Source of the DNA: a virus
Reading direction: 5' to 3' (one strand)
Virus genome (UHGV): UHGV-0277504
Length of the DNA: 64,000 nucleotides
Positions within the stretch are counted from its first letter, which is position 1. The number at the start of each line of letters is the position of its first letter. Made by a program: the position numbers and the translations under genes. Shown in pieces: positions 1 to 64,000 of this stretch. The notes under the pieces were generated by a model. It was given only the letters and a program-made list of their open reading frames with translations, ran no database searches and was not told the origin of the DNA.

Positions 1-826
1 CTAAGACTAATTTAAATAACTTACTAAAGTCATCACTCACTTTATGAAGCTCTTCATACGTATCTGTATCTAAGTGAGCATACCTACGTAAATGTCTTTC
101 ATGATTACCTTCTAATAATTCTACATTGTCTAAGTTATGGATAAGTTCTAAATAATCAAAAGTTTCTTTAGGTTCTAAACCTCTATCAAAATAATCTCCT
201 ACAAAAATAAATAATTCATTAGGGTGGTCTACAATGTAGTTGTAACTAGCAAATTCATTTAAAGCTGTGAAACAAGAATGTACATCACCGATAACATGAA
301 TTTTATCATAATGATTTACTTCCATAAAATCTTTATCCCACTCAAGAGAACTTAATACTTCTTCAGGTTTTAATTCTTTTGCAACACTAGGAATATGTTC
401 ATGTTGTAGTCTTTCATAAATATTCTCAATAACTTCTACAGGAACTTGTTTTAATTTTTCCCTTTGGTTATTACGTTCAATTAATGTATCTAAGTCTTCT
501 TCTAAGGTTACTACATAAACACGATAACCGTATACTTTAGCTAACTTCTCATATCGTTTAATTAACTTACCTGTAGAGTGTGTAGCATCAATTACAGTAA
601 ATTCACCATTACTCATACGATTTTCTAAAATTTCAAATAATGTTTTCCAAACTAGATTATCTTTATCTTGAGTAATCGCTATTCTACCTTCTTCATTATA
701 GATAGGTGAACCGAATTGTAATCTTAAAGTGTCTGGACTTAATGTGTAATTTTCTAGTCCTTTCTCTTTAATAAAAGTAGATTTACCTACACCTGGTACA
801 CCTCTCATTAATAATAATTGTTTCAT
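1..826 (-). CDS. P-loop kinase fused to a calcineurin-like metallophosphatase (polynucleotide kinase-phosphatase-like). C-terminal part lies beyond the left edge of the window.
   Basis: Minus-strand ORF starts ATG at 826 (MKQLLLMRGVPGVGKST = Walker A). Downstream I read IGDVHSCF...GDYFDRG...EGNHE, which are metallophosphoesterase motifs I-III. No stop before position 1. Confidence 0.6.
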   Translation of the reverse strand, partial: MKQLLLMRGVPGVGKSTFIKEKGLENYTLSPDTLRLQFGSPIYNEEGRIAITQDKDNLVWKTLFEILENRMSNGEFTVIDATHSTGKLIKRYEKLAKVYGYRVYVVTLEEDLDTLIERNNQREKLKQVPVEVIENIYERLQHEHIPSVAKELKPEEVLSSLEWDKDFMEVNHYDKIHVIGDVHSCFTALNEFASYNYIVDHPNELFIFVGDYFDRGLEPKETFDYLELIHNLDNVELLEGNHERHLRRYAHLDTDTYEELHKVSDDFSKLFKLVL

Positions 827-843
827 AATTACCTCTCCTTTTA

Positions 844-1107
844 TTATTTAATACTAATAAATTCTATACTGTTTAAAGGTACCCAAACATCGTCTTCTGT
901 TGAATTACTTGCAAAAAATAGTGAAAATGTATCAGCGTCACAGTTTTTTAACAACTTAATAAGACTATCTCTCTCTTCAATTGAAACATTAATATCCATA
1001 TATTTCCCACTTTTTAGAGCTACTGTGACTTTATATTGTTTTTCTTCTTTAAAATTTTCCATATTATTCATTGAAATATCTCCTTTATTTTTTGATATAT
1101 ACATCAT
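844..1107 (-). CDS. hypothetical protein (87 aa)
   Basis: ORF track. Minus strand, co-oriented with neighbours. Confidence 0.4.
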   Translation of the reverse strand: MMYISKNKGDISMNNMENFKEEKQYKVTVALKSGKYMDINVSIEERDSLIKLLKNCDADTFSLFFASNSTEDDVWVPLNSIEFISIK

Positions 1108-1432
1108 ATTTAGTGTCTAATTCTCTATGACCTGTTATGAAATAAATTTTACTTTTCTTTGATACTGTATATGTTGTTTTCTTTATATAACTTTTATTAC
1201 TCTCATGTGCTTTTACGTCAACAGAAGATACTGATGCTATTTCATTGAATTGTTCTGCTGAAATTACTGATACATTTTTATCTTTTAAAGCTACTTCTTT
1301 AGGTAAAATAATAGTTACTCCTATTAGTAAAATACCTATAAATCCTAAAAATTCAAAACTTTTTTTTCTCTTTTTTATCCCTACGTACCATGATACTACT
1401 GTTAGAACTAAAATAATAAAATAAAAAATCAT
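1085..1432 (-). CDS. hypothetical membrane protein (two hydrophobic helices)
   Basis: ORF track. N-terminal MIFYFIILVLTVVSWYVGI and GFIGILLIGVTIIL segments. Confidence 0.4.
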   Translation of the reverse strand: MIFYFIILVLTVVSWYVGIKKRKKSFEFLGFIGILLIGVTIILPKEVALKDKNVSVISAEQFNEIASVSSVDVKAHESNKSYIKKTTYTVSKKSKIYFITGHRELDTKYDVYIKK

Positions 1433-1485
1433 AATTTACCTCCTTTAACTTAACTATAAACTATAATAACTTTTTTGTCAAGTAA

Positions 1486-2055
1486 TTATTTAAATTCTGA
1501 TAAATCTTTATGTACTTCGGTAGGTTCTAGGTAGTATTTTTTAGCTGTTTTAGTTATGCCTATTAGTTTATCATTTGTGTTATCTTTATCTACAATCAAA
1601 CTATTAATTTGCTCTTGTATAATATTTTTCGTATTAGGGTTCTTTGTTTTAATTTTACTTATTTCTTTTTCATAAATTTTAATTTGAATATCATTACGTT
1701 TTTTGATTAAAGGTCTAACTTCTTTATTTAACTTACGTTTAATAAAATCACTAATATCATCTCTAGTATCCTTTATAGATTCCCAATCAGCTTCATTATC
1801 ACTCATAATAGTAATAATATTTAAGTGTTTATCAATAACAAGTTTATGCTCTTTAAATACATAAACTTCTCGACCCTTTTCTTGTTGTGTGACATAAGTA
1901 GCTTTATTTAAAGCTTTGGCTACCCACTCTTTTGCTTTTTCACGTGATGAATTTTCTACCCTCATTAAAAATCTTTCATAAGCATGGTTAGTTATATTCA
2001 CATGCTTACTAAGTATAGGTTTTTTTCTTTCCACTATATTTAGCATGTTTAACAT
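1486..2055 (-). CDS. hypothetical protein (189 aa). True start probably the ATG at 2046, which sits 9 nt after an AAGGAG.
   Basis: ORF track. RBS AAGGAG upstream. Promoter-like TTGACA-17-TATCAT at 2077-2105. Confidence 0.5.
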   Translation of the reverse strand: MLNMLNIVERKKPILSKHVNITNHAYERFLMRVENSSREKAKEWVAKALNKATYVTQQEKGREVYVFKEHKLVIDKHLNIITIMSDNEADWESIKDTRDDISDFIKRKLNKEVRPLIKKRNDIQIKIYEKEISKIKTKNPNTKNIIQEQINSLIVDKDNTNDKLIGITKTAKKYYLEPTEVHKDLSEFK

Positions 2056-2076
2056 CTCCTTATTTGTTATGTCTTA

Positions 2077-2105
2077 ATGATACTATAATTTATATTAGAT
2101 GTCAA
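2077..2105 (-). promoter_or_regulatory. sigma-70-like promoter (TTGACA, 17-nt spacer, TATCAT)
   Basis: Read on the minus strand: -35 at 2105..2100, -10 at 2082..2077. Confidence 0.4.
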
Positions 2106-2110
2106 TACTT

Positions 2111-2147
2111 TTTATAAAAAAAGAAGTGTAGTTTTATACTACACTTC
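2111..2147 (-). terminator. rho-independent terminator whose hairpin overlaps the stop codon of the 2139..2462 gene
   Basis: GAAGTGTAGT-loop-ACTACACTTC stem (2123-2147) followed on the minus strand by UUUUUUUAUAAA. Confidence 0.6.
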
Positions 2148-2462
2148 ATCTACTACGTTTTGTGCTTCTTTAAACATTGTATCTTCTAAGTTATAAATCT
2201 CACTTAAAGTAAATTGCAATGTGTCACTAATTCTAGATAGTGCAATTCTTTCAGTAACTTTAATATTTAATTTAGTAAAATGTTGTTTTACTAGTCCGTT
2301 ATCTGTTTCTAATACCGTATCTCCATTAACTTTAATTACAAATTCGTTATTATCTTTGAGTAGTCGTAATGAACCTACATCAAAAGATTCTAACAATTTA
2401 ACAATACTATTTAAAATACTTAATTCTGATTCTTTTAATACTGATAATTTTTCATTATTCAT
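2139..2462 (-). CDS. hypothetical protein (107 aa)
   Basis: ORF track. Confidence 0.5.
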   Translation of the reverse strand: MNNEKLSVLKESELSILNSIVKLLESFDVGSLRLLKDNNEFVIKVNGDTVLETDNGLVKQHFTKLNIKVTERIALSRISDTLQFTLSEIYNLEDTMFKEAQNVVDEV

Positions 2463-2465
2463 ATA

Positions 2466-2966
2466 TTAATTCACTCCTTCTTTGTAATGAATTGAATAGC
2501 CTTCTACTTGAGATAATAAGAATTCTAAATCTACAGTTGAGTCATGTTCTTTAAACTCGATTAAAAATGTATTATTTCTATCACTTTTAAATGCATGTTT
2601 GAATTTATTAATCTCATTTTCTAAACTATAAACATCATTTTTATTTACTTTAATAACTTTACCACTCTTCAAGTTGATAACGAGTTCGGTTGGTCTTTTA
2701 ATGATGTCAGCATATGTTTCTATTTCTCTCTTTTGTTTTTCGTGATACTGAATTACTAACGTTAAATCAGAACCTTTTAGACCTTCCTTATTAAAGTTAG
2801 CATTTAAGTCATTACCATTAGATAATGTGACATGATTGTCTAGTTTTCTACTTTCTCTAATAATTAAGTCCTCATCTTGTAAATGAATAATGATACTTCC
2901 TTTACGTACTTCATAATTATATCCATACTGGCTTAACTTATCTTCAATTAAATCTTGATACAACAT
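2466..2966 (-). CDS. hypothetical protein (166 aa)
   Basis: ORF track. ATG at 2966. Confidence 0.5.
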   Translation of the reverse strand: MLYQDLIEDKLSQYGYNYEVRKGSIIIHLQDEDLIIRESRKLDNHVTLSNGNDLNANFNKEGLKGSDLTLVIQYHEKQKREIETYADIIKRPTELVINLKSGKVIKVNKNDVYSLENEINKFKHAFKSDRNNTFLIEFKEHDSTVDLEFLLSQVEGYSIHYKEGVN

Positions 2967-2979
2967 TATTTTTTCAGTT

Positions 2980-3006
2980 CCTTTCTTATAAGAAAAACAA
3001 GAAAGG
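2980..3006 (-). ncRNA. stem-loop immediately 3' of the tnpB-like gene; candidate right-end / omega-RNA structural element rather than a terminator
   Basis: CCTTTCTT...AAGAAAGG 8-bp stem. On the minus strand it is not followed by a U-tract. Confidence 0.25.
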
Positions 3007-3026
3007 TTTATATTAAGGTTGATAAA

Positions 3027-4259
3027 CTATATGTTTACCCTTATTAATAATGGTTTACTACAAACCTCTACAAGGTTTGAGAATAACTTCTCATTCCATG
3101 CTTCTTGTTTTTCTAAATATTTTCTTAATATATTTAAACTACCATTTAAGTCTGCATTAATTAACTTTCCTTCTTTACTCTTATACAATCCTCTTTTAAC
3201 TCTTTTACCAGAGAATGTAACTATATTCTTTTTAGAATCCCATATAGGTATTTCATCTAAATCAAGAAAACTAGATTTACTAGTATAAGATTCTTCCTGT
3301 AGAATGATATTGATTCCTTTTTCTTTACATTTATAAGTAAGTATTTGTATAAGTGTATAAAATGGAATTTGAATAAAAGTCTGTTTACTAGATTTTCTCA
3401 TTGTTGTGTCTTGTTTCCACCCTTTGTTATAGCCTATGACTAAGGTATTAACTTGGTTTGAAACTAGTTGATTCACAACATAATGAGTAGACTTATGAAA
3501 GTAATCTTTTACTTTATTCATTCTTTTCCTGTGAATACTACATAGTCTATGACTAGACTTTTGTCTATTCAATTTCCAAAGCAACTTTTTGTTTCTTGCT
3601 AATAACTTATTATAATAAACATTCATGCTTTTAATTGGTTTACCATTAATAATAAATGGAGTAAATACGTTAGATGATACAGTCATTAAGTTATTAATTC
3701 CTAAATCTATACTAGCATATCTACCATTATCTTTTTTCTTTTCTTTTATAAGTTTATTATACCCTATCTCAAAAACAATATGATTACCTTTAGGAATAAT
3801 CCTAACAAATTGAACTTCTTCTTTAGTTAAGTTTGTTTTAATAAAAATATTTGTTTTTGATAAGTGGATATAGCCTTTACGTTTAACAAAAGAAATAGCT
3901 TTCTTTTCGTAATGTACAATTTGTTTTCCATTCTCAGTATCTAAATATTTAGGTATTCTTGCAAAATACCCTTTCCTTCTTAAATTGAAAAAAGATTTAA
4001 AATTTTTATCTACTAACCTTTGTGTACATTTAGATACTTTAGCAGGCAAAGCTCTATAGTCTGTATTATTAGAATGAGTAAACTGTTTATTAACATCATA
4101 ATACCTTAGATACTTTTTATTTTTAAAGTAATACTGTCTTACTGCATAAAGTGTAGCATTATAAAGGTTTTTACTTAAAAAACATAAGTTATCTGCTTCT
4201 TTATATCTATTATCTTGTGTTGTTATTTGATGTTGTTCTACTCTAGTTTCATACTTCAT
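3027..4259 (-). CDS. tnpB: TnpB-like RuvC nuclease (IS200/IS605 OrfB family), a divergent paralogue lacking the zinc finger
   Basis: 410 aa. RuvC-I SIDLGINNL, RuvC-II ILQEESYTSK, RuvC-III INADLNGSLNI. The usual CxxC...CxxC between RuvC-II and RuvC-III is replaced by FSGKRVKRGLYKSKEGK. Confidence 0.7.
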   Translation of the reverse strand: MKYETRVEQHQITTQDNRYKEADNLCFLSKNLYNATLYAVRQYYFKNKKYLRYYDVNKQFTHSNNTDYRALPAKVSKCTQRLVDKNFKSFFNLRRKGYFARIPKYLDTENGKQIVHYEKKAISFVKRKGYIHLSKTNIFIKTNLTKEEVQFVRIIPKGNHIVFEIGYNKLIKEKKKDNGRYASIDLGINNLMTVSSNVFTPFIINGKPIKSMNVYYNKLLARNKKLLWKLNRQKSSHRLCSIHRKRMNKVKDYFHKSTHYVVNQLVSNQVNTLVIGYNKGWKQDTTMRKSSKQTFIQIPFYTLIQILTYKCKEKGINIILQEESYTSKSSFLDLDEIPIWDSKKNIVTFSGKRVKRGLYKSKEGKLINADLNGSLNILRKYLEKQEAWNEKLFSNLVEVCSKPLLIRVNI

Positions 4260-4306
4260 TTTTCTAAATTTTTACTTTCCTTATTTAATTCAGACTTTTT
4301 TAACAT
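4256..4306 (-). CDS. 16-codon upstream ORF (MLKKSELNKESKNLEK) translationally coupled to tnpB-like via an ATGA overlap
   Basis: Strong AAGGAG RBS 8 nt upstream. Its stop TGA overlaps the tnpB ATG. Confidence 0.35.
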   Translation of the reverse strand: MLKKSELNKESKNLEK

Positions 4307-4331
4307 AATACTTATCTCCTTTCTTATTTAT

Positions 4332-4360
4332 AGTATAGCATAAACTAAGAAAAAAGACAA
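4332..4360 (-). promoter_or_regulatory. promoter TTGTCT-17-TATACT driving the uORF and tnpB-like gene
   Basis: Minus strand: -35 at 4360..4355, -10 at 4337..4332, exact 17-nt spacer. Confidence 0.4.
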
Positions 4361-4384
4361 GTATTTATTTGTTTTTTTTACAGT

Positions 4385-4747
4385 TTATTTAAACTGATTT
4401 TCCACCTTTTTCTTTATTAAATTATCTATATCAGGTTCATTAAATGATTTAATAATGTATCTACCTTTTTTGTTAAAAATAACATCAAAGAAACCATCAT
4501 CTTGTAACCTAATAACTGCTTCAATATTAAACTGCTTTAACTTCTTAAATATTTCTGTTGTCATAGGAGCCTCAAAAACAAAAACTACATCTTTATTTTT
4601 TTGTTTATTAACATGTTTTTTATTGAAGTTTGTAATACTACCATAACATAATTTATTTTTCTTGTCAATACCTTTAAAGTATTTTTTCATAGAATCATTT
4701 AAGTATGGTTCTTCTTGTTTTTTATACGGAAATGCTACTATAATCAT
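4385..4747 (-). CDS. hypothetical protein (120 aa)
   Basis: ORF track. Confidence 0.45.
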   Translation of the reverse strand: MIIVAFPYKKQEEPYLNDSMKKYFKGIDKKNKLCYGSITNFNKKHVNKQKNKDVVFVFEAPMTTEIFKKLKQFNIEAVIRLQDDGFFDVIFNKKGRYIIKSFNEPDIDNLIKKKVENQFK

Positions 4748-5025
4748 CTTCTATATCCTTTCAAATATAATATCTTATGAAAATACTCTATTGCTCTGTG
4801 TGCTTTAGCTATTGTTGTAGCGTACTCTAATAATTCATTTTCTGATAGAGGTTTTTCTGTATCTCTTTTTATATCTGCTACTAAGTTTACTTTATCTAAA
4901 CCATCATCATAAATAACAGGAGCATATTCTAAATCACAATCTACTGTAGCTATTATTTGCTCTCCTGCTTTTTCTACTTTCAATCTAAACTCTCTATAGT
5001 AATCTTCAAACACAACTTCACTCAT
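4744..5025 (-). CDS. hypothetical protein (93 aa)
   Basis: ORF track. 4-nt overlap with the downstream gene. Confidence 0.45.
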   Translation of the reverse strand: MSEVVFEDYYREFRLKVEKAGEQIIATVDCDLEYAPVIYDDGLDKVNLVADIKRDTEKPLSENELLEYATTIAKAHRAIEYFHKILYLKGYRR

Positions 5026-5200
5026 CTGTATACCTTCTCCTTAAATCAATATATCCTGACTTTTCTCTAATATGTTTTAATCGTTGTAGTTTCTGTTCTC
5101 TTGTCAGGTTAGACCTATACGGTTCTGATTTTTTGTTTTTAAATCTTTTTTTAGTATTCGTATCTTTACTTTCTTGTTGCATCTTCTCTAAGAAATTCAT
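5018..5200 (-). CDS. hypothetical small basic protein (60 aa)
   Basis: ORF track. K/R-rich. Confidence 0.3.
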   Translation of the reverse strand: MNFLEKMQQESKDTNTKKRFKNKKSEPYRSNLTREQKLQRLKHIREKSGYIDLRRRYTDE

Positions 5201-5336
5201 AACAAACCTCCTCTTTTGTTATAGTAACATAAAAGCAAAAAACAGTCAATACTTTTTAGTATCGACTGCTTAAAAAAAGGATAATTCCTATAGCTATGAA
5301 TATAACTACTACCAAAAAACTCACGGTATCCCTCCT

Positions 5337-5720
5337 CTATTTTACTTTTTCTCCTTTAGGTACGAATCTATATATGTGTACTCGGTTACCGTCATCATCT
5401 TTTGAGTATACTCTAATGAGTGTAAATTCTTTAGCTTCTTTAAATCTACTAGTTTTAAACACGGTTGTATCTACACTATTATCTGTTGTTCTCCCAGGAA
5501 TATACGTAGGTAAGTCTTCTGTGAAATAGACTTTATTGTCTTTAATATGGTCTTTTGTGAAATCACCTATTTCTTCTACTTTCTCTCCTTTAACTTCTGA
5601 AGACTGTTTTGTAAAGTGTTCCGTATCTTTACCTTGAATGTTAATTGTTGTAATGTAAATACTCATAGAAAGAATTAAAATAATAATAGCTACAATATAA
5701 CCTTTATTTAATCTATCCAT
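5337..5720 (-). CDS. hypothetical membrane-anchored/secreted protein (127 aa)
   Basis: N-terminal hydrophobic segment YIVAIIILILSMSIYITTI. Confidence 0.45.
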   Translation of the reverse strand: MDRLNKGYIVAIIILILSMSIYITTINIQGKDTEHFTKQSSEVKGEKVEEIGDFTKDHIKDNKVYFTEDLPTYIPGRTTDNSVDTTVFKTSRFKEAKEFTLIRVYSKDDDGNRVHIYRFVPKGEKVK

Positions 5721-5784
5721 TTCTACTTATTCCCTTCTATAATAAAATAGCTTTCTCTTATGTAATATAAGAGAAAGCACAAAC

Positions 5785-6486
5785 TTAAATACTATTCATA
5801 ATAAATACACATTTATCTACAAGAGGACAATAAACCATACTCTCAGAATCATCTAACATATCTTTTAATTTAAGATAATGCTTAAGATAACTATCAGGAT
5901 TAGCTAAATCTTTATACCTAACTAAGCAATCATCAATTTTAAGTTCTATATCTTTTTTACTTACGATTTCTAATTGAGTTACTTCTTCACTAGAAGTTAA
6001 TATATAACCTTTCTCTATAACTTCATCTGATACATCTTCAACTTTTACATTATTTTTAATATCTTCCACTAGTTGATACTGGTCGTAATTGTAATCATCA
6101 GATTTAATTCTAAATAAAGGTTCTATTACCCTAGCTCTTTCAAGAATACTAATTGGTGCACTGTTTTTATGTTTATTATATAGGTACTCATTTTCTGTTA
6201 TTCTTTCTTTTGATAACCCAATATAATGACCTGTTGGTGTTCCAAATTTCTCTTCTAAATCTGGAGTTACAGTAGCAATCATAAGCGTATCATAATTAAC
6301 TTCAGTACCTATTACTTTGTAATTACTTACTACATTTTCTAAACCTTCTAAATCTAATAAGGAATGTTTAAGCTCTTCTAATGTATAACCTGATTCTATA
6401 TTCTTTATTTGTGTATTTTCTTCATTATTAGGAGAACCATAATGTTCTTTATTCCTCATCTCATTTAATTTATCTGAAAAACTCAT
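5785..6486 (-). CDS. hypothetical protein (233 aa)
   Basis: ORF track. Confidence 0.5.
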   Translation of the reverse strand: MSFSDKLNEMRNKEHYGSPNNEENTQIKNIESGYTLEELKHSLLDLEGLENVVSNYKVIGTEVNYDTLMIATVTPDLEEKFGTPTGHYIGLSKERITENEYLYNKHKNSAPISILERARVIEPLFRIKSDDYNYDQYQLVEDIKNNVKVEDVSDEVIEKGYILTSSEEVTQLEIVSKKDIELKIDDCLVRYKDLANPDSYLKHYLKLKDMLDDSESMVYCPLVDKCVFIMNSI

Positions 6487-6518
6487 ATGTTACACACCTA
6501 CAATTCTACTACAATTTC

Positions 6519-6959
6519 TTATTCCTCTTGTTCATCATTAAGTGCTTCTTCTTTAGAACCTGTTTTTCTCTCTACATTATATAAGTCTAAAATATAGTAC
6601 AAACCATTTTTATGAATATTATACTTCTTATAAATATCTTCTACATTCATAAAATGATAATCTTTGATAAGTTGTTTTGTTTTTTCTACATCATTTAATA
6701 CGTGAGCTACTCTCTCAGAAACTCTAGATTTCTTGTTTCTTTTCTCTACTTTATAACTGTTAATTACTGAGTAAATCATACCTGTACTTACTTTAACTGC
6801 TTTTGAGATTTCTTTAAACGGTGCTCCTTCTTCATATAAAGTAACGATTTGTTGCTCTTTAATTGTGTTGAATCTTTTATCTTTCTTTAAAGGTGTAAAT
6901 TCTTTTTTATTTTCTGTACCTAAAATCTTCTCTTCTTCTTTATTTAATGAAATAAACAT
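6519..6959 (-). CDS. hypothetical protein with a predicted helix-turn-helix
   Basis: IVTLYEEGAPFKEISKAVKVSTGMIYSVI resembles an HTH. Confidence 0.4.
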   Translation of the reverse strand: MFISLNKEEEKILGTENKKEFTPLKKDKRFNTIKEQQIVTLYEEGAPFKEISKAVKVSTGMIYSVINSYKVEKRNKKSRVSERVAHVLNDVEKTKQLIKDYHFMNVEDIYKKYNIHKNGLYYILDLYNVERKTGSKEEALNDEQEE

Positions 6960-7001
6960 ATAAAAAACTCCTTTTGTTTTGATACTTATATTATACTACA
7001 C

Positions 7002-7490
7002 TTAATCATTATTGTCAATATCTTTTACTAAAGTTAACTCACTTTCTTTAAATACCTTATCGTATTCACCTGTTAGCTTATAAAAGTAACTGTTGTTATC
7101 AGTTAGTACTTCTGTAATCCTAGCAACATCTTTACTTGAATTTTCATTTAATAGATTAAATCGTTCATACTCTACAATATCATTAACTTTAAATTTATTG
7201 TCTGTTACATTAAATTCTTCATCTAAGTAAACATTAAATGTAATAAGAGCATTAATAGAAATATTATAAGGCACCCAATACCTATTATAAAAAGTTGTTT
7301 CTTTTCTAATATCTCTTGATATTTCTGTCATCTGGTGTCTACCAGGATTAAGTCTTACAAGGATTGTTCCTTGGTCTCCTTGTTCTAGTCTTAATACTTT
7401 ACCATCTACTAGGTAATGAATAATATCTGTTAAATTTTCAATTGGTAGTGCTTCTTTTACTGGTTGTATATTAATCGGATTGACTTCCAT
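7002..7490 (-). CDS. hypothetical protein (162 aa)
   Basis: ORF track. Confidence 0.5.
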   Translation of the reverse strand: MEVNPINIQPVKEALPIENLTDIIHYLVDGKVLRLEQGDQGTILVRLNPGRHQMTEISRDIRKETTFYNRYWVPYNISINALITFNVYLDEEFNVTDNKFKVNDIVEYERFNLLNENSSKDVARITEVLTDNNSYFYKLTGEYDKVFKESELTLVKDIDNND

Positions 7491-7514
7491 AATTTACCTC
7501 ACTCACTTTACACA

Positions 7515-8240
7515 TTAAATAGATATTCCAGCTTGTTCCATAGCTTCTTTAAATTTTTTGTCTTCTTCATTTAAATCTAGACTTTGATAGAATTCTTTTT
7601 CCTTTTCTTCTAATCTTTGTAGTACTTGTTCGTGTTGCTCCTCAGGAATAAATTCTAATAATACTTCTGTCATAGCTGATTCTCTAGCTGTTTGTTTAAG
7701 CATAAGCTCTTTTAACCCAATATAACTTAAGCCTTTTAATTCCCCATTAGTTATCTTATTCTTTGTTTCTATTGCTCTTATCATTAAAGCTGGGTCTAAT
7801 GTATCTACCCATTTTAAACCTTCTCTACCTTTATAAATAATTTCATCTAATATCTGAGCGTCATTATATATTTTCTCAGTATAACTTTTAGCTTCTTCAA
7901 AACTAGGTGCAATTTCTTGACCTTTATAACTCACCTCTTTATCAGATATATCATCTACAGAGGTTTTCTTTCTCTTATCTATAAGCTCTCCTAAATCCCA
8001 ACCATTTTGAATAGCTTCTCTTCTTTTGTTTTTATATCTTGATAAAGATGGTTTAGATATGTCTAAGTCATACTCTTTACATATATCTATAATATCATCG
8101 AAACTCATATCTTCATCTAAAGCATTATCTACTTTAGTTCTTAATAATTTATTGTGATATAGCTTAGAGAGTATACTCTCTTTTTTTTCAACAACTTTAA
8201 TAGTGTCTTTTTTATTTTTTAAATTTTTCTTTCTAGCCAT
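7515..8240 (-). CDS. hypothetical protein (241 aa)
   Basis: ORF track. Confidence 0.5.
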   Translation of the reverse strand: MARKKNLKNKKDTIKVVEKKESILSKLYHNKLLRTKVDNALDEDMSFDDIIDICKEYDLDISKPSLSRYKNKRREAIQNGWDLGELIDKRKKTSVDDISDKEVSYKGQEIAPSFEEAKSYTEKIYNDAQILDEIIYKGREGLKWVDTLDPALMIRAIETKNKITNGELKGLSYIGLKELMLKQTARESAMTEVLLEFIPEEQHEQVLQRLEEKEKEFYQSLDLNEEDKKFKEAMEQAGISI

Positions 8241-8577
8241 AATATAATATTTCCTTTCTAATGTAAAAGTATGTAATTAGTTACATATATGAAACGTAGT
8301 TACAATTAATAAAACAATCCCTTTACATCAACTTATTTCAGTCCACATTATATAATATATCACAATTTCTGTTATTATTTTATATCATTATAAGTATTTA
8401 TAAAAAATATATACAATTTTGTAGTAAATTTTATTTGTAAAACACTTTAATTTAGCTATATTTAATTGAAATACAGAGTTGTTTTTCATAAAAATTCATT
8501 TTATGAATATTATTTACCTGCATTTTTTACTACTACTTACTTTACTTTTTAATAAAAGAAACTATTTAAATATACAC
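8241..8577. promoter_or_regulatory. 337-bp AT-rich non-coding region (promoter/leader region) containing a 9-bp inverted repeat, TTCATAAAA-ATTCA-TTTTATGAA, at about 8484-8506
   Basis: No ORF on either strand. It is the longest intergenic gap in the window. Confidence 0.4.
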
Positions 8578-9078
8578 TTATTCTGCATAAATTCTCTCTG
8601 CTTCTGCTTTCATTTCCTCTACAAATGAATCATCTTCATAAGCTTCTTTAGTAAAGAAAACGATTGGCTCTTCAGCTACACCATTTTGATATTCATAAAC
8701 ATCATCCATAGCTACTTTAGAATACTTTTGATAGTAGTTAACCATGAATGTAGGTAAGTTAGCTAAAACATTATCTCCAAATAGACCAAATAAAACTACA
8801 ATAAGACTATTCCCTAATAAAGGAAAAGCAAAAATTAAATTATAAAGTGCATAAATAAATACAAAAAACCCAATAACTCTAAGGAATGGAATACTAAATA
8901 CAATTCCTGAAATCATAAACCAGTTAATAAATCTTACTCCTGCATCTACTGAAGCTGTTCTCAATGCTTCAGTTCCTTCAAACGCTTCTTTACCATTCAA
9001 CATTAATGAATCTAATACTCTTAATCCTTTAATGCCTAAAAACCAAATTACTCCTAAAATAATAATTCCTAATAACAT
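8578..9078 (-). CDS. hypothetical integral membrane protein (166 aa)
   Basis: Multiple hydrophobic helices. Confidence 0.5.
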   Translation of the reverse strand: MLLGIIILGVIWFLGIKGLRVLDSLMLNGKEAFEGTEALRTASVDAGVRFINWFMISGIVFSIPFLRVIGFFVFIYALYNLIFAFPLLGNSLIVVLFGLFGDNVLANLPTFMVNYYQKYSKVAMDDVYEYQNGVAEEPIVFFTKEAYEDDSFVEEMKAEAERIYAE

Positions 9079-9161
9079 AATAACAAAATCCCTTCTCTTT
9101 TTTTATTTATTGTTTCTATAGTTATACTATAATACAAAGAGAGGGGATTGTCAACAGTTTT

Positions 9162-10007
9162 TTAGAAAAAAATTGATAATTTTTTATTATTTTTTAAGGT
9201 AATTTCAAAAGTGTACCTGTTATCTTCTTTAATAACTTTAGAATAAGATATATCATTAGTTTTAAATGATAAAAATGATTGACCGCAAGCTATAGAATAT
9301 CTACTAGTATTATCTGATACAATAAATATTCCTGTTTCATTGGTATTATATAAATTATAAGTAATAGAGCCATCATCAAAGAATACACAAGGTATTTCTT
9401 TATTGATAATTCTTCTCTCTAATAGGAAATCAAGTAGTTTTTCCGTATCTACTTTTGTTAATTTATCTTTCTTTGATAGCATACCTAATAATGTTTGTCC
9501 TTCATACTCTTTAAGTGTTGTCAATAAGTAAACCTCGTGTTTAAAGTCTATAATTTCTTCTTCAATTTTATATAATTTTAATTTAATATCTTTAGCAAGT
9601 GTAATTGTAGCTTCTGAAATTTCAGGCTCAATAAATAAGTTTTCTACATCAATAGCTTTAACTTGACTTACTTGAGTTCCTTTTAAAATCATATCTGTAA
9701 GAAGTCCAGGGTCTTTTACACCTTGGTCTATTTGGTCTACTTTAACACTTCCTAATCCTGAAGATTCTAATGATTTATTGTATCTAATAATATTAGGTTT
9801 ATCGTTATCATGAACAATTAATCTATTGATAAATTCAAATCTATTACCTTTTTCAAATGTTACGTCTTCAATGTAAGGCTCAGGTATAACACCAATAGGA
9901 TAATCTTTATCATGATAAGTAATACCTAGTAGTTCAATTTCTCCGTTTTTCATTTTATTATATAATGTCTCAGGTTTAATCTTTTTAAATGTGTTGGTTG
10001 TTAACAT
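9162..10007 (-). CDS. hypothetical protein (281 aa)
   Basis: ORF track. Confidence 0.5.
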   Translation of the reverse strand: MLTTNTFKKIKPETLYNKMKNGEIELLGITYHDKDYPIGVIPEPYIEDVTFEKGNRFEFINRLIVHDNDKPNIIRYNKSLESSGLGSVKVDQIDQGVKDPGLLTDMILKGTQVSQVKAIDVENLFIEPEISEATITLAKDIKLKLYKIEEEIIDFKHEVYLLTTLKEYEGQTLLGMLSKKDKLTKVDTEKLLDFLLERRIINKEIPCVFFDDGSITYNLYNTNETGIFIVSDNTSRYSIACGQSFLSFKTNDISYSKVIKEDNRYTFEITLKNNKKLSIFF

Positions 10008-10438
10008 TAAGAATCCTTCCTTTTATTTGTTTGTTTTCTAATTTTAAATATAAAAATTAGATGTGTACTTTTAAATGTTCTTTGCTCTCTAATACTTAGT
10101 TTTCCTATTAGTAAACCACCTTTATGAACATAATAAAGTCTATCAGTATGTGTTATTTCTTGGTTTTTATATTTCTGTTTTAAGCTTAACATATTTTCAT
10201 TTATACCTGTGGCTTTACTAATTAAATCAATACCATATTTTTTTTGTAATTTAACATCAGTTGAAGATATATTATTAAACTGTTTAGTAAATAGTAATTT
10301 ATACATAGTTGTTGATTTATCTTTGTTAGGGTCTCTATGATTGTAAAACTTTGTATTCCCTGGTGATGGTGTAGGTGCAAAGTTAACTGGCATAAGTTTT
10401 GCTTTTCTTCTTTTATTCATTGATAGACTCAACTCCAT
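10007..10438 (-). CDS. hypothetical protein (143 aa)
   Basis: ORF track. Confidence 0.4.
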   Translation of the reverse strand: MELSLSMNKRRKAKLMPVNFAPTPSPGNTKFYNHRDPNKDKSTTMYKLLFTKQFNNISSTDVKLQKKYGIDLISKATGINENMLSLKQKYKNQEITHTDRLYYVHKGGLLIGKLSIREQRTFKSTHLIFIFKIRKQTNKRKDS

Positions 10439-11162
10439 TTTTTACTACATTAAAGAAGTCTTCTTCAATAACTTTCCATCTATCATTATAACCATAAATA
10501 ACTACCCTTGTAAATAATTTATAGGTATTTTCTTCTCCTAAGTATTTTATTATTTGATTAATAACTGAGAATTTTTTCATTCTTTTAGATTGTGTTGTTT
10601 GAGAGAAGTTACCTGCTCCGCCTGTGTATCTACCATTCTTATTATAGTTATATCCTGAACGGAAAGTAAAAGGGTCTCTTATTTGTTTTAACATTATTAA
10701 TAAGTTATGTTTCCATAGAATATTAAGTGTATGGTATGGGCTTCTCTGAGGTGATATAGTTGCCTTTTTGTATTTACCTACAATAGGTTTACCTTTAACA
10801 TTTATATAGCTTATAATACCTACATGGTGGTGTTTATATCGTTTTAGTATTTGTTCTACTTTAGGTACATGCTTATCATGACACATAATATATACGTATT
10901 TACATACTTGACTATAATAATGTAGTTGTTTATTAAGTCGTTGTGTAGAATCTCTCTCTGTTTTTATCTCGATACCCATTACAGTACCATTTCTATCTAA
11001 TACTAGACAATCAGTTCTACATTTACCTTGACAGATTACTTTCTCATTAAATATAGCAATGTCCTTAACATCACTTGTAATATCATCATCATAAAAAAGG
11101 TGTTGTTTAGTTTTTATTAGGTCTTTTATATCTTTCTCATAAAATTTAACTTCAGAAGACAT
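10413..11162 (-). CDS. hypothetical protein, possible PD-(D/E)xK-fold nuclease
   Basis: LVLDRNGTVMGIEIKTERD fits the D...E-x-K pattern. Cys/His-rich. Confidence 0.35.
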   Translation of the reverse strand: MSSEVKFYEKDIKDLIKTKQHLFYDDDITSDVKDIAIFNEKVICQGKCRTDCLVLDRNGTVMGIEIKTERDSTQRLNKQLHYYSQVCKYVYIMCHDKHVPKVEQILKRYKHHHVGIISYINVKGKPIVGKYKKATISPQRSPYHTLNILWKHNLLIMLKQIRDPFTFRSGYNYNKNGRYTGGAGNFSQTTQSKRMKKFSVINQIIKYLGEENTYKLFTRVVIYGYNDRWKVIEEDFFNVVKNGVESINE

Positions 11163-11691
11163 TTAATCTATCCTCTTTCGTTTTTTTATAATATTCTACT
11201 ACACTCTCTAAAGGTGTATAGGAATTAAACCATTTAATGTTAGATAAGCCAATAAAAACACCTGTATATTTACCATGCTCAACAACTATACCATCTTTTT
11301 GTGTCATTTTTTTATTATCTGGTTGTCTTTCAAAGAACCCTTTTCCAGTCTCACCTGTTACTGTGTCTCTACCTAACGGAATCACAGTAGCTATGAATAT
11401 AGGTTCTTCTTCTACTTTCTTAGGTGTAACTTTCTTAGGTAATCTGCTTTTAATAATATTACTAATTGTTGTTCCTCCAGGTATTGTTTTTCTATATTCT
11501 TCAATTCTATATTTTTTAACTGGATTATCTATATTATTAACATCATGTACATTATATACAATAACATATTCTGATAAATCTTCTTCTATGTGTTCTACTA
11601 TATAAACAGGTTTACCATCAAAATAATAAGCTCCTATACTTACCCTCATTTTTATTGATGGACTATCAAATGCACTAAAATTAAAATCCAT
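11152..11691 (-). CDS. hypothetical protein (179 aa)
   Basis: ORF track. Confidence 0.45.
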   Translation of the reverse strand: MDFNFSAFDSPSIKMRVSIGAYYFDGKPVYIVEHIEEDLSEYVIVYNVHDVNNIDNPVKKYRIEEYRKTIPGGTTISNIIKSRLPKKVTPKKVEEEPIFIATVIPLGRDTVTGETGKGFFERQPDNKKMTQKDGIVVEHGKYTGVFIGLSNIKWFNSYTPLESVVEYYKKTKEDRLNVF

Positions 11692-11755
11692 TCTTCATCA
11701 GTTCCTTCTTTTCTTTTTATTATACCATATAATTAAAGTAGAAGCAAATATGCCT

Positions 11756-12094
11756 CTACTTTTTCTTAATTAACTTAGCTTGAATAAAAGACATAATCAA
11801 GGTAGTAATTAATCCTACAATAAGGTATCCTACTATAAATATAACACAATATAGTATTAAGAACCAAATATTAGTAGGTTGAATAAAATTATCAGAAAAA
11901 AAGCTAATTACTAATAAAAATATAAAACCAAGTAACCAATTAAGTAACGGGTAGTAATAATCAAAGTTATTAAAAGCTGGATAGCCAGCTTTTACTCTTT
12001 CTTTTTCAACCGACCATTGTTGAAATAAAGTAGCGACTGTATTTATTGTAACTAATATCATAGTAGATATTAGTATAGATAAAACATAATTCAA
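11756..12094 (-). CDS. hypothetical membrane protein (112 aa)
   Basis: Hydrophobic helices. Confidence 0.45.
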   Translation of the reverse strand: MNYVLSILISTMILVTINTVATLFQQWSVEKERVKAGYPAFNNFDYYYPLLNWLLGFIFLLVISFFSDNFIQPTNIWFLILYCVIFIVGYLIVGLITTLIMSFIQAKLIKKK

Positions 12095-12106
12095 AATTAA
12101 TCACTC

Positions 12107-13372
12107 CTAATCTAAGAACACTGTTTTAATGTCTATATTCTTAGTCCCCTCTTCTAACACTAATATTTGTTGAGAAGGTTTTGTCTTACTTAAGTGTAAT
12201 TCTTTAGCATAGTTATTATAGCCCATTGGAGAGCTGGCAACAATATGAAATCTGTTATAATCTTCTTGTGTTATTCTATGATGATGTACATGTCCTGTAA
12301 TAAGCAAATCAATATGTGAATCTGTAATAAATTTAGGAATATGATTACCTTTTCCTTTAAGTCCATCACCATGATTAACTACAATTTTTTTACCTAAAAT
12401 TGTATCTCTAATATTATAAATATCTTCCCTATTATCAATAAGCTCAATATCTTTTAATACGCCTTGTTGTTTTAACATAAGTAGCATATCTAGTACTACA
12501 AACGCTACATTATCATTATAAACTTTTTGATTTTTATTACCTTGCATACGGTCATGATTACCACCAATAATACCGAATGTTAATTTACCTGGTACATATT
12601 GTCTAATATTATTTAAAATATCTATAATTAATCTAGTTCCTTTAGAAATTTGTTCAGCTAAAGTAAATTCTGTCTCAAATGCTTGGTTAACATCTCTCAT
12701 AGATATATGTTCTACTAAATCACCTACAAAGTATACTGTAACATCTGTAATATCTTTACTTTCAATATCTTCAATAACTGTCTCTAAAAATTGGTTAAGT
12801 CTACGTTTTAGTATATTAAAGTCGTAACCACCATTAGTATAATCAGATGTCAAAGCACCAATATGAAAATCTGACAGTAAAACTACCATTGATTTTTCTT
12901 TTTCTGTATTTACATAATTATAAAACTGACTTTCTAATAATGTATTCATAGGTTGTAAATCTCTAATTATAGATTTCTTTAAATCTTCCATTAAGATATT
13001 AATATGTGCACCTTGTTTAGCATACTTACGAAATTCTCTTTGTTGTGATAGTGTACGCTCATTCTCAGTAACATATGTTGAAACAGTTTTAAAATAATCG
13101 TTACCTGTAAATACTTTTCTATCATCTACACTTCTTAAGTCACCTAAACCAAGTTCTCCAGATAAAGCTGAGTTTTTAAGACTGTTTAAATACTCATTCT
13201 CTCTAACTGTGTCTACAATATCAACAAATTCTGAAGAATTTACTTTATCTAATCCTAATTCTTTAATAATTTTATTAAATTTAGTTAAAACTATTTTACC
13301 TTCTTCTTTTCCTAGAACTCCGATAACAATAGCATATAACTCTTCTACTGTATTAAATCTACTTTCTGTCAT
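12107..13372 (-). CDS. calcineurin-like metallophosphoesterase (421 aa)
   Basis: LSDFHIG, VGDLVEH, GGNHD and GHVHHH motifs. Confidence 0.65.
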   Translation of the reverse strand: MTESRFNTVEELYAIVIGVLGKEEGKIVLTKFNKIIKELGLDKVNSSEFVDIVDTVRENEYLNSLKNSALSGELGLGDLRSVDDRKVFTGNDYFKTVSTYVTENERTLSQQREFRKYAKQGAHINILMEDLKKSIIRDLQPMNTLLESQFYNYVNTEKEKSMVVLLSDFHIGALTSDYTNGGYDFNILKRRLNQFLETVIEDIESKDITDVTVYFVGDLVEHISMRDVNQAFETEFTLAEQISKGTRLIIDILNNIRQYVPGKLTFGIIGGNHDRMQGNKNQKVYNDNVAFVVLDMLLMLKQQGVLKDIELIDNREDIYNIRDTILGKKIVVNHGDGLKGKGNHIPKFITDSHIDLLITGHVHHHRITQEDYNRFHIVASSPMGYNNYAKELHLSKTKPSQQILVLEEGTKNIDIKTVFLD

Positions 13373-13374
13373 AA

Positions 13375-14124
13375 TTAATTCCCTTCTTTAATAAATTTCA
13401 TTGTATTTTTTGCTAGTCGATTGACTGAACTAGGTATAAATGTACTAAACACATTTGTCTTATCATTATAACGTATATCAAACACTTCTGTCAAGTAATT
13501 TTTATCAACATTTTTACAATGAAATGTTATTAAGTCATTAGTTGACCGTGTTTGAGATGTTATAACAACCACACCAGTATTTCTTTTCCTTAAAATTCTA
13601 TGAGCTAATACATATTTATAGATAACATCATTCTCGTTTAAGAAAAAGAAATTATTACCACCATCAACAACCCTATCTAACATCATTGAAATATAAACTT
13701 CATCTATATTAAGTTCTTTTTCTACTTGTGTGTAATTTATTTCTTCTAAGTTAATAAAGTTAAAATAGTTAGTAAAATCTCTAGCTATACTTAACCACTT
13801 ATCATCTTTTATATCTAATAAAATCATAAGTTGTTTTAATAGACTTAAGTGCTGTTCTTCTTTAGTTACAGTAATAAAATTATCTGGGAATAATCCTATG
13901 TTACTTACATAATAGATACTACCTTTTAAGTATTGAGTATCTATATTTTTATAAATATAACCTACAAAAATAACATCTTCATCTTCTACACTTTCAAAAG
14001 AAACACGATTTATGTCTGTTTCATACTTTATCTTACTAATACCTTGAATATTTTCTTTGAAAAACTTATCTACTATATCCTTCTCAAGTATTAAAGGGTT
14101 AATAAAAATATACACTCTTACCAC
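13375..14124 (-). CDS. hypothetical protein (249 aa)
   Basis: ORF track. Confidence 0.5.
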   Translation of the reverse strand: MVRVYIFINPLILEKDIVDKFFKENIQGISKIKYETDINRVSFESVEDEDVIFVGYIYKNIDTQYLKGSIYYVSNIGLFPDNFITVTKEEQHLSLLKQLMILLDIKDDKWLSIARDFTNYFNFINLEEINYTQVEKELNIDEVYISMMLDRVVDGGNNFFFLNENDVIYKYVLAHRILRKRNTGVVVITSQTRSTNDLITFHCKNVDKNYLTEVFDIRYNDKTNVFSTFIPSSVNRLAKNTMKFIKEGN

Positions 14125-14381
14125 TCCATTCTAGCATATAAATATCCTTTTGATTCTTTATCTAGTCCTAAATTATCTTTACCATATTCTAGTACTCTAT
14201 AACCATAAATATTTAGATAGTTTTGTATTGCGTTCATTTGACTTTGCACATTAACAGTAGCTACTGAAACTGTATCAAACTTAACAGCTACAAACTCTTC
14301 TTTATTTTCCATAAGTCTTTTTACTTTAACATGGTCGTCTGGGTTTCTAAGTAGAATAATATTCTCTTCTTTTATCATCAT
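14118..14381 (-). CDS. hypothetical protein (87 aa)
   Basis: ORF track. Confidence 0.4.
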   Translation of the reverse strand: MMIKEENIILLRNPDDHVKVKRLMENKEEFVAVKFDTVSVATVNVQSQMNAIQNYLNIYGYRVLEYGKDNLGLDKESKGYLYARMEW

Positions 14382-14411
14382 TTACACCTCTCTATATTTA
14401 TTACAATTAAT

Positions 14412-14440
14412 ACTATAACATATATGTATATATTTGTCAA
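14412..14440 (-). promoter_or_regulatory. promoter TTGACA-17-TATAGT
   Basis: Minus strand: -35 at 14440..14435, -10 at 14417..14412. Confidence 0.45.
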
Positions 14441-14471
14441 TAAAAAAAGACTAGGAATTTAATCCTAGTCT
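14441..14471 (-). terminator. rho-independent terminator
   Basis: AGACTAGGA-ATTTAA-TCCTAGTCT perfect 9-bp stem followed by a U7 run on the minus strand, 14 nt after the stop of the 14485..15144 gene. Confidence 0.65.
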
Positions 14472-14484
14472 AAAAAGCGGTATA

Positions 14485-15144
14485 TTATTGAGGTTTTTCT
14501 TCTGCATTAACATCTGCTGTTGTATCTTTAGGGTCTACAGATACGTCTACATCTACGTCTGAACGTGACTCAGAAGGTTCTGAAGTATCTCCTTGCCCTT
14601 CACTTTGGTCGTTATGACGTACGTCTTCACGAGCATTTCCTGTTGGATAACTTGAAATTAAATCTTCGTTTGCACGACCTTTTTTATCTTCTGTTTTATC
14701 AGCATCTGATTGTTCTACGTCTTTAACTTCAAGTACGTCTTCTTTCTCATTAGTAATAAAGACGTTATATACTCCTAAACAGAATCTATCTTCAATAAAT
14801 GCTAAGAACGCTTGTACTAATTGTTTACCTTTATCTAAACCTTTAATGTTTTCAGTTCGGATAAATGATTGGTGGTAAGGGTCAAATAAAGTGTTCACTA
14901 CAAAATGAATATTATCTCCGTCTGTGTATACAACTGGAGAATCTTTCATTACATTAATAGTACCTCTACCATCTAATTGAATAGGGAATAAGAATAATTC
15001 ACCATCTTGCTCTTTACAAATGTAAGAATAAATACCTCTATGTGTACGTGTATACCCGTCTTGTTCAGTTCTTACTTGTAAGTATTTATCTTTCAATGTT
15101 ACTGTATCTTGCGTTAAAACTTCTTGTAAACTTTTTTTAGCCAT
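14485..15144 (-). CDS. hypothetical protein with a long acidic S/D/E-rich C-terminal tail
   Basis: C-terminal ~70 aa: ...SDADKTEDKK...SEPSESRSDVDVDVSVDPKDTTADVNAEEKPQ. Confidence 0.5.
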   Translation of the reverse strand: MAKKSLQEVLTQDTVTLKDKYLQVRTEQDGYTRTHRGIYSYICKEQDGELFLFPIQLDGRGTINVMKDSPVVYTDGDNIHFVVNTLFDPYHQSFIRTENIKGLDKGKQLVQAFLAFIEDRFCLGVYNVFITNEKEDVLEVKDVEQSDADKTEDKKGRANEDLISSYPTGNAREDVRHNDQSEGQGDTSEPSESRSDVDVDVSVDPKDTTADVNAEEKPQ

Positions 15145-15156
15145 ATTTAAAATCTC

Positions 15157-15504
15157 CTAACTATTTTTTATAATATCTTTAACTCTAGGTTTAGAAATAA
15201 CTTGATTTGCTATTTCTTCCCTTTGTTTATCTTTTTTACTGAAACTTGTATTTTTCCATGAAGTCCATACAATAGCTACTAATGAAACAATACCAGATAT
15301 AATTAAGTAAAGTTGGTCGTCTGAAATTGGTAAAAAATCTTTACCTAATATACTTGATAATATTAAATTAATAACAGTTATAATTGAAACTATCAACGGT
15401 ACAAATTCAGAAAATTTACGTCTTACTTGTTTTGAATTAGGAATAATAACCTCAACACTATCTAAGGCGTTATTAAATTTATCCTTGTCAAATTTATTTA
15501 TCAT
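15157..15504 (-). CDS. hypothetical membrane protein (115 aa)
   Basis: Two hydrophobic helices. Confidence 0.45.
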   Translation of the reverse strand: MINKFDKDKFNNALDSVEVIIPNSKQVRRKFSEFVPLIVSIITVINLILSSILGKDFLPISDDQLYLIISGIVSLVAIVWTSWKNTSFSKKDKQREEIANQVISKPRVKDIIKNS

Positions 15505-15579
15505 GAAAATAACCTCACTACTGCTTTATTAAATTCATTCCTAATATAACAGTAGTAAGGCTTTTTTGCAAATATTTTG

Positions 15580-16254
15580 TTATTCCCAAACATTATTTTC
15601 AGTATATACTCTGTGTGTATTACTATCTATGTGTCTATTATGCTCATGATAAGCATTAATTTTAAATTTTACATAATCTTTTAGTTCTGACAGCTCTTTT
15701 GCTACATCTTTACGTTTAATTTGAGTGTATTCAGATACTCTGTTAACTATATACTTTTCATCTTCCATATCTTCATTCATTAGTAGTTCTTTTAATAGAA
15801 TACTTTGTAATTCTGTAAATTCTACATCATCAAACACATATCGTATTAATTCACTTTCTTCTATACCTGTAGTTAAAGCTTCAGTTAGAGATTCTACTGT
15901 AGACTCTTTTTTACCTATCAACTCTGTACTTTTATACTTTTTATTTTTTTTAATATAACTATTACGTACTCTTAGAGTTAATTTTGCTTTAATATATCCA
16001 GGAAAATCAACTTTACTGTGTATATCATATTCTTTAACAAGTTTAATAAACTGCTCGTCTATATACTCTCGTAAATCTTCCCTTTCAGCTTCATTAGATA
16101 ATATACCTGCATATTTATGATATAGAGACCATCTTAAATTTTTATATTTATTAAGTAATTTATCTATATCTCTTTCAAAATCAATAGGTATACCATCAGA
16201 ATCAATTACATATCTATTACCGTTGTTCTTCTTCATAAGGGTTTGCTCCTTCAA
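15580..16254 (-). CDS. hypothetical protein. Position just downstream of recA matches the sigma-factor-like gene of Kayvirus-type phages.
   Basis: Synteny only. No clear motif. Confidence 0.4.
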   Translation of the reverse strand: MKEQTLMKKNNGNRYVIDSDGIPIDFERDIDKLLNKYKNLRWSLYHKYAGILSNEAEREDLREYIDEQFIKLVKEYDIHSKVDFPGYIKAKLTLRVRNSYIKKNKKYKSTELIGKKESTVESLTEALTTGIEESELIRYVFDDVEFTELQSILLKELLMNEDMEDEKYIVNRVSEYTQIKRKDVAKELSELKDYVKFKINAYHEHNRHIDSNTHRVYTENNVWE

Positions 16255-16585
16255 AAATAATTTTGATTTTATGATTTTTATCCCTTACAAAAATATCTGA
16301 ATAATGTATTGTTCTAGGTACTTTAACTGTACTATTTTCATATCTAAGTAATGAATAGCCTCCTACCCATCTATCTGAGACATAATTAATATACATTACA
16401 TTAGAATCAGTGTGAGGGAAAGTACCCTCTTCAACAATTACTGATTCATTATTATCTTTTACTTTTTGAAATTTTTTAGCAATACTAATATACTCTCTAG
16501 GTGTTGTATCTTTTGAATTAGATTCACTTAAAGATTGTTTTACTCTATCTATATTTTGGTCTATTAAATTATAACTATTTGTCAT
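16217..16585 (-). CDS. hypothetical protein (122 aa)
   Basis: ORF track. Overlaps the recA stop. Confidence 0.45.
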   Translation of the reverse strand: MTNSYNLIDQNIDRVKQSLSESNSKDTTPREYISIAKKFQKVKDNNESVIVEEGTFPHTDSNVMYINYVSDRWVGGYSLLRYENSTVKVPRTIHYSDIFVRDKNHKIKIIFEGANPYEEEQR

Positions 16586-17598
16586 TCTTCATCCGTACCT
16601 TTGTTTTCAATTTCAGTACTTTTAATCTCATAAAAATCTTTAAGAGCTTGATATTCTTCAATAGTAGTAATATCTACTATTTTATTTTCTAAAGGTCGAT
16701 ACTTAGTAGGAAAGTTTTCAAAGTATACTCTACTAAATAATTCTAAATACAAATCATGATTATTAACAAGTGTAGGAACCCAATCTTTATCATAGTGTTT
16801 AATTTCTTCACCATTTAAAGTTACATAGTTACGCCATGTTCCTTTAGAAATTAAACCTCGTTCTACTGCTTCCTTATAAACTGTGTGATAAGGGTCAATA
16901 CCATCTAATAGCATCGTATCATCTTTAGAGCCTACTTCATAACTTGATAATAAATCTGCTTCCGCTTTTTGTCCTGGTGTAACTAATTTAGATTTTTTAG
17001 TTTCAATACGCATTACATGACCTCTATAAGTAGGCTTACCTGTTGTTACATCTGTTTGTTTAAGACCTGATTCAGCACCCTTGGTTACTTTAATACGTAA
17101 ACTAGCACCATGTTCAAAAGCTCTTCCACCTGTTGATTTTATAGGGTCACCATACATACCTGCGTTCATATCATCGCGAGCTTGGTTGATGATAACTAAC
17201 CCTGTATTAGTATCATTGAGTTTAGGAGTAATAGCATTGATTACTTTTTGTGTAGCTGAGGCTTTTAAACCCATTTGTTTTTCATCAATTCCTCCTTCAA
17301 TTTCTTTAGCTGTTCTTGTAGCTCCTAGAGAATCCCAAATAAATAAAATAGGTACACCAGGTGCTTTTTCGTTAAAAGTATCAATCCAATATTCTAATTC
17401 TTTTCCTACAGTTTCTACTGATAATTCAACAGTATTTTTAAGTCTACCTTCTCCTGCTTGAATAGTAAATAATTTAGATACATCTACCCCTAGTTGCTTC
17501 ATTCGTTGGTTATCTGCTGTTCCTTCAATATCAATCCAAATAGTAATAACACCTAGTTGTGTAGTTATTCTAGATAAGTGTACTGCAAACGTGGATTT
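16582..17598 (-). CDS. recA: RecA-like recombinase, exon 2 (KSTFAVHLS...IDIEGTADNQRMKQLGVDV...)
   Basis: The frame is open upstream of the track's Met back to codon AAA at 17598-17596, which is preceded by CUG and an in-frame TAA. Translation continues the Walker A motif (GSG|KST) and then RecA core motifs. Confidence 0.8.
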   Translation of the reverse strand, partial: KSTFAVHLSRITTQLGVITIWIDIEGTADNQRMKQLGVDVSKLFTIQAGEGRLKNTVELSVETVGKELEYWIDTFNEKAPGVPILFIWDSLGATRTAKEIEGGIDEKQMGLKASATQKVINAITPKLNDTNTGLVIINQARDDMNAGMYGDPIKSTGGRAFEHGASLRIKVTKGAESGLKQTDVTTGKPTYRGHVMRIETKKSKLVTPGQKAEADLLSSYEVGSKDDTMLLDGIDPYHTVYKEAVERGLISKGTWRNYVTLNGEEIKHYDKDWVPTLVNNHDLYLELFSRVYFENFPTKYRPLENKIVDITTIEEYQALKDFYEIKSTEIENKGTDEE

Positions 17599-18974
17599 CA
17601 GTTACTACCCCTAGTTTCCTAGTACTTTAACACTAATTTAATAGTGGGCTTAGACTATATCTTGAATTGCCTGGTCTGCAAGTTTTTGCTTTCGGTCTAT
17701 ATGAATATTATTATCTTGATATAGTAATTTCATTAATTCTTTAGCTTTTTTACCTGTATAACTTATTCTATAAGAGGTACTAGTTTTAGATACTTTAGGA
17801 CATTTTAAACCTAATAAATCATTAATCCAAGTACCTACATCCTTTAAAAATTCAGGATGATTATTAATTAAAGTTATAAACCATCTATTATTATAATACC
17901 CGATTGAACCATCACCATCAAATAACCCTCTTAAATAATGCTTTCTTAAATCATAAGGTATATCTTGTGTTAACCATTCTGTTTTTTTAGACTTCATAGG
18001 TACTATACCATATTTAGCTAAGTCATTACATAGTTTTTCATCGGTAACACTAAAAGTATAAGTTTGTTTTTCGTTTTTTATATAATCTCTTTTTCTATGT
18101 GATTCATATATTTTACTGTCTGAATTCAATTCTTTTTGAACTCTTTTTACTATTTCTTTATCAATCAATTCTAGTGTTAAGTAACATTGCCCTTCTCGTC
18201 TATATCTAACACACCCATCAGCCATTAATAAACCTAGTATATAAGCTTTCTCTTCAGTATCAATTACTTCAAAGAAATTTCTATTTATATTTCTATTAAC
18301 GCTTCTAGTTTGATAGTAAGAAGTATCTACTCCAAAGTCTTTTAGTATTCTACCTATTTCTCTTGCGTGTGTTGTATATACCTCTTTTATCTCTGCTATA
18401 GTCATAGACTCTTTAGTATACATTCTTAGTATATCTTGTTTTTGCTTATTAGTCCATCTTCGTTTTTTATTTGTGTCAATATTAAACTCATCTAAAATTT
18501 TCTTGATAGTGAAATAATGTGCATTATACTTATCTTGTAATTCTTTAAACGTTTTACCTTCTTGAAATGATTTTACTATATCTTGTTTCTCTTCATTAGT
18601 CCAAACTCGTTTTACCATATTATACTACTCTCCATTTTTCTAATAGATTTCGTAGGCAATTCCCATGCACTTCAAAGATTAATATCTTTTACTCTACTCA
18701 GTTACTCTCTAATACCTCTCGGTACTAGATATCTTTTCGATAGTCGTTGAACCTTCTTCTTATCTTTCAACTTAGAAGCTTGGATGCTGATTACCTACAC
18801 TATATAATATAACAAAAAGTTTTCGTTATACCATATAACTCATATACTTATTATTTTTAAACATTCACGCCTACTGTTTCCAGTTACGTTGTAGTTAATA
18901 AGTCTTTAAGGCTTCCCAGCAATTCACATGGGTTTGTAATAACTCTTTACAAGTCACTGTGGCTATTTAAGGCA
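17599..18974 (-). mobile_element. group I intron in recA (about 1376 nt) carrying a LAGLIDADG homing endonuclease gene
   Basis: Exon 1 ends ...GGC AGU GGU with a terminal U. The intron begins UGCCUUAAAUAGCCAC, so the GCCAC internal guide can pair with the exon GUGGU. The intron ends in G at 17599. GC-richer ORF-free core at 18619-18974. Confidence 0.75.
17650..18618 (-). CDS. LAGLIDADG homing endonuclease (intron-encoded)
   Basis: Two LAGLIDADG motifs: LGLLMADGCV and LRGLFDGDGSI. Confidence 0.8.
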   Translation of the reverse strand: MVKRVWTNEEKQDIVKSFQEGKTFKELQDKYNAHYFTIKKILDEFNIDTNKKRRWTNKQKQDILRMYTKESMTIAEIKEVYTTHAREIGRILKDFGVDTSYYQTRSVNRNINRNFFEVIDTEEKAYILGLLMADGCVRYRREGQCYLTLELIDKEIVKRVQKELNSDSKIYESHRKRDYIKNEKQTYTFSVTDEKLCNDLAKYGIVPMKSKKTEWLTQDIPYDLRKHYLRGLFDGDGSIGYYNNRWFITLINNHPEFLKDVGTWINDLLGLKCPKVSKTSTSYRISYTGKKAKELMKLLYQDNNIHIDRKQKLADQAIQDIV

Positions 18975-19187
18975 ACCACTGCCCGTTAAACCATACACTT
19001 CTGTAAGTCTTCCTAAAGGAATACCTCCCCCTAGAATTCTATCATATTGAGGAACCATAGTAGGAATTATATTTGTAATGTCTGCTTTATTACTATCTGA
19101 TAATAGAGTTAAACCCATTTCTTTACCTAAATCAATGGTATTGTAATCTTTCATATCTATTTCTTTACCTTTTTTTGCTCTTGCCAT
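18975..19187 (-). CDS. recA: RecA-like recombinase, exon 1 (MARAKKGKEI...ILGGGIPLGRLTEVYGLTGSG)
   Basis: RBS AAAGGTGAT 6 nt before the ATG at 19187. The ORF in the track continues into the intron and stops after CLK. Confidence 0.75.
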
Positions 19188-19210
19188 TATCTTATCACCT
19201 TTCAATATAA

Positions 19211-19240
19211 AAATCAAATAAAAGAGTGCTTAAGCACTCT
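19211..19240 (-). terminator. rho-independent terminator (18-nt perfect palindrome AGAGTGCTTAAGCACTCT followed by a U-rich run)
   Basis: 5 nt downstream of the stop of the 19245..20483 gene on the minus strand. Confidence 0.55.
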
Positions 19241-19244
19241 AATA

Positions 19245-20483
19245 TTAAATGTCTAGATTTAAACCTTTTAAAACATCATCAACATTTTTTGGCTGTTCCA
19301 TTTTAGGAGGTTCTTGATATTGTTGTTGATTTTGTTGTACGTTTTGTTGTTGAGGTGGTTGTTGCTGACTTCCAGTGTCGAAAGGTACTTGAGAATCATT
19401 AATAGTATTCTCATCAAAATTCTCCCAAGGATTATTTCCTTGTTGTGGTTGCTGTGGTGCTTGTTGTACCTGATTAAACTGTTGCTGTTGAGTTGGTTGT
19501 TGAGTATTCTGTTGCGATTGAGTATTAATAGTATTCCAATCATTCTGTGGTACTTGTTGTGTGTTTTGTTGTGGTTGATTACTTAAATTACCTGGTAACT
19601 GTTGCTCTACATGCTGTTGTGATGGTTGTGACTGCTGTGTTTGTTGTACTGGTTGTTGAGGTTGGCTAGGTGCATCCCCTAATGTATTTGTATCTCTATT
19701 AAAAGTAAAATTGTCTGTTTCTAAAGGTGTTCCATTTACTTTATTAATTAAGAAGTTAACAAGATTAGGGTTCACCTCTTCTGTAGGTTGAGCTAACTTA
19801 TCTAAGTCTGAAGATAACTCTCTCCAGTTAGAAGGTAAGTTACCGAATTGGTATTGTGGATTAGAGTATACTTGAACATACCAATTTGTTTTATCATTCT
19901 CTTTTGCTTTCTTAAACATTACAGGATAAGCAACGTCTTCAGAAATAAAACTAAATTTAGCTGAAGGAGAAGGATTAAACATTTCATCTCCTAATTGACT
20001 AGCTAAAGCATTATATGCTGTAATAGGAATTTCTAAAGGTGAAATCTTAGGATTACCTGAGTTATCTACTACAGGTTGTAAAGTACCACCATTATTAATA
20101 TACTCAATAACTTCAATATAATATCTATTTGACGGTCTATTAGGGAATCGACTAAAAGGAACCTTATTAGCTATCCAAGATTCAATAAATGGGTCAATAA
20201 CTGACTCTCCTGATGTAGCTGGTAGTGTTAAACCTACGAATTTTTGCTCATTGTTTTTATTGTTGAAGTTAATACCTGTGTTTCTAAATTTCTTATAAAA
20301 TTCTAAAGAACCTTCTTTTTTAGGTGGTAAAATACGTACTAAAATTGAATCTTTAGTTGAACCATCTTTTTGCTTACCTAATCGAATAACTGGATTTTTA
20401 GGTGTATAGTATTCCACCTCATTATTGTTATTATTTTGTGTTTCTTTTGCTTGTTGGTTAATAAATTCTGTAAATGCTGACAT
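19245..20483 (-). CDS. putative ssDNA-binding protein with a long Q/P/N-rich low-complexity linker
   Basis: 412 aa. C-terminal half is QQPVQQTQQSQPSQQ...-type low complexity ending in an acidic/hydrophobic tip (DDVLKGLNLDI). Position between polA and recA. Function inferred, not shown. Confidence 0.35.
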   Translation of the reverse strand: MSAFTEFINQQAKETQNNNNNEVEYYTPKNPVIRLGKQKDGSTKDSILVRILPPKKEGSLEFYKKFRNTGINFNNKNNEQKFVGLTLPATSGESVIDPFIESWIANKVPFSRFPNRPSNRYYIEVIEYINNGGTLQPVVDNSGNPKISPLEIPITAYNALASQLGDEMFNPSPSAKFSFISEDVAYPVMFKKAKENDKTNWYVQVYSNPQYQFGNLPSNWRELSSDLDKLAQPTEEVNPNLVNFLINKVNGTPLETDNFTFNRDTNTLGDAPSQPQQPVQQTQQSQPSQQHVEQQLPGNLSNQPQQNTQQVPQNDWNTINTQSQQNTQQPTQQQQFNQVQQAPQQPQQGNNPWENFDENTINDSQVPFDTGSQQQPPQQQNVQQNQQQYQEPPKMEQPKNVDDVLKGLNLDI

Positions 20484-20573
20484 TATTATAATTCTCTCCT
20501 TTATTTTTATTATGTTATGATTGTAACATAGTTTATTCCATTTGTCAAGTTTAAATTTATAAGAATTTGTATT

Positions 20574-21056
20574 CTAATGTGAAAATGGATTAGTCATTCC
20601 ACCATTTTTATTTGTTTGTCTTAGTTCTGCTGATAACTGTACTAACATTGTAGAACGTTGTTCCCAAGCTTTTACAATATACTGTAACTGTTTTACTTTG
20701 TAATTCCATTGTTCTACAATTTGTTGTTGCTTTTGATAACTTTCATTAAGTAAAATATCTGATTCTATAACATCTTTAGTTGGTTTAATTTTTTGCTGTG
20801 TATATCCTTGTCTTACTTGTTTATTTACAGAAGCTCCTATTTGCTCTAACTTTCTACTTTCTGCTTCTGAATAAGCTCTAACTCTTTCAAGTAAAGAACT
20901 CCAAAAGGCATACTTACTAGATTGTGTATACATCTCTTGTTGTATAGTATACTCACTTAATTTTAACTCATCATGAATATTGAATGTTTTAGCTTCACCA
21001 TTCATATCAACAATAGTAAGTTCTGTAAAATCTAGACTATCTACATGAATTTCCAA
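20574..21056 (-). CDS. hypothetical protein (160 aa)
   Basis: ORF track. Confidence 0.45.
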   Translation of the reverse strand: MEIHVDSLDFTELTIVDMNGEAKTFNIHDELKLSEYTIQQEMYTQSSKYAFWSSLLERVRAYSEAESRKLEQIGASVNKQVRQGYTQQKIKPTKDVIESDILLNESYQKQQQIVEQWNYKVKQLQYIVKAWEQRSTMLVQLSAELRQTNKNGGMTNPFSH

Positions 21057-21109
21057 ATCAATTCCTCCTTTGACATAACTATATCATAAATAGATATAGT
21101 TTGTCAATA

Positions 21110-22099
21110 TTAAATTTTAGTAAATGCTTCTTTATTTCCTTTAATATAATTTTCTTTACTTTCTTTTTCTTCTTCAGTAATCTTACCTGATTCAAAATAA
21201 TCTTGTATTTTTTGGAGTGCTAACATGTATTTAACATAACCAATAGGAGAGTTAAATTCATTCATATGCTTTTCATCATATTCTACTAAATCTCCATAGC
21301 TTGTTCCTATTTCCATATCTGCTACAATAGGATACCTAATATTCTCTCCTTCATACTCAATGTATAAGAAATCAAAAGGTAAGTTTTGCATACAATGTAA
21401 TACAACTTTAGCCATAACTTTAACTTCATCTGGGTGTGTATCAACTACAATACTATCATGTACTGTGGCAATAAGTTTAGACTTCATATTTCTAGTTTGA
21501 ATAAAATCATCAATATAAGTAATTGCCATACTTGTAAACCATGAACCTAAACCTTGTATTCTAGCATTAAATGATTGTCTTAAAGCTTGATTTCTTTTTT
21601 GTTTATCATTACTTGTAGCATTACCTAAAAATCGTCTAAACCCATGTAATGTTTCTACATAACCATGTTTTTGTGCAAACTCATGCGTGTCTTCAATCGC
21701 TTGTCCTACAGCTGGCTTATTTTTATAGTAATTATCAAATAATTCTTCTGCCTCTTCTACAGGCATATTATTTTTACTAGCAAAAGAAAATGGAACGTCA
21801 CCATACAATAATGAGAAACTTACTGTTTTTGCTTTTGTACGTTCATCAGTAGTTATCTCTTCCTCTGGTTTATTATACACTAAGCTTGCTGTATTCTTGT
21901 GTAGGTCTCCCCCGTGTAAGAAAATATTAGTCATATCTTTATCTTTTGTCATCAAACCAGTAACTCTGAGCTCTAAAGCTGAATAATCGGCTTGTAAAAT
22001 TACACCATTGTTAAATCTTGAAACAAAAGAACGTTTAATAGGGTGATGATAATCAAATTTATTGACATTAGATGTGTGTGCTACAATATTTTGTAAATT
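21110..22099 (-). CDS. polA: DNA polymerase I (family A), exon 2: NLQNIVAHTS...ADYSALELRV...DLHKNTAS...RTKAKTVSFSLLYG...VHDSIVVD
   Basis: The frame is open upstream of the track start (TTG at 21955) back to AAU at 22099, preceded by an in-frame TAA. Contains Pol A motifs A (DYSALELR), B (RxxAKxxxFxxxYG) and C (HDS). Confidence 0.8.
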   Translation of the reverse strand, partial: NLQNIVAHTSNVNKFDYHHPIKRSFVSRFNNGVILQADYSALELRVTGLMTKDKDMTNIFLHGGDLHKNTASLVYNKPEEEITTDERTKAKTVSFSLLYGDVPFSFASKNNMPVEEAEELFDNYYKNKPAVGQAIEDTHEFAQKHGYVETLHGFRRFLGNATSNDKQKRNQALRQSFNARIQGLGSWFTSMAITYIDDFIQTRNMKSKLIATVHDSIVVDTHPDEVKVMAKVVLHCMQNLPFDFLYIEYEGENIRYPIVADMEIGTSYGDLVEYDEKHMNEFNSPIGYVKYMLALQKIQDYFESGKITEEEKESKENYIKGNKEAFTKI

Positions 22100-23196
22100 T
22101 TACTTGTGTACAATATAATTTATTTATTATATTGTATCTATTGTCATTTAAACAATAGCTATATATCTCTATATAGGACAGACTATATCATATATCATTT
22201 CTGTGGTAGGTTTATTGTTTATTTACTGTTTCTAAATTTATATCCTTTATACTCTACAAAGTCATCTGTTTTTCTTAATTTATCTCTCAATGTCTTATGA
22301 TTATTCATGTTGAGTAGTTTCATCACCTTATTCATACTATACTTAGTATACAATAGATTACCGTCTAAGTCAAATACATCAATTTTCATATTTTTACTTC
22401 TTTTAGACTCTTTATTTACATACTCCCACTTATAACCTTTATGTGATTTATGTCTTCCAGAAATTACTTGACTTATTTTTGATGGGCTAAAATACCCACC
22501 AGTTTCTCTTTGTGCTTGAGTGGGTGAATCCCACACCTTAACAATATTACCTTCCATATCTTTTTGATATACTGCTTTATTAGATACCTTTTTAAGTTGT
22601 TCCCTAGCACTATACGTATTTTGTCTACCTTGTTTAGCAGAGTGTAAGGTATTGCCCCTATAATCTACCCATTCTAGGTTGTTTACGTGGTTATTCAATC
22701 TATTATTATCGATGTGGTTAACAACATTTAGATTAGGATTATTGTTAGGTATAAAAAGCTTTGCTACTAATCTATGCACTAATATGTTACCCTCAGTAAC
22801 TGTAACTTGTTTGTACCCTGAATTAATAATCCATGGTTTTAATTCATGCTTAGTAATTTTATTTATTACTCTACCTGTATTACTTACTTTATATTTATCA
22901 TCATAATCTTTCCAAACTTCTTTCATATACTCTTCCTTACTATTCCCTACCACAGAAATAATATCCTTGCTTTCGTGGGTGTGTATTGGTTGTGCTACCT
23001 CAACACCTAGTCGTTGAGCCTTCCCCATACTTCCATACACTTTCAGGGGCTTGGTTGCGGATTCTCTTTATTCTTAACCTTTTTACTGTACCAAACACAT
23101 TACTGTTTGCCCTTATATATGTTTCCATTATAAGTTAGTAGTTAAGACCTAACAAGTTTCTCCCCGCAGTTAACAAAGTTTTACAACCCCAATTTA
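22100..23196 (-). mobile_element. group I intron in polA (about 1097 nt) carrying an HNH homing endonuclease gene
   Basis: P1 is predicted as exon AACCCU paired to intron GGGGUU, with the UAAAUU loop and a U.G wobble at the splice site. Exon 2 start AAUUUA can pair with that UAAAUU (P10). The predicted last intron nucleotide is A, not the canonical G. Confidence 0.65.
22219..23040 (-). CDS. HNH homing endonuclease (intron-encoded; GTG start)
   Basis: VNHIDNNRLNNHVNNLEWV HNH motif. N-terminal half resembles NUMOD/AP2-type DNA-binding repeats. Confidence 0.75.
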   Translation of the reverse strand: MYGSMGKAQRLGVEVAQPIHTHESKDIISVVGNSKEEYMKEVWKDYDDKYKVSNTGRVINKITKHELKPWIINSGYKQVTVTEGNILVHRLVAKLFIPNNNPNLNVVNHIDNNRLNNHVNNLEWVDYRGNTLHSAKQGRQNTYSAREQLKKVSNKAVYQKDMEGNIVKVWDSPTQAQRETGGYFSPSKISQVISGRHKSHKGYKWEYVNKESKRSKNMKIDVFDLDGNLLYTKYSMNKVMKLLNMNNHKTLRDKLRKTDDFVEYKGYKFRNSK

Positions 23197-25425
23197 AGGG
23201 TTACTACTGGCTAATCTTCCTGTACTTGTAGTTGTTGATGAGAAACTACCATGTAGTGTTTGTGTGTTTTTATTAACCATTCTAGGAAGCTTATGAGTAA
23301 ATGAGTTTCGTTTTGTTCGTATAGAGGCGTAGTATAATAAGTCTTCTATTAGTTCTTTGTTATCTTCTGTTACTTCTAAATCAGATAATATATATCCTAG
23401 AGCTTTAGTATCTGTTTTATAGTCTTCCCAACTAATATCTTGCTCTTTCTTTTTCTCAAAAGAGGTAGCTTTAACGTAGTTCTGGTCATAAGGTAATTCA
23501 AAACCTAATATTTTATACAATAGTTCACTTTTATGGTCTCCTGACCCTATATTAAATTTCCACCCATCATCTTTATACTTATTTCTGTACTTCTCTATTT
23601 CTGGGTCTCTTTCTTTTTTAGGTTTACTAAACTCTTCTAAACCTAGTTCATATAAGTTATATTTTTCTTCTTCAAATTCTTTTACCGCCCAATGTTCTCT
23701 TATTTTATTTTCAATTTTAGTTAATTCTAATTCATAGGCTTTGTCATTCTTTTCCATGTAATCTAAATCAGCATATAGACCATTACTCTCTATTCTTGCT
23801 AGGGTTCTATCTAACCTTGGATAATCTTGTTGCCATAACTTTATTGCTTTAGGTCGTTGTTGGTCTTTTAATTTTTCTAGTATATTAGAATAAATTCTAC
23901 GACATACATCAACGTCACCACTAGCATAAGGGTGCATTAGTTCTAAAGGAATCCAATCATAATTAAACTTACCACCATCAACTTCATTATATACATCTGT
24001 ATGTTTTTTAAACCTATTAATTAATTCTAAAGCTGTTTTAAGTGTATATTCTTTACCTTCATCACTTAAAGACATATACTCATCCGAAAGCTTAGCTACC
24101 TCTTCAAACTCTGAATCACCCATTAACATTGTTTTTGTTAATCGTTCTGGGTGTAAACCTAATTGAATATATTGCTTATCAGTACTATTCATTTCTGTTT
24201 TTTGCTCATATTTATCAAGCTCTACTTCTTTATCCACACTAATGTTTTCAGATAACCAATTTTTATATTCTGTTGCTTTAATATTATGTTCTTTTTTTGC
24301 AATACTCTTGTTATCTTTAATAATAGTAGACATTTTTTCTGACAAGAATTTAAGTAATTTTCTACTAAACCATTTTTTAAATTCTTCTAACGGTGTGTCA
24401 TACCCACCCATATCTGTAACCTCATATGCTAAGTCAGACAGGCGTTTAGAATCTGTGGTTTCTTGTGTTACAGCTAAATACCAGCCTACAAGTGTGTCTT
24501 GATTATTTTCAAATGTGTTAAATCCTAGTGTACTCATTAGGAATTTTATATCATATTTAATATTATGACCTACTTTTATATCCTCTTTATCAGCTAACCA
24601 CTCTCTTAAGTAACTTAGTATCTCATCAATATCTTTTTGTCCGTTTTTCCAATTAAAATCAGATTTATAAATAGGTATTGTGACACCTTGTCCGTTTTTC
24701 CAACTTAAAGATACTACTAAAACTTTACTTCCTGCTCTATCTGGTTTTAGTGAATTAGTCTCTGTATCCCAAGCTGTTATATCTATACCATCATTATTAT
24801 CTTTTTTTACTTCTTTAGTAAAAATCTCTCTTACTCTTTCAATATCTGTTACAAGTTCATATGACACTTTTTTAGGTTTAAAGGCTTCTTCTCCATTTTT
24901 TACAAATTTACCTAATAAATTAAGGTCTGTAACTACATGACGTTCAGCATTTTTATTAACATTAGTGTATTCAATACTATAAGTAGGTAATACCCAAACA
25001 TCTTTACTTGTATTTTCAGTACTTAATGTTATTTTGTGAGGTACACCTCTTACTGAACCTAATTTTGTAACGTTTAGTAAAAATTTAATACCTAGTTTAC
25101 CTAAAGGAACAATAATATCATAATTATTATCAATAATTCGTTTAGTTAATTCTGAGTAATAAGGTTTAACTTCTGTTTGCTTTACATCTTGGTATTTAAC
25201 AATCTTACCGTAATTATTTGTTACAGGTGTTGGTATAGCCTTATACACAAAATCAATATCATAATCTTTTCTAGAATTATCTCTTACTAAACCTGAACAT
25301 CTCTCTAATAACATTTTTAAAGTTTTACCATTTTGAGTATTAAAAAGATTTAATCTTGTTTTATTATCATCTGTAACTTTAAAATGTTCTTCTCTTATGT
25401 GGTCGTATAAAATTAAAGCTTTCAT
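23197..25425 (-). CDS. polA: DNA polymerase I (family A), exon 1: 3'-5' exonuclease (ITAWDTETNSL) plus the N-terminal polymerase domain, up to ...TGRLASSNP
   Basis: The track ORF 23194..25500 begins at a TTG. The real start is the ATG at 25425, preceded by AAGGAG with 9-nt spacing. Exon 1 plus exon 2 gives about 1072 aa. Confidence 0.8.
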
Positions 25426-25456
25426 ATTTATCTTCTCCTTACACTTGTTTAAATAT

Positions 25457-25485
25457 ATGATACCATAGAATATCTTTAATGTCAA
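25457..25485 (-). promoter_or_regulatory. promoter TTGACA-17-TATCAT for polA. The leader contains the 14-nt motif AAACAAGTGTAAGG.
   Basis: Minus strand: -35 at 25485..25480, -10 at 25462..25457, motif at 25450..25437. Confidence 0.45.
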
Positions 25486-25518
25486 TAAAAAAAGAGACAA
25501 ATTTTTTAATCTGTCTCT
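25486..25518 (-). terminator. rho-independent terminator overlapping the stop codon of the HU-like gene
   Basis: AGAGACAGAU...UUUGUCUCU stem then U7 on the minus strand. Confidence 0.5.
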
Positions 25519-25805
25519 CTAAGTCTTTCATTTGCTTCTTCTAAGTATTTCATAGGTTTAATCTTAAGTACTTTCTTACTAGGTATAGTATAGTACTTCT
25601 TATCTAATCCATTCCATGCTCTTTTTTCTGGTTTTTCAATTACTTCTATTTGATATAATTTATGATTTTTTATTTTTTCTTGCCCTTCGTCAATGAAATC
25701 AACGATAGCTTTTGATTCTGCTTCTAATATTTCTTCTATATCCTGTATGTAGTATCCTGTTTCCTCTGATATTCTTCTAGCTATATCTTTTCTATTTACT
25801 GTCAT
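25506..25805 (-). CDS. HU/IHF-like histone-like DNA-binding protein (99 aa)
   Basis: MTVNRKDIARRISEETGYYIQDIEEILEA... matches the HU N-terminal helix pattern. Size and position (next to polA) as in SPO1-like phages. Confidence 0.45.
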   Translation of the reverse strand: MTVNRKDIARRISEETGYYIQDIEEILEAESKAIVDFIDEGQEKIKNHKLYQIEVIEKPEKRAWNGLDKKYYTIPSKKVLKIKPMKYLEEANERLRETD

Positions 25806-25813
25806 TATTATAC

Positions 25814-26539
25814 CTACAGTTTAACATTCTTTTGTTTTTTTAATTTAGTTATCTCATTTGTAACATCTTGGTGGTCTTCTTCACTAGTAAGGATATAGAT
25901 ATACATTTTCCATACAGATAGAGATACTCTAATTCTTTCAGCAAAATCAATTTTATATTCAGGTTTTAGTACGTAACCTTCACCATCAAAATCATAAAAT
26001 TTTTTTTGTTTTTCTTCAATTGTTCTTATCTTAGGGAATGTTAAGTGAACCTCATCAACATTAGTTTTAATTGGATGTAAATTTCTAATAATTTCATAAG
26101 GATTTACATAAGGAAGTACTATTGAAATATCAATTATTACTTTAGTTCCCATAAAGGATAATGCTATATTATCAATTTCTTTATCTGAAAAACGCTCACG
26201 CATTTTATAAACAACTGCTGAATTTTGGTTTGTAGATAAGTCTTTAAATACATAATAAGGTATAATAGAATCTGTATAATAGTAAACACCGCCTCCATGT
26301 TTACATACTTTCTCAATAAGCCTATCGTTATTATACTTCTCATTAAATAACATATAAGTATTATCATCTTTGAGTATATATCTACTAGACTTAGTAGCTA
26401 CCTTATCTAGATTTTTTTCTATATCCTCTTCATTTGCATGTGTTATTTTTATTGATTTACTTATTTCTTTTTTATCTTTAGTATGAATATTGAAATATCT
26501 ATCACTATTATATATAGTTAGTGTTTTATTTTTTGCCAT
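25814..26539 (-). CDS. hypothetical protein (241 aa)
   Basis: ORF track. Its ATG is immediately preceded by a hairpin that contains TATAAT in its loop and GTGAGG in its stem. Confidence 0.5.
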   Translation of the reverse strand: MAKNKTLTIYNSDRYFNIHTKDKKEISKSIKITHANEEDIEKNLDKVATKSSRYILKDDNTYMLFNEKYNNDRLIEKVCKHGGGVYYYTDSIIPYYVFKDLSTNQNSAVVYKMRERFSDKEIDNIALSFMGTKVIIDISIVLPYVNPYEIIRNLHPIKTNVDEVHLTFPKIRTIEEKQKKFYDFDGEGYVLKPEYKIDFAERIRVSLSVWKMYIYILTSEEDHQDVTNEITKLKKQKNVKL

Positions 26540-26604
26540 AAAAAAACCTCACTTCTTTGTATAAATTAATTATACCATAAAAGTGAGATTTATCAAAATT
26601 AAAT

Positions 26605-26928
26605 TTAAATATTTTCTAAATCTTTAAATTTCATAGGGTTTACATCGTCACCTTCTAAAGTAACTTTAAGTTCTCCGTTTTTAAAACAAAGTAACAAAGG
26701 AGTACTCATAACATTAAATTTCTCGATAGCTAACTCTCTATCCACATCTTCATCATCTAAATTTAATGAGAAAATAGGTTTTGTAATATCTCCAGTCTTT
26801 TCAAATTCAGGTAAGATATTTTTTAAAATCTCACATTTAGCACATCCGTCTTGTGAAATTAATACAATAGCGTCATCATTGTATGAGATTTTTGTATTTA
26901 AGTCTACTAAGCTTTCTAATTTTTCCAT
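26605..26928 (-). CDS. thioredoxin/glutaredoxin-like protein (NrdH-like)
   Basis: DGCAKCE CxxC motif. Small size. Adjacent to the nrd genes. Confidence 0.5.
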   Translation of the reverse strand: MEKLESLVDLNTKISYNDDAIVLISQDGCAKCEILKNILPEFEKTGDITKPIFSLNLDDEDVDRELAIEKFNVMSTPLLLCFKNGELKVTLEGDDVNPMKFKDLENI

Positions 26929-26930
26929 AT

Positions 26931-27242
26931 TTATTCTTCATCCTTTTCTAATAAATTAATTACTTCTTCAAAGCTATTTACATTATAAACTATTGGATGT
27001 TCTAATCCTTGTGACTTATCTATAACTGTGAGTGCACTGTTATTATACCCTAAAATATAATTAGTACTCTTATAACTAAATTCTAATTGAAAAGAAGTAG
27101 ACTCTGAATCAGGTCTAGTATCTTCTTTCTGATTAAGTATTTTAATAGGGTCGTATAAGTCTTCTACATATTTGAAATCATCATACTTTTTAAACAAAGT
27201 CTCTGCTTTATTCATAAGTACTAATGCTTCTTTTCTATCCAT
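26931..27242 (-). CDS. hypothetical protein (103 aa)
   Basis: ORF track. Confidence 0.45.
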   Translation of the reverse strand: MDRKEALVLMNKAETLFKKYDDFKYVEDLYDPIKILNQKEDTRPDSESTSFQLEFSYKSTNYILGYNNSALTVIDKSQGLEHPIVYNVNSFEEVINLLEKDEE

Positions 27243-27281
27243 AATAACTTTCCTTTCTTATGTTATACTATAAAAAGGTTA

Positions 27282-28355
27282 TCATAAAAATTTATCTACT
27301 AAATCACTTTCATTATCTTCGATATTAAAATCATCATCTTTAATATCTTTAATATTAGTAGATTTTTCATAATCTGCTTTCCCACTAAAGAAATCTACGT
27401 GTCTCATTCTACCTACATCAATTTGATTATTAACAATAGCATTAAAAGGTTCTGGATGAAAATAATCTTCTTTACCTAAATTAGATAAGGCTCTATTAAA
27501 ATTATATTCTACATATCTAATTACATCTTCAGTTAATCCTAAGTCATCATATAACATATGTGTATATGATACTTCATTATCATATAATATGTCAAGTAAT
27601 TTATACATTAATTTATCAGCTTTTTCTTTTTCCGTATCTGTTAATTGTTCATAATCATATTGTGCTGTCAACCCTACTGCTGAACCATGATATGATTCAT
27701 CTTGAGTTATTTTAAATATAACAGCTCCTGATTGTGTCATACGACCTTGACCTGCTAAAAGTAAAGGGTAATAGAACCCGGAGTAGAATAAGGCACTCTC
27801 TAAAAACGCACTGGCAACTTTTGCCATATATCTATCAAAAGTAGTAGGCTCTGGGTTTAGTAACTTTTTGTAAAAATAACCAATAAATTGAGCTTTTTTA
27901 ATTAAGTGGCTTTCTTCTCTTACCCACTCATCTAATAAATAATTAGTTTCTTTATTATTTAAAATAGTTGTAAATATATGAGAGTATGAACGTTCATGTA
28001 CAAACTCCATCATACCCATATATCCAAAAACAGCTTTATAATGTCTTCTAGGTTCTTGATATGAAATAAGGTTCATACCTTCTCCGCCTTGTTTAGCATC
28101 TAAACCAGTTAACCCTGCTAAAACTTTTTTATAAGTTTCTCTCTCAATGTCAGAGAGTTCATTCCAAGAATTTAAATCCCTGGAAATATCGAACTCTTCA
28201 GGAAACCAGATTTGATTAACACCTTGGTTCCAATAAATCTCAGACATACCGTCTGATTGTTTATTCCAATTAATTGGTTCTAATTTATCTTCTTTATTAT
28301 TTAATTCTACTGCTTTTCTTAGTGACATTTGTTTTCCTTCCTTTATACCGAACAT
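27282..28355 (-). CDS. nrdF: ribonucleotide reductase class Ib beta subunit (NrdF). Real start may be the Met at 28328.
   Basis: Ferritin-like R2 di-iron motifs (EIYWNQ..., FVHERSYSHIF) with a C-terminal acidic tail. Confidence 0.8.
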   Translation of the reverse strand: MFGIKEGKQMSLRKAVELNNKEDKLEPINWNKQSDGMSEIYWNQGVNQIWFPEEFDISRDLNSWNELSDIERETYKKVLAGLTGLDAKQGGEGMNLISYQEPRRHYKAVFGYMGMMEFVHERSYSHIFTTILNNKETNYLLDEWVREESHLIKKAQFIGYFYKKLLNPEPTTFDRYMAKVASAFLESALFYSGFYYPLLLAGQGRMTQSGAVIFKITQDESYHGSAVGLTAQYDYEQLTDTEKEKADKLMYKLLDILYDNEVSYTHMLYDDLGLTEDVIRYVEYNFNRALSNLGKEDYFHPEPFNAIVNNQIDVGRMRHVDFFSGKADYEKSTNIKDIKDDDFNIEDNESDLVDKFL

Positions 28356-29311
28356 GTTTCACATTCAATTACCTCTAACTTACGTGAACGTGTATAATAT
28401 AATGATTTTAATCCTTTAGACCATGCATAGTAGTATAAACTTACTAGTTTATTTGTAGGTATTTCTGATTCAACATATAAAATTGTAGAAACTGCTTGGT
28501 CTGTATGCTTCTGAACCACAGCACCTGTATTTATGATTTTTTTATTATCTAATTTATATGCTGTTTCATTATCGTAAAAGAATTGAGTAATAGGACTCAA
28601 GAAAGGCATAGGGTAATATGTTTCCATATCTCCATACTGTCTATTCTCAATCGCACTAGGTACAGGCATAATGCTTGCTGTAGCATTTTGAACATATGAA
28701 ATAGATTGTGTTGGAGCTTCCGCTCTTCTGTAAGCATTATATAAACCGTATCTTTTAACATCTTTAGCTAATTGTTCCCAATCATCTTGACTAGGGATAT
28801 ACACTTTTTCTAAAACTTCTTTAGCTTTTTGTGTTGTTGGTTCATTAGATTTATTAATGTATGGTTTGAAATAATTACCATTAGCATACTCGGATTTTTC
28901 AAACCCTTTAAATGACTTACCTTTTTCTTTAGCAATGTGCATACTAGATTTAATAGAGTTATAGTTTATTGCACTATACAAGCTGTTAATGAGGTCTAAA
29001 GCTTCTAATGAACCATAACTAATCATATTTTTAGCTAAGAGTCCATGTAAATTAAGTGAACCTAAACCTACTGCATGTAATTCATCATTAGCTTTATTTA
29101 CACTAGGTAAAAATGGTAGATACATCATATCAGTAACATTTGACAAAGAACGCATACCCATATCAACTGACTCTTCAAGTAAACCTTTCTCTACAACATT
29201 TACTAAGTTTAATGATGCTAGTGTACAAATAACATCCCTACCGATATTATCTTTATCAGATTCCATATAAGGATGTATATCTGATACTTCTTGTAATTGT
29301 GCTATTTCTGT
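28343..29311 (-). CDS. nrdE: ribonucleotide reductase class Ib alpha subunit (NrdE), exon 2: TEIAQLQEV...DVICTLASLNL...
   Basis: The frame is open upstream of the track Met to ACA at 29311, preceded by G 29312 and an in-frame UGA. Joins exon 1 to give SNLC|TEI. Confidence 0.8.
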   Translation of the reverse strand, partial: TEIAQLQEVSDIHPYMESDKDNIGRDVICTLASLNLVNVVEKGLLEESVDMGMRSLSNVTDMMYLPFLPSVNKANDELHAVGLGSLNLHGLLAKNMISYGSLEALDLINSLYSAINYNSIKSSMHIAKEKGKSFKGFEKSEYANGNYFKPYINKSNEPTTQKAKEVLEKVYIPSQDDWEQLAKDVKRYGLYNAYRRAEAPTQSISYVQNATASIMPVPSAIENRQYGDMETYYPMPFLSPITQFFYDNETAYKLDNKKIINTGAVVQKHTDQAVSTILYVESEIPTNKLVSLYYYAWSKGLKSLYYTRSRKLEVIECETCSV

Positions 29312-30252
29312 CCTGTGTATTCAATAGTGGTCGTTAATCACTACCAGTTCTCTTATGAACTTCTCTATGTTTCCATAGATGAGTAGACTATATCATTCTT
29401 CCTATTAGGAAGTCCACCGTTTCGATTTAAACAAGTTTTATATGATTATTACTCAATACTTGTACCACTTGGCTCTAACCTTATCCCTCCACATATGTGG
29501 ATAGGTTACAGATAGTCGTTAGGCATTTAATATAAATTGTAATCATTTCTTTTCAAATTTTCTAGGCGTTAATCTTCTATACTCAGGGTAATTATCAGAA
29601 TCTAATCTATAACCAATTGTAGTATGTCCTATACTTAAAATTCTAGATGCTTCGGATGTACTCTCGTATTTTATACCCTCTATCTCTATTGCTCTAGAGT
29701 TAGCTTTCTTTACTGAATTTATCATCTTTTCTGTTTTAGGTTTACCATACTGATGATTACCTTGACCTCTCATTTGTTGTTTTCTCATTTCTCTAATCTC
29801 TTCTTTTCGAGGGTTTGTTGTAAATATATCTCCTCCTACAGAAGATAATTTTACATTATAATAGTTATCATCATAAACTGCATTGGTTTTTAAAATTAAT
29901 TCTTCCTCAGCTTTTTCTAATTCTTCTGTCGTATAGTAATCTTTTATAATTGTTTTAGTAAATTTATCTTTACCATATTTTTTAATATCTTCTTTGAGAT
30001 ACCTACCTGAACCTAAGTACTTTTCCCAGTCATTTATTCTGTTATAAAGAAATTTACCTATATATTTTTTACCATTTACAGAGCATGTAGTCACATAAAC
30101 AGCTCCAACAGGTTTATTTTCCATAATATCACTCTCCTATGAGTGATTACAATTTATATATTTAGCAACGGATTACCATATCATTTGACTTAGGCTTTCC
30201 CGTTTTAGATGGGTTTTTCGATAACGATTACTCGTTAAAGGTGCATTTATTT
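29312..30252 (-). mobile_element. group I intron in nrdE (about 941 nt) carrying a GIY-YIG homing endonuclease gene
   Basis: Exon 1 ends ...AAU UUG UGU with a terminal U. The intron ends in G. Inserted in the active-site SNLC-EI codons. GC-richer ORF-free flanks. Confidence 0.7.
29543..30124 (-). CDS. GIY-YIG homing endonuclease (intron-encoded)
   Basis: GAVYVTT...NGKKYIGK GIY-YIG motif with an extended C-terminal DNA-binding region. Confidence 0.75.
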   Translation of the reverse strand: MENKPVGAVYVTTCSVNGKKYIGKFLYNRINDWEKYLGSGRYLKEDIKKYGKDKFTKTIIKDYYTTEELEKAEEELILKTNAVYDDNYYNVKLSSVGGDIFTTNPRKEEIREMRKQQMRGQGNHQYGKPKTEKMINSVKKANSRAIEIEGIKYESTSEASRILSIGHTTIGYRLDSDNYPEYRRLTPRKFEKK

Positions 30253-31401
30253 ACACAAATTACTAGCTCTAACTTTACCTATACCTTTTAGTGGGTGATT
30301 ATCATTTGCATTATCAATATAGAAAACGTAAGGATAACCACTCTCTAATTGAGTTTTAGCAATATCAGTCATTAAATCTCTTGCATTTAATTTTTTCTTC
30401 TTAATGTTATCATTTTTAATTAAATTTTCATACTCTTCATTAAAATCAATCTCATCTAAATGTTTACCTGTTACTTCATATAAATTAGAAGTATCAAAAG
30501 TGTATAATGGTCTATCATCTTTTACTAATTCCATGAACTTATTAGGAATTGTAACACCTAAAGATAAAGTATCTAACCTAACTTTCTCACTAGCATTAAT
30601 TTTCTTAGAACTTAAAAAGTCTTCAATATCTTGATGAAATACATTTAAATAAACTACAGCTGAACCTTGACGCATACCTGCTTGGTTAAAGTGGCTTACA
30701 CCTTGTTCAATATTTTTAGCAAAAGGAATAACTCCCTGACTAGCGTTAGGGTTGCCTTGTACTGTAGCTCCTTTAGGTCTTATTCTAGACGCTTCTACGG
30801 ATACTCCACCACTATTTTTACTTGCATTTCGTACCGAGTTAGCTACAAAGTTAATAGATTCTATTGTATCATCTACAACAAAAATATAACAAGAACTTAA
30901 TTCCCCTCTATTACCTTTACCTGAATGTAAATAAGTAGGTGTAGCTGGTTGTAATGTTTGTTCCATTAATTGAATAAGCATATCTCTAGCTTTAGCATAA
31001 TCATCTTGGAATAAATATAATGCTACTCTAACATTATGCTGTTCATAATCCTCTACAAATACTACGTTATCATCTTTATCATATTGAACCACTGCATAGG
31101 ATTCATAAAACTTTTGACAAGCCATAAAACTTTGGAATTTAAAATTAAAGCTATATGCTAATTCTGTCATCTCTTTAATAATAGTATCAGGCACGTTATC
31201 TAATACTTTATCATAAGAGCCTTCTTTTGTCAATACTCTAACTCTATCTACTTCATTATCAAACTCTCTTGTATTAGACTTAACATAATCTTCATACTCT
31301 TTTAGAGCTTCTTTATCTTTATATAATTTATTTTTACCATACTCATCCAGCTGGGTAATTTCGTTATTTAATTCAATCCATTTTCCATAATTCTTTGCCA
31401 T
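30253..31401 (-). CDS. nrdE: ribonucleotide reductase class Ib alpha subunit (NrdE), exon 1: ...GIGKVRASNLC
   Basis: Exon 1 (383 aa) plus exon 2 (322 aa) gives about 705 aa. Confidence 0.8.
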
Positions 31402-31405
31402 TTAT

Positions 31406-31804
31406 CTATGCTCCAATCACTTTATAATTTTCTTTAAAGTAATTTAATATATTTTCTACTTCATTAAAATGTCCTGATTGCTCAACTTTAGCAATTAGAG
31501 GTATATTAAACATGTTAGAAATTGTTCTTCCTGCTCCACAGAAAAATTTACCCCATTGTTTATTTCCTGTTCCAATAACTTCTTTAGGAGGATGGTTATT
31601 ATTAATTAATTTTTTTATCTGTACAGGCATTTCACCTTTCATATATGTTGGTGTAATTAATATATAATCTCTATTAATAACTTCTTTACCTGTTTTAACT
31701 CTTAATGTCTCAAATGAGTTATCAGGATTTATTTTATTTACTAACTTTTCTGTTTGACCTGTTCCTGAAAAGTAAACTATTAATGGTCTTTCTTTGCTTG
31801 TCAT
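31406..31804 (-). CDS. nrdI: NrdI flavodoxin-like protein
   Basis: LIVYFSGTGQTEKL and GTGNKQWGKFFCGAG motifs. Lies directly upstream of nrdE. Confidence 0.8.
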   Translation of the reverse strand: MTSKERPLIVYFSGTGQTEKLVNKINPDNSFETLRVKTGKEVINRDYILITPTYMKGEMPVQIKKLINNNHPPKEVIGTGNKQWGKFFCGAGRTISNMFNIPLIAKVEQSGHFNEVENILNYFKENYKVIGA

Positions 31805-31821
31805 ATTGTATCTCTTCCTTC

Positions 31822-32433
31822 TTAAATATTATCAAGAAGGTTGTCTATCAACTTATCTTCATCTTTATTACTTGTTTCAGTTACCTTAGAATCAACCTTC
31901 TTATATGGAATTGTCTCAAATTCCGAATAGTGATTAATAATATAGCAAGGTTTAAATCCAGTCAACCCGTCTATCGTGGTTATTAAAACATCGTAATAAA
32001 ATTTATCTTCACGTATATTTTTGATAATAAAATCAGTTCTCATAACAGGATATTCTTCTTCTCTTAAGTCGTTATAAACTTCTTCAATATATGGTAAAGC
32101 AACATAAGTAGAAGCCCTATTTCTAGTAAAAATAAGACAAGGTACTTTTCCTACCTCGTCACTATCATTTACTACTTGTTGCCACCATGTATGTGGTTCT
32201 TTATTATTAAGCAATACGTTATCAATTAACCAATTTTCACGATGTTTACATTCTATAACAAGAGGAAAGTTAGAGCCTGCTGGAGTAACAATATCACCTA
32301 CTGCGTTATTATCGCTAGCCCAACTTGCTCCTCCTGATTGTGGAGAGCGGTTAAATTTCTCACCCCACCACTCCCCTAGAATTTTGGCTGTCTTTCTCTC
32401 AAACGCATCGCCTTTCTTTTTAGAGTTAGTCAT
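31822..32433 (-). CDS. putative Holliday-junction resolvase (Hjc-like PD-(D/E)xK nuclease)
   Basis: KGDAFERKTAKILGEWWG ... GDIV ... VIECKHRE fits the Hjc-type motif arrangement. Confidence 0.45.
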   Translation of the reverse strand: MTNSKKKGDAFERKTAKILGEWWGEKFNRSPQSGGASWASDNNAVGDIVTPAGSNFPLVIECKHRENWLIDNVLLNNKEPHTWWQQVVNDSDEVGKVPCLIFTRNRASTYVALPYIEEVYNDLREEEYPVMRTDFIIKNIREDKFYYDVLITTIDGLTGFKPCYIINHYSEFETIPYKKVDSKVTETSNKDEDKLIDNLLDNI

Positions 32434-32860
32434 TTTTAGGTGTCATTTTAACGACTTTCTCAGAATCTTCCTGTTTATCTGGTTCTTTATCTGGCTCAAA
32501 ACTATCTTCTTGTTGTTTTTTAAACTCTTCTTGTTTATTTTGTAAGAATTCTTCACGTTTTTTATTTACTTTCTCAGATGCTTTTTTAGCTTGTTCATCT
32601 GTAATACCTACTTCAGATTCTAATAAAACTAAAATTAAATCAATATAGTTCCATGCATTATCAATAATACCTAATAGTTCTCGTTGGTTTTGTTCAGAAA
32701 TTCTTTGAGCAATTACAGTAGCTGTCTCTAAGTCTACTTGTTTTTTACCAATCTCTTGTAATTCTTTTTGTTGTTTTTGTGTAATTTCTGAACCTTCTGC
32801 TTTTGCTTTTAATAAAGTTGTTAACCATGTTTTTAATTCTGTTTCTGTTACTTTAGTCAT
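32426..32860 (-). CDS. hypothetical coiled-coil protein (144 aa)
   Basis: ORF track. Confidence 0.45.
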   Translation of the reverse strand: MTKVTETELKTWLTTLLKAKAEGSEITQKQQKELQEIGKKQVDLETATVIAQRISEQNQRELLGIIDNAWNYIDLILVLLESEVGITDEQAKKASEKVNKKREEFLQNKQEEFKKQQEDSFEPDKEPDKQEDSEKVVKMTPKND

Positions 32861-33171
32861 TATTCATTCTCCTCTTCTTCTTTATCAATTTCTTCTAATT
32901 TTTCTTGAATAAAATCAATCACATCATCATTAATCATATCAGCTTGTCTTAAAGCATCAATTAGGATATTGAGGTTCATATTATAACTTTCTTCAATATC
33001 ATCTAACTGTTTAGATACTCCCATAGTTAAGTTAGTAATTGCTTTAGCTAAGTCTGTATAAGAAGCTGTTTTATCTTTTCCTTCTTCTTCTAATTGGTTA
33101 GCTCTTTGGTAGTTTTCTGTTGATTGAGCTGTAATATACGAATCAATAAAATTTAAAATATCTTTTTCCAA
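32860..33171 (-). CDS. hypothetical protein (103 aa; TTG start)
   Basis: AAGGAGG RBS then a TTG start. Confidence 0.45.
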   Translation of the reverse strand: MEKDILNFIDSYITAQSTENYQRANQLEEEGKDKTASYTDLAKAITNLTMGVSKQLDDIEESYNMNLNILIDALRQADMINDDVIDFIQEKLEEIDKEEEENE

Positions 33172-33201
33172 ATTGTTTCCTCCTTTTAATTCTTAATTAT
33201 T

Positions 33202-33230
33202 ATTATACCACAAATAATAATATTATGCAA
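33202..33230 (-). promoter_or_regulatory. promoter TTGCAT-17-TGnTATAAT
   Basis: Minus strand: -35 at 33230..33225, -10 at 33207..33202 with an extended TG. Confidence 0.45.
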
Positions 33231-33232
33231 GT

Positions 33233-34288
33233 CTATTTGTAAAATTTTTGTTGTAATTTGTACCTAGAAATACCTTCTGGTGTAGCTAGTATTTTATTAT
33301 TTTTAATAATCTCTATAGCTTTCTTAACACCTAAATCATTAGCATCTTGTTTTCCATGAGGTACTACAAAAACATTTTTATGTGTTGTATATAATTTAGA
33401 AGCCAGTGATACATTTTGTGTTATAGTATCACTATCTAAAAATATAAATATTGGTGTCTCTTCATCTATATTTAACTTAAGTAGTTTTATTTGCTCTTCT
33501 GATACATGTTTACCTAATGTTGCTACACCGTATTTTCCGAATGTTAAAGCATCAAATACACCTTCAGTAATAATTACAAAAGACTGATGTTTAGCGATGT
33601 TTAAATTAAATACAATATCTTTTTTTCCTATATCGTATTCATCTCCAGGTGCATTGAGAGTTTTAATATAAGGATTTTTTTCTATACTTCTAGTATTCCA
33701 ATATTGATATTTGCCTTCGTTATCATAAGTAAAAAATATAACACTGTTTGTAAGTTTTATTTTTTCTTCCTTGTTAGCCTTCCAACACCATCCTTCTATT
33801 ATATAACCGATATTATAATTAACAATTTGATTATATGTTATACCTCTACTGTAAAGGTAGTCAAAGAATGGTTTAGCCTCAGTATTATTTACGTTATCTT
33901 TTAAATATTTAAACCCAGTAGGTAATTCTGGAGGTTTGATACTTACTTGTTTTTTAGTAGTATCTACACCCCTCATCATTAAAATAAGTCGTTCACTTGT
34001 TGTTAGAGTATCGTCACCATAATCAACAATATTAAAATTATCTAATTCTATATCGTGACCTTCTAATATATCCTTAGCACCTTTACTACTAACGTTAAAA
34101 TATGCTTTCATAAAAGTAAATGGATTACCTACACGTTCACATTTAAAACATATATATTGCCCTGTTTCTTCATGTACATAAAACTTATACTTTTTCTCCC
34201 CACAAAAAGGACAACAATATCTTTTTTCTCCTATTGTATTTTCTTTAGGTCTTCCTATTTCAGAAGTTAAAAAGTCTGTAAATTCCAT
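33233..34288 (-). CDS. DNA primase (DnaG-like: CHC2 zinc finger plus TOPRIM)
   Basis: CCPFCGEKK...CFKC zinc ribbon and VIITEGVFDALTF TOPRIM motif. Confidence 0.75.
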   Translation of the reverse strand: MEFTDFLTSEIGRPKENTIGEKRYCCPFCGEKKYKFYVHEETGQYICFKCERVGNPFTFMKAYFNVSSKGAKDILEGHDIELDNFNIVDYGDDTLTTSERLILMMRGVDTTKKQVSIKPPELPTGFKYLKDNVNNTEAKPFFDYLYSRGITYNQIVNYNIGYIIEGWCWKANKEEKIKLTNSVIFFTYDNEGKYQYWNTRSIEKNPYIKTLNAPGDEYDIGKKDIVFNLNIAKHQSFVIITEGVFDALTFGKYGVATLGKHVSEEQIKLLKLNIDEETPIFIFLDSDTITQNVSLASKLYTTHKNVFVVPHGKQDANDLGVKKAIEIIKNNKILATPEGISRYKLQQKFYK

Positions 34289-34299
34289 ATTACCATAAC

Positions 34300-34899
34300 C
34301 TATCTTACTTTAATTATTTTTTTCATAATAACTAACATATTATAAATCTTACCTAACATATCATAAGTATAATCTGTTGAAGCATCTGTATGTTGTAATG
34401 CTTCTGATACTTGTGTATCTTTACTTTTTAGATTAAACTTCTTAAGATACCTATCAGACAATGATTTCTTGTATCTTTCCAAAGAAACATCTTTCATTGT
34501 ATTTAACATAACTCCTACAATATCGAAACCTTCATCAACATCTTCTTGTGTAAATTTATCTTTAATTGTAGTAATACCATATTCTTCAGCTTTTTTAATT
34601 ACTTTCATATTATATTTTTCTACAATAGGATTATACCATGTATTTAAATTACATCTGTAACCCTCTTCTTTTTTTAATGAAGAATTGTTATCACTAATAC
34701 CATAAGATGTTGGTAAATAAGACCGTAATCTTTTTAATTCTAAAAAGTTTTTATCTTTTGCTAATTTATAATCATAAGAATTAGATAATGGATACCAATT
34801 AATTATAGATTCAATAGGTGCTTTAAATTTTACATATGAATCTTTTTTATGATATACCATAACTTCTACTTCTTGTTTATCTTTAAATACTAATTTCAT
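34300..34899 (-). CDS. hypothetical protein (199 aa)
   Basis: ORF track. Confidence 0.45.
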   Translation of the reverse strand: MKLVFKDKQEVEVMVYHKKDSYVKFKAPIESIINWYPLSNSYDYKLAKDKNFLELKRLRSYLPTSYGISDNNSSLKKEEGYRCNLNTWYNPIVEKYNMKVIKKAEEYGITTIKDKFTQEDVDEGFDIVGVMLNTMKDVSLERYKKSLSDRYLKKFNLKSKDTQVSEALQHTDASTDYTYDMLGKIYNMLVIMKKIIKVR

Positions 34900-34906
34900 A
34901 TTTTTT

Positions 34907-36820
34907 TTATCCCTTCTCTAGTCTTGATACTCCATCTTCTTTAACCATTGTAATTACATTCTCAAACAATGGTTTAAGAGATTCTGAATGAGTAATAACA
35001 AAAATAGTACTTACAGTTTTAAGTCTATCTTTTAATAGCTTAACTACGTTCTCACAACCTATAGTATCTAAACCATCAAAGCACTCATCATATAAAGCAA
35101 TATTAGTAGAAATATCATCTTTAGACATGATTAAATCTTGAATTGCAAAACTAATTGATAAATCAATTCTTTTTTGTTCTCCTGCTGAGTTAGCTTTGTA
35201 AGATTCTCCACCATTACTATTTTTAACAATTACATCAAACTTATCTTTAAGTTCTCCTTTTGAATTCTTAACTTGTGTTTGGAATTCAATTTCAATATCG
35301 GAGCCTGATAATGTTTGTAAATACTCATTAGCTCTTTCATTTAAGAATGGTGTAATGAAATCTAGTACTACAGAACGTATACCTTTATTACCAAACGCAT
35401 CTACTGCATTACTGTATTTGTTTTTCTTCGTCTCTAATTGTACCACTTTATCTTTATGTTTGTCAATAGCTTTATCAATATCATTTTGTTCTTTTTTGTA
35501 TAATTTTTCATCAGGTTTTTCAATATATGAGTAATCATTAAGTGTTGGTTTTTGTAAACCTGATTTACTATTTTCTAATTGACTAATATTGTTATACACT
35601 TCTTGTTGTTGTTGATATTGTTTTTGTATTTCTCTATCGTGATTTTGTTTTTGTAAATCTTCTTCTTTCATCATTTGTTCTAATTGGTTAATCTTAGTTT
35701 CTAATTCTCTTTTTTTATCTTCTATTTTTTGTTTATTTTCTTTATGTTGTTTTAACTTTTCGTGTTCTTGTGATATTTGTGTCTCCATATTTTCTTTTTC
35801 TTTTACTTTGTGTGAATTATCAATTGGAGAACCACAAACAGGGCAATGGTCGTTTGTATCTAGTTGATTAATCTTAGATTGGATACTTCTAATTTCTTGG
35901 TCTACTACTCGTTCAGACAATTCTTCTTGATTCCAAACGGGCATTAACTTATCATTTATATTGTTTTTAATAAGTTCAATACCTTCTTTTGCTTTATTAT
36001 AGTTATCACTGAAAATAAACTCTGTATTTTCAATTTCAGGTATATTTTGTTTTAATGTGTTAATTTGTTCATCTAATTCTTTAACTTTGTTATTATATTC
36101 TTCTTGTCTTTGTTTGAAAGTTTCTTCCTCTTGTTTCTTTTGTTCCATTACTTGGTTATACTTAGACACTTCTTTATCAAACTGTTCTTGTTTTAGTTCT
36201 TTTTGGTATCCTAGTTTTTCAATTTCTTGCTGTTCTTTATTTTGTTGTTCTTCTACTTCTTTTACTTTTTCCTTAGCTACATCTTGTGCTTTTTTATAGA
36301 CTTCTACTTTTGTAATTGATTCTAAAATCTCTTTTTTACCTTTATCTGTTGCTTGTGAAAACATAGGAATATCTCCCTGTCCGTAAATAATGGCATTGAC
36401 ATAGGTATTAAAATCAATTCCAAATAAATCTTGTATTTGTTTATCTGTCACATCATTTGTAGAGCCTGTAATTTCTTTATCATTACAAAATAATTTAACT
36501 TTGTTTTTAAATTCCTTATGTTTTCTATATCGTTCAACTCTATAATTATCTTCTCCAATATTAAAAGATAAAATAACTGATGTATTTTTCTTTTCATACT
36601 TGTTAACTACATCATCTGCTTTTAATCCTTTTTCTGTTTTACCATATAAAGCATAAGTAATAGATGACACTAAAGTAGATTTTGAACTACCATTAGAATC
36701 AAAAGAATCATTAGTTTTATTTACCCCTTCAATCAAAATTAATCCTTGGTTATCTAACTCTAATTCTGCTTCTTTAATTGCCATAAAATTATTCATTTTA
36801 ACATACTTAAATTTAACCAT
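34907..36820 (-). CDS. SbcC/Rad50-like ATPase
   Basis: N-terminal P-loop, long coiled coil with a CPVCGSPI zinc hook, and a C-terminal signature/Walker B (LYDECFDGLD). Confidence 0.75.
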   Translation of the reverse strand: MVKFKYVKMNNFMAIKEAELELDNQGLILIEGVNKTNDSFDSNGSSKSTLVSSITYALYGKTEKGLKADDVVNKYEKKNTSVILSFNIGEDNYRVERYRKHKEFKNKVKLFCNDKEITGSTNDVTDKQIQDLFGIDFNTYVNAIIYGQGDIPMFSQATDKGKKEILESITKVEVYKKAQDVAKEKVKEVEEQQNKEQQEIEKLGYQKELKQEQFDKEVSKYNQVMEQKKQEEETFKQRQEEYNNKVKELDEQINTLKQNIPEIENTEFIFSDNYNKAKEGIELIKNNINDKLMPVWNQEELSERVVDQEIRSIQSKINQLDTNDHCPVCGSPIDNSHKVKEKENMETQISQEHEKLKQHKENKQKIEDKKRELETKINQLEQMMKEEDLQKQNHDREIQKQYQQQQEVYNNISQLENSKSGLQKPTLNDYSYIEKPDEKLYKKEQNDIDKAIDKHKDKVVQLETKKNKYSNAVDAFGNKGIRSVVLDFITPFLNERANEYLQTLSGSDIEIEFQTQVKNSKGELKDKFDVIVKNSNGGESYKANSAGEQKRIDLSISFAIQDLIMSKDDISTNIALYDECFDGLDTIGCENVVKLLKDRLKTVSTIFVITHSESLKPLFENVITMVKEDGVSRLEKG

Positions 36821-37202
36821 TATTTATATCTCCTTTCGTAACTCTAAAGAAACAATGATGAGAACCGTAATCAATCCAATAGTATTCATCATGTTCTATA
36901 ATTCTATTATAGTAATGTTTTTCAAAATTACTGTCGTCAAAAATCTTTTTTATTTTAGATAAACCATCTTCTAAACCTTCAACATTACAAATGTTTTCTA
37001 TTACATTATCTGAATCTTCAAACTGTAATATTGGTTTACTTTTATCTAAATCTTTACTTACCACATTACTTATATCTAATGTATTGATTTTAGGTTTCAT
37101 ATCTTTAAGCACTTCCCATAAATCATCTACTACTCTATTCCAATCTTCAGCTAAATTCTCTTCATCACTTATATCTAAATAATTATTATATCGTTTCAAC
37201 AT
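36813..37202 (-). CDS. hypothetical protein. Likely start is MLKRYNN at 37202. The track's longer ORF to 37307 reads through the upstream regulatory cassette.
   Basis: AAAAAAAGGAG RBS 9-10 nt before the ATG at 37202. Confidence 0.4.
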   Translation of the reverse strand: MLKRYNNYLDISDEENLAEDWNRVVDDLWEVLKDMKPKINTLDISNVVSKDLDKSKPILQFEDSDNVIENICNVEGLEDGLSKIKKIFDDSNFEKHYYNRIIEHDEYYWIDYGSHHCFFRVTKGDINNG

Positions 37203-37273
37203 TTGATTAACTCCTTTTTTTATTATATATAAATTATACCACTTAACTTTTAATAAGTCAAGTGGTATTTTTA
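37203..37273 (-). repeat. copy A of a ~74-bp terminator-promoter-RBS cassette (hairpin ATACCACTTAAC-loop-GTCAAGTGGTAT, then TATAAT, then AAGGAG)
   Basis: 44 nt (37230-37273) are identical to 39211-39254. Flanking leader is about 80% identical. Confidence 0.6.
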
Positions 37274-37279
37274 TTTTAC

Positions 37280-38314
37280 TTAATTTATTTGTGCTTCTTT
37301 TAAACACTCTAATAACTCATCTTTTGAACCAGGGTAATACTTATCTGCAAAACTAGATACTATCTCAGAAGGACTGTCAGAAACATCTGAATCAATTCTC
37401 TTTTCTATTGTGTACTCTTTTTGCATTTGTACTTGTACATTTTTATCTTCCATACCTTTATCCAGTTCAAATACTTTAGCCTGTTCTGGTGTTCCGATAA
37501 ATCTAATAAAATGATTTTTATTGATTAGTTCCTCTAATTCTTCTGGTGGATTATCTCCTTGTATAGTAATAAATTTTCTAGTATCTAAAGGTATAAACTC
37601 TGTTGTTAATTTATCCGTATCAATTAAATGTACCCCGTTAGCTTCTTGTTCATCACTAAATGATTGTTGCATTAAGCTCCCACCGTACATATGATTTGTA
37701 TTTTTAAAATACTGTCTTCTATGGTAATGTCCTAGTAAAATAAAATCATATTCATTAGGCATCAAATCTTGATAACCAAAAGCACCCTCTAGTCTATGTG
37801 ACCCTTTACCTGTTAAGCTACCTTCTACACCTAAATGACCTACTAAAATATTAACTTTACCTTCTACATAAGAGTTTTTAATAAACTCTTTAATTTCTTC
37901 AGTCTCATCACCATAAGCACACATTGTAAGTTGTACTTTACTACTCAACGGTTCTGTTCTTAAAGACTTTGTAACCTCTACATTAGGTAATGTTTCAAAT
38001 ATATCAATACTTGAAGAAGTGTACAAACTATTAGATACTGCATCATGATTTCCTCTAACCATATATACTTTAACATCTTGATTGTTAGCAAATACTTCAA
38101 ATACTTTATTATATACTCTAGTGTCTACAGCATTTCTTTTATGGAATAAATCCCCTCCAAAAATAACTTTAGCCTTATTTTCTCTTGCAATATCAAAAAC
38201 TTTCTGTAGTGTTTCTATTTGTTCTCTAAATCTATCATTTGTAAATTCCTCATCTGGTTTACTATAGTTTGTAAATAAATGAAAATGACTGTCAGTAAAA
38301 AATATAAATTTCAT
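37280..38314 (-). CDS. SbcD/Mre11-like nuclease
   Basis: FTDSHF, GGDLFH, VRGNHD, GHLGVEGS and GHYHRRQ metallophosphatase motifs. Confidence 0.8.
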   Translation of the reverse strand: MKFIFFTDSHFHLFTNYSKPDEEFTNDRFREQIETLQKVFDIARENKAKVIFGGDLFHKRNAVDTRVYNKVFEVFANNQDVKVYMVRGNHDAVSNSLYTSSSIDIFETLPNVEVTKSLRTEPLSSKVQLTMCAYGDETEEIKEFIKNSYVEGKVNILVGHLGVEGSLTGKGSHRLEGAFGYQDLMPNEYDFILLGHYHRRQYFKNTNHMYGGSLMQQSFSDEQEANGVHLIDTDKLTTEFIPLDTRKFITIQGDNPPEELEELINKNHFIRFIGTPEQAKVFELDKGMEDKNVQVQMQKEYTIEKRIDSDVSDSPSEIVSSFADKYYPGSKDELLECLKEAQIN

Positions 38315-38877
38315 TATTTATTATCCCCCATCAATTCAAGTAAGTATCCTACTAAATCATCAATAGTATCATATATAAGTGTATTAGTTAAACTATTTCC
38401 ATAATTAGGTCTTAGATAAGTTATAGAAGTACCTTGTATACTAACTAATTTTACATACCTTTCGTTTATAAATTCTACTATAACTGATTCCGTTATAAAA
38501 TTTTTGTATACTTGTACCTCATTCCATATGTTCTTAACAATGTAATCTTTAGGAACTTTATTTTTAATATATTTATAAATATCTTGTGTAGTCAAAGGCT
38601 CTATCTTAACTTCCTTTTCAAATATATCTAAATATAAATAATCTAATGCTTCATCAGGTATACTATCGCTTTTATTTTCTTTTTTAAAATATCTAGTTAC
38701 ACCTCTTTTATTATTATCCACCCTAACTATATTATCAAAATTATATACTGTTAGTAATGTAGTTTTACTGTTTCTTAATATTGTCTCACAGTATCCTAAA
38801 TAAAAGTATTGCTCTATTATAAAGTCATCAGGCTTTACAATTATTAAGTTAATCTTTAGTTGTTTATTAGTAAGCAT
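38314..38877 (-). CDS. hypothetical protein (187 aa)
   Basis: ORF track. Confidence 0.45.
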   Translation of the reverse strand: MLTNKQLKINLIIVKPDDFIIEQYFYLGYCETILRNSKTTLLTVYNFDNIVRVDNNKRGVTRYFKKENKSDSIPDEALDYLYLDIFEKEVKIEPLTTQDIYKYIKNKVPKDYIVKNIWNEVQVYKNFITESVIVEFINERYVKLVSIQGTSITYLRPNYGNSLTNTLIYDTIDDLVGYLLELMGDNK

Positions 38878-39182
38878 TACTCAACCTCCAAGTCTACTGT
38901 ATCATGGTCTGACCACTCATCAAGCGTTAAATGTAATGGTTCAGTATCCAAATATAGTGATAACGTGCTCTCTATATATTCATTAATTTCAACACAAATA
39001 TCATCAATTACAGATTTTTTAGTACCTTTTTTTACTGTATCTCCTACAGTTTCTTTAATTATCTTTTTTAATTCTTCTTCATCTGCTAAGTAGTTTACCA
39101 TATCTTCTTTTGCGGTTTTACTTAACTTTGAGTATTTTAAAAAATTTGTTTTACCTTGTAATTCTCTAATTGTTAATTTCAT
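38877..39182 (-). CDS. hypothetical protein (101 aa)
   Basis: AAAGGAG RBS. Preceded by cassette copy B. Confidence 0.45.
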   Translation of the reverse strand: MKLTIRELQGKTNFLKYSKLSKTAKEDMVNYLADEEELKKIIKETVGDTVKKGTKKSVIDDICVEINEYIESTLSLYLDTEPLHLTLDEWSDHDTVDLEVE

Positions 39183-39254
39183 TTAACCTACTCCTTTATT
39201 TTATTATACATAAATTATACCACTTAACTTTTAATAAGTCAAGTGGTATTTTTA
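39183..39254 (-). repeat. copy B of the terminator-promoter-RBS cassette
   Basis: 39211-39254 is identical to 37230-37273. The hairpin abuts the stop of the DnaB-like helicase gene. Confidence 0.6.
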
Positions 39255-40694
39255 CTAAATTTCAATTCCTCCAAAATTATTATTTATAGTTTCTATCTTA
39301 CTTTGTTTTTTATCAAAAGTATTAGGTCTATCTTTACCATTATCTGATAATAATTGTTTATGCTCTGCTTCTTCTTCAGGTGTCTCATCTCTTACACGCA
39401 TTTTACTTGGTTCTACTTTTAAGTGAACAAATCTTTCACCTGTATTTGAACTATTTCGTATTTTATCTAAATAAAGTCTTAAGTAACCGTTTTTAAATTC
39501 TTCATCTTTTTGGTTTACTGCAAGTGCTACTTCCACAGCATTTAATATTTTTCTAGAACCTTCTACATGCTCACTTGTAATAACATCAGCACCGTATGCT
39601 GTTCTATTAGTTTGAGCTAAAGTCCAGCATACAAACTGGTATTGTTGTGCTAATCTTCGAATCTCTTCAAATAATTTACCTCCAGCATCTGATTCTGAAT
39701 AATTTCTTGCATAAGGGTTACGCATCAAATGTGGGTAGTCAATAATTACAACATCAATACGTTTATCGTACTTTATTCTTGTATTTACGATTAACTGTTC
39801 TAAGTCATTAGGGGATACTTGCTGTGGCATGTGTTTAGATAAAAAGTACTCACCAAAGAAAGGTCTATTTTCTTCATATTTCTTTTGTAAAGCTTTATAT
39901 ACATCTTCATTTAATTGCATATTCTCATCAATTAAATGCTTTTTCTCTACACCTAACATTTGTTGCTCTGCTCTTAAAATCATTCTATCCATGTTCTCCT
40001 CTAGTGCTACATATAGAACATTTAAACCAGAACGTACATAGTTCTTAGCTAGATTAGAAGCCATCAATGACTTACCTCTACCTGTGGGAGCCATAACTAA
40101 TCCTACTTCACCTCTAGCAATTCCTCCTTCTATTTGCTCATCAATAGAAGCAAACCCTGTAGAAAATTTATTTTTAGCAATATGCTTTAACTCATGTAAT
40201 TTTTTATCAGTATCTGAAAAGAAATCAATAAACTCACCACTAGTACCAGCAATATCTTTTACTTCTATTTCTTTTAATTTTTCTACAAGTTCTGTTAAAT
40301 TATCAGAATCTTCTTGTTTATTTTCTATAATAAATTTAGTCAAAACATTTTTAGACATTTCTGTTTTAACATATTTATTTATTTCACTATTTATAGAATC
40401 ATCTTCATTATCTAACTTAACTTTTGTTAAGTTATCCATATATTGTATTGTATTAGTAATAGTATCTTCTTCACATTTATTTTTTGTCATTATATCTTCT
40501 ATTTTAATAGCTAATGACTCTGTAGATATATGTTCTGAAGTATGTGATTTTCTTTTTATTGCTGTATAAATATATTTCATTTCCTCAGATTCATCTGAGA
40601 ATAGATGCTTAGGTAGGTTAGTTAAAACCTCTCTAGCAAAATTAATATCATTCATTGATTTATGAAGGATGACTTCCTTTATTCGTTTACTCAA
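39255..40694 (-). CDS. DnaB-like replicative helicase (RecA-fold C-terminal domain; TTG start)
   Basis: GFASIDEQIEGGIARGEVGLVMAPTGRGKSLMASNLA...VALEE matches the DnaB Walker A/B region. Confidence 0.65.
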   Translation of the reverse strand: MSKRIKEVILHKSMNDINFAREVLTNLPKHLFSDESEEMKYIYTAIKRKSHTSEHISTESLAIKIEDIMTKNKCEEDTITNTIQYMDNLTKVKLDNEDDSINSEINKYVKTEMSKNVLTKFIIENKQEDSDNLTELVEKLKEIEVKDIAGTSGEFIDFFSDTDKKLHELKHIAKNKFSTGFASIDEQIEGGIARGEVGLVMAPTGRGKSLMASNLAKNYVRSGLNVLYVALEENMDRMILRAEQQMLGVEKKHLIDENMQLNEDVYKALQKKYEENRPFFGEYFLSKHMPQQVSPNDLEQLIVNTRIKYDKRIDVVIIDYPHLMRNPYARNYSESDAGGKLFEEIRRLAQQYQFVCWTLAQTNRTAYGADVITSEHVEGSRKILNAVEVALAVNQKDEEFKNGYLRLYLDKIRNSSNTGERFVHLKVEPSKMRVRDETPEEEAEHKQLLSDNGKDRPNTFDKKQSKIETINNNFGGIEI

Positions 40695-40876
40695 ATCTTC
40701 TCACTGCTACTAAAAAACATACTTAAATGTATTTAGAAAGTTTCCCCTTTCACTGTGGTTAGTTGTATTTACAACTAGGTCTAAAAACCACTCCCAGAGC
40801 GTTAATTCCGATGTAGCCCACCGTATTTAGTACATTTAAAGTAAGTTACTAATTTTTAGTAACTTTCTCCTTTCTT
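40695..40876 (-). ncRNA. candidate omega-RNA / right-end region of the tnpB element: structured segment directly 3' of tnpB, markedly GC-richer than its surroundings
   Basis: Contains the hairpins AAGTTACTA-AAAAT-TAGTAACTT and AGTTGT-AAAT-ACAACT and G/C-rich blocks (GGTGGGCTACATCGG, GCTCTGGGAGTGG). No ORF. Confidence 0.3.
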
Positions 40877-41983
40877 TTACACTAGTACTGTGTATTCTTT
40901 TGCCTGTTTTAAATTAATACTTGCATTTATATCTCTATCTTCTATTGTACCACAATTTTCACATTTGTAAACTCTTTTATTTAAAGGCATTTTTTGTCTA
41001 TTTCCACACTGGTTACATATCTGACTAGATGGATAAAATCTATCAACTTGCCTTAGCTCTATCCCATATTGATAGCATTTCCACTTCAACCATTCAACAA
41101 TGTAACCTAATCCTATTTGCTGAAAAGCGTTAGACAATCTTTTATTTTTCATCATACCTTTAATATTTAAATTTTCTATAATAATAAATTGTGGGTTTTC
41201 TTGAACAATAGATAGAATATTTTTTCGTTTAATATCTCTCTTTAAATTAGATATTTTTCTGTATAGTCTTTGTACTTTTAATAATTGTTTAAACCAATTA
41301 TTAGATTTCTTTTGTTTTCTACTTAATTTTCTTTGCTGTCTTTTTAATGATTTATTTAGTTTAATAAGTCTTTTGTTCTTTCTTAAATCTGTTATTTTAA
41401 CACCTGAAGGTGTGAACAATGTGTCTTTTAAACCTAAATCTATACCTATTCCTTCTGTTTGAAGTTTCTTAAAGATAATCTTAGGTTCTTCATCAACTAA
41501 AACAGAAACATAGTACCTATCAAATTCTTTTGATATTGTTGCTGACTTTATATTGTGTTTTGGTATATAACCTTTTTCTTTTAATCTTACCCATTTTAAG
41601 TTTGGAAGTTTTATTCTATGTCTTTCTATTTTAATAGTTCCTATTAAGTAGTAAGAACCATTACTTTGTTTTTTCTTAAAATTAGGGTACCCACTATTAT
41701 AATTCCAAAACCTATTATAAGCATTTTCTGCATTTGCCATGGCTTGTTTTATAGCTTTGGTACTCACTTCTTTAGTCCACTTTTTATCTTCATTATTTGG
41801 AATAAATTCATTGTTATACCATACACTAAACTTCATATGATTTAAAAATTTCAAACCATTGTCATAACGAATTTTATTAATTTCTATAAATTTATTATAA
41901 ACACTTCTACAAGCATTAATTGTTTTATTAATTTCTTTTATTTGTTTTTTATTTGGTTTTATCTCTGTTTTATATCGTATCAT
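40877..41983 (-). CDS. tnpB: TnpB RNA-guided endonuclease (IS200/IS605 OrfB), canonical
   Basis: 368 aa. RuvC-I GIDLGL, RuvC-II IIENLNIKGM, zinc finger CNQCG...CENCG, RuvC-III DRDINASINL. No tnpA. Starts 13 nt after the stop of the upstream gene. Confidence 0.85.
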   Translation of the reverse strand: MIRYKTEIKPNKKQIKEINKTINACRSVYNKFIEINKIRYDNGLKFLNHMKFSVWYNNEFIPNNEDKKWTKEVSTKAIKQAMANAENAYNRFWNYNSGYPNFKKKQSNGSYYLIGTIKIERHRIKLPNLKWVRLKEKGYIPKHNIKSATISKEFDRYYVSVLVDEEPKIIFKKLQTEGIGIDLGLKDTLFTPSGVKITDLRKNKRLIKLNKSLKRQQRKLSRKQKKSNNWFKQLLKVQRLYRKISNLKRDIKRKNILSIVQENPQFIIIENLNIKGMMKNKRLSNAFQQIGLGYIVEWLKWKCYQYGIELRQVDRFYPSSQICNQCGNRQKMPLNKRVYKCENCGTIEDRDINASINLKQAKEYTVLV

Positions 41984-41996
41984 AATTACTCATCTC

Positions 41997-43610
41997 TTAT
42001 TGATAACCACTCTCTCTTTTCAATCTATTATAATCTAGCATACCATAAGAAGTTAATGGAATCAAGTCCTCTAAGTTATATTTAGTTAAAATATGTTTAA
42101 CATCTTTGATATTTACTTCATAACCCATGAAGTCAGCAAACATTCTCAAAACATAATAGGTAGAACTATTCTTACTAAGTACAAGGTAGTCATAAGCTAC
42201 TGAAGTAAGATTTGAAATATCTTGCTTAGTTAAATTTATTAAGTCTGCATTATCAGATACTAATCCTATGTTAATTAAATTATCTTTTAATGGGATATTA
42301 TTAAGTTCTAATTCTGATATTATATGGTGTCTTTGCATAGGGAATAAAGAAGTACGTACATTACTTGAAAAACTAGTTGGTGCATACTCATTAATAATAA
42401 GTTGCTTAACAAATTTATTAATTACTTTTGCTTCTTCTTTTTCCATATCTTTAATTGATTTATCTACTTTATCACTAAAGTTTAATAAAGTCAAGTGTTT
42501 ATTATCTCTTACAAAACCGAATTCTAAATCCTCTAAATCTAATGCTTTTTCAAACATTGTGTCAATATCATGTATTTCATCATTTAATTTTGACATATAC
42601 ATTTGCTGTAACTGATTTAATGCTGGATTATTCTTATATATAGTTGAATCTACTAATAACTCAGTATCTCCTAAATGTCTCTGTGTGTTATTTACATTTT
42701 TCTTTATAGTATCTATATATTTATAGTATTGTTCAAAATATTTATCAGAATTAAAATAATTAGGCATAGGAATATTTATACTAGAATTTGTATTTTCATA
42801 CACATAAGATACATTATTAAATACATTTTGCATATAAAGAAAAACATTAAAATTATTTAAATCTTTTATTTTATTATAAAAATTATAGAAAGTGTTAAAT
42901 GTTTTACTACCAAAGAAATTATCGGATACACTATTTTTAGATAAAAATACAACTAATTGATTTTTATAAAACTCTATATACTTTTTATGATGTTTTACTT
43001 GGTATGGTTCTAAGTCATTTTTTTCTATTCTTCTTTCATGAAAATCTCGTCTAGCGTTCATGTGTGCTATACAATACGTATCATAGAGTTTGCATAATAT
43101 ATAAGCTTTATAAAACCCTTCAGGGTCATAAGACATATTAAATACTTCTTTAGAAGGATAATTCATATTGCTTAGCTCTAAATTCATATCTAGTATAATA
43201 CGTCTATTCTTATCTTTGATAGCCTTATATTTTGCCATCTCTTGTTTAGTTCGTCTTCTATTTTCTTTTCTTTGATAAGTATATGTAGGGAAGTGTTTAT
43301 CTCTTAAATCTTTAGCATATTTCTGTGCTGATTGTATAATATTATCGTTACTCTTATTAAATTCTACAAGGTCTTCTGTATTAAATCTCTCTTTAATAAG
43401 TGTAATAACAATACCACCGTTGTGACCTTTTTTAGTAGCTACTGCTATTTTATTCTCTTCTTCTAATTTTTTAAGATTGTTATTAATAGTTGATACAGAT
43501 ACACCTACTGATTCAGCTATTTTTTTCTTTGTTGATATAGTAAATATATTGTCTTTAGAATTAGATTCTAAATAGTCTAGTAGTTTTCTTTTTGTCTTAA
43601 CACTTCCCAT
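41997..43610 (-). CDS. hypothetical protein with an N-terminal winged-HTH (Rep-like position in the replication module)
   Basis: IAESVGVSVSTINNNLKKLEEENKI HTH. The rest is N/Y/K-rich with no recognised motif. Confidence 0.4.
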   Translation of the reverse strand: MGSVKTKRKLLDYLESNSKDNIFTISTKKKIAESVGVSVSTINNNLKKLEEENKIAVATKKGHNGGIVITLIKERFNTEDLVEFNKSNDNIIQSAQKYAKDLRDKHFPTYTYQRKENRRRTKQEMAKYKAIKDKNRRIILDMNLELSNMNYPSKEVFNMSYDPEGFYKAYILCKLYDTYCIAHMNARRDFHERRIEKNDLEPYQVKHHKKYIEFYKNQLVVFLSKNSVSDNFFGSKTFNTFYNFYNKIKDLNNFNVFLYMQNVFNNVSYVYENTNSSINIPMPNYFNSDKYFEQYYKYIDTIKKNVNNTQRHLGDTELLVDSTIYKNNPALNQLQQMYMSKLNDEIHDIDTMFEKALDLEDLEFGFVRDNKHLTLLNFSDKVDKSIKDMEKEEAKVINKFVKQLIINEYAPTSFSSNVRTSLFPMQRHHIISELELNNIPLKDNLINIGLVSDNADLINLTKQDISNLTSVAYDYLVLSKNSSTYYVLRMFADFMGYEVNIKDVKHILTKYNLEDLIPLTSYGMLDYNRLKRESGYQ

Positions 43611-43625
43611 AATACTTATCCTTCC

Positions 43626-46600
43626 TTACATTTTTCTAATTTCAAATTCTTCTTCCTTATAAATTTTCTCACGCTCTTTTGAATGGTGGAATAAAAATCT
43701 ATTAGTCATATCTGCAAAATCATAAATTTGTGTTGTATTATCATCTTTCTTTTTACGTAAAGCACGACCTACACGTTGTAATACTTGTCTTAATGATTTA
43801 CCACCTGCTCCTAGTATAAGTGAGTTAATACCTGAAATATCTACACCCTCATCTATTAAGCTTGTAGCAATCATTACTTTTAATTTACCGCTACGCATAT
43901 CATTTAGTTTTTGTTTACGTATCTCAGAATCAACTTCACCATGTAAAAAATAATGTTCTACATTTAAACCATCTAGTAATTCCGATATATTATTTCCATG
44001 GTCTATAAAGTTTACTATAATAAGTATCCCTTTGTCCTCATTATACCACTTCTCTGTTAATTTTGCAATAAGTTTATTCCTAAAATTATTATTTATTATA
44101 CCTTTCTCATAAGCAACTCGATACTCATCTATATTATCAATATCATTAGGGTTGGCTATAGGTATAATATTTATTGTAGGTTTAGCTGAATGACCTTCTT
44201 CTATAAGTTGTTTATTCGTTACTCTAGATATAACATCTCCGAATAAACCTTGCATACGCATCCACAAAAGCTCATCTTTTTTATCAATGGAGCCTGTTAA
44301 AGCTATTCTATATAACGCATTTTCACAAGTCATTAAATTGTTATACCAAGTATCTGATTTTGAGTGATGTGCTTCATCTACAATCATAACCGTTATAGTA
44401 TCTAAAAACTCACGCATACGATGATACTTATCATATTTTTTCTTATTCTTATTTCTTACTATATTTTGAAAGTTAGCGTTATGATTTTTTAATCTCATAA
44501 GCACTTCATTGTCATTCTTACAAGATTTATAAATACCGATAAGTTCATCTTTAACCGTTTGTTCTACTTTGGTTTTTGGTATAAAATTATCTAATAACAT
44601 ACCTAGTAGTTTCTTCTGGTTTGTACCTCCTTCAAACTTAGGTAAAAACTCAGTAGCAATCTTCTTACTTATATTCTGTTTAGGTGTTAGTTTAACGCCT
44701 TGTGTAGGGTCTTTAAGGTTAGCGTTAAGTGTAGGTACCATAACAACTGTTACTTGCTGTATATTAAATTGACCTGCTCCTACTTTACCTATAGGTATAT
44801 TTAATCTTTGCTTTAATCTATCTGCTGATTGATGAAAAATTTCTGTAGAACCTGTAAAGAAAGCTATTCTTTCTCCTCTTTCTAATTGAGGTAATAGTTG
44901 GTCTATAATACCACTAGCAATCTCGGTATTATGATTAACAACTGTATTAGAAATAAAACTATGTGTTTTTGGCATACATACATCGAATGTAGGTATAATC
45001 TCCTCTTCTAATACTTGTTCTACTTTCTGGTAATAGATATTCTTATCTGTTATACTTTCAAAAAGTTCTTTAATTTCCTTATCTCCGTCAGGGTATAATG
45101 CTACTACTTCTCTAAGTTTATCAATAGTAATAGTGTCTCTTGAAAGATACTTACTAAATTCTTTTTTATCTATATTTAAAGAATCTCTATATTTTTTTAG
45201 TAAATAACGTGACCCTTCTATAGTGTTTCCATAAGAACTTTTAATTTTTGTACCAATAGATAGGAAGTTCTCTTTTTGAGTTTTTCTTTGTTGTGTTTCG
45301 AATCTTAATAAAGGTAATAATTTAATTAATTCTTTTCTATTAACTATAAGTCTATAATAGTTATTGTGTTTGTATTTTTTAACTACTTTTTCTTTACTAG
45401 TTGATACAATCCCTATATTAGAAAGAATAAGTTGTAAGTCTTTTATTAAATCTTTAGAAGCACTCGTAACTTCTAAGTTCTTTTCTGATATGCTGGACTC
45501 ACATTCTAAGTAACCACTTACAAATGCTAATTGAATATTTTCAGGGGCTTCCATAATACACTTAGGTATTCTTTTATCTTTTGCTACTCCATATTCAATT
45601 TTATATTTATCGTGAAATTCCCTAGTTTTTATTGTATCATGTAAGTGTATAGTTATACCTTTAGATTCTTTATGTGTATCATAATAAACTTCCTTATTAC
45701 TGAAAGTATTCCAGAATTTAGAAACTTTATCTAGTATCTCTTTTTTATCGTTAGAAAATGACAAACGACTGTAAGAACCTAAATAACTGTCAGCTACCAT
45801 ACAACCTAATGCATAGGCTTCCTCTTCATTTTCTACGGTATTGTTGTTACCAAATTGACGGTCTCCTACTCTAGATACTAAAATATCTCCGACTTCAATA
45901 TCTTCACTTTTTTTCCATTTAAGATTAAAACCCTCTCTAACTAATAAGGGGTGATTATAAGTATTAACTAACTCAATACCTTTATTAGTTTTTATTCTCT
46001 TTGTAGGTTTTTCTCCATTCTTAGTAAAATGACTAGTATACTCAACTTCACCATAACGATTTATTAATGGGTATTTTAATTCTATGACTTTTTCTTTATT
46101 ATCTACTTTAACTCCCTGAGTTTCAAAAATCTCTTGAAGAGACTTATACCCTTCTGTAGTTAAAATCATAGAATCCATAGAAATACATTTACCTCCGTTT
46201 GTACTTATATGAAGTATACCGTTAAAGTAAGTTAAACTATTGAATACAGCATCGTATTGGTAATCTCTTAAAGTTATTTGACCTACATTATCATCTAGTA
46301 AATTAATTTCCTTATCTATGTCTTCTTCAGCTAAGAAACTCTCATCACGTTCATCAGTTATTCCATATTGAAAATTATATCTAGACTGTAGCTCTCCTAA
46401 TAACTCTTGTACTTTAAATAGTAGTCCTGTAGGGAATCTATCTCTATCGTACTCATAGAAATCTATATAACCATCCCACTGACCTCTTTTATACGCTGGA
46501 CTATATTGAAACCCTTCCTGTCTTGCACCTAATGTTGTGTGCATCCTTTTTAAAATAATATCTTTTAAATAACTATCTCCCTCCTCAAATTCTATATAAG

Positions 46601-46628
46601 TATATAAGTTTTTAACATGTAATTTCAT
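43626..46628 (-). CDS. SF2 (DEAH-type) DNA helicase precursor, interrupted by an intein in the P-loop
   Basis: Exteins: ...GILHISTNGGK | TEIASGIID..., VMIVDEAHH (motif II), QRVGRALR (motif VI). Precursor 1000 aa. Mature helicase about 580 aa. Confidence 0.75.
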   Translation of the reverse strand: MKLHVKNLYTYIEFEEGDSYLKDIILKRMHTTLGARQEGFQYSPAYKRGQWDGYIDFYEYDRDRFPTGLLFKVQELLGELQSRYNFQYGITDERDESFLAEEDIDKEINLLDDNVGQITLRDYQYDAVFNSLTYFNGILHISTNGGKCISMDSMILTTEGYKSLQEIFETQGVKVDNKEKVIELKYPLINRYGEVEYTSHFTKNGEKPTKRIKTNKGIELVNTYNHPLLVREGFNLKWKKSEDIEVGDILVSRVGDRQFGNNNTVENEEEAYALGCMVADSYLGSYSRLSFSNDKKEILDKVSKFWNTFSNKEVYYDTHKESKGITIHLHDTIKTREFHDKYKIEYGVAKDKRIPKCIMEAPENIQLAFVSGYLECESSISEKNLEVTSASKDLIKDLQLILSNIGIVSTSKEKVVKKYKHNNYYRLIVNRKELIKLLPLLRFETQQRKTQKENFLSIGTKIKSSYGNTIEGSRYLLKKYRDSLNIDKKEFSKYLSRDTITIDKLREVVALYPDGDKEIKELFESITDKNIYYQKVEQVLEEEIIPTFDVCMPKTHSFISNTVVNHNTEIASGIIDQLLPQLERGERIAFFTGSTEIFHQSADRLKQRLNIPIGKVGAGQFNIQQVTVVMVPTLNANLKDPTQGVKLTPKQNISKKIATEFLPKFEGGTNQKKLLGMLLDNFIPKTKVEQTVKDELIGIYKSCKNDNEVLMRLKNHNANFQNIVRNKNKKKYDKYHRMREFLDTITVMIVDEAHHSKSDTWYNNLMTCENALYRIALTGSIDKKDELLWMRMQGLFGDVISRVTNKQLIEEGHSAKPTINIIPIANPNDIDNIDEYRVAYEKGIINNNFRNKLIAKLTEKWYNEDKGILIIVNFIDHGNNISELLDGLNVEHYFLHGEVDSEIRKQKLNDMRSGKLKVMIATSLIDEGVDISGINSLILGAGGKSLRQVLQRVGRALRKKKDDNTTQIYDFADMTNRFLFHHSKEREKIYKEEEFEIRKM
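44928..46187 (-). mobile_element. intein (420 aa) with a LAGLIDADG homing-endonuclease domain, inserted between K and T of Walker A
   Basis: Starts CISMDSMIL. LAGLIDADG blocks LGCMVADSY and SGYLECESS. Ends ...VVNHN followed by Thr. Confidence 0.7.
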
Positions 46629-46660
46629 ATTAATCTCCTCACATACCTTACACTTGTTTT

Positions 46661-46689
46661 ATTATAGCACAAATAGTAATAAATTGCAA
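46661..46689 (-). promoter_or_regulatory. promoter TTGCAA-17-TGcTATAAT for the helicase. The leader contains AAACAAGTGTAAGG.
   Basis: Minus strand: -35 at 46689..46684, -10 at 46666..46661, motif at 46659..46646, GAGGAG RBS. Confidence 0.45.
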
Positions 46690-46721
46690 ATAAAAAAAGA
46701 CTAAGTTTTTAACTTAGTCTT
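46690..46721 (-). terminator. rho-independent terminator overlapping the stop codon of the 46720..48090 gene
   Basis: AAGACTAAGTT-loop-AACTTAGTCTT stem followed by a U7 run on the minus strand. Confidence 0.6.
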
Positions 46722-48090
46722 AAATAGATAATCCAACTACTCGTTTAATGTATTGATTTTTATTATTATTTACTGCACTATCTTTAATAGTCCAAGTATC
46801 TCCTGAAATAGTTAATGTTACTCTGTAGTATTCTACACCTATTCTATCAGGGTCTCCCGATACATAAGAGCCTGAGCATACATAAATACCGTCACCATCG
46901 ACATAAAACTTGTGGCAAAGTGTTCCTGTTTTATCCGTACCTTTTGTGTTCTGTAATGCTCTGTATCGAGTATATATCTCTACATAGTTATAGTTGTCAA
47001 TACTATCTGTCATTTGTTCTTTTTTATTTGTGTCTTTAAAATTATGTGTTCCAGTCCATAGCTCTTTCATTATAGGATACTTTTGAGATTCATTCCAACT
47101 ACTATTCGTTACAGTACCTGTATATAACCTTCCACCATTAGATATAGCATAATATACACCATATCCAAAATCATCTTCTGAAGCACTAGAAATAAATAAC
47201 CCTCTACAAGAATCTGACCCCGCAGGGTTTCCTACTACGCCACCTTGACAATAAAATGTTAAAACATGCTGATTAGTTCTTGTTACGTAATCTTGTATAA
47301 AGTTACCAAAAGATTTATTATCTGATACTTTAATACCTATGTTAGTACCTTTAACAGCTAAGTTATCATCTACATCGGACAGTAAAAAAGGTTTTAAATC
47401 TTTTACTTCTATTTGTGATTTCCAATTTAATGTACCTGAACCGTTACTATTACTAGTATATATCTTATTAGTTTCATTGTCAACATAAATAAATACTTTT
47501 CCATAATATTCTGATGATACAACTGATATTAAACCAGAACCAGCTCTTACAGGTAAATTAGAGCCTCTGAATATAAAATGTGTTCCTGGTGTATCAATAT
47601 CTAGTACATCTATATTAGCATATGTTCTACTTTTGTTTCCTGGGAGTAACACATTATGTTGCCAGTTAGAAGCTGTTGTATTATTAACATATCTATACAC
47701 CGAACTTAATTCTGTATCAGAGAAGCTAATAGTATATAACTGCTGTACAATTACAGCTGTACCTGTTGTATATACTGGGTATACAACTAAAAGTGCATCA
47801 CGAGGTGCTACTGTAGGTCTGTCAGGAACTCTTTGTAGTACACTTTGATGGATATAATAATATCCAGGTTCTTTAATATCATGAAGGAAACTAATACTAT
47901 TAGGTCTTTTAGCTCCACCTGAATCATTAGTTAATTTAACTTTCTGTGACTTATTAATGTCTGTGGTTAAGTCATCAGTTACTTCAAATATATTGTCTGA
48001 CTTAGTTAACTCAAGCCCAATATTATTAACTTGAGTTGTTAAGTCTTTCAATGTATGTTTATCTGTTATTTGTGTAAATTGTAAGGACAT
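46720..48090 (-). CDS. putative tail fibre / receptor-binding protein (456 aa)
   Basis: Position in the tail module. G/S/T/N-rich beta-type composition. No specific motif. Confidence 0.35.
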   Translation of the reverse strand: MSLQFTQITDKHTLKDLTTQVNNIGLELTKSDNIFEVTDDLTTDINKSQKVKLTNDSGGAKRPNSISFLHDIKEPGYYYIHQSVLQRVPDRPTVAPRDALLVVYPVYTTGTAVIVQQLYTISFSDTELSSVYRYVNNTTASNWQHNVLLPGNKSRTYANIDVLDIDTPGTHFIFRGSNLPVRAGSGLISVVSSEYYGKVFIYVDNETNKIYTSNSNGSGTLNWKSQIEVKDLKPFLLSDVDDNLAVKGTNIGIKVSDNKSFGNFIQDYVTRTNQHVLTFYCQGGVVGNPAGSDSCRGLFISSASEDDFGYGVYYAISNGGRLYTGTVTNSSWNESQKYPIMKELWTGTHNFKDTNKKEQMTDSIDNYNYVEIYTRYRALQNTKGTDKTGTLCHKFYVDGDGIYVCSGSYVSGDPDRIGVEYYRVTLTISGDTWTIKDSAVNNNKNQYIKRVVGLSI

Positions 48091-48096
48091 TATTAT

Positions 48097-48501
48097 CTAC
48101 CCTTTCTGTCCTAATAATTGTTTTAATAACTCTAATGTTTGTTCTTGTGTTTTCTTAATCTCATCTAATTGACTTTTTAACTCTTCATAATCTTTTCTAG
48201 GAACATAACCATTAGGTACTGAACTATAAGAGTCCCCGTCATCATCATCTTCTACATTTCTTTTTACTGGAACATAATCAGGGTTATACTCTACCTTATC
48301 TGTATCTCTATAATATGCAAACCTGCCTGAAGAGAATTCATTAAAGAAGTTTTCTGGTAATTGACTTCGTTTTAAAAGAGCATTGTTAATGCTGGAAGGG
48401 TCATACCCTCCTTCTAAAGTATAAGCTAAAACCACATCTCCTTTTAAATGTAAAACTATTTCTTCACTATTAATAATGTAAATTCCCATATGCTTTTTCA
48501 C
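48097..48501 (-). CDS. hypothetical protein (134 aa), possible tail-fibre assembly/chaperone
   Basis: Small gene downstream of a fibre-like gene. Inferred only. Confidence 0.3.
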   Translation of the reverse strand: MKKHMGIYIINSEEIVLHLKGDVVLAYTLEGGYDPSSINNALLKRSQLPENFFNEFSSGRFAYYRDTDKVEYNPDYVPVKRNVEDDDDGDSYSSVPNGYVPRKDYEELKSQLDEIKKTQEQTLELLKQLLGQKG

Positions 48502-48503
48502 TC

Positions 48504-50432
48504 CTATAATTTTTTAATACCTACAATATTGTAAACAATCATATGTCCTTTTGTATTAAAACCTTCTACGGAAGATTGACCGTCTCTTATTTTAATTTTT
48601 TTAGACATTGCTGGTTTAGCCATAGTGTCTGAAACTAAGTCGATTTCTCCTTCATAAAAGTCAATACTTGTTGATGTAGAACTATTAGCTAAATTCATAC
48701 CTCTAATATAGAAATTTGATAATCCTGGAACAGTAAGGTCTAGTCTCTCTGTAGTATAAGACCCTGACGCATCAAAGTAAAATGTTATCTCTACATAATC
48801 ATAATTTTTAATTGAATCTTTAAAAGTCATATTAATACTAGAATCTGATAAGTCTGCTTCCCCAGTCCACAGTAAGAAGCTGTTTTCTGTTCCTAGTGGT
48901 ACATTCCATGTAGTACCATTAAAAGTTAACTTATAAGTCCTACCTGACAAAGTAGTGAAAGTAGACACTACTTGTTTATTAGTACCTGTAATATCACCTT
49001 TACTATAATCTACTAATACTGTACCTCTTAATGATTCTGTTCCTGGTAAATCTGTAATTCCATTCTGAGCATACACTGTATGAAAACCTTGAGGTAGTGA
49101 TAATAGTAAATCCTTAAATGAAGTATCTCCTACTTCATTTTTCCAAAATCTATACTTAAAGTAGCTATCTTTACCAGTGTCTACGGTTGTATAATTGTTA
49201 AGTTCACCTTTAGGTAAAATTTCATTCCAATTAGTCCATATTTCATCATATTGTTTAACATCTTTAGTATGAGTTATAAATGGTGTTGCTTTATTGCCTT
49301 TTTCTATTTTAGGCATAGCATAATAAACAATCGCACCATTATTATTTCCTGATGTTTTACAATCCATACGTAATAGTAAAGAAACATAATTTGTTTTAAC
49401 ACCTGAAGCACCTTGTGTGTATTCTGGAATACTAAAAGTGAATGAGTATCTTTTCCATTCTGTAGACAATTCATCTGCTTTTATTTCTCTTCTACCGCCT
49501 GTATAAGGATTTAAAGTCATGTCTACTTTATCATAACCTGCTAATTCAAAGAAAGCGTAGTTATTTTTAAGTAAAGAAGTGTCATTCACTCTAGCATACA
49601 CAGATACTGTTACTGTATCCCCTACAGAAAACTGTTCTCCTATTTTAAATCTATTAGACATAATTGTAGGGTAAGTATAAGAAGTGTCATTTAGTTGAAC
49701 AGTATTTTCTCCTCTAAATTTAATACTAGATTTATTAGTACCTGATGAATAACCCCAAAAAGGAGGTGTTTCCCAATTATCTGTTCTTATATTTTCGTAT
49801 GCTGTTTTTGGATGAATAAATAAACTATCCCTTAAGAAGTTAGGGTTTTGCTCTTGTTCAGGTAATCTTCTCATTTTTGTAAAAGTTGAAGTAGAATTTA
49901 TAGGATTGAATTCTATTATAGATGATTTCCCTTCTCTACTTTCTTTATAGTCTATCCAACCTATATTTAAGTCTTCTTTAGGTGGGTTTAAAAGTGTTGC
50001 AAATTGTGTTATTGATTTATTTAATCTTTTAATATCTAGTGTATTACCTTCATCGTATAAATCATCACCAGCTATTAAAAATTTAGACCACTTAGACAAA
50101 GAACCATTATTACAAGTTTTTATATATAGTTCACTTGTATTAAATGGAGAAAAATATATTTTATAATAATTTGTATTTCTTATAGATAAAATAACATAAC
50201 CATTATAATTTACATCTTCTGGTTGGTTAATTGCTCTGGTAAAGTAATAAACACCACTTTTACTTATTTTTTTAGTAACATTATTAAAATCTATACTATC
50301 AAATGTCTCTATGTTACCTGTACTATCTAAATTTTCTTCTAATCTTAGTAAATAATTACCTATATCGTTTACTTTAGGATAAAGGTCTTTTAATCTGTCT
50401 GTATCTTTTAAATCAGTGTAAGAAAAAGCCAT
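48504..50432 (-). CDS. putative tail fibre / receptor-binding protein (642 aa)
   Basis: Position and composition only. Confidence 0.35.
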   Translation of the reverse strand: MAFSYTDLKDTDRLKDLYPKVNDIGNYLLRLEENLDSTGNIETFDSIDFNNVTKKISKSGVYYFTRAINQPEDVNYNGYVILSIRNTNYYKIYFSPFNTSELYIKTCNNGSLSKWSKFLIAGDDLYDEGNTLDIKRLNKSITQFATLLNPPKEDLNIGWIDYKESREGKSSIIEFNPINSTSTFTKMRRLPEQEQNPNFLRDSLFIHPKTAYENIRTDNWETPPFWGYSSGTNKSSIKFRGENTVQLNDTSYTYPTIMSNRFKIGEQFSVGDTVTVSVYARVNDTSLLKNNYAFFELAGYDKVDMTLNPYTGGRREIKADELSTEWKRYSFTFSIPEYTQGASGVKTNYVSLLLRMDCKTSGNNNGAIVYYAMPKIEKGNKATPFITHTKDVKQYDEIWTNWNEILPKGELNNYTTVDTGKDSYFKYRFWKNEVGDTSFKDLLLSLPQGFHTVYAQNGITDLPGTESLRGTVLVDYSKGDITGTNKQVVSTFTTLSGRTYKLTFNGTTWNVPLGTENSFLLWTGEADLSDSSINMTFKDSIKNYDYVEITFYFDASGSYTTERLDLTVPGLSNFYIRGMNLANSSTSTSIDFYEGEIDLVSDTMAKPAMSKKIKIRDGQSSVEGFNTKGHMIVYNIVGIKKL

Positions 50433-50651
50433 TTAATTTAATTTCCTTTCTCTTGTAGTTTAGTTAATAAAATATCTGCTTTTTTTAATTTCTCTTCTAA
50501 TTCTTTTTCTAAAGATTTAATTCTAATCTCTTCATGTGTAGGTACAAATATTTTAGCCTGTGAATAAGGGTCTCTGTATTCTTTAGGCACTATAACCACT
50601 TCCCTTTTTTTATATGTATATAAAGGAAGGTTTTACCCCTCCTTTTATAAA

Positions 50652-53600
50652 TTACTCATTTCTAGTTGTAACCATTAATCGTCTAACTCTAGGTCTTAAG
50701 AAGCTATTCTCTGTTGATAAATCTAATCTTACTTGTAACTGTGTATTAGTACCTGTGTCTTTTACTTTCTCATCTATTGTATATCTATAAAATTCGTTAT
50801 TACTTTGTTTGACTTGAGGTCGGCTACTGAAAGTTTTCCATGTTTTACCATTATCACTAGAGTATTTAGGTACTACTTTTGTTCCTTTAGGTAAGAACGC
50901 TTCATAACTAAATCTCATAGTATTATAAGGTGCTTCTGACATATCAATAGCTCTACCAATATATGAACCTGATAATTGTGTTAAGAAAGTAGTGAATGTT
51001 AAGTCACTTACTGTCATAAATGGTGAGATATATTTATTTGAATCAAATGTAGCTTTAAGTTTTACTTCTCTAGCTACTGCTGATAAATCTATATCTTGGT
51101 AGTTTCCTATAGGTTGCCACTGTAGATTATCAAATGTTACATCATTACTCATATCATCAAAGATAATTTTACATTCCCAACTACAACCTGTATTATCTGG
51201 AGTTAAATAAGTTGACATTAATACAATACGGTCACCTTTAACCTTTTTAATAGGGTCAAATTCAATTACCGCTGTTTTATTAAACTTAGCTGTATAAACA
51301 TTGAATTTAAGGTCTGAGTTTTGATGTGGAGTCCATGTACTAGCATTTGATGAACTAAATAGAACACCTTGTACATAAGGGTTTCCAGAAATTACTTCAT
51401 TAGGTTTATCTATTTTAGGTTTTGTTCTAGTACCTACCCACATTGTATAGTCACTATTTTCAGTAATAATAACAATTGCATACTCTTTACCTGCTTCAGC
51501 CATCATAGGGTCTTCAAAGTATACTCTAGTTTCAGCACTTGCATTATTTGATACTTTAATATCGTCTGCATTTAGAACTGTTTCAGCATAAACTGTTTTA
51601 TTAGGAAAACCTTGGTCTCCCATTCCTCTAATTTGAACAACTACATTTGAATTTCTATCACCTTTACTTGCAAAGTGTAACCCTACAGATGTGATTGTTC
51701 TATTTTCATCGTATTGGAATGATTGTGCTAGTGGGTCTACTAAATTAACAGTTACTCTTGTTTTAAATATAATCTCAGTTGTTGTCTTTTTACGACCGTG
51801 TGCTGAGTAAGTAGCTGTACTTGTAGAGTTTTCATTTTTTAATGTTACCTCTCTATTACCACAACGTATACCTGGAGGTATTGTAAATGTACCTTTAGCT
51901 GTTCCTTTAGCATCTGACATAATAGTTCCTGGTTCTGAACCTTTTCTATATCCTGATGCTGGGGTAATAGGAGCCCTAACACCATCAAACAATAGGTATA
52001 GGTTATTATCATTAGGACTTAAACCTTTAACAGTAAACGTTACATCTTTTTGTCTGATGAATTCAATCATTTCTTCTAGTGTTTTTCTTCCACCAGATTC
52101 TAAAATAGTACCAGTTCTACCATGTTTTACATCGTAAGCCCATGATTTTCCAGCCCATTTTTGACCTTTATCTAATTGCAAGTTAGAGTATAAATAATGT
52201 TCTGTTTCATTATAGTTAGTTCCACCATGTCTCCAGAATCTGTGCATTGTATACTTTTTAGTTTTATGTTTAGTAATAGTAACATTTTCTTGTTCTATCC
52301 AGTTATCCTCACTAGGTTTAATTTTCATTACACCTTGTTTGTTTGGTATGTTATATGGATTGACATTTAGTGTTTCTGAAGCTTGTGGCTGTCTTATTGT
52401 AGCTTCTTCTGTAAAAGGTGCTGTGATTAATCTACCCCATATCTTAGCTGTAGAACTATCTAAAATAGTAGGTTGATTAACCTGTTCTGTATATGACAAT
52501 GTAGCTTCTGCGTCTTCAAAACTAAAGGATACCCCAAAATCTGGGTGAGTAATATCGGCTTTATCTAAAGAAATAAAACCTTCACTAAATACTGAACGTA
52601 ATGTTAGAGGATTTTGACCTTCCATAGCTTCATCATCCAGTGCATTTACAGCTTGGTTATACTCTAAATTTTCAACTCTAGTTTTAACATTTTGCAAGTC
52701 TTCCATAGAAAGTCTCGTTACTGCATAAGTTAAACATTCAGCTGAATCTGAATTAGGTAATACTGTTACTGTACCTAATTGTAAGACTTCAGGGTCTGTA
52801 GCTGTCGGTGGCATTACTAGTCGCATAATGTTAGGTTCACCTTTAACAGTTGTAATTTCTCCAAAACGGTCTAACACAATTGCATCTTTACGTGCTAAGT
52901 AATACGTGTAATCTACTAACACTACAGACTGGTCTGTAGGTTTAACTCCTCCTGACGTATCAAAATTAATAAACCATTTTTCTCCTAGACCTTCACCTTG
53001 TGTTGTAACTGTAAAATCTGTTCCTTGTTCCATTTTCTTGTTGTATTTATAAGATACGTAATAACTTGTACCTCCGTTAGGTTCAGAACCTCCTGGAGAC
53101 CAGTCAATAGATTGTCCGTCAACTAATCTATAATCTTCACCTTGTTTATACTCTTTAGTTGTTTGTCCTGGTGATGTCTCAGTCCATACTCTAACTACCT
53201 CAAAAGCTGTATTATTTGAGAGGTAATCTAAACTATCTCCTGTTGAACCTCTTGTTACACGTTCTTTATCAACTAATACTTGACCTGTTACTCTATTAAT
53301 ATCTTTAACTGGAGAGTTAGCTAAACTAATACTTCCAGTAGATTTATTGAATATTGTACTTTCATTTTCAGCTTTACCTAAATCAAATGACTTCTCAACA
53401 TTTAATCTTGTTGATGTTGGTTTATTTACTTGCCAACCTTTAACGTACGCTTTACCTGCGTCTGCTACGATAGATACATGAGCATCATCTATAGCGTTAC
53501 CTTCTGAAAATAATTCAAATCCATTAACTTTATATGAACCTGATTCATCATAAGTACGTTCAGCCAATACCTTATTTATTTTATCCATTTCTGGATTGTT

Positions 53601-54107
53601 GGATTTAACAAATAATTGACCGTCTAAAAAAGTATATATAGTAGCTGATGTAGGGTCATTTAGAGTTAATACAATTTTCTCTTCTAATCGGTCAGCACCT
53701 TTAGAGAAATAACTAGGAACACCGCTTGTTTGGTCTAATAGAGAGTAGTCTTCATCTGGAGTGATAATTCTCTCTTCTATTTTCATTCCTACATACTCTT
53801 TACCTACACCAGTTAATCTTACTGTCTCATCAGAATCATAGTATCTAATTTTACCGTTTAAATAAACGTAACCTGGATTAACTGATAATATATTTTCATT
53901 TGTTAATGTGAACCCTAATCCTGATTGTTTGTCACCATCTTTAAATATAGAGTCTCCTAAATTTTTAAGATAATATGTTGAAATAGATTGAAGCTCATTT
54001 AATTCTGCTTGTTGTAATGGTCTATCAGGATTAAATAAGACTCTGGTTCTATTTTGAGATGGTTCAAATCTATCTAGGTAAGGGGATACTTTAAAATTTA
54101 CGACCAT
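50652..54107 (-). CDS. large tail/baseplate structural protein (1151 aa; adsorption-associated tail protein-like)
   Basis: Size and synteny with Kayvirus-type tail modules. Confidence 0.45.
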   Translation of the reverse strand: MVVNFKVSPYLDRFEPSQNRTRVLFNPDRPLQQAELNELQSISTYYLKNLGDSIFKDGDKQSGLGFTLTNENILSVNPGYVYLNGKIRYYDSDETVRLTGVGKEYVGMKIEERIITPDEDYSLLDQTSGVPSYFSKGADRLEEKIVLTLNDPTSATIYTFLDGQLFVKSNNPEMDKINKVLAERTYDESGSYKVNGFELFSEGNAIDDAHVSIVADAGKAYVKGWQVNKPTSTRLNVEKSFDLGKAENESTIFNKSTGSISLANSPVKDINRVTGQVLVDKERVTRGSTGDSLDYLSNNTAFEVVRVWTETSPGQTTKEYKQGEDYRLVDGQSIDWSPGGSEPNGGTSYYVSYKYNKKMEQGTDFTVTTQGEGLGEKWFINFDTSGGVKPTDQSVVLVDYTYYLARKDAIVLDRFGEITTVKGEPNIMRLVMPPTATDPEVLQLGTVTVLPNSDSAECLTYAVTRLSMEDLQNVKTRVENLEYNQAVNALDDEAMEGQNPLTLRSVFSEGFISLDKADITHPDFGVSFSFEDAEATLSYTEQVNQPTILDSSTAKIWGRLITAPFTEEATIRQPQASETLNVNPYNIPNKQGVMKIKPSEDNWIEQENVTITKHKTKKYTMHRFWRHGGTNYNETEHYLYSNLQLDKGQKWAGKSWAYDVKHGRTGTILESGGRKTLEEMIEFIRQKDVTFTVKGLSPNDNNLYLLFDGVRAPITPASGYRKGSEPGTIMSDAKGTAKGTFTIPPGIRCGNREVTLKNENSTSTATYSAHGRKKTTTEIIFKTRVTVNLVDPLAQSFQYDENRTITSVGLHFASKGDRNSNVVVQIRGMGDQGFPNKTVYAETVLNADDIKVSNNASAETRVYFEDPMMAEAGKEYAIVIITENSDYTMWVGTRTKPKIDKPNEVISGNPYVQGVLFSSSNASTWTPHQNSDLKFNVYTAKFNKTAVIEFDPIKKVKGDRIVLMSTYLTPDNTGCSWECKIIFDDMSNDVTFDNLQWQPIGNYQDIDLSAVAREVKLKATFDSNKYISPFMTVSDLTFTTFLTQLSGSYIGRAIDMSEAPYNTMRFSYEAFLPKGTKVVPKYSSDNGKTWKTFSSRPQVKQSNNEFYRYTIDEKVKDTGTNTQLQVRLDLSTENSFLRPRVRRLMVTTRNE

Positions 54108-54127
54108 TCAATATGCTTCCTTTCTTA

Positions 54128-54649
54128 TTAAACTTCAATAATACATCTCTCTTTAGCTGTTGTAGTTTCCGTTCTGTTTTGGAATTGTTTGTTCTCAAAA
54201 TACATTAAAGTTCCTGTTTCTTTTACTTCACTTGGTAATAGGTTAGGTTTACTTACGCCACTATTAGGGACTAAGTCAATAACGAAACCAATTTGTCTAT
54301 ACGTTCCTAATGGTAATTCATTACCTACAACATCTGCTTCAAGATAAACCCATTTAGCTCCTTCATCTTTAGCATTTTCTGTAGTAACTACTACCCAATC
54401 TTTATTACCGTAAGATATTTTTTCTTTATCATCATCTTGTGGTGACTGTGCTGGTCTTACTAATGTTGCTCTATGTGTTTTCTTATATCCAATTATTTCC
54501 TGTAATGAAGTCGTTTTCTCATTTGGTTGTGGTGGGTTAGTTTCACTAGACCACGGTGTTGTACGACCTACTACTAAATAAGTAGAATTAGCTTTACTAA
54601 CTAAGTATTTTGCTAACTCTACATGTGAATTATACGTTGCTATAGCCAT
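54128..54649 (-). CDS. hypothetical structural protein (173 aa)
   Basis: ORF track. Confidence 0.4.
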
Positions 54650-54772
54650 ATTTATTATTTCCTTTCATATTAAGGTTTATCATATTCATAATTAATATAA
54701 CAGATACTCTAGTTGTATCTTCTACATAATTATATCACAAATTAGTAAAAAATACAACTAAAGATTTAAATT

Positions 54773-57430
54773 TTATTCAATTTCTACTAAACTTATTTTC
54801 TTAATCTTAAATGCTTCATTTATATTAGCATCTGTATATATTTTTATAGATTCATTTTTTCTGATAGAAGTTGTTTTAGCTGTAAATTCTTTTTCCAATA
54901 ATCCTTGTGATTTGTCAATCTCTTCTGGATAGAATACTACTTCACTCATATCTGTGTTTGTATTTACAACGTTAACTGTTGTTACTTCTGGTGACAATTC
55001 TCCTAAAATAGTTACTTTGTATTTATGTCCGCTTACAATAGGTTGCTCTAACTCATATTTAGCTCCGTTTATATAAGATACTGGTTGAGGTATATTACTG
55101 TCTCTCAATATATTTACATTTTCTTCAGGTATTAAACTTATCTCAGTTTTAAAGAAATTAACTTTAGGATTATTATCTACATAGTAACTTAAATCTGTGA
55201 ATTGATGATTTGCTAATTCATCTAATGTTCTAGGTGAACCTAATCTTAAATCTTCTACGTATTTAAGATTAGAGTAGTTAATATCATCTAATGAAGTGTA
55301 TGTTTTTACATCTAATGTAGTAGATTTAAGTATTTCTCCACTTGATGAATCTATAATACCATTATCTGTGTCATTAATAACTTTTAAAGTATCCATTTTT
55401 ACAGAATATTCAGTGTCTATGTCAGTCCACAATGCATTAAAATAGCTTTTAGGCATTGCACTTACAATTTTAGAAGCATCAGTTAAATCCTCTAAAAGTA
55501 TATTATTTATTGAACTTAATATAACTTCAGACATTGGTGTTAACTCTGAGTAATTTACAAATCTAAGCCCATATAAATCTACAACTTTATTAACTACAGT
55601 AGTATTAACTTCTTCGTCTTTTGAATAATTTATCTTAGCTACTTTTTCCCAAGATTTACCATCTTCAGAAATCATAATATATAAATCTGGTATAGGATTA
55701 TATGGTATTTCAATTTTAAAATCTTTTAAGTCTGTTCTAACTCCATTGAATTTATATACTTTTTCTATGATATTATCCTTATTTATATCTTTTATTTCTC
55801 CATGTATATATTCTTCTTCAATAGTAGAATAGTTAGTAATTTTTATATAGTTTTCTATAGATTTTATATACTCGTCAACTGACTTATCATTAACTAAGTA
55901 ATTAGAATTACCGTAAACTTCTTCATGATTTAAATCTGTATCCTTATTATCTGTTACTTTTATATACTGTATTTTTTTATATGATGGTCTAGATATAATA
56001 TCTCCATTAGTAGGACTAAACACCTTATATGCTTCTACATAAAACATATCATAAAACTCATTATACATACTTATAATAGGAGTATAAGGATGTATTGTAT
56101 AGACTCCTGTTTCATAATGATAAAATACCATATCTAAATAATTTATGTCAAGTGTTACTTCATCATCGTAACCATAAACTTGTATTCTAGTAAACATATT
56201 CAAATCATCATTTAAATAATCATTTAAATACCCTATATTAAAATCATAATCCTTTTCATAAAAAGAAACAGAATTATAATTTATTGTGTTCCATCTATTT
56301 CTATCAAAATCATATATTTGTAAAACAATATTAATATATTCATCTGGAGGTAATAGCGCTTTTAAAGTTAGTTTGAAATCAACTTGACCTATATAATCAG
56401 ATATTTCTCTTTTAGTTTTGTTCAATAAATTAGGTTTAGTTTTAATTAAGTAATCTCTTAAATTAAAATTATTATAAATATATTCTATACCTGAATTAGA
56501 TTTAAATGTTACTGGAACACTAACTTTATTTTTTTCATTTGTATATAAATAAAAATCAGTACTTAATTCTTCACTTTTATTTTTTAATTCTGAAATTATA
56601 TTTGCTACGGAAGAATTATATTGTGGTGTGTAATTATATGAAGACTTAATACTAACATTATTAAATATTCTCCCTACATTAGAAGAACCCGTTAATACGT
56701 CTTCACTATTGATTAAACTTTTATTATTAATAAATACAGATTTATAATTAAGACTATCTGTTTTTCTTAGTCCTAAATTAATATGACCGTATAATAACTC
56801 ATCGTAACCATAAAAATTAATGATGTCTTCATACATTGCTACTTTCATATCATCGTTTAACCATTGATATATCAAGCTTCCATTATTAGTAGCACCACCA
56901 TCGTAGGTTACATATAGCTTAACTCCAGCGGGTTTAAATTCATTTATAATATCTATAATTTCTAAAGGGAAGTAATTACCTATAGTGACATTAATAACTG
57001 CAAATCTATAGTAATAACCCATTAACTTATCGTTACCATTTAATTCAGATTTATTAGTATAAAAAATGTTTTTAAATGGTTCATAGATACTAATATTAAG
57101 GTCATCTCTATCTAAGTAATACTTAATACCTTCAATAATAGCATTATTCGTACCTCTTTTTAAAAGTAAGTATTTAATGATTCTTTGTCTATATTTATCA
57201 TCTTTCTCATCTACTTTACGGTATACACCAAACCAATCTCCAAATTTATCTAAATACGTTCCTGTAGCACTTTTTAAAGAAGATTGTAATTTACTCTCAA
57301 TTGTATCTCTCTCTACCGTATTTAACTCTTCATTTAAAGTGTTTAGTAGTATATAGTTTGTATCTTCATTAAGATTTTTATCTTTTTTTCTTCTTAATAA
57401 TGGATGTAAGTTTTTCAAAAAACTACTCAA
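54773..57430 (-). CDS. tail morphogenetic / fibre protein (885 aa)
   Basis: Size and position downstream of baseplate J. Confidence 0.4.
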   Translation of the reverse strand: MSSFLKNLHPLLRRKKDKNLNEDTNYILLNTLNEELNTVERDTIESKLQSSLKSATGTYLDKFGDWFGVYRKVDEKDDKYRQRIIKYLLLKRGTNNAIIEGIKYYLDRDDLNISIYEPFKNIFYTNKSELNGNDKLMGYYYRFAVINVTIGNYFPLEIIDIINEFKPAGVKLYVTYDGGATNNGSLIYQWLNDDMKVAMYEDIINFYGYDELLYGHINLGLRKTDSLNYKSVFINNKSLINSEDVLTGSSNVGRIFNNVSIKSSYNYTPQYNSSVANIISELKNKSEELSTDFYLYTNEKNKVSVPVTFKSNSGIEYIYNNFNLRDYLIKTKPNLLNKTKREISDYIGQVDFKLTLKALLPPDEYINIVLQIYDFDRNRWNTINYNSVSFYEKDYDFNIGYLNDYLNDDLNMFTRIQVYGYDDEVTLDINYLDMVFYHYETGVYTIHPYTPIISMYNEFYDMFYVEAYKVFSPTNGDIISRPSYKKIQYIKVTDNKDTDLNHEEVYGNSNYLVNDKSVDEYIKSIENYIKITNYSTIEEEYIHGEIKDINKDNIIEKVYKFNGVRTDLKDFKIEIPYNPIPDLYIMISEDGKSWEKVAKINYSKDEEVNTTVVNKVVDLYGLRFVNYSELTPMSEVILSSINNILLEDLTDASKIVSAMPKSYFNALWTDIDTEYSVKMDTLKVINDTDNGIIDSSSGEILKSTTLDVKTYTSLDDINYSNLKYVEDLRLGSPRTLDELANHQFTDLSYYVDNNPKVNFFKTEISLIPEENVNILRDSNIPQPVSYINGAKYELEQPIVSGHKYKVTILGELSPEVTTVNVVNTNTDMSEVVFYPEEIDKSQGLLEKEFTAKTTSIRKNESIKIYTDANINEAFKIKKISLVEIE

Positions 57431-57446
57431 AATTTTTACCTCCTTT

Positions 57447-58493
57447 CTATACTAATGTTACATTTATCTTACCAGCTCTAATAATCTCTTCTGGTTGTGT
57501 TTCGATATTACCCATAATACTATTAAATTGAATATCATATATTAAAGAATCATCTATATTCATAATTACTTGAGTTAAATCAGCCAATATCAAATCATCC
57601 GATACATTAAAGTCATTTAAGTAACTTCTAATAACACTTTCGATATGTCTTTGTAATGTTTCACCTATTCTAGCTTTATTTGTTATGACTACTCTAACAT
57701 CAACATCTACATCTGTTTTTACAGTCGGTCTAACTCGTAACATAATTCCGCTAGGTCTATAATCTTCCAAAGCTTCTTCAATATCACTTATTAAATTATT
57801 AGGCAATGTACCATTATTATCATGAGCATAAACTGTTACTAATCCTACTTGTTCGTATACATAAACACCTTTAACGTCAGGTACTTTCATAGCTCCGTAT
57901 CTAATTGATTTATTAGTAGCTCTACCTCTACTCTCAACAAACATATGGAATCTTCTTTTTAATTCTTCTTGACTTTCCTCATCTCTACCTGTAGAGAAAG
58001 ATAAATCATTATTAACTGATTTAATCAAAGTTGAAGAAGATGTCATAACATTAATCGTGTCTTCTGGAACGTTTCCTATAATTCCAGCCTCTTTAGCATA
58101 TACTTCTACTTTAGCTTCTGTTGAACCTTCTGTTACATAGTAATCGACTAAAGTTTCAAATTGTTGTGTATATTGCTGTCGTGTAGAAGTAAAAGTAGTT
58201 CCTCTGGGAATATACATAGTTTCTTCTAATGGATTATAAAATCTAATAGTCACATCACCATATGCTCTTCTTTCACGTCTTTTTGTGAAATCAAAAGCTT
58301 CTACTATCCCTTCTTCTATACCCCACTCAATATTTTCTTTTGTTAATATATAATATTGTTCTAATTCAAGAGCGATAGCCTCTAACAATGAACGTACTGC
58401 TGAACCTGGAGTAAAATCTGATACTTTACTTGTTGCAATCATTGTCTTATCTATCATTCTAGATAATATATCTGTTAGCTTTCTTGTTTTCAT
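57447..58493 (-). CDS. baseplate J-like protein
   Basis: N-terminal ...SDFTPGSAVRSLLEAIALELEQYY is typical of the baseplate J (gp47/gpJ) family. Confidence 0.65.
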   Translation of the reverse strand: MKTRKLTDILSRMIDKTMIATSKVSDFTPGSAVRSLLEAIALELEQYYILTKENIEWGIEEGIVEAFDFTKRRERRAYGDVTIRFYNPLEETMYIPRGTTFTSTRQQYTQQFETLVDYYVTEGSTEAKVEVYAKEAGIIGNVPEDTINVMTSSSTLIKSVNNDLSFSTGRDEESQEELKRRFHMFVESRGRATNKSIRYGAMKVPDVKGVYVYEQVGLVTVYAHDNNGTLPNNLISDIEEALEDYRPSGIMLRVRPTVKTDVDVDVRVVITNKARIGETLQRHIESVIRSYLNDFNVSDDLILADLTQVIMNIDDSLIYDIQFNSIMGNIETQPEEIIRAGKINVTLV

Positions 58494-58506
58494 TTATATA
58501 CCTCTC

Positions 58507-59211
58507 CTATTCAAACCTTGCAAATATACCTGTCTCATCAGATTGTAATACAAATGTTATTGATTCCTCTACAGATTCAATCTCTACAGAAAACTTACCC
58601 CAAAAGCATTTACCTTTCAAAGTCCAATCTATAGTATTAACATTTTTAACCCTACTATCTGATAATAAGGTTCTTATTATTTCTAATTCAATAAGTACTG
58701 CTGTTTCTGGTATATTTTTATCAAATAATTCATGTATATTAGAACCATAATCTGGATGTAATATTAATGAACCTTTAGGTGTAAGTAATCTCGTTTGTAA
58801 TTGTTGTTTAATATTATCTACACCTACAACTGTACTTAAATCACCTTTATTATCTTCTGTAAAATTAAGTATTTCATCACTTGTACCATGTTTATTAAAG
58901 TAGTCTTCATTAGATGTAACATTTAAGTCACTACCTAAAGCCATCTCTACTAAAATATCTCTATCTTTCTTGTTAATCTCTTTTAGTGTAGCATTAGTTA
59001 GATAAGAGTATTCAGGTATAATAATATAATCTCCTGTAGTTACTAAATGCTCAGGGTTATCTTTTTTCAACATATGGTCGTCTACAATATAGGGATATTT
59101 TAAATTATTATGCTCAATTAAATCTATCCAGTATTCTGGACTACCATAATATCTTTGAGATATTGCCTGCATAGTATCATTATACCTAACTTCATGTTTT
59201 TTAAATCTCAT
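58507..59211 (-). CDS. baseplate wedge protein (gp25/gpW-like) with an N-terminal LysM-like segment
   Basis: C-terminal GSLILHPDYGSNIHELFDKN...LIELEIIRTLL gp25-like. N-terminal HEVRYNDTMQAISQRYYG LysM-like. Confidence 0.5.
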   Translation of the reverse strand: MRFKKHEVRYNDTMQAISQRYYGSPEYWIDLIEHNNLKYPYIVDDHMLKKDNPEHLVTTGDYIIIPEYSYLTNATLKEINKKDRDILVEMALGSDLNVTSNEDYFNKHGTSDEILNFTEDNKGDLSTVVGVDNIKQQLQTRLLTPKGSLILHPDYGSNIHELFDKNIPETAVLIELEIIRTLLSDSRVKNVNTIDWTLKGKCFWGKFSVEIESVEESITFVLQSDETGIFARFE

Positions 59212-59735
59212 TAATATCCACGCTCTTTCTTAATTAAAGGTAGTTGTAATTCTATGTACCCAAAGCAAATATCTAATTCTCTTAAGTCTGTTACTACACT
59301 ACTATACTCTTCATAATCACTTAAATAATCAGCTACATAATTTAAATTTTCTCTTGCTATTTTAACATCTCTTTCAGTTAAATATACAAGAGAGTCTATA
59401 TTTTCAACAAAGCAATTAACAATAGCATAAGATTCCATAATTATAGTTTGTAAAATAAAATAAATTCTTGGTGCTTGTACTTTTAACATTGTTTTATCTA
59501 TTTTATTTACTATAGAATTTTTATTTAAATCTTTTTCTGCTGTTTTAATATTATTGTGTTGAATATCATTTAATACTCTTTGTGCTAATTCACTTAATTG
59601 TATATTAGGTGTATAGTATCTTGAGACAAATCCTATCCTCTCATCTAATAAATTATATTGAATATTTGTATTATTTAAATTTATATTATTTAAAAATCTT
59701 AATAAACTAGCTGTCTGGTAAATTTCATGTCTCAT
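59211..59735 (-). CDS. hypothetical baseplate-module protein (174 aa)
   Basis: ORF track. Confidence 0.4.
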   Translation of the reverse strand: MRHEIYQTASLLRFLNNINLNNTNIQYNLLDERIGFVSRYYTPNIQLSELAQRVLNDIQHNNIKTAEKDLNKNSIVNKIDKTMLKVQAPRIYFILQTIIMESYAIVNCFVENIDSLVYLTERDVKIARENLNYVADYLSDYEEYSSVVTDLRELDICFGYIELQLPLIKKERGY

Positions 59736-60532
59736 TAAGCGTCTACACCACCATTTCCATAACCTATAATCATAGCCATATTACTCACATTTCCTTTTAA
59801 TCCATTTGTTGAATTTCTTGGATTATATATTCTATTTCCATTTGCTGTAGGTGAATATGTTTTAGGTTTCGTATCTGTTTGAGTTTGAGGTAATCTTTTA
59901 GTAGAACTATTATTGTTATTATTATCTTTAGTATTATTATTAATATCCCTAGATTTTTTAGCTGAAGGATATAAATTATTTAATTTATCTTGTAAACTTT
60001 TTTCAGAACTTATAGCTTTATTACCTAACTCTGGGTCTGCAATAGAATTTCTATCAGGCTCAAAAGCATCACCTAAAACCATTAAAGTAATATCATATCT
60101 AAATAATAGTGGTTCATCTTTAGAACGTGTAATTTTTAATCCTTGTGGTGCTAAATGAACTTTATAATATCTACCGTCTGTCATATTATAAAAAAACATA
60201 GTATTACTTTGTTGATTACCATCTCCAGCACCTTTTGCATATTTAGTTATAATATGTTCTAATTCCTCTATTTTATCTTTACCGTTTCTTTTTACACCAT
60301 TTTCCATAATTGGTTTAAATCCTGTAGTACCTGAAAAATTAATAACCTCTATATCTTTACCATAATCTTCTATAATAATATCAGATTTAGTTTTTATTAC
60401 ACTCGTACGTTGAGGCATTTCAATAGAATAATTTTCAGGGTTAACTTTAAATCTATACCAGCCTTTATCTCCTTCTGAAGGTAAATGTAAAACAACTCTT
60501 TTTAAATCATTTTTACCGTCTGCTTGTGGCAT
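59735..60532 (-). CDS. hypothetical baseplate-module protein (265 aa) with an N-rich low-complexity tail
   Basis: ORF track. Confidence 0.4.
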   Translation of the reverse strand: MPQADGKNDLKRVVLHLPSEGDKGWYRFKVNPENYSIEMPQRTSVIKTKSDIIIEDYGKDIEVINFSGTTGFKPIMENGVKRNGKDKIEELEHIITKYAKGAGDGNQQSNTMFFYNMTDGRYYKVHLAPQGLKITRSKDEPLLFRYDITLMVLGDAFEPDRNSIADPELGNKAISSEKSLQDKLNNLYPSAKKSRDINNNTKDNNNNNSSTKRLPQTQTDTKPKTYSPTANGNRIYNPRNSTNGLKGNVSNMAMIIGYGNGGVDA

Positions 60533-60645
60533 ATTTATTCACTTCCTTCTATATATTTACTATTATACCACATATGTATCTTTTCTGCAATATCTTTATC
60601 AATTTTAATATAGCATCATAATAAAAAAGACGGTATAAAACCGCC

Positions 60646-61314
60646 TTATAAATTAACTTTATATTTTGTTGTAACATTATTACTATCATATTTAATACTT
60701 TCTTGAACTGTATCATGTATAGCTTTTGCCATGTTCTTTATTATGTCAGTCCAGTTATCTTTATTTTCCCTTTTGAATCTTCTACTATCTCCATTTTTAA
60801 AAAATGATTGTCTTAAAGCTGTTGTTAACTCTAGTTGAACACCTTTAGATTTACGTGTTCTATTTGTAATATTATCATCATTCTCACCTATAATATTAGG
60901 TGGGGATATTTGTACTTTAATACCTATATCCTCTAAAGCAGACCATATAGCATTTCTCAACTTAACATCATTACCACCCATATAACAAATAGGTTCTTCT
61001 CCTGATGCTCCATGTATAGAAACTGCATAATCTGTTTCTTTTATAAGTTCTAGTAATTGAGGAGCATCATAATTAGTGGATGTAACATGTAAGCTAGAAT
61101 TATTACTACTTTTTAATCCTTTGAACTCATAGATATTATAATTTCCTAGTTCTCTTATTGCCTCTACTAATTCAGTAGACCCTACTTCAATACCTCCACC
61201 ATGTATACTTGTTAAGAGTACCTTACTATCATTGTCTTCAGTAATAACCTCGTAATCAGTACCTTCTACTTCATTTTTAAATAACTCTGTCATAGAACTA
61301 TATTTATCAGCCAT
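60646..61314 (-). CDS. putative zinc hydrolase (PghP / DUF867-like)
   Basis: TSIHGGGIE ... SIHGASGEE pattern. Low confidence. Confidence 0.3.
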   Translation of the reverse strand: MADKYSSMTELFKNEVEGTDYEVITEDNDSKVLLTSIHGGGIEVGSTELVEAIRELGNYNIYEFKGLKSSNNSSLHVTSTNYDAPQLLELIKETDYAVSIHGASGEEPICYMGGNDVKLRNAIWSALEDIGIKVQISPPNIIGENDDNITNRTRKSKGVQLELTTALRQSFFKNGDSRRFKRENKDNWTDIIKNMAKAIHDTVQESIKYDSNNVTTKYKVNL

Positions 61315-61334
61315 TGTGTTCCCTTCAACCTCCT

Positions 61335-63488
61335 TTAAATGTATCTATCTTTAATATACTTATCATACACATATATTTCTTTTACTGCACCATCAAATTC
61401 AGTATTCAACTTTATTTCTTTTGTATCAGGCATTTTATACCCTCCAAAGTCTAAGAATCCAGAATTACTATTATTAACAAATAAAGTTACAGTGTTACTA
61501 TTATTAGACCATTTTAACACAATATCATAACTTTTCCAAGACGCTGGATTCCAACTTGTATTATATGTAAATGTTTTACCATTTACATCTACATAAAAGT
61601 TAAAATCTTCATCTATACCAAATTTTAATGTAGACATCTCTAACAACACTTGTTTAGACATTCTTCTATTTGAAGATTCAAAAGTAAAATAACAGGTAGC
61701 TTCGGTATTAATATATTTATCTAATTTAATAGTAGCTGTTTCAGATTTTGTATTTCTAATAAGTAACCCGTTTAAATCATATATAGGCTCATCTACTCCA
61801 TAGTCTCTACCTTTGTATGATTCCGTTGAGTTTCTTTTAAATTCTATACCAACGTCTTTACTTATAAGTTTATCATTTTCTATGAAACCTAGCAATTCAT
61901 TAATGCTACCTTCATAACCTAAGGAGTTAAAAAAGGATATAGCATTTGATGAATTATTGCTACCTTTTTCTAAAGTGTATATTCTGCCCTCTAAACTAGG
62001 TATTTTCTTATCATTTAAACTTCTCGATAATTTATCAATATAATCTACAGTACTATTTATTGTAGTATAATTATTCTCTAAGTTATTAATACGCTCCTCA
62101 TGACTAGCCTCTTTTGAGCTATCTGTGTTAAATGATTTACTCTCTATTGTATTAAGTCTTTCATATATATCAGGTAAATCATTCGTATCATAAGAATTTA
62201 TCTTTTTCTTTATAGTAGTAACATCATTTTTTAGTGGTTCAAACTCTTGGTTATAAGAATTAATTACTTTTGATGCGTCTTCATAGAATTCTTTATAGGT
62301 CTTATCTCTAAAATCTTGGAACTGTTGTATTATTCCTTCTGCTCTTGAACTTACATCACTTATTCTAGTATTCATAAGATTAACATCATCTGTAGCTTTT
62401 TTAGATACTTCTATCGCATTTTTAGTATCTCTTATGAGCTCTTCTATATTTTCTTTACCTACTGTTGAAAGCATATTATCTATATCTTTTATTTGTTTTT
62501 TTATTTCTTCCAACTCTTTTGATGAATTTTGTATACTATCATCTAAAGCATCTAAAATAGGTCTCTCATTTACTAGAATACCTTTATCTGTAAATTCAAA
62601 TTTGTTATTATCATTTTTTATATAAAATGAATTAGTTTCAGAATCAATACCATACTCTACCCAAACTTGACCTTCATCAAGTAGTAAAGAATCTCCTTCA
62701 TGTTTTACTCTATAATTATTATTAGAAATCTCTTGAGTTGTTCTCTTTTGTTTTTCAGTATCCATATTAGATACCCGATAAGTACCATCTTCACCAATAA
62801 ATATTGTAGTAATGTGATTATCTTCTCCTATATCTCCTTGATGTTTAAATAGCATTTTAGGTGCTCTTTGATTTCGTGGTTCTACTAAGTCTCCTCTTCT
62901 ATCATGTGATGGATATAAATCACCATAACTGGTTCCTGTGTAGAAGTCTGTTGCTTGTTCTTGCTCATCTTCATTAGAGTTTATTGTAAAGAAAGATTTA
63001 CCGTTAAATGTTTTTATTACAGTACCTTCACCATCTATAAAATCATATGTTAATGATGGATATAATTTATACATAGCACTACCATATCTAAAAATATCCT
63101 CATTAGAAAAATCTCCACTATCTATAGGTGTGGGTGTTATGAGTTTATTGACATCTGAATCACCATATACATTTAGTACTATAGGTCTACTACCTTCTCC
63201 ATTAATAAATCCTACAAGAGCTGTAGAACCTGGAGTAACAAGTGGTACTTCACCAAAATAAACCCCTTCAGGTGTTTTACCGATAAAACTTTTTGGTATA
63301 GGTGCTGAATATTTACCATCTGAACCTTTAACTTGACCTGCATACGTATTTTTAGTTTGAAATTCCACTGTTTGATATTTATAATTTACTTTAGTTATTT
63401 TAGCTAAGTATAAATTATTTATATTAAAATCATCAGCATCTACTTGCTTAACATTACTTCCTAATGACGATTGTAATCGTACTACCAC
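61335..63488 (-). CDS. tail/baseplate structural protein with a central coiled coil (717 aa)
   Basis: ORF track. Long heptad-like region. Confidence 0.4.
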   Translation of the reverse strand: MVVRLQSSLGSNVKQVDADDFNINNLYLAKITKVNYKYQTVEFQTKNTYAGQVKGSDGKYSAPIPKSFIGKTPEGVYFGEVPLVTPGSTALVGFINGEGSRPIVLNVYGDSDVNKLITPTPIDSGDFSNEDIFRYGSAMYKLYPSLTYDFIDGEGTVIKTFNGKSFFTINSNEDEQEQATDFYTGTSYGDLYPSHDRRGDLVEPRNQRAPKMLFKHQGDIGEDNHITTIFIGEDGTYRVSNMDTEKQKRTTQEISNNNYRVKHEGDSLLLDEGQVWVEYGIDSETNSFYIKNDNNKFEFTDKGILVNERPILDALDDSIQNSSKELEEIKKQIKDIDNMLSTVGKENIEELIRDTKNAIEVSKKATDDVNLMNTRISDVSSRAEGIIQQFQDFRDKTYKEFYEDASKVINSYNQEFEPLKNDVTTIKKKINSYDTNDLPDIYERLNTIESKSFNTDSSKEASHEERINNLENNYTTINSTVDYIDKLSRSLNDKKIPSLEGRIYTLEKGSNNSSNAISFFNSLGYEGSINELLGFIENDKLISKDVGIEFKRNSTESYKGRDYGVDEPIYDLNGLLIRNTKSETATIKLDKYINTEATCYFTFESSNRRMSKQVLLEMSTLKFGIDEDFNFYVDVNGKTFTYNTSWNPASWKSYDIVLKWSNNSNTVTLFVNNSNSGFLDFGGYKMPDTKEIKLNTEFDGAVKEIYVYDKYIKDRYI

Positions 63489-63490
63489 TA

Positions 63491-64000
63491 CTACTCACCT
63501 TCTTCTGTATCTTCTTCTAAGTAATCTTTTATTTTTACTCTTAACACTCTACCATTAAATTTATCCCAATAATCATCAAGTGAAAAAATTTTAGGATGTA
63601 TGTCATCTTTAGGAAACTCTCCTAAAATTGAAAAGAATTGATTGTCTCCTAAGTATAAACCTATAAAAGAATCATTTTTATTGAAGAATAATATATCTCC
63701 TTGTCTAAATTCTTCCTTCATAGTTTCATATTTGTATCCTTTATTAAATATTGTATCAAATGTTGTAGAAGAAAGCAAGTAATCTAATCCAAATCTATAA
63801 TTAACATCTACTCCATTTGTATATAAAATCCAATATATTAAATTAAAGGAATCTACATAATAATTATCATCTAAAAATAAAGGATTGTTAGAAGTTTTAC
63901 CTTTAAACATATAATTAATATTATCAAAATTATCTATATTATCTTGAATCATTTTAACAGCATTATCTATAGGTTCTGTATTAATTACAGATATACCTTC
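63491..64000 (-). CDS. tail-associated lysin-like protein with an NlpC/P60-like C-terminal region. 5' end lies beyond the right edge of the window.
   Basis: The frame is open upstream of the track Met (63952) to the window edge (...EGISVINTEPIDNAVKMIQDN). GDILFF motif. Confidence 0.4.
   Translation of the reverse strand, partial: EGISVINTEPIDNAVKMIQDNIDNFDNINYMFKGKTSNNPLFLDDNYYVDSFNLIYWILYTNGVDVNYRFGLDYLLSSTTFDTIFNKGYKYETMKEEFRQGDILFFNKNDSFIGLYLGDNQFFSILGEFPKDDIHPKIFSLDDYWDKFNGRVLRVKIKDYLEEDTEEGE

Follow-up and report, generated by a model that had tools for sequence, protein, structure and literature searches.

One of the two tnpB genes in the window (i.e. the whole 64,000-nucleotide stretch of virus genome UHGV-0277504 analyzed here) lies within an insertion carried by a virulent S. 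epidermidis sepunavirus. We favor, with rather better than even confidence, the view that this insertion is a 1428-bp non-autonomous derivative of the IS607 family, with an intact tnpB and ωRNA scaffold, that acts by RNA-guided homing. As such, it is probably a selfish homing element, and neither a degenerate nor a domesticated gene. Its features are listed in Table 1.

The TnpB protein and its clade

The 410-aa protein exceeds the curated cutoffs of Pfam OrfB_IS605 (PF01385; E = 1.9e-22, 80.1 bits vs a cutoff of 30.5), Pfam Cas12f1-like_TNB (PF07282; E = 3.8e-10, 40.2 vs 26.3 bits), and NCBIfam guided_TnpB (NF040570; 161.6 vs 100 bits). Its AF2 model (pLDDT 89.9, pTM 0.82) has a TnpB/Cas12f-like WED/REC/RuvC/TNB fold, and a Foldseek search of the PDB returned AsCas12f (7e-17), ISDra2 TnpB (3e-14), ISFba1 TnpB (4e-14), and Fanzor2 (9e-13). 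The preliminary description of this DNA, made from the letters alone, had read the gene as a TnpB with a RuvC fold and had let that reading stand or fall with a profile match to TnpB or RuvC; such matches exist, and the structural neighbors agree. Among these, ISDra2 TnpB (PDB 8H1J, 8EXA) and Cas12f share the fold (Foldseek E-values of 1e-14 to 1e-17, TM ~0.6–0.7), the alignment of the RuvC-I Asp, and a single-RNA guide architecture with the window protein, whereas ISDra2 is Y1-associated, keeps the canonical Glu as E278 together with a C4 zinc finger, and is only ~16% identical to it.

The active site can be followed through 3 motifs, DLGINNL (D185), QEESYTSK (E322/E323), and NADLNGSLNI (D370). 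D185 aligns with the RuvC-I DVGIKD motif of ISDra2 TnpB (D191 in the published numbering) and with IDLGLKD of the canonical TnpB found elsewhere in the window, whose DRDIN Asp aligns with D370. The canonical RuvC-II Glu position, however, is occupied by G276, which aligns to the E of IIIEN in the canonical copy. The D-E-D triad described earlier therefore stands as regards the order of the acidic residues and the alignment of both Asp with the TnpB active site, but its Glu is not the canonical one and has been relocated. Specifically, across 87 aligned sequences D370, G276, and E323 are invariant, and D185 and E322 nearly so (at least 90%). Relocated alternative Glu residues have been described for RuvC-II-rearranged TnpBs and Fanzors (PMC10691335, PMC10711439), and the Glu-to-Gly change at the canonical site, together with a conserved alternative Glu near the zinc-finger position, leads us to read the Glu of QEESYTSK as this residue.

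The zinc-finger position itself is occupied by FSGKRVKRGLYKSKEGK. CxxC…CxxC is absent from the window protein, from all 87 homologues in the alignment, and from ~40 additional relatives whose identity goes as low as ~34%, and we therefore read the missing finger as an old trait of the clade. As such, the preliminary description of a paralogue that had lost its zinc finger is right about the absence of a C4 finger, but this absence is clade-wide and not a loss specific to the window copy. With over 7,900 homologues detected at E < 1e-10, this is a very large clade, and by its sequence features it matches the published RuvC-II-rearranged class, for which both the Glu-to-Gly change and zinc-finger loss in large branches have been described (PMC10691335). 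With these RIIr TnpBs (e.g. RIIr-5; "TnpB2"/pro-Fanzor-like; PMC10691335, PMC10711439), it shares the Gly at the canonical RuvC-II Glu, the alternative Glu just upstream of the zinc-finger position, NADxN in RuvC-III, the association with serine-recombinase TnpA, and the occurrence in viruses. By contrast, Yoon et al. 2023 (PMC10711439) required an intact CxxC…CxxC when defining their pro-Fanzor set, and the window clade has none. In the literature, we found no biochemical characterization of this zinc-finger-less clade.

The gene evolves under purifying selection, with dN/dS of 0.10–0.12 over dS up to ~0.9, and is thus not degenerate. The earlier suggestion that this copy "looks domesticated or degenerate" is contradicted by these values, and equally by the covarying ωRNA-like scaffold, the polymorphism of the site, and the presence of relatives at other sites. 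No close relative (>41% identity) was found on plasmids, and none of the 80 best genome loci is from Staphylococcus; these searches thus point to no host source for the element.

IS607 ancestry and the limits of the element

The clade is IS607-type, since in relatives a serine-recombinase tnpA lies immediately upstream of tnpB; each of the 10 upstream ORFs tested encodes an HTH + Resolvase serine recombinase, and none of these 10 partners is a Y1 transposase. In the closest complete relative (L119, TnpB identity 72%), the end of a 213-aa serine TnpA gene overlaps the start of tnpB. The window itself has no full serine-recombinase TnpA and just a 16-codon vestige upstream of tnpB, and its element is therefore a non-autonomous derivative.

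This 16-codon ORF is most likely an internally deleted tnpA in which N-terminal codons have been joined to the final ones, and it most likely also retains the ancestral tnpA–tnpB stop/start overlap (ATGA at 4259..4256). Its 16 residues are too few for a significant match, and the tnpA origin rests on synteny and on a homologous 38-codon ORF present in 3 relatives (L003, L115, and L116). Residues 1–21 of the longer ORF align to positions 1–21 of the TnpA HMM (E = 0.017), ranking it right after true TnpAs and short tnpB-adjacent ORFs among 13,152 ORFs, and the 213-aa TnpA of L119 ends at the same place as the short ORF. At the DNA level, the vestigial region and the full-length tnpA of L119 have diverged too far for the deletion junctions to be placed, and protein-level tests were therefore used; the C-terminal half of the 38-aa ORF went undetected by BLAST and HMM. 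The 16-codon upstream ORF of the preliminary description thus exists, with its AAGGAG and its ATGA overlap, but it reads as a tnpA vestige rather than as a dedicated regulatory ORF. Left-end and upstream-ORF features decay differently among relatives, and the case illustrates that a promoter-like site, a Shine-Dalgarno, a start codon, and an AUGA overlap can outlast their gene. As a separate observation, made by eye only, the C-terminal half of the 38-aa ORF resembles a TnpA C-terminus (…SGKLYDMRQN vs CSKLYELRSN).

The TTGTCT-17-TATACT promoter-like site reported upstream is present as described (4360..4332), with a TG preceding TATACT. Shuffles of this AT-rich stretch predict 17.4 such sites and 15 were found, i.e. 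there is no enrichment, and support for this one therefore comes from its conservation in relatives. A promoter-like site also occurs at the equivalent position upstream of tnpA in L119, and the window's site is probably the former tnpA–tnpB operon promoter within the left end.

Table 1. Features of the element and of the second TnpB in the window.
Feature	Position	Strand	Remarks
Whole inserted element	2970..4401	minus	1428 bp; from empty-site comparison
Predicted guide segment AAAATAATGTTGTATCAAGA	2953..2972	minus	flank transcribed after ...CUGAA
ωRNA-like scaffold	2975..3144 (5' limit approximate)	minus	five stem-loops; ends ...GGAACUG
Terminal 8-bp hairpin CCTTTCTT/AAGAAAGG	2980..3006	minus	last scaffold stem and right end
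Stem-loop spanning the tnpB stop codon	3011..3049	minus	covariation in 4/7 inner pairs
tnpB CDS	3027..4259	minus	410 aa; RuvC-I D185, G276, E322/E323, RuvC-III D370 (NADLN); no C4 zinc finger
16-codon ORF MLKKSELNKESKNLEK	4256..4306	minus	TGA overlaps tnpB ATG
Shine-Dalgarno AAGGAG of vestigial tnpA ORF	4316..4321	minus	read from sequence; conserved in L003
Promoter-like TTGTCT-17-(TG)cTATACT	4332..4360	minus	conserved in L003 and L004
Start of left end, TCAGTTTAAATAAACTG	4381..4397	minus	CAGTT-N6-AACTG palindrome
Left flank GGTGGAAAA	4398..4406	minus	pre-insertion Shine-Dalgarno and spacer of downstream phage gene; from empty-site comparison
Second TnpB, canonical	40877..41983		368 aa; HTH_OrfB_IS605, OrfB_IS605, zinc-ribbon TNB domain (Pfam)

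The limits of the element were set by comparison with the empty site, GGTGGAAAA/ATAATG (the slash marking the junction), of the phages Twillingate, Terranova, SEP1, and BE06. The Twillingate-type junction reads GGTGGAAAA/ATAATGTTGTATC…, i.e. GGTGGAAAA/ATAATGTTGTATCAAG, and BE06 has a variant (…TTATATC). The resulting junctions, 2970/2974 and 4397/4401 with a 4-nt AAAA ambiguity, are the same in the occupied phages Quidividi and BE04, and the span first proposed for the locus (2967..4384) comes near these true limits. The element is inserted at the junction where 2 phage genes overlap, and it separates the Shine-Dalgarno of the downstream gene from its ATG.

The right end terminates in AACTG+WA across the clade, and the termini of the left and right ends are inverted around a dinucleotide, with TCAGTT at the left end being the inverse of AACTGA at the right-end terminus. 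The left-end palindrome shows a compensatory change in L003 (CAGTTC..GAATTG) and may once have been bound by TnpA or have served as a crossover site. Judging from the flanks, the TAM may be an A/T-rich motif ending in WA, with the left flank as the candidate TAM region; such a motif differs from the G-rich TAMs of characterized IS607 TnpBs. No common left-end boundary or TAM emerged when the region preceding tnpA in distant relatives was searched for CAGTT/TAGTT. Direct repeats at the junctions measure 4 bp in the window (AAAA) and 8 bp in another relative (L117), and are predicted neither by serine-recombinase transposition nor by clean homing.

The ωRNA-like scaffold and its predicted guide

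The 3' end of the element folds into an ωRNA-like scaffold that overlaps the last ~39 codons of tnpB, has a minimum free energy of -37.6 kcal/mol (z = -3.7), and covaries in alignments of 7 and of 26 sequences. In the scaffold alignment, 93% of cells are paired, compared with ~42% in slid controls, and compensatory changes affect 34 of the 49 pairs, with these pairing counts being inflated because the alignment had been adjusted to the model structure. Even the window and Quidividi differ by compensatory changes: 6 of their 12 differences fall at 3018..3034, and those within the stem preserve pairing. dS is also halved over the last 50 tnpB codons.

The scaffold closes with the terminal hairpin, whose stem sequence has changed completely across relatives with pairing kept, and which is followed by the conserved AACTGTA/AACTGAA. 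The preliminary description was correct that an 8-bp hairpin exists here and that it is no terminator (none was predicted at this hairpin), but the hairpin begins 21 nt after the tnpB stop and not directly after it; we take it to be the 3' stem of the ωRNA-like scaffold at the right end. The 3' arm of the hairpin, AAGAAAGGA, may have taken over as Shine-Dalgarno of the downstream gene. A long-range pairing proposed by RNAalifold (GAAAAACAAGAA/CTTTCTTGTTTTTC) was rejected, since L119 and L120 break it while keeping the terminal hairpin.

The right-end boundary is set both by the point at which 7 relatives diverge and by the empty site. The use of the flank beyond it as a guide would follow from TnpB biology (PMC10711439; 10.1101/2023.11.20.567912), and related phages with an empty allele would offer a match to the predicted guide. 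In this layout the element resembles ISXfa1 (PMC10711439) and CboIStron (10.1101/2023.11.20.567912), with which it shares tnpA(Ser)–tnpB operon ancestry, an ωRNA overlapping the tnpB 3' end, a scaffold ending at the right-end core dinucleotide, and a guide corresponding to the flank. Unlike these, it has a deleted tnpA, no zinc finger, no group I intron, and a virulent phage as its host replicon, and its right end reads AACTG+TA/AA, with an A/T-rich core and likely TAM, in place of GG/TGGG. Specifically, Rfam gave no family match and no group I intron for 2800..4500 at E ≤ 1, and the left end is only ~140 nt long, both of which set the element apart from an IStron.

Distribution among phages and mode of persistence

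Analyses of related phages also reveal that the locus, whose presence or absence in relatives had been proposed as a check, is polymorphic among sepunaviruses at a single site. At least 80% of window positions 1..12000 aligns in 20 sepunavirus records; 2 of these cover the interval fully and carry the element, while 18 align to 88% of it. In the 4 genomes of the latter type that were read (Twillingate, Terranova, SEP1, and BE06), the element is absent and the empty site is the same. Twillingate matches both flanks of the window almost exactly, whereas the occupied Quidividi and BE04 have an upstream haplotype different from the window's, and the BE04 element differs at a dS of 0.15 though its downstream flank is nearly identical. 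This presence/absence pattern and the mosaic flanks are also explicable by ordinary sepunavirus recombination, the genomes being visibly mosaic, or by precise deletion. Relatives at 78–87% identity occupy other gene junctions in other phage contigs, and a Twort-like phage retains only a tnpB 3' remnant.

We infer that RNA-guided cleavage of the empty allele during co-infection is the most likely function. In such a scheme, the element promoter would give rise to an mRNA running beyond the right end, from which TnpB would be translated, probably by termination–reinitiation at AUGA. The protein would then bind the structured 3' part of its own transcript, the last ~16–20 nt of which would be a copy of flanking phage DNA. 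In a co-infecting element-free sibling, the left and right flanks would be contiguous and would form TAM and target, so that the RNP would cut the empty allele; repair by recombination with the element-bearing genome would copy the element in (homing), or marker exclusion would result. IS605 and IS607 elements have been shown to home by means of TnpB, including homing into empty donor joints by characterized IS607 systems (10.1101/2023.11.20.567912), while homing into co-infecting phages has been discussed as a theoretical possibility (PMC13565253). A nuclease of this clade, with its relocated catalytic Glu and probably A/T-rich TAM, could also serve as a basis for compact genome editors.

The proposed behavior is reminiscent of the free-standing Seg and Mob homing endonuclease genes of T4 (intronless homing), i.e. 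small selfish nuclease genes between conserved phage genes, polymorphic among close relatives and with mosaic flanks. In contrast to these, target recognition here would be through an RNA guide and a TAM, not through protein, and self would be told apart from non-self by the element's own presence at the site. We consider it possible, though only tentatively, that the transposase-free tnpB–ωRNA module persists in virulent staphylococcal phages purely as such a free-standing homing endonuclease gene, and that it may also reach new Shine-Dalgarno/ATG junctions independently of a transposase, the 4-bp and 8-bp repeats then being footprints of insertion at staggered breaks. If this holds, the element would be a natural case of "non-restorative transposon homing", so far only theoretical, and would open the zinc-finger-less, A/T-TAM branch of IS607 TnpBs to functional study for the first time.

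Alternatively, the element could be an inert passenger, i.e. a stranded, non-functional IS607 remnant tolerated at a gene junction and distributed by ordinary recombination and deletion. The reduction of tnpA to a vestige, the uneven decay of left-end and upstream-ORF features, the lone tnpB remnant of the Twort-like phage, and the mosaicism of sepunavirus genomes would all fit such a history. However, a passenger would not be expected to show this strength of purifying selection over such divergence, conservation of every catalytic position, compensatory changes that maintain the RNA scaffold even between near-identical phages, and the same lineage at several different phage sites, and we regard this explanation as unlikely.

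Less probable still, and in our view doubtful, is domestication as a phage function, in which the element would act as an RNA-guided repressor of the TldR type or as a weapon against the DNA of hosts or competitors. The element does lie between 2 phage genes and shares their orientation, its right end may provide the downstream gene's Shine-Dalgarno, domesticated TnpBs exist (PMC10705468), and cutting element-free siblings would also help the carrier phage through marker exclusion (PMC13565253). With TldR and other nuclease-dead domesticated TnpBs (PMC10705468) it also shares the TnpB scaffold, the partner RNA, and the lack of a nearby transposase. Yet characterized domesticated TnpBs are nuclease-dead, whereas D185, E322/E323, and D370 are conserved here; the element is missing from most sepunaviruses, and is therefore not a core phage function; its copies are mobile and polymorphic, with relatives at unrelated sites; and its predicted guide is the local flanking sequence, as in mobile copies.

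Quidividi's GenBank entry ("IS605 OrfB transposase subunit") implies an IS200/IS605-type (Y1) tnpB-only element of the IS1341 group, which would be mobilized as ssDNA via terminal hairpins. Such an element would agree with the Pfam domain name OrfB_IS605, the hairpins near both ends (4396..4381 and 3006..2980), and the lack of a tnpA in cis, but we consider it very improbable given the serine recombinases found as partners in all 10 cases tested, the serine TnpA of the closest complete relative, the match of the upstream ORF to the serine TnpA N-terminus, the RNA-like covariation of the right-end hairpin with G-U pairs, and the conserved AACTG+TA right end with its inverted repeat around a dinucleotide, which is the layout of a serine-recombinase crossover.

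Public records annotate the gene as "transposase subunit", to which the Quidividi note adds "IS605 OrfB", whereas the element has no transposase and is better described as an IS607-derived RNA-guided nuclease module; a recent paper on sepunaviruses (PMC13152194) raises phage-encoded transposases in general as a phage-therapy concern. Near-isogenic culturable phages with the element (Quidividi or BE04) and without it (Twillingate or BE06) can be paired and, together with the known sequence of the empty site, make a direct test of TnpB homing between co-infecting virulent phages possible.

The claim that the same phage carries a second, very different TnpB is confirmed by Pfam and hhalign. A tblastn search of the window with the 410-aa protein found no second copy, and the canonical gene (40877..41983) surfaced only by profile and Pfam; 2 other candidate ORFs (19245..20483 and 12107..13372) were rejected after Pfam/NCBIfam tests. 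The 2 TnpBs align at the profile level only (hhalign probability 87%, 26% identity) and belong to different clades, and they therefore look like independent insertions, not duplicates.

An intact zinc-finger-less TnpB

The locus is a well-delimited, non-autonomous IS607-derived tnpB–ωRNA element, encoding a TnpB of a zinc-finger-less, RuvC-II-rearranged clade and residing in virulent phages. The traits of this clade are published, and the gene itself is annotated, loosely, in GenBank. All features listed in the preliminary description exist, i.e. the 410-aa ORF, the promoter-like site, the 16-codon ORF with its AAGGAG and ATGA overlap, and the 8-bp hairpin.

Features of the element, the second TnpB of the phage, and sites of related elements (coordinates are those of the window)
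Feature	Location	Strand	Description
tnpB ORF	3027..4259	minus	410 aa, the protein first described
16-codon uORF	4306..4256	minus	AAGGAG Shine-Dalgarno; ATGA stop/start overlap with tnpB
Promoter-like TTGTCT-17-TGcTATACT	4360..4332	minus	sequence match
8-bp hairpin	3006..2980	minus	starts 21 nt past the tnpB stop
Second TnpB	40877..41983	minus	368 aa; HTH_OrfB_IS605, OrfB_IS605 and zinc-ribbon TNB; canonical IIIEN Glu
L004 element	portal/protease junction
L117 element	tail-tube/sheath initiator junction
L003 element	third site

The 410-aa protein scores 161.6 bits against NCBIfam guided_TnpB (curated cutoff 100), exceeds the curated cutoffs of Pfam OrfB_IS605 and Cas12f1-like_TNB, and lacks CxxC…CxxC. 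Its AlphaFold2 model, with 87 homologues as input, is confident (pLDDT 89.9), and the best PDB matches are AsCas12f, ISDra2 TnpB, ISFba1 TnpB, and mimivirus Fanzor2. The identification as a TnpB without a zinc finger stands, as does the D-E-D order: in a profile alignment to the canonical TnpB of the same phage, D185 and D370 fall on the RuvC-I and RuvC-III Asp, while the invariant G276 (VIGYNKGW) falls on the canonical RuvC-II Glu, and the invariant E323 and nearly invariant E322 (at least 90%) lie just ahead of the former zinc-finger position. The replacement of this Glu by Gly, together with an alternative Glu, matches RuvC-II-rearranged TnpBs as published (PMC10691335, section 8). Some large TnpB branches have lost the zinc finger, some rearranged branches are enriched in viruses (PMC10691335), and the alternative Glu is also a Fanzor/pro-Fanzor signature (PMC10711439).

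The gene had been viewed as a degenerate or domesticated copy that lost its own zinc finger, and neither part of that view holds. CxxC…CxxC is found in none of the 87 aligned homologues and none of ~40 further bacterial and phage relatives (to ~34% identity), and the sampled homologues share the consensus QEESYTSK[C/S/A]SF…GKRxKRGLY…INADxNGSxNI. At E < 1e-10, a word-indexed search yields >7,900 homologues, and many of these are of equal length and ~55% identical. Against its relatives, tnpB has a dN/dS of 0.10–0.12 (dS up to ~0.9) and is under strong purifying selection; within its large clade the protein is typical rather than degenerate. One of the nearest matches in the isolate database is the TnpB of a Lak megaphage (52% identity). 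Some phage relatives (e.g. L101, L104, and L113; IMG/VR contigs L094-L097, L113) have in-frame stop codons in otherwise conserved tnpA/tnpB, in the region upstream of tnpB, which suggests stop-codon recoding in those phages.

The phage does carry two TnpBs, and the second, canonical one is related to the first at profile level only. Its homologues (77–96% identity) are found across many Herelleviridae phages of Staphylococcus, frequently in up to 4 places per genome, and Terranova has a related copy (81%) at yet another site (L125 5714..6823).

IS607 ancestry and a probable vestige of tnpA

The element is IS607-type. In many bacterial genome loci encoding relatives, an ORF of ~190–220 aa ends at the tnpB start, and the upstream ORFs tested are all (10 of 10) serine recombinases with HTH_17/MerR and Resolvase domains. 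In L119, the most closely related complete element (72% TnpB identity, on a phage-like contig), the end of the coding sequence for a 213-aa TnpA runs into the start of tnpB.

From sequence comparison, the uORF appears to be the remains of a tnpA. Three tnpA-less relatives (L003, L115, and L116; 87–89% identity) have at its position a 38-codon ORF, MIKKSELNTEYYKPGYIANLCSKLYELRSNRESRGLEK, whose residues 1–21 match positions 1–21 of the TnpA HMM (consensus mvkksdlakdfyksgevakli; E = 0.017). It ranks 41st of 13,152 ORFs in that search, right behind full-length TnpAs and a few short tnpB-adjacent ORFs; its four best BLAST matches are TnpA N-termini, and by eye its tail resembles the TnpA C-terminus (…SGKLYDMRQN in L119). 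The window uORF, MLKKSELNKE followed by SKNLEK, is this ORF with a further 66-nt gap between the two parts, and is alone too short for significance. Because L004, L085, and L117 have lost the start codon and kept the 3' remnant before tnpB, the feature is decaying; the stop/start overlap noted earlier is real, but a conserved regulatory device it is not. Since no good Shine-Dalgarno lies 5–10 nt ahead of the window tnpB ATG (AAAA there; GAGG in L003), putative reinitiation after the vestigial ORF is a reasonable route for its translation.

Promoter-like sites are not commoner in this stretch than in shuffles, so support for the promoter comes from conservation and not from the match itself: the site is kept in L003 and L004, and L119 has one at the corresponding place ahead of tnpA. 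We read it as a probable old operon promoter.

An ωRNA-like scaffold at the right end

The hairpin, which does not lie directly after the stop as first described, is the end of an ωRNA-like scaffold. In seven related elements the DNA is nearly invariant from within the tnpB 3' end to …AAGAAAGGAACTG and diverges completely beyond, which defines there the right end and the start of a predicted flank-derived guide. The 170 nt ending at this point fold into five stem-loops (z = -3.7 vs shuffles); across the seven sequences 95% of cells pair, with double changes in 6 pairs (slid controls 40–51%). A covariance model from the seven recovers this structure behind tnpB at 19 loci of more distant relatives; with these, 93% of cells pair (slid controls ~42%) and 34 of 49 pairs have compensatory changes in an alignment fitted to the model. 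Between lineages the terminal stem is wholly replaced in sequence with its hairpin kept, and is followed by a conserved AACTGTA (AACTGAA in the window). Synonymous divergence is halved across the last 50 tnpB codons, and 6 of the 12 differences between the window and Quidividi elements fall in the stop-codon-spanning stem-loop (3018..3034), where those within the stem preserve pairing. No Rfam family matches the scaffold.

A full-score copy (188.9 bits, all 172 model positions) occurs in Staphylococcus phage PG-2021_27, propagated on S. aureus Twort (MZ417326.1, a record marked UNVERIFIED; L128 1571..1927). Of this tnpB, only the 3' end remains next to it (100 aa), and the copy represents an orphan right end/ωRNA or else a decayed element.

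Insertion polymorphism, spread, and possible homing

The window, with 28% GC, belongs to a virulent myovirus of Staphylococcus epidermidis (Herelleviridae, Twortvirinae, Sepunavirus), and its first 12 kb are ~98% identical to Quidividi and BE04. Among 20 sepunavirus records aligning to at least 80% of window 1..12000, these two cover it fully and carry the element, and 18 align to 88%; the four of the latter that were read (Twillingate, Terranova, SEP1, and BE06) share the same empty site. This site reads …AAAGGTGGAAAA joined to ATAATGTTG…, and the occupied one …GGTGGAAAA, TCAGTTTAAATAAACTG…[1428 bp]…GGAACTGA, and AAAAATAATG, with a 4-nt AAAA ambiguity or duplication. The flanking genes overlap (TAATG) in empty genomes, and the insertion lies between the Shine-Dalgarno (GGTGG) and ATG of the downstream gene. 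It rewrites the upstream protein tail from …KKVEK* to …KKVENQFK* (117/118 to 120 aa), with the new stop within the element's left end (4385..4396, minus), and places AAGAAAGGA 12 nt ahead of the downstream ATG. In other phage contigs, relatives at 78–87% identity are inserted at different gene junctions, and in L003, L004, and L117 the right end stops 4–9 nt short of the next start codon.

An IS607 serine recombinase is expected to leave only its 2-bp core. The window element has AAAA on both sides, and L117 (2372..2385, 3783..3792) has an 8-bp direct repeat, TAGAATGA, in which the ATGA overlap between stop and start of the adjoining tail genes is repeated (orthologous empty junction in the window, 59205..59215 (59211)) and is not predicted by IS607 transposition. 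The left-end start TCAGTT and right-end AACTGA form inverted repeats around the junction, as expected for a serine-recombinase crossover site, a model with which the lengths of the direct repeats disagree. The tnpA-less copies at several sites may have used TnpA in trans from complete relatives (e.g. L119) or another route.

Following characterised IS605 and IS607 systems (10.1101/2023.11.20.567912; PMC10711439), we propose a mechanism in which nuclease activity, the TAM, the use of a guide, coupled translation, and homing are all inferred for this element. TnpB would bind the folded 3' portion of its own transcript, which would read through the right end (no terminator is predicted), and would be guided by the 3' segment copied from the flank (about 2972..2953). 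In a sibling genome lacking the element, the left flank (candidate TAM, ending …GGAAAA) and right flank are contiguous, so this allele would be cut, and repair from an element-bearing genome would copy the element into it. The occupied site itself would be spared, since there the TAM gives way to the right end (…AACTGAA). Homing of this kind into co-infecting phages is regarded as theoretically possible in a 2026 review (PMC13565253), and we found no experimental test of it in phages in the literature. The exact empty site, tnpA vestige, junction-specific placement, and culturable element-plus and -minus phage pairs make this hypothesis directly testable.

Flank haplotypes are discordant with occupancy: empty Twillingate matches the window almost exactly to either side of the site, occupied Quidividi and BE04 share a different upstream haplotype, and the BE04 element is ~4% diverged despite a near-identical downstream flank. 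Such discordance is consistent with homing through short conversion tracts; ordinary mosaic recombination is another possible source. The genomes of sepunaviruses form a fine mosaic, with 500-bp blocks alternating between 0 and >60 mismatches to different relatives (e.g. 1001-1500 and 5001-5500; window 1..12000 vs L001, L002, and L124-L127).

In the second codon of the downstream gene, BE06-type empty phages (L127) have a synonymous G>A change (window 2956; ATAATGTTaTATC), inside the predicted guide target. It may be a neutral SNP, or it may lower targeting as a mismatch. A 146-aa ORF (6519..6959, minus), annotated "transposase domain-containing protein" in Quidividi and Twillingate, has only sub-threshold HTH matches (HTH_23, HTH_Tnp_IS630, and HTH_7) and therefore probably encodes no transposase but a small protein that binds DNA. 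The Mre11-like metallophosphatase gene (12107..13372, minus; L001 12831..) is annotated as intron-containing in Quidividi and not in Twillingate, and this intron is a further presence/absence mobile element of these phages.

Follow-up and report, generated by a model that had tools for sequence, protein, structure and literature searches.

Phage introns are mostly found with GIY-YIG, HNH, PD-(D/E)xK or EDxHD enzymes (reviewed in PMC3984707). The closest described counterparts of the element analysed here are inserts in the recA gene of Kayvirus, where a group I intron carrying an endonuclease has been predicted (PMC5618024, PMC7698491). In Kayvirus the element carries the names I-812II (2006; phage 812, whose record EF136586 lists RecA812 plus I-812II) and I-MsaII (MSA6, fRuSau02 and 515A1, the MSA6 record listing rec plus I-MsaII). 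Proteomics of fRuSau02 recovered peptides from both recombinase exons and no junction peptide, a result that its authors regarded as no proof of continuity (PMC5618024), and our literature search for direct splicing data on this intron (RT-PCR or a junction-spanning peptide) found none. A group I intron has also been reported in recA of Bacillus anthracis and the B. cereus group (Ko et al. 2002, as cited in the review PMC3984707). Judged by that description, it resembles the present element in being a group I intron, in interrupting recA and in residing in a Firmicute-associated genome. The Bacillus intron is reportedly small and without an ORF. At the protein level, RadA and RecA P-loops harbour inteins (Pyrococcus horikoshii RadA and an E. 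coli RecA; PMC4513877), which share LAGLIDADG-type homing at Walker A and likewise leave the host ATPase without activity until splicing removes them; they differ in splicing as protein rather than RNA, are not homologous to the present element, and lie about one or two codons away from the intron site.

The window that we analysed, a 64,000-nucleotide stretch of viral genome UHGV-0277504, is judging from its sequence a Sepunavirus, a phage of Staphylococcus epidermidis. Its recA intron is already known, having been annotated and named in close relatives. Within the genus, the locus is essentially identical to those of Quidividi (MH321490; 99.8% over 3 kb) and phiIPLA-C1C (KP027447; 99.6% over 3 kb), except that exon 1 of the window has two extra Kayvirus-like bases (GGT TTA, not GGG CTA). 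The Quidividi record joins the RecA coding sequence and notes that it ‘contains intron encoding a DOD homing endonuclease’; the original phiIPLA-C1C record and several other GenBank records give the exons as two separate genes. With the Kayvirus introns it has the GSG|KST site and the architecture in common (the MSA6 intron is also 1376 nt), but the host here is a Sepunavirus and the exons are only 75-80% identical. The polA and nrdE genes of the window also carry introns, and Quidividi annotates none at those places.

The recA gene is interrupted within the Walker A motif

The gene lies on the minus strand of the window and is divided as follows.

19223-19240, minus strand: hairpin resembling a terminator, located between recA and the Q-rich gene upstream of it; Quidividi annotates a terminator
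18975-19187, minus strand: recA exon 1, 71 codons (MARAKKG...YGLTGSG), the last base being the U of GGU
17599-18974, minus strand: predicted group I intron, 1376 nt (UGCCUUAAAUAGCCAC ... GUAACUG), absent from phiIBB-SEP1, BE24, A5W and PSU4
16582-17598, minus strand: recA exon 2 (KSTFAVHL... to the stop codon), 1017/1017 nt identical to phiIBB-SEP1

An earlier note, made from the sequence alone, had proposed that recA is split inside its Walker A codons by an insert of about 1376 nt, and both the position and the size hold. Exon 1 ends in the codons AGT GGT (..YGLTGSG), after which the frame meets stop codons as the note had read, running C-L-K-stop with the UAG at intron nucleotides 10-12. 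Exon 2 begins with AAA TCC ACG (KST) at 17598 and reaches its stop at 16582; the note was right that this frame is open back to AAA and preceded by a G and an in-frame TAA, with the trivial difference that a CTG codon intervenes (TAA-CTG-AAA). The insert is exactly 1376 nt (18974-17599), starts with TGCCTTAAATAGCCAC, ends with GTAACTG, and sits between the Gly and Lys codons of GLTGSG|KST. The expected boundary bases, a U closing the 5’ exon (GGU) and a G closing the intron (GUAACUG), are both in place. The 3’ boundary, ...GUAACUG|AAAUCC, is fixed by comparison with the intronless alleles of phiIBB-SEP1 (GGTTCAGGT|AAATCCAC) and A5W (GGCAGTGGT|AAATCTAC), which read ...GGT|AAATC... with no bases between. 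Because these alleles are continuous there, the junction is no chance reading, and since the bases flanking each boundary differ, the splice sites cannot be shifted.

The predicted spliced junction (...GGCAGUGGU|AAAUCCACG) yields a 409-aa product whose junction tryptic peptide would be LTEVYGLTGSGK (...VYGLTGSGK). This product aligns to RecA continuously through the P-loop, as the note had anticipated: the residue alignment with E. coli RecA (GRIVEIYGPESSGKTT; GSGKST/SSGKTT) places GLTGSGKST opposite GPESSGKTT, and the Pfam RecA match covers residues 26-289 unbroken (E 2e-29; 103.3 bits against a cut-off of 27). The host gene encodes a RecA/UvsX-type recombinase whose Walker A motif is intact once the exons are joined, and the joined coding sequence matches the uninterrupted phiIBB-SEP1 recA at 1223/1230 nt and 409/409 aa. 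ORF calling alone divides recA into an 84-aa and a 306-aa piece, the mis-annotation of which the note had warned and which the two genes of the original phiIPLA-C1C record exemplify.

The insert has a conserved group I core

The insert can be assigned the following elements, listed from its 5’ end.

18959-18965, minus strand: internal guide UAGCCAC, forming P1 with exon GUGGU and intron UG; U.G wobble at the splice site
18938-18958, minus strand: P2 hairpin (AGUGACUU / GAGUUAUU), from RNAalifold; 8 pairs, all kept, one compensatory
18925-18932, minus strand: P3 5’ strand CCCAUGUG; U-A to C-G compensatory change in Romulus
18916-18921, minus strand: P4 5’ strand UGCUGG (P element AAUUGCUGG); RF00028 match, five-intron alignment, RNAalifold
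18793-18912, minus strand: P5, extended at length by P5a, P5b (GAAA loop) and a long P5d hairpin
18785-18790, minus strand: P4 3’ strand UCAGCA (Q element AAUCAGCA); RF00028 match, alignment, RNAalifold
18752-18783, minus strand: P6/P6a; U-A to C-G compensatory change
18741-18747, minus strand: P7 5’ strand ACGACUA (R element UUCAACGACUA) with a bulged C; 6/6 pairs invariant
18709-18728, minus strand: P7.1 hairpin, GAGA loop; 2 compensatory pairs
18674-18689, minus strand: P7.2 hairpin; 3 compensatory pairs
18662-18669, minus strand: P3 3’ strand UGCAUGGG; alignment, RNAalifold
18655-18661, minus strand: P8 5’ strand AAUUGCC; alignment, RNAalifold
17652-17671, minus strand: P8’ GGCAAUU, J8/7 CAAGAUA and P7’ UAGUCU (S element AAGAUAUAGUC)
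17599-17650, minus strand: P9.0 (AG/CU), P9 hairpin, P9.1 hairpin (GAAA loop) and the terminal G at 17599

The P, Q, R and S elements are all present, together with the P3/P7 pseudoknot. The pairing of a GCCAC guide with exon GUGGU, proposed in the earlier note, is kept at 7/7 P1 pairs in 5/5 homologues, the U.G pair being invariant. An earlier P2 pairing, UUGUAA/UUACAA, was dropped (3/30 cells broken) and the RNAalifold P2 used instead. A by-eye search for P10, between the 3’ exon and the P1 loop, gave no clear pairing.

The note's assignment of the insert to group I is supported by partial RF00028 matches, by the RNAalifold core and by compensatory changes in five homologues. Covariance-model searches against Rfam gave a mixed outcome: two fragments matched in model order, one on each side of the ORF and in small sub-windows only (18921-18741 against model positions 60-148, E 0.0027, 21.2 bits; 17720-17630 against positions 169-253, E 0.0052, 18.7 bits), and no Rfam match over 16000-20000 or the full window reached the gathering score, which for RF00028 is 50 bits. 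The RF00028 match is only fragmentary because neither the insert of approximately 1 kb in P8 nor the expanded P5 and P7.1/7.2 regions can be spanned by the model. The lysin intron of PT1-4, which is related and ORF-displaced, scores 85.9 bits against the same model, and the P3-P5 and P6-P7 segments of the present intron are about 83% identical to it.

Covariation was assessed on five homologous, ORF-trimmed introns, the structure having been derived from one of the five. Across the 100 proposed pairs, 97% of cells in the alignment form standard pairs, and 11 pairs are compensatory compared with 4.0 ± 1.4 in shuffled alignments (0/500 shuffles reach 11) and 0-3 in a slid-partner control. The changes are located in P3, P5a, P5b, P6a, P7.1 and P7.2, plus one in P2; P7 is invariant, so that covariation neither supports nor contradicts it. 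RNAalifold independently returned P1, P3, P4, P5, P6a, P7.1, P7.2, P8 and P9. Single-sequence minimum free energy (MFE) folding of the ORF-trimmed intron gave local hairpins only and missed the long-range P3, P4, P6 and P8, the proposed structure lying 45 kcal/mol above the MFE; we give this little weight because AT-rich group I introns are often missed in this way and the method cannot represent the pseudoknot. P7.1 and P7.2 were found by both MFE folding and RNAalifold and together hold 5 compensatory pairs.

These features point to an intron of the phage IA type with P7.1/P7.2 (IA2 or IA1). It resembles the subgroup IA introns of phages (T4 td, nrdB and sunY; Twort orf142 and nrdE; SPO1 DNA polymerase) in its core and in P7.1/P7.2 between P7 and P3’; as they do, it interrupts a conserved gene of DNA metabolism, meets an in-frame stop early and loops out an endonuclease ORF, and in the P3-P5 segment its identity to introns in Twort, PBS1, phiKZ and A9 ranges from 78 to 86%. 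Unlike them, it carries a LAGLIDADG enzyme, and its ORF lies in P8 with a 3’ end that encodes P8’, J8/7 and P7’.

A LAGLIDADG endonuclease gene occupies the P8 loop

The open reading frame within the insert and its associated features are as follows.

18805-18814, minus strand: TGTTATATTA, matching the -10 consensus of Kayvirus late promoters exactly; in the P5d 3’ strand, 187 nt before the endonuclease ATG
18628-18633, minus strand: ribosome-binding site GGAGAG in the P8 loop, 9 nt before the ATG; Quidividi annotates a ribosome-binding site here
17650-18618, minus strand: 322-aa homing endonuclease with two LAGLIDADG motifs, orthologous to I-MsaII / I-812II
18430-18609, minus strand: two tandem repeats of about 48 aa at the endonuclease N-terminus (RVWTNEEKQDI... 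/ RRWTNKQKQDI...)
18214-18243, minus strand: LAGLIDADG motif 1, YILGLLMADG, aa 126-135
17908-17937, minus strand: LAGLIDADG motif 2, YLRGLFDGDG, aa 228-237

The 322-aa LAGLIDADG frame that the earlier note had placed inside the insert is there (18618-17650), and its family is clear: Pfam LAGLIDADG_3 matches in two stretches (E 2.2e-15; 57.1 bits against a cut-off of 22.5), and PHROG 4645, an endonuclease family, gives E 6e-139. A PDB sequence search with the protein gave no meaningful match. The 969-nt ORF is intact, with the conserved acidic residue in both motifs. It sits in the P8 loop and overlaps the core, the P8’, J8/7 and P7’ strands doubling as its last seven codons. The tandem N-terminal repeats, which show weak helix-turn-helix-like Pfam matches, are probably extra DNA-binding modules. 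The window shows no enrichment of the late-promoter motif (3 found, 1.74 expected), and the homologous promoter of phage 515A1, pL154, shows no clear RNA-seq step (PMC7698491); the copy in P5d is a candidate promoter and a lead only. A sigma-70 scan of the region remained at background (13 found, 14.9 expected).

Relatives point to probable recent movement of the element

The intron occurs in about 97 phage records and is missing from many relatives, and in V1SA19 it has shrunk to 755 nt in all through an internal deletion of the endonuclease gene; empty, full and degenerate alleles of the site thus exist side by side. Identity to Kayvirus MSA6 is 98.9% in the 5’ part of the intron, 97.4% in its ORF and 100% in its 3’ part, but only 80.3% and 75.4% in the exons. 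Comparison with intronless Sepunavirus alleles reveals a 7-base converted tract in exon 1.

18978-18990, minus strand: co-conversion footprint, positions -16 to -4 relative to the insertion site, holding the sole 7 differences from intronless phiIBB-SEP1 over the 1230-nt coding sequence

All 7 differences are silent and 6/7 are the Kayvirus exon base. They include a Ser codon switch (TCA to AGT) that creates GUGGU and so restores the guide pairing: exon 1 ends in AGTGGT in every intron-bearing allele and in TCAGGT or TCGGGT in intronless Sepunavirus. A near-identical intron, divergent exons and the footprint together fit recent homing across genera. The surviving co-conversion tract is extremely short (no more than 16 nt on the upstream side and under 6 nt on the downstream side) and coincides with the P1-pairing bases, the Ser codon switch among them, which would mean that selection for splicing, beyond recombination mechanics alone, sets the flank. 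On this basis we tentatively suggest, with rather more doubt than conviction, that phiIBB-SEP1 and the window form a before/after pair in which the intron passed very recently from a Kayvirus-type donor into Sepunavirus and selection for splicing picked the flanking bases that travelled with it.

Alternative explanations and proposed mechanism

Could the locus work without RNA splicing? An endonuclease cassette might have divided recA so that its two parts are translated separately and the chains then reassemble, much as in the split nrdA of Aeromonas phage Aeh1. ORF calling does yield two pieces, several GenBank records list two genes, and the fRuSau02 proteomics is compatible with either case. 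Exon 2, however, has neither a start codon nor a ribosome-binding site at KST, its first ATG (17502) lying 32 codons downstream, and with the break located inside the P-loop, two chains would have to reconstitute that loop between them. Moreover, the roughly 400 nt of noncoding flank fold into a group I core that is conserved and shows compensatory changes, and the U...G boundary rule holds in all five homologues, so we give a two-chain RecA scarcely any credence. Slightly more room, though still very little, is left for a dead intron in a recA pseudogene, the phage relying on host RecA or another phage recombinase. In its favour stands the Rfam score below the gathering threshold; against it, the exons are undamaged (409/409 aa as in the intact RecA of phiIBB-SEP1, exon 2 being 1017/1017 nt), all core helices pair, neither P7 nor J8/7 varies, the endonuclease ORF is unbroken and retains both acidic motifs, and the silent exon changes keep the guide pairing, which is relevant only under selection on splicing.

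The remaining candidates, an intein or a group II intron, are to our mind the least credible of all. The LAGLIDADG (‘DOD’) type is typical of inteins, GenBank notes speak of an ‘intein DOD homing endonuclease’, and inteins are known to have a hot spot at the RecA/RadA P-loop (PMC4513877), but the recA frame closes after three codons of the insert, and the endonuclease is encoded apart from it, in an ORF that has a ribosome-binding site of its own. A group II intron is opposed by the lack of a reverse transcriptase and of any Rfam group II match in the region or the window, and the full set of P, Q, R and S elements argues against both. The intein, the group II intron and the two-piece RecA were rejected on the sequence itself.

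We are highly confident that the insert is a mobile, endonuclease-bearing group I intron, lodged in the P-loop codons of recA and expected both to splice and to home. The pre-mRNA would be transcribed through the intron, and a ribosome translating exon 1 would halt three codons into it and so not enter the ribozyme. The RNA would fold into P1 (GUGGU + UG against UAGCCAC), P2, P3-P8 with the P3/P7 pseudoknot, and P9. In the predicted catalysis, an external guanosine held in P7 would attack after the U of the U.G pair, and the released exon 1 would then attack after the terminal G (17599), joining GGU to AAA to encode the 409-aa RecA. The gene in the P8 loop, using its own ribosome-binding site, would give rise to the 322-aa endonuclease. 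In a mixed infection this presumably active enzyme would cut intronless recA at a predicted site in the P-loop codons, and repair from the intron-bearing genome would copy the intron along with a few flanking exon bases. A weaker possibility, suggested by the core strands within the endonuclease ORF and the promoter-like motif in P5d, is that endonuclease expression and recA splicing are mutually exclusive and time the production of RecA.

Implications

Left unjoined, recA appears as a 74-84-aa fragment and a 306-aa protein without a P-loop, as in several deposited genomes; gene inventories matter because these phages are therapy candidates. General knowledge of group I introns is unchanged by these findings. 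What is added here is the contrast between intron and exon identity relative to Kayvirus and the 7-base footprint relative to phiIBB-SEP1. The locus is a clear case of a selfish element that occupies the codons most strongly conserved in a gene of essential type, inserted at a P-loop region that is also favoured by inteins in RecA/RadA, and the comparison of phiIBB-SEP1 with the window cleanly documents, from nature, how an intron invaded one phage genus from another and left a minimal footprint in the exons.

Exact interruption of the recA P-loop codons

The window belongs to a Staphylococcus epidermidis myovirus of the genus Sepunavirus, whose recA locus is, over 3 kb, 99.8% identical to that of phage Quidividi and 99.6% identical to that of phiIPLA-C1C. 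The insert dividing recA is a genuine mobile group I intron that carries a LAGLIDADG endonuclease gene and lies in the P-loop codons. The earlier note had placed this interruption at GSG|KST, in agreement with the exon ends:

recA exon 1: 19187-18975, minus strand, ends ...GTG TAT GGT TTA ACG GGC AGT GGT (YGLTGSG)
Insert in recA: 18974-17599, minus strand, exactly 1376 nt, 3' end ...GGGGTAGTAACTG
recA exon 2: 17598-16582, minus strand, starts AAA TCC ACG (KST), stop codon at 16582

The exon 1 frame runs into the insert as TGC CTT AAA TAG, so that translation of the unspliced RNA would end three codons in, and ORF calling alone returns recA pieces of 84 and 306 aa with a 322-aa ORF (18618-17650) in between. 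Joining GGT to AAA produces a 409-aa protein with an unbroken Pfam RecA match (residues 26-289, E 2e-29), and its alignment with E. coli RecA, suggested earlier as a check, is continuous through the P-loop (GRLTEVYGLTGSGKSTFAV versus GRIVEIYGPESSGKTTLTL). The recA gene is uninterrupted, reading ...GGT|AAATC..., in the Sepunavirus phages phiIBB-SEP1 (SEP1) and BE24 and in Kayvirus A5W, and the joined coding sequence is identical to that of phiIBB-SEP1 at 1223 of 1230 nt (1017/1017 in exon 2) and 409 of 409 aa. Since bases differ across the two sides of each boundary, the splice sites are fixed and allow no shift; judged from these comparisons, the junction is exact.

Structure of the intron

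Applied to the whole region and to the whole window, the Rfam group I intron model RF00028 gave no match, because it cannot span a 1-kb insertion. A piecewise search located two matches that flank the ORF in the order of the model, both below the 50-bit family threshold: 18921-18741 (model positions 60-148, P4-P5-P6-J6/7-P7; 21.2 bits, E 0.0027) and 17720-17630 (positions 169-253, P8'-J8/7-P7'-P9; 18.7 bits, E 0.0052). From these anchors we built the structure below, in which P3 and P7 cross in the family-typical pseudoknot.

Elements of the derived intron structure
P1: exon GUGGU plus intron UG with UAGCCAC, U.G wobble at the splice site
P2: hairpin
P3: CCCAUGUG with UGCAUGGG
J3/4: AAU
P4: UGCUGG with UCAGCA
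P5: 120-nt extension
P6/P6a: present
P7: ACGACUA with UAGUCU, bulged C
P7.1 (GAGA loop) and P7.2: between P7 and P3'
P8: AAUUGCC with GGCAAUU
J8/7: CAAGAUA
P9.0, P9 and P9.1 (GAAA loop): followed by the terminal G at 17599

The structure was examined in an alignment of ORF-trimmed introns (the window, MSA6, 812p, Romulus and the Silviavirus phage vB_SauM-V1SA19). Standard pairs occupy 97% of the cells for 100 proposed pairs, and two-sided changes fall in 11 pairs, against 4.0 ± 1.4 after shuffling (0/500 shuffles reach 11) and 0-3 once partners are slid by 1-3 columns; this set comprises only five related sequences, one of which supplied the proposed structure. Helices with compensatory pairs are P3, P5a, P5b, P6a, P7.1, P7.2 and P9, while P7 is invariant and covariation is thus uninformative there. 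Without the structure as input, RNAalifold recovered P1, P3, P4, P5, P5a/b/d, P6a, P7.1, P7.2, P8, P9 and P9.1, together with a better P2 than the one first proposed; the GCCAC guide of the earlier note sits inside UAGCCAC and pairs with exon GUGGU. MFE folding of the single sequence recovered only local hairpins, and a search by eye for P10 between intron and 3' exon found no clear pairing. The P3-P5 and P6-P7 segments are ~83% identical to the lysin-gene intron of phage PT1-4, which itself scores 85.9 bits against RF00028, and 78-86% identical to introns of Twort, PBS1, phiKZ and A9.

Within the P5 extension, TGTTATATTA (18814-18805) matches the Kayvirus late-promoter -10 consensus. Its position is that of pL154 of phage 515A1, where RNA-seq shows no clear step (PMC7698491), and the window shows no enrichment of the motif; we regard this promoter-like sequence as a lead only. 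It lies in the P5d 3' strand and is kept by 4/4 homologues whose endonuclease gene is intact; the V1SA19 intron, in which that gene is deleted, has TGTTATACTA instead, turning a G.U pair into G-C, an anecdotal observation from one sequence.

The endonuclease and mobility of the intron

In Pfam the 322-aa protein hits LAGLIDADG_3 (57 bits, in two stretches), and among the PHROG families it hits 4645 'endonuclease' (E 6e-139); with the partial RF00028 matches and conserved helices, these hits uphold the original group I and LAGLIDADG interpretation. Ahead of the motifs YILGLLMADG and YLRGLFDGDG lie two ~48-aa repeats in tandem, which give weak helix-turn-helix-like hits. The ORF occupies the P8 loop, with GGAGAG as its ribosome-binding site just upstream, and its final seven codons (Q A I Q D I V) double as P8', J8/7 and P7'. 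GIY-YIG, HNH, PD-(D/E)xK or EDxHD enzymes are commoner in phage introns (PMC3984707), which makes LAGLIDADG a less usual passenger, though not a new one.

The recA transcript would most likely self-splice by the two-step guanosine-initiated pathway, restoring the P-loop; the endonuclease would cut the intronless recA of a co-infecting phage, and repair would then copy the intron into it. Identity to Kayvirus MSA6 is 98.9% (5' 356 nt), 97.4% (ORF) and 100% (3' 51 nt) for the intron, versus 80.3% and 75.4% for the flanking exons. It occurs in ~97 phage records and is missing from many Kayvirus and most Sepunavirus records. V1SA19 (ON814134) has the same P-loop intron at 2004-2758 (755 nt), in which the endonuclease ORF is internally deleted and the P9 region differs. 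The site thus occurs in an empty, a full and a decaying state.

The joined coding sequence departs from that of intronless SEP1 at seven positions, all of them silent and confined to -16 to -4 relative to the insertion site, and the Kayvirus exon matches six of the seven window-specific bases. Exon 1 ends in AGTGGT in every intron-bearing allele, across three genera, whereas the same serine is TCA or TCG in intronless Sepunavirus alleles; a TCAGGT end would permit only 3/5 P1 exon pairs. We read these seven bases as a short co-conversion tract, probably kept since it provides the guide pairing. Quidividi and phiIPLA-C1C have its -10 to -4 part without -16/-15, and downstream the first Kayvirus-specific base (+6) is unconverted.

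Earlier records of the intron

The recA intron is nothing unusual in this phage group and has been recorded before. Lavigne and Vandersteegen reportedly devoted a review to the subject in 2013 (cited in PMC6445280). GenBank EF136586 (phage 812) gives RecA812 as a two-piece join with the intron-encoded endonuclease I-812II, the MSA6 record names the enzyme I-MsaII, and the Quidividi record states 'Contains intron encoding a DOD homing endonuclease; RecA'. Among the predicted group I introns in the fRuSau02 paper is the Rec/I-MsaII intron; the paper reports peptides from both recombinase exons, cautioning that continuity is unproven by these (PMC5618024). Misannotation as separate recA pieces, foreseen in the earlier note, does occur: the original phiIPLA-C1C record (KP027447) has the exons as separate genes (214-438, 'recombination protein'; 1899-2819, 'DNA repair protein'), many Kayvirus records read 'recombinase (x2)', and that of V1SA19 divides the gene into three 'recombinase' fragments alongside small hypothetical ORFs. 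A useful parallel comes from inteins, for which the RecA/RadA P-loop is likewise a documented hot spot (PMC4513877).

Neighbouring genes and other apparently split genes

A second group I intron lies in V1SA19 recA (3071-3457, RF00028 42.4 bits), downstream after ...IDEKQLG. Directly upstream of recA in the window, 19245-20483 (minus strand) encodes a protein of 412 aa whose C-terminal half is very rich in Q and N, annotated in Quidividi with 'so many Q residues; some homology to ss DNA binding protein'. Between the two genes lies a terminator-like hairpin (19240-19223).

Two further loci appear split, a family A DNA polymerase gene (~23200-22150, minus strand) and an RNR locus (~30250-29300, minus strand):

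25500-23194, minus strand: polymerase N-terminal ORF, 768 aa, exonuclease and start of DNA_pol_A
23040-22219, minus strand: NUMOD4/HNH endonuclease ORF, 273 aa, between the polymerase ORFs
21955-21110, minus strand: polymerase C-terminal ORF, 281 aa, DNA_pol_A profile positions 170-380
31401-30247, minus strand: upstream ORF of the RNR locus, 384 aa
30124-29543, minus strand: GIY-YIG/I-TevI-like endonuclease ORF, 193 aa, between the 384-aa and 307-aa ORFs
29266-28343, minus strand: downstream ORF of the RNR locus, 307 aa, RNR barrel profile positions 223-523

The polymerase insert has group I R-, Q- and S-like elements and partial RF00028 matches (23178-22965 and 22269-22159). In Quidividi the polymerase intron is annotated at another position. 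The RNR locus has an S-like element (ATGATATAGTC, 29396-29386); nrdA is uninterrupted in Quidividi. If the RNR locus is counted, a 15-kb stretch would contain three introns, each with an endonuclease of a different family.

What the first reader, a model, noticed from the sequence alone, without database searches (positions are those of the whole stretch)
40695..41996. Stand-alone canonical TnpB sitting between phage replication genes, with a GC-rich structured 3' flank that is a candidate omega-RNA
The 368-aa ORF has every TnpB hallmark: RuvC-I, RuvC-II, a CxxC...CxxC zinc finger and RuvC-III. It has no tnpA and almost no left flank, starting 13 nt after the stop of the upstream Rep-like gene. 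The 182 nt between its stop and the DnaB-like helicase start are ORF-free, clearly GC-richer than the ~30% GC background, and contain two clean hairpins plus an enclosing stem. That is what an omega-RNA scaffold followed by a guide looks like. In a genome already full of homing endonucleases, a TnpB placed like this could be an RNA-guided homing element rather than a classical IS. Both the phage location and that mode of action are unusual.
Basis: partly seen in the sequence, partly recalled or inferred. Interest (0 to 1): 0.8.

Follow-up and report, generated by a model that had tools for sequence, protein, structure and literature searches.

The report
Solo TnpB with guide RNA in phage
A lytic Staphylococcus epidermidis phage carries, exactly between two replication genes, a transposase-less remnant of an IS607 insertion sequence. 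The remnant keeps an intact RNA-guided nuclease (TnpB) and its guide RNA, which is aimed at the uninterrupted version of the same site in sister phages, so it is a good natural candidate for an RNA-guided homing element.

Summary
Window 40877-41983 (-) encodes an intact 368-aa TnpB (D182/E270/D351, two CxxC pairs). Its closest solved relative is ISFba1 IS607 TnpB (PDB 8IAZ, E 1e-88).

Ten sister Sepunavirus genomes lack a 1306-nt block (40704-42009) and have rep overlapping dnaB, so the 3' flank belongs to the insert and is not a helicase leader.

The flank is a real omega/reRNA:
- 14 distinct copies from at least 8 insertion sites align and all end ...UUUUAGUAGCAG.
- 40 pairs are 97.7% paired, and 14 pairs show compensatory changes against 5.7±1.6 in shuffles.
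- A covariance model built from these copies finds full-length matches behind more than 30 distant IS607 tnpB genes that carry canonical RAGATH-18.
- Rfam's own RAGATH-18 model misses it, because the distal stem is replaced by a plain hairpin.

The 20-nt guide (40703-40684) covers the dnaB start and matches the empty sites exactly. tnpA and the left end are deleted, yet tnpB is under purifying selection (dN/dS about 0.1).

Homing between co-infecting phages is the best-supported mechanism but is not shown. The motif at this site is GAGAG rather than the canonical AGGAG.

This is a new member of a known kind, of moderate interest mainly because it is directly testable.

The parts
40704..42009 (-). 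Inserted IS607-derived element (1306 nt): left remnant, tnpB and the omega-RNA scaffold. The left boundary is ambiguous by 2 nt (TG).
   Evidence: Filled and empty sites were compared with Terranova, phiIBB-SEP1 and BE06. Homology to copies at other sites stops at 40704.
40877..41983 (-). tnpB, 368 aa, with an intact RuvC triad (D182/E270/D351) and CxxC...CxxC zinc finger.
   Evidence: dN/dS is 0.07-0.20 against 12 other copies.
41984..42009 (-). 26-nt left remnant (UGGUUAUCAAUAAGAGAUGAGUAAUU). It resembles the 3' end of tnpA in the complete element, supplies the new rep C-terminus (GYQ*) and the tnpB ribosome-binding region. There is no left end and no tnpA.
   Evidence: Alignment with HM01 (tnpA overlaps tnpB) and with MRSA28, which has a longer tnpA remnant.
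40704..40862 (-). Omega-RNA (reRNA) scaffold, six helices:
- H1 40862-40853 / 40716-40707
- H2 40840-40832 / 40730-40722
- H3 40823-40819 / 40813-40809
- H4 40799-40796 / 40747-40744
- H5 40791-40787 / 40759-40755
- H6 40777-40771 / 40766-40760
It ends in CAG at 40706-40704.
   Evidence: RNAalifold on 14 distinct copies, pair counts and controls, covariance-model hit at 40704-40885 with 206.9 bits, coordinates checked.
40744..40799 (-). RAGATH-18-like core (CUCU-GGGA-GUGGU ... ACCAC-AGUGAA-GGGG). The distal part of the Rfam consensus is replaced by a simple 7-bp hairpin.
   Evidence: RF03064 does not hit. It does hit the same position in relatives with 42-48% aa identity. The sequences were compared directly and cross-detected by model R1.
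40684..40703 (-). Predicted 20-nt guide, UGAGAAGAUUUGAGUAAACG. It is the flanking DNA just after the scaffold and spans the dnaB TTG start (40694-40692).
   Evidence: By analogy with ISFba1 and Cbo IS607 TnpB (PMC11061315, PMC10690162). It is identical to the empty-site sequence in Terranova, SEP1 and BE06 and unique in the window.
42010..42015 (-). AGAGAG at the left junction. In empty sites this directly precedes the target, so it occupies the position of the target-adjacent motif (TAM).
   Evidence: Other sites of the lineage have AGGAG here. A complete S. hominis copy also sits next to GAGAG.
40704..40708 (-). AGCAG, the last 5 nt of the scaffold. It lies in the motif position of the filled allele and has C where the motif has a purine (position -3). 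It is proposed to prevent self-cleavage.
   Evidence: Invariant in all 14 copies. The analogy is Cbo IS607, where the scaffold ends TCGG and the motif is TGGG (PMC10690162).
41997..43610 (-). Upstream Rep-like winged-HTH gene (537 aa). The insertion changed its last 3 codons.
39255..40694 (-). Downstream DnaB-like helicase gene (479 aa, TTG start). In empty sites its start overlaps the rep stop (ATTTGA).

Best explanation
This is a tnpA-less, left-end-less derivative of an IS607-family insertion sequence. It sits in a Sepunavirus (a Twort-like, strictly lytic S. epidermidis phage, about 99.7% identical to phage Twillingate here).

Shown:
- The block carries an intact TnpB nuclease gene.
- It also carries a structured scaffold RNA of about 160-180 nt that is homologous to the RAGATH-18-type reRNA of IS607 TnpBs.
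- The block is inserted precisely at the rep/dnaB gene junction.
- About half of the sequenced Sepunaviruses have it and half have the intact junction.

Inferred mechanism:
1. tnpB is transcribed with the replication operon.
2. TnpB binds the scaffold in the 3' part of its own transcript. The mature omega-RNA ends with about 16-20 nt copied from the first bases of the downstream flank (UGAGAAGAUUUGAGUAAACG).
3. When the phage co-infects a cell with a sister phage that lacks the insert, the ribonucleoprotein recognises AGAGAG followed by the matching 20 nt and cuts.
4. Recombinational repair from the insert-bearing genome copies tnpB, the omega-RNA and a few hundred bases of flank into the cut genome. 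This is transposase-independent ('non-restorative') homing.
5. The insert-bearing allele is spared because the scaffold end AGCAG replaces the motif.
For: Identity:
- Pfam and NCBIfam hits are above their cut-offs.
- 8IAZ ISFba1 TnpB matches at E 1.3e-88 with the catalytic residues aligned.
- Complete relatives with an IS607 serine transposase exist in HM01 (210 bits against transpos_IS607) and in S. hominis.

The insert:
- Empty sites are present in 10 Sepunavirus genomes and filled sites in 9.

The omega-RNA:
- Sequence is conserved up to an invariant ...UUUUAGUAGCAG at 8 or more different insertion sites, and diverges immediately after it.
- 97.7% of cells are paired. 14 pairs have double changes against 5.7±1.6 in shuffles (0/500), and slid controls give 1-4.
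- Model R1 finds full-length matches directly after tnpB in more than 30 distant IS607 loci.

Functional maintenance without tnpA:
- dN/dS is 0.10-0.18 between tnpA-less copies at this same site, with dS of 0.10-0.52.
- The omega-RNA region (95-100% identical) is better conserved than the tnpB coding sequence (89-97%).

Target logic:
- The guide equals the empty-site sequence.
- Other sites of the lineage show AGGAG directly before the target.
- The window itself holds two such uncut empty sites.

Mobility by recombination:
- Filled or empty state is uncoupled from the flanking haplotypes.
- The window and Twillingate share a block with no differences, about 40507-42269 (the element plus 197 and 260 nt of flank). 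It lies inside flanks that differ by 2-3%.

Precedent:
- TnpB homing for IS605 and IS607 (PMC10055086, PMC10690162).
- TnpA-independent drive in plasmids (PMC11870625).
Against: - No transcript, cleavage or cross data exist.
- The motif at this site is GAGAG, not AGGAG. For ISFba1 every single change to the motif abolished cleavage in vitro (PMC11061315).
- The ISFba1 residues that read motif positions -3 to -5 (N121/N122) fall in a 4-aa deletion in the phage protein, so the specificity here is unknown.
- Phage genomes recombine heavily anyway. tnpB itself is a mosaic of alleles from other sites. So the uncoupling from flanks and the identical block do not require a nuclease.
- The nearest relative, Twillingate, carries a 334-nt frameshifting deletion in tnpB, so the gene is dispensable.
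- Rfam RAGATH-18 does not hit.
Confidence: 0.6

Rival explanations
1. Passive relic. The block is an IS607 remnant that no longer cuts anything at this site, for example because GAGAG is not an accepted motif. It persists and moves between phage backbones only through the ordinary high rate of homologous recombination among co-infecting phages.
For: The motif is non-canonical (against PMC11061315). tnpB is mosaic, which shows rampant recombination. Twillingate has a dead copy. Other phages hold decayed copies: phiSA12/PSU6 lost the right end, and J51Sa has an orphan omega-RNA.
Against: dN/dS of about 0.1 between tnpA-less copies at the same site. The scaffold is conserved with compensatory changes. 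All catalytic residues are intact. A complete IS607 of the same lineage also sits next to GAGAG in S. hominis.
Confidence: 0.2
2. Domesticated by the phage for another role. One possibility is a weapon that cuts competitor genomes at the dnaB start without copying itself. Another is a regulator: TnpB bound to the scaffold in the operon transcript would process the rep-tnpB-dnaB mRNA or control helicase translation.
For: The guide and the scaffold end lie on the dnaB ribosome-binding region and start codon. The insertion breaks the rep-dnaB translational coupling seen in empty sites. There is purifying selection without tnpA.
Against: Cutting a homologous co-infecting genome in a recombination-proficient phage would lead to copying anyway. 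Nuclease-dead regulators (TldR type) have lost RuvC residues, and these are intact here. Copies at other sites flank unrelated genes, which argues against a dnaB-specific role.
Confidence: 0.12
3. Ordinary transposition. The block still moves as an IS607, using TnpA supplied in trans by a complete copy.
For: Complete copies with tnpA exist in Silviavirus phages and in S. hominis.
Against: The left end is gone. Only 26 nt precede tnpB, and they match the tnpA 3' end, not the left-end motif TTATTAAATTT seen in HM01, JDF86 and L104. All nine filled genomes have the insert at the same junction.
Confidence: 0.03
4. The 3' flank is simply the leader or terminator region of the helicase gene, as annotated in Twillingate ('terminator').
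For: A perfect local hairpin GUUACUAAAAAUUAGUAAC lies at 40863-40845, and Twillingate annotates a terminator there.
Against: The flank is absent from all phages lacking tnpB. It travels with tnpB to unrelated sites. The local hairpin is not conserved in HM01 or SEP1 copies, whereas the long-range pairing is.
Confidence: 0.01

Closest known systems
ISFba1 IS607 TnpB with RAGATH-18-derived reRNA (Ren et al. 2024, Cell Res, PMC11061315; PDB 8IAZ)
   Same: - It is the best solved-structure match (E 1.3e-88 over residues 3-366).
- Same domain order and the same RuvC triad and zinc finger.
- The reRNA starts a few nt after the stop codon, has a scaffold of about 170-187 nt, and is followed by the guide.
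- The 5' motif UACGGUGGGCUACAUCGGAAUUAACG and the 3' end ...UUUUAGUAGCAG are shared with canonical members such as Bacillus bruguierae L029.
- AGGAG is the motif at most sites of the lineage.
   Different: - About 50% aa identity.
- The distal part of RAGATH-18 is replaced by a plain hairpin, so RF03064 does not detect it.
- The ISFba1 loop that reads the motif (N121/N122) is deleted.
- The motif at this site is GAGAG.
- There is no tnpA.
- The host is a lytic phage.
Clostridium botulinum IS607 IStron TnpB/TnpA(S) (Zedaveinyte et al., PMC10690162), and ISCbt4 of Clostridium phage c-st
   Same: - IS607 family.
- The scaffold end mimics the motif except at position -3 (TCGG against TGGG there, AGCAG against AGGAG or GAGAG here).
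- TnpB cleaves the vacant site and is retained after loss of TnpA.
- c-st ISCbt4 TnpB is 47% identical.
   Different: No group I intron is present here (Rfam E<=10 scan). The motif differs. Restorative homing after TnpA excision cannot apply because tnpA and the left end are absent.
Free-standing homing endonucleases of T-even phages (SegF, SegB, Mob; 'intronless homing')
   Same: A nuclease gene lies between two conserved essential genes, is present or absent among close relatives, and is expected to cut the allele of a co-infecting phage and spread with flanking markers. The window and Twillingate share a block with no differences that includes 200-260 nt of flank on each side.
   Different: Target recognition would use a guide RNA that copies the flank, not protein contacts. 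Self and non-self are told apart by the presence of the insert itself. No protein homology.
TnpB-driven spread of IS605 in plasmid populations (PMC11870625), and 'transposon non-restorative homing' as defined in PMC13565253
   Same: The same proposed mode: TnpA-independent copying into an insert-free homologous molecule in the same cell.
   Different: That work was experimental and used plasmids and IS605. For phages the review calls it theoretical. Here the evidence is comparative only.

Membership tests
TnpB RNA-guided endonuclease (IS200/IS605/IS607 OrfB) | HTH/REC, RuvC and zinc-ribbon (TNB) domain architecture | tested here: met
   PF12323, PF01385 and PF07282 all score above their gathering cut-offs. 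NCBIfam guided_TnpB scores 242.5 bits against a cut-off of 100.
TnpB RNA-guided endonuclease (IS200/IS605/IS607 OrfB) | Intact RuvC D-E-D triad and CxxC...CxxC | tested here: met
   D182, E270, D351, C323/C326 and C341/C344 align with ISDra2 D191/E278/D361 and ISFba1 D194/E290/D371.
TnpB RNA-guided endonuclease (IS200/IS605/IS607 OrfB) | Structured omega-RNA encoded at the 3' end of the element, followed by a flank-derived guide | tested here: met
   Covariation, an invariant scaffold end at 8 or more sites, and a guide equal to the empty-site sequence. Expression and binding were not tested.
TnpB RNA-guided endonuclease (IS200/IS605/IS607 OrfB) | Guide- and motif-dependent DNA cleavage | not testable with these tools
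   Needs biochemistry or interference assays.
IS607-family insertion sequence | Serine-recombinase TnpA (MerR-like HTH plus resolvase domain) | tested here: not met
   There is no tnpA in the window: only 13 nt lie between the rep stop and tnpB. It is present in close relatives HM01 (NF033518, 210 bits) and S. hominis. So this is a derivative, not a complete member.
IS607-family insertion sequence | Left and right ends; insertion at or after a G-rich site (GG core) | tested here: inconclusive
   The right end is present and precise. The left end is absent. The junction here is AGAGAG|TG and has no GG. Other sites of the lineage are AGGAG|N.
RAGATH-18 RNA (Rfam RF03064) | Score at or above the Rfam gathering threshold (44.9 bits) | tested here: not met
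   No hit even at E<=10 on 221 nt, nor in any Staphylococcaceae copy. Positive controls score 56-74 bits in relatives with 42-48% aa identity.
RAGATH-18 RNA (Rfam RF03064) | Position 3' of an IS607 tnpB, with P1-GGA-P2 ... P2'-GAUGAA-P1' core and conserved 5' and 3' flanking motifs | tested here: met
   The core CUCU-GGGA-GUGGU ... ACCAC-AGUGAA-GGGG and the flanking motifs are shared with L029 and L014. Model R1 gives full-length hits on loci with canonical RAGATH-18. The P3/P4 distal part differs.
IStron (group I intron fused to IS605/IS607) | Group I intron ribozyme at the element's 5' side | tested here: not met
   No intron family appears in the Rfam scan of 40000-42500 at E<=10. The insert lies between genes, not within one.
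TldR-type nuclease-dead TnpB regulators | Loss of RuvC catalytic residues or C-terminal truncation | tested here: not met
   The triad and zinc finger are intact.
Homing genetic element (functional class) | Precise presence or absence at one site among close relatives, with an intact target in the empty alleles | tested here: met
   9 filled and 10 empty Sepunavirus genomes. The empty sites carry AGAGAG plus an exact 20-nt match.
Homing genetic element (functional class) | Nuclease-dependent super-Mendelian inheritance with co-conversion of flanks | not testable with these tools
   Only suggestive: the window and Twillingate share a block with no differences around the insert, within flanks that differ by 2-3%.

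The most novel reading that the evidence does not exclude
In strictly lytic Twortvirinae phages, tnpA-less TnpB/omega-RNA modules would work as RNA-guided free-standing homing endonucleases, that is, gene drives between co-infecting phages.

- Because the motif (AGGAG or GAGAG) is a Shine-Dalgarno-like sequence, each module lands between the ribosome-binding site and the start codon of a phage gene, and programs itself from that gene's first bases.
- Different phages of one genus carry modules at different junctions. The window is filled at rep/dnaB but empty, with perfect AGGAG-plus-target sites, at 6948-6972 and 33160-33184.
- Co-infections would therefore be reciprocal RNA-guided attacks, which would shape marker exclusion and mosaicism in these therapeutic phages.
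Probability: 0.5. Interest if true: 0.7.

Novelty: new member of a known kind. Interest (0 to 1): 0.55.

Why it matters
TnpB-mediated homing has been shown for transposon retention in bacterial chromosomes and for spread among plasmids. For phages it is so far only a theoretical entry in a 2026 review (PMC13565253).

This locus offers a ready natural test system:
- The S. epidermidis phages are culturable and more than 98% identical.
- They differ by presence or absence of the module at three defined junctions.
- The predicted guides match the empty alleles exactly.

If the modules are active, three things follow:
- They would be an RNA-guided counterpart of the T4 Seg/Mob endonucleases.
- They would help explain local mosaicism in Twort-like phages.
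- The 'transposases' that phage-therapy papers flag as a safety concern (PMC13152194, PMC10244729) would be re-read as phage-against-phage drive elements that cannot transpose.

The case also documents a RAGATH-18 variant that Rfam misses, so omega-RNAs in Staphylococcaceae are currently under-annotated. At 368 aa, with a possibly relaxed motif, the nuclease may be of minor interest for genome editing.

Tried and rejected
- **Rfam scans of the locus** at E<=10 gave only chance snoRNA/sRNA hits. RAGATH-18 was not detected. The positive controls show that this reflects divergence of the sequence and not a gap in the library.
- **Single-sequence folding** gave z = -1.68, which is not informative alone.
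- **The promoter/terminator scan** found no more promoter-like sites than shuffled sequence. Its one 'terminator' is part of the scaffold (H4/H5), so it was not used.
- **The exact-pattern scan of IMG/VR for the left-end motif** TATTAAATTYRTATACAA returned 72 loci. Only one, L204, could be tied to a copy already fetched (it lies on the same contig as L104). The others, many from giant-virus and other unrelated-looking contigs, were not inspected and were taken to be chance AT-rich matches. No motif logo could be built this way.
- **Other copies in the window** were sought with the right-end pattern, tblastn and model R1. None was found.
- **A phage-exclusive lineage** was considered and rejected. 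S. hominis (75% aa, complete IS607 on a plasmid-like contig), S. piscifermentans (65%) and Macrococcus (59-61%) carry relatives.
- **An IStron or a TldR-type regulator** were considered and rejected (see the membership tests).
- **Independent insertions of different elements at the same site** were considered as the cause of the 10% divergence between tnpB alleles there. This was rejected in favour of gene conversion, because the left remnant is shared and the divergence is mosaic.
Full report
**Where this is**

The window is a Sepunavirus, a Twort-like, strictly lytic Herelleviridae phage of Staphylococcus epidermidis.
- The locus is 99.7% identical to phage Twillingate and 97.6% to vB_SepM_BE25.
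- An IMG/VR contig encodes the identical TnpB protein.
- All genes here are on the minus strand. In order they are an intein-containing UvsW-like helicase (43626-46628), a Rep-like winged-HTH protein (41997-43610), the ORF in question (40877-41983), and a DnaB-like helicase (39255-40694).

**Check of the observation**

- The ORF, the 13-nt upstream gap and the 182-nt ORF-free 3' flank are exactly as described.
- The protein matches HTH_OrfB_IS605, OrfB_IS605 and Cas12f1-like_TNB above Pfam cut-offs, and NCBIfam 'guided_TnpB' at 242 bits against a cut-off of 100.
- Against solved structures, the best match is 8IAZ at E 1.3e-88, followed by ISDra2 TnpB at E 9e-45. 8IAZ is ISFba1, an IS607-family TnpB solved with its RAGATH-18-derived reRNA (PMC11061315).
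- D182, E270 and D351 and both CxxC pairs align with the catalytic and zinc residues of those enzymes.
- The GC claim is weaker than stated: 0.33 against 0.282±0.042, and 14% of equal-sized windows are as high.
- The single-sequence fold is not significant (z = -1.68).

**The flank belongs to an insert and is not a helicase leader**

A synthetic 'empty' junction finds ten Sepunavirus genomes in which rep and dnaB are contiguous: Terranova, Quidividi, PG-2021_1, PG-2021_23, BE06-09, BE24 and phiIBB-SEP1. In these the rep stop overlaps the dnaB TTG start (ATTTGA). Nine genomes have the insert: the window, BE25, BE04, BE05, 110, 80A, 80B, phiIPLA-C1C and Twillingate.

On the coding strand:
- The empty site reads ...AAAAGAGAGAG|TGAGAAGATTTGAGTAAACG...
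- The filled site reads ...AGAGAG|TGGTTATCAATAAGAGATGAGTAATT-ATG(tnpB)...TTTTTTAGTAGCAG|TGAGAAGATTTGAG...

The insert is therefore 40704-42009, 1306 nt, with a 2-nt ambiguity.

**It is a derivative of IS607**

- The same tnpB plus 3' flank occurs at other places in Twortvirinae phages. Homology always stops at 40704 on the 3' side and about 16 nt upstream of the ATG on the 5' side.
- In Silviavirus HM01, tnpB is preceded by an overlapping 196-aa gene that scores 210 bits against NCBIfam 'IS607 family transposase', together with a left end carrying a promoter.
- A plasmid-like S. hominis contig holds a complete element with a 75%-identical TnpB.
- The 26 nt upstream of tnpB in the window resemble the last bases of tnpA. 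MRSA28 has a longer tnpA remnant, and L104 keeps the left end but has an internally deleted tnpA.
- So tnpA has been lost repeatedly and in different ways, while tnpB and the flank stay.

**The flank is an omega/reRNA**

- Fourteen distinct copies were aligned: eleven from Staphylococcus phage genomes or IMG/VR viral contigs, one from a Macrococcus genome, one from a Scybalomonas MAG, and the window. They align over about 185 nt, all end ...UUUUAGUAGCAG, and diverge completely after that.
- RNAalifold gives 40 pairs in six helices.
- For that structure, 97.7% of cells are paired. 14 pairs carry changes on both sides against 5.7±1.6 in shuffles (0/500), and versions slid by 1-3 columns give 1-4.
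- Examples of compensatory change are GUGGU/ACCAC, GAGGU/ACCUC and GUAGU/ACUAC in one helix. In another, UAGUUGU/ACAACUA, UGCUCUU/AAGAGCA and UGAUUGU/ACAAUCA.

Rfam's RAGATH-18 model does not hit the window or any Staphylococcaceae copy. It does hit at 56-74 bits, at the equivalent position, behind every tnpB homologue of 42-48% identity that was tested, including ISCbt4 of Clostridium phage c-st. Direct comparison explains the miss:
- The 5' motif UACGGUGGGCUACAUCGGAAUUAACG is shared.
- The P1-GGA-P2 ... P2'-(A/G)(G/A)UGAA-P1' core is shared.
- The 3' end ACAUUU..UAUGUUUUUAGUAGCAG is shared with, for example, Bacillus bruguierae.
- The distal internal loop and stem of RAGATH-18 are replaced by a plain hairpin.

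A covariance model built from the 14 copies finds one site in the window (40704-40885, 206.9 bits). It also finds full-length matches immediately after tnpB in more than 30 distant loci with canonical RAGATH-18, for example 66.7 bits and E 2e-9 for L029, and 43.9 bits for c-st. The scaffold is thus a divergent member of the IS607 reRNA family. The perfect local hairpin that Twillingate annotates as a terminator is not conserved in other copies, whereas the long-range pairing UUACUAAAAA/UUUUUAGUAG is.

**Guide, motif and self-avoidance**

In IS607 systems the guide is the 16-20 nt that follow the scaffold (PMC11061315, PMC10690162).
- Here that is UGAGAAGAUUUGAGUAAACG (40703-40684). It spans the dnaB start, is unique in the window, and is identical to the empty-site sequence in the three empty-site phages whose sequence was examined (Terranova, phiIBB-SEP1 and BE06).
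- The window itself contains the empty counterparts of two other Sepunavirus insertions, which define the motif for the lineage: AAAAGGAG|TTTTTTATATG... (Terranova's second copy, 6972-6948) and AAAAGGAG|GAAACAATTTGG... (phiIBB-SEP1, 33184-33160).
- The left-end junctions of HM01 and JDF86 also read AGGAG. This is the motif determined for ISFba1.
- These motifs are Shine-Dalgarno sequences, and most of the guides examined contain a start codon 8-15 nt in. The elements therefore sit between the ribosome-binding site and the start codon.
- At rep/dnaB the corresponding bases are AGAGAG. That is a real uncertainty, because single changes to the motif abolish ISFba1 cleavage.
- Two things soften this uncertainty. 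First, the complete S. hominis element also abuts AAGAGAG; its boundary is inferred from the left-end start TTCAA. Second, the ISFba1 residues that read positions -1 and -2 are conserved (K76, K79, N57, N58, Y112 here), while N121/N122, which read -3 to -5, fall in a 4-residue deletion.
- In the filled allele the motif position is occupied by the invariant scaffold end AGCAG, with a pyrimidine at -3. This parallels the TCGG/TGGG self-avoidance shown for the Clostridium IS607.

**Is it maintained, and does it move?**

- dN/dS is 0.07-0.20 for all comparisons. This includes tnpA-less copies at this same junction: window against BE04, dS 0.40 and dN/dS 0.12; window against BE05, dS 0.52 and dN/dS 0.10.
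- At this junction tnpB alleles differ by 3-11% in nucleotides and the scaffold by 0-5%, while the flanking rep and dnaB genes differ by 0.1-1.8%.
- The excess divergence is mosaic. The middle and 3' two-thirds of the window's tnpB are 98-100% identical to the copy at the SEP1 primase site. Its 5' third matches alleles at rep/dnaB and at yet another site. Paralogous copies in different phages therefore exchange sequence.
- The filled or empty state is uncoupled from the flanking haplotypes.
- The window and Twillingate share a block without a single difference, about 40507-42269. It covers the element (leaving aside the 334 nt that are deleted in Twillingate) plus 197 nt and 260 nt of flank. 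It is embedded in flanks that differ by 2-3%. About 6 differences would be expected on each side if the rates were uniform.
- This is what a co-conversion tract would look like, but ordinary phage recombination could give the same pattern.
- Decay also occurs. Twillingate has a 334-nt frameshifting deletion (40964-41297, codons 229-340). phiSA12, PSU6 and Golestan-105 lost the scaffold end. RSM-J51Sa keeps only the omega-RNA.

**Mechanism and rivals**

The best reading (confidence 0.6 for the whole chain; above 0.9 for 'IS607-derived TnpB plus omega-RNA') is transposase-independent homing:
1. TnpB and the omega-RNA are made from the replication-module transcript.
2. They cut the insert-free allele of a co-infecting sister phage.
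3. Recombinational repair copies the module.

Rivals:
- A passive relic spread only by recombination (0.2).
- A domesticated role, such as pure exclusion or control of helicase expression (0.12).
- Trans-mobilisation by TnpA (0.03; there is no left end).
- A helicase leader or terminator (refuted).

**What is known and what is new**

- IS607 TnpB/reRNA nucleases, their AGGAG motif and their structure are published (PMC11061315).
- TnpB-mediated retention homing is published for IS605 and IS607 (PMC10055086, PMC10690162).
- TnpA-independent drive is published for plasmids (PMC11870625).
- A 2026 review lists homing into co-infecting phages as theoretical (PMC13565253).
- The Sepunavirus genes are annotated as 'transposase', and authors state that their role has not been investigated (PMC10244729; PMC13152194).
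- Full-text searches found no study of TnpB in Twortvirinae.
- TnpB homologues occur in 399 phage records, so the phage location alone is not remarkable.

I therefore file this as a new member of a known kind. It has a Rfam-invisible RAGATH-18 variant and a clean natural presence/absence system that makes phage-to-phage RNA-guided homing directly testable. Interest 0.55.

Noticed in passing
window 6948-6972 (-) and 33160-33184 (-): These are uninterrupted target sites, each a canonical AGGAG followed by an exact 20-nt match, for the TnpB/omega-RNA modules that phage Terranova (second copy) and phiIBB-SEP1 carry at these junctions. This phage would be a predicted victim or recipient of those modules in a co-infection.
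   Followed up: partly
window 40877-41983 vs L011, L103, L016, L018: tnpB is a recombinant mosaic. Roughly alignment columns 450-1100 are 98-100% identical to the copy at the SEP1 primase site. The 5' third matches alleles at rep/dnaB and at the L103 site. This implies gene conversion between paralogous copies in different phages.
   Followed up: partly
window 40964-41297; L001 (Twillingate): The nearest relative, Twillingate, has a 334-nt frameshifting deletion. It removes TnpB codons 229-340, including E270 and the first CxxC. Its element is otherwise 99.9% identical. It is a natural nuclease-dead control.
   Followed up: yes
L013 2501-2684 (phage RSM-J51Sa): An orphan omega-RNA. tnpB is deleted down to its last 24 nt, directly after an AGGAGG, while the full scaffold and its end GCAG remain.
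   Followed up: no
L012, L021, L020 (phiSA12, PSU6, Golestan-105): These copies have lost the 3' end of the scaffold: the sequence diverges after GAGAAAU. Their tnpB is truncated or fragmented, so they look like decaying modules.
   Followed up: no
L018 left junction (phage BE05); L002, L016: The left junction varies among the filled genomes:
- window: GAGAGAGTGG|TTATCAA
- BE25: GAGAGAATGG
- BE04: GAGAGAGTGA
- BE05: GAGAGAGTGAGTAG|TTATTAA, which keeps 4 nt of the target and ends rep two codons earlier.
   Followed up: no
window TnpB residues 112-117, compared with ISFba1 117-126: The ISFba1 loop carrying N121/N122, which reads motif positions -3 to -5, corresponds to a 4-residue deletion in the phage protein (YYLIGT----IKIERH against MYFVKNNPKDCRCERH). 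K80/K83, which read positions -2 and -1, are conserved. Motif specificity may be relaxed or altered.
   Followed up: partly
L253 (S. hominis GCA_022690205, contig JALCVV010000010): A complete IS607 (TnpA 197 aa plus TnpB 369 aa, 75% identical) with the same omega-RNA variant. It lies in a plasmid-like context (ParA-like gene, resolvase) and abuts AAGAGAG. It is a plausible cellular reservoir of the phage copies.
   Followed up: partly
window 43626-46628 (-): A 1000-aa UvsW-like DNA helicase that, according to the Twillingate annotation, is interrupted by an intein. It is one more selfish element in the same replication module.
   Followed up: no
L014 3763-3980 (Clostridium phage c-st): A HEARO/IscB-type omega-RNA (RF02033, 140 bits) lies about 1 kb downstream of the ISCbt4 TnpB/RAGATH-18 module. 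Two different OMEGA systems are therefore adjacent in one phage.
   Followed up: no
L109 528-721: There is a second full-length hit of the custom omega-RNA model, upstream of the tnpB locus on an IMG/VR contig (45.3 bits). It may be a tandem or orphan module.
   Followed up: no
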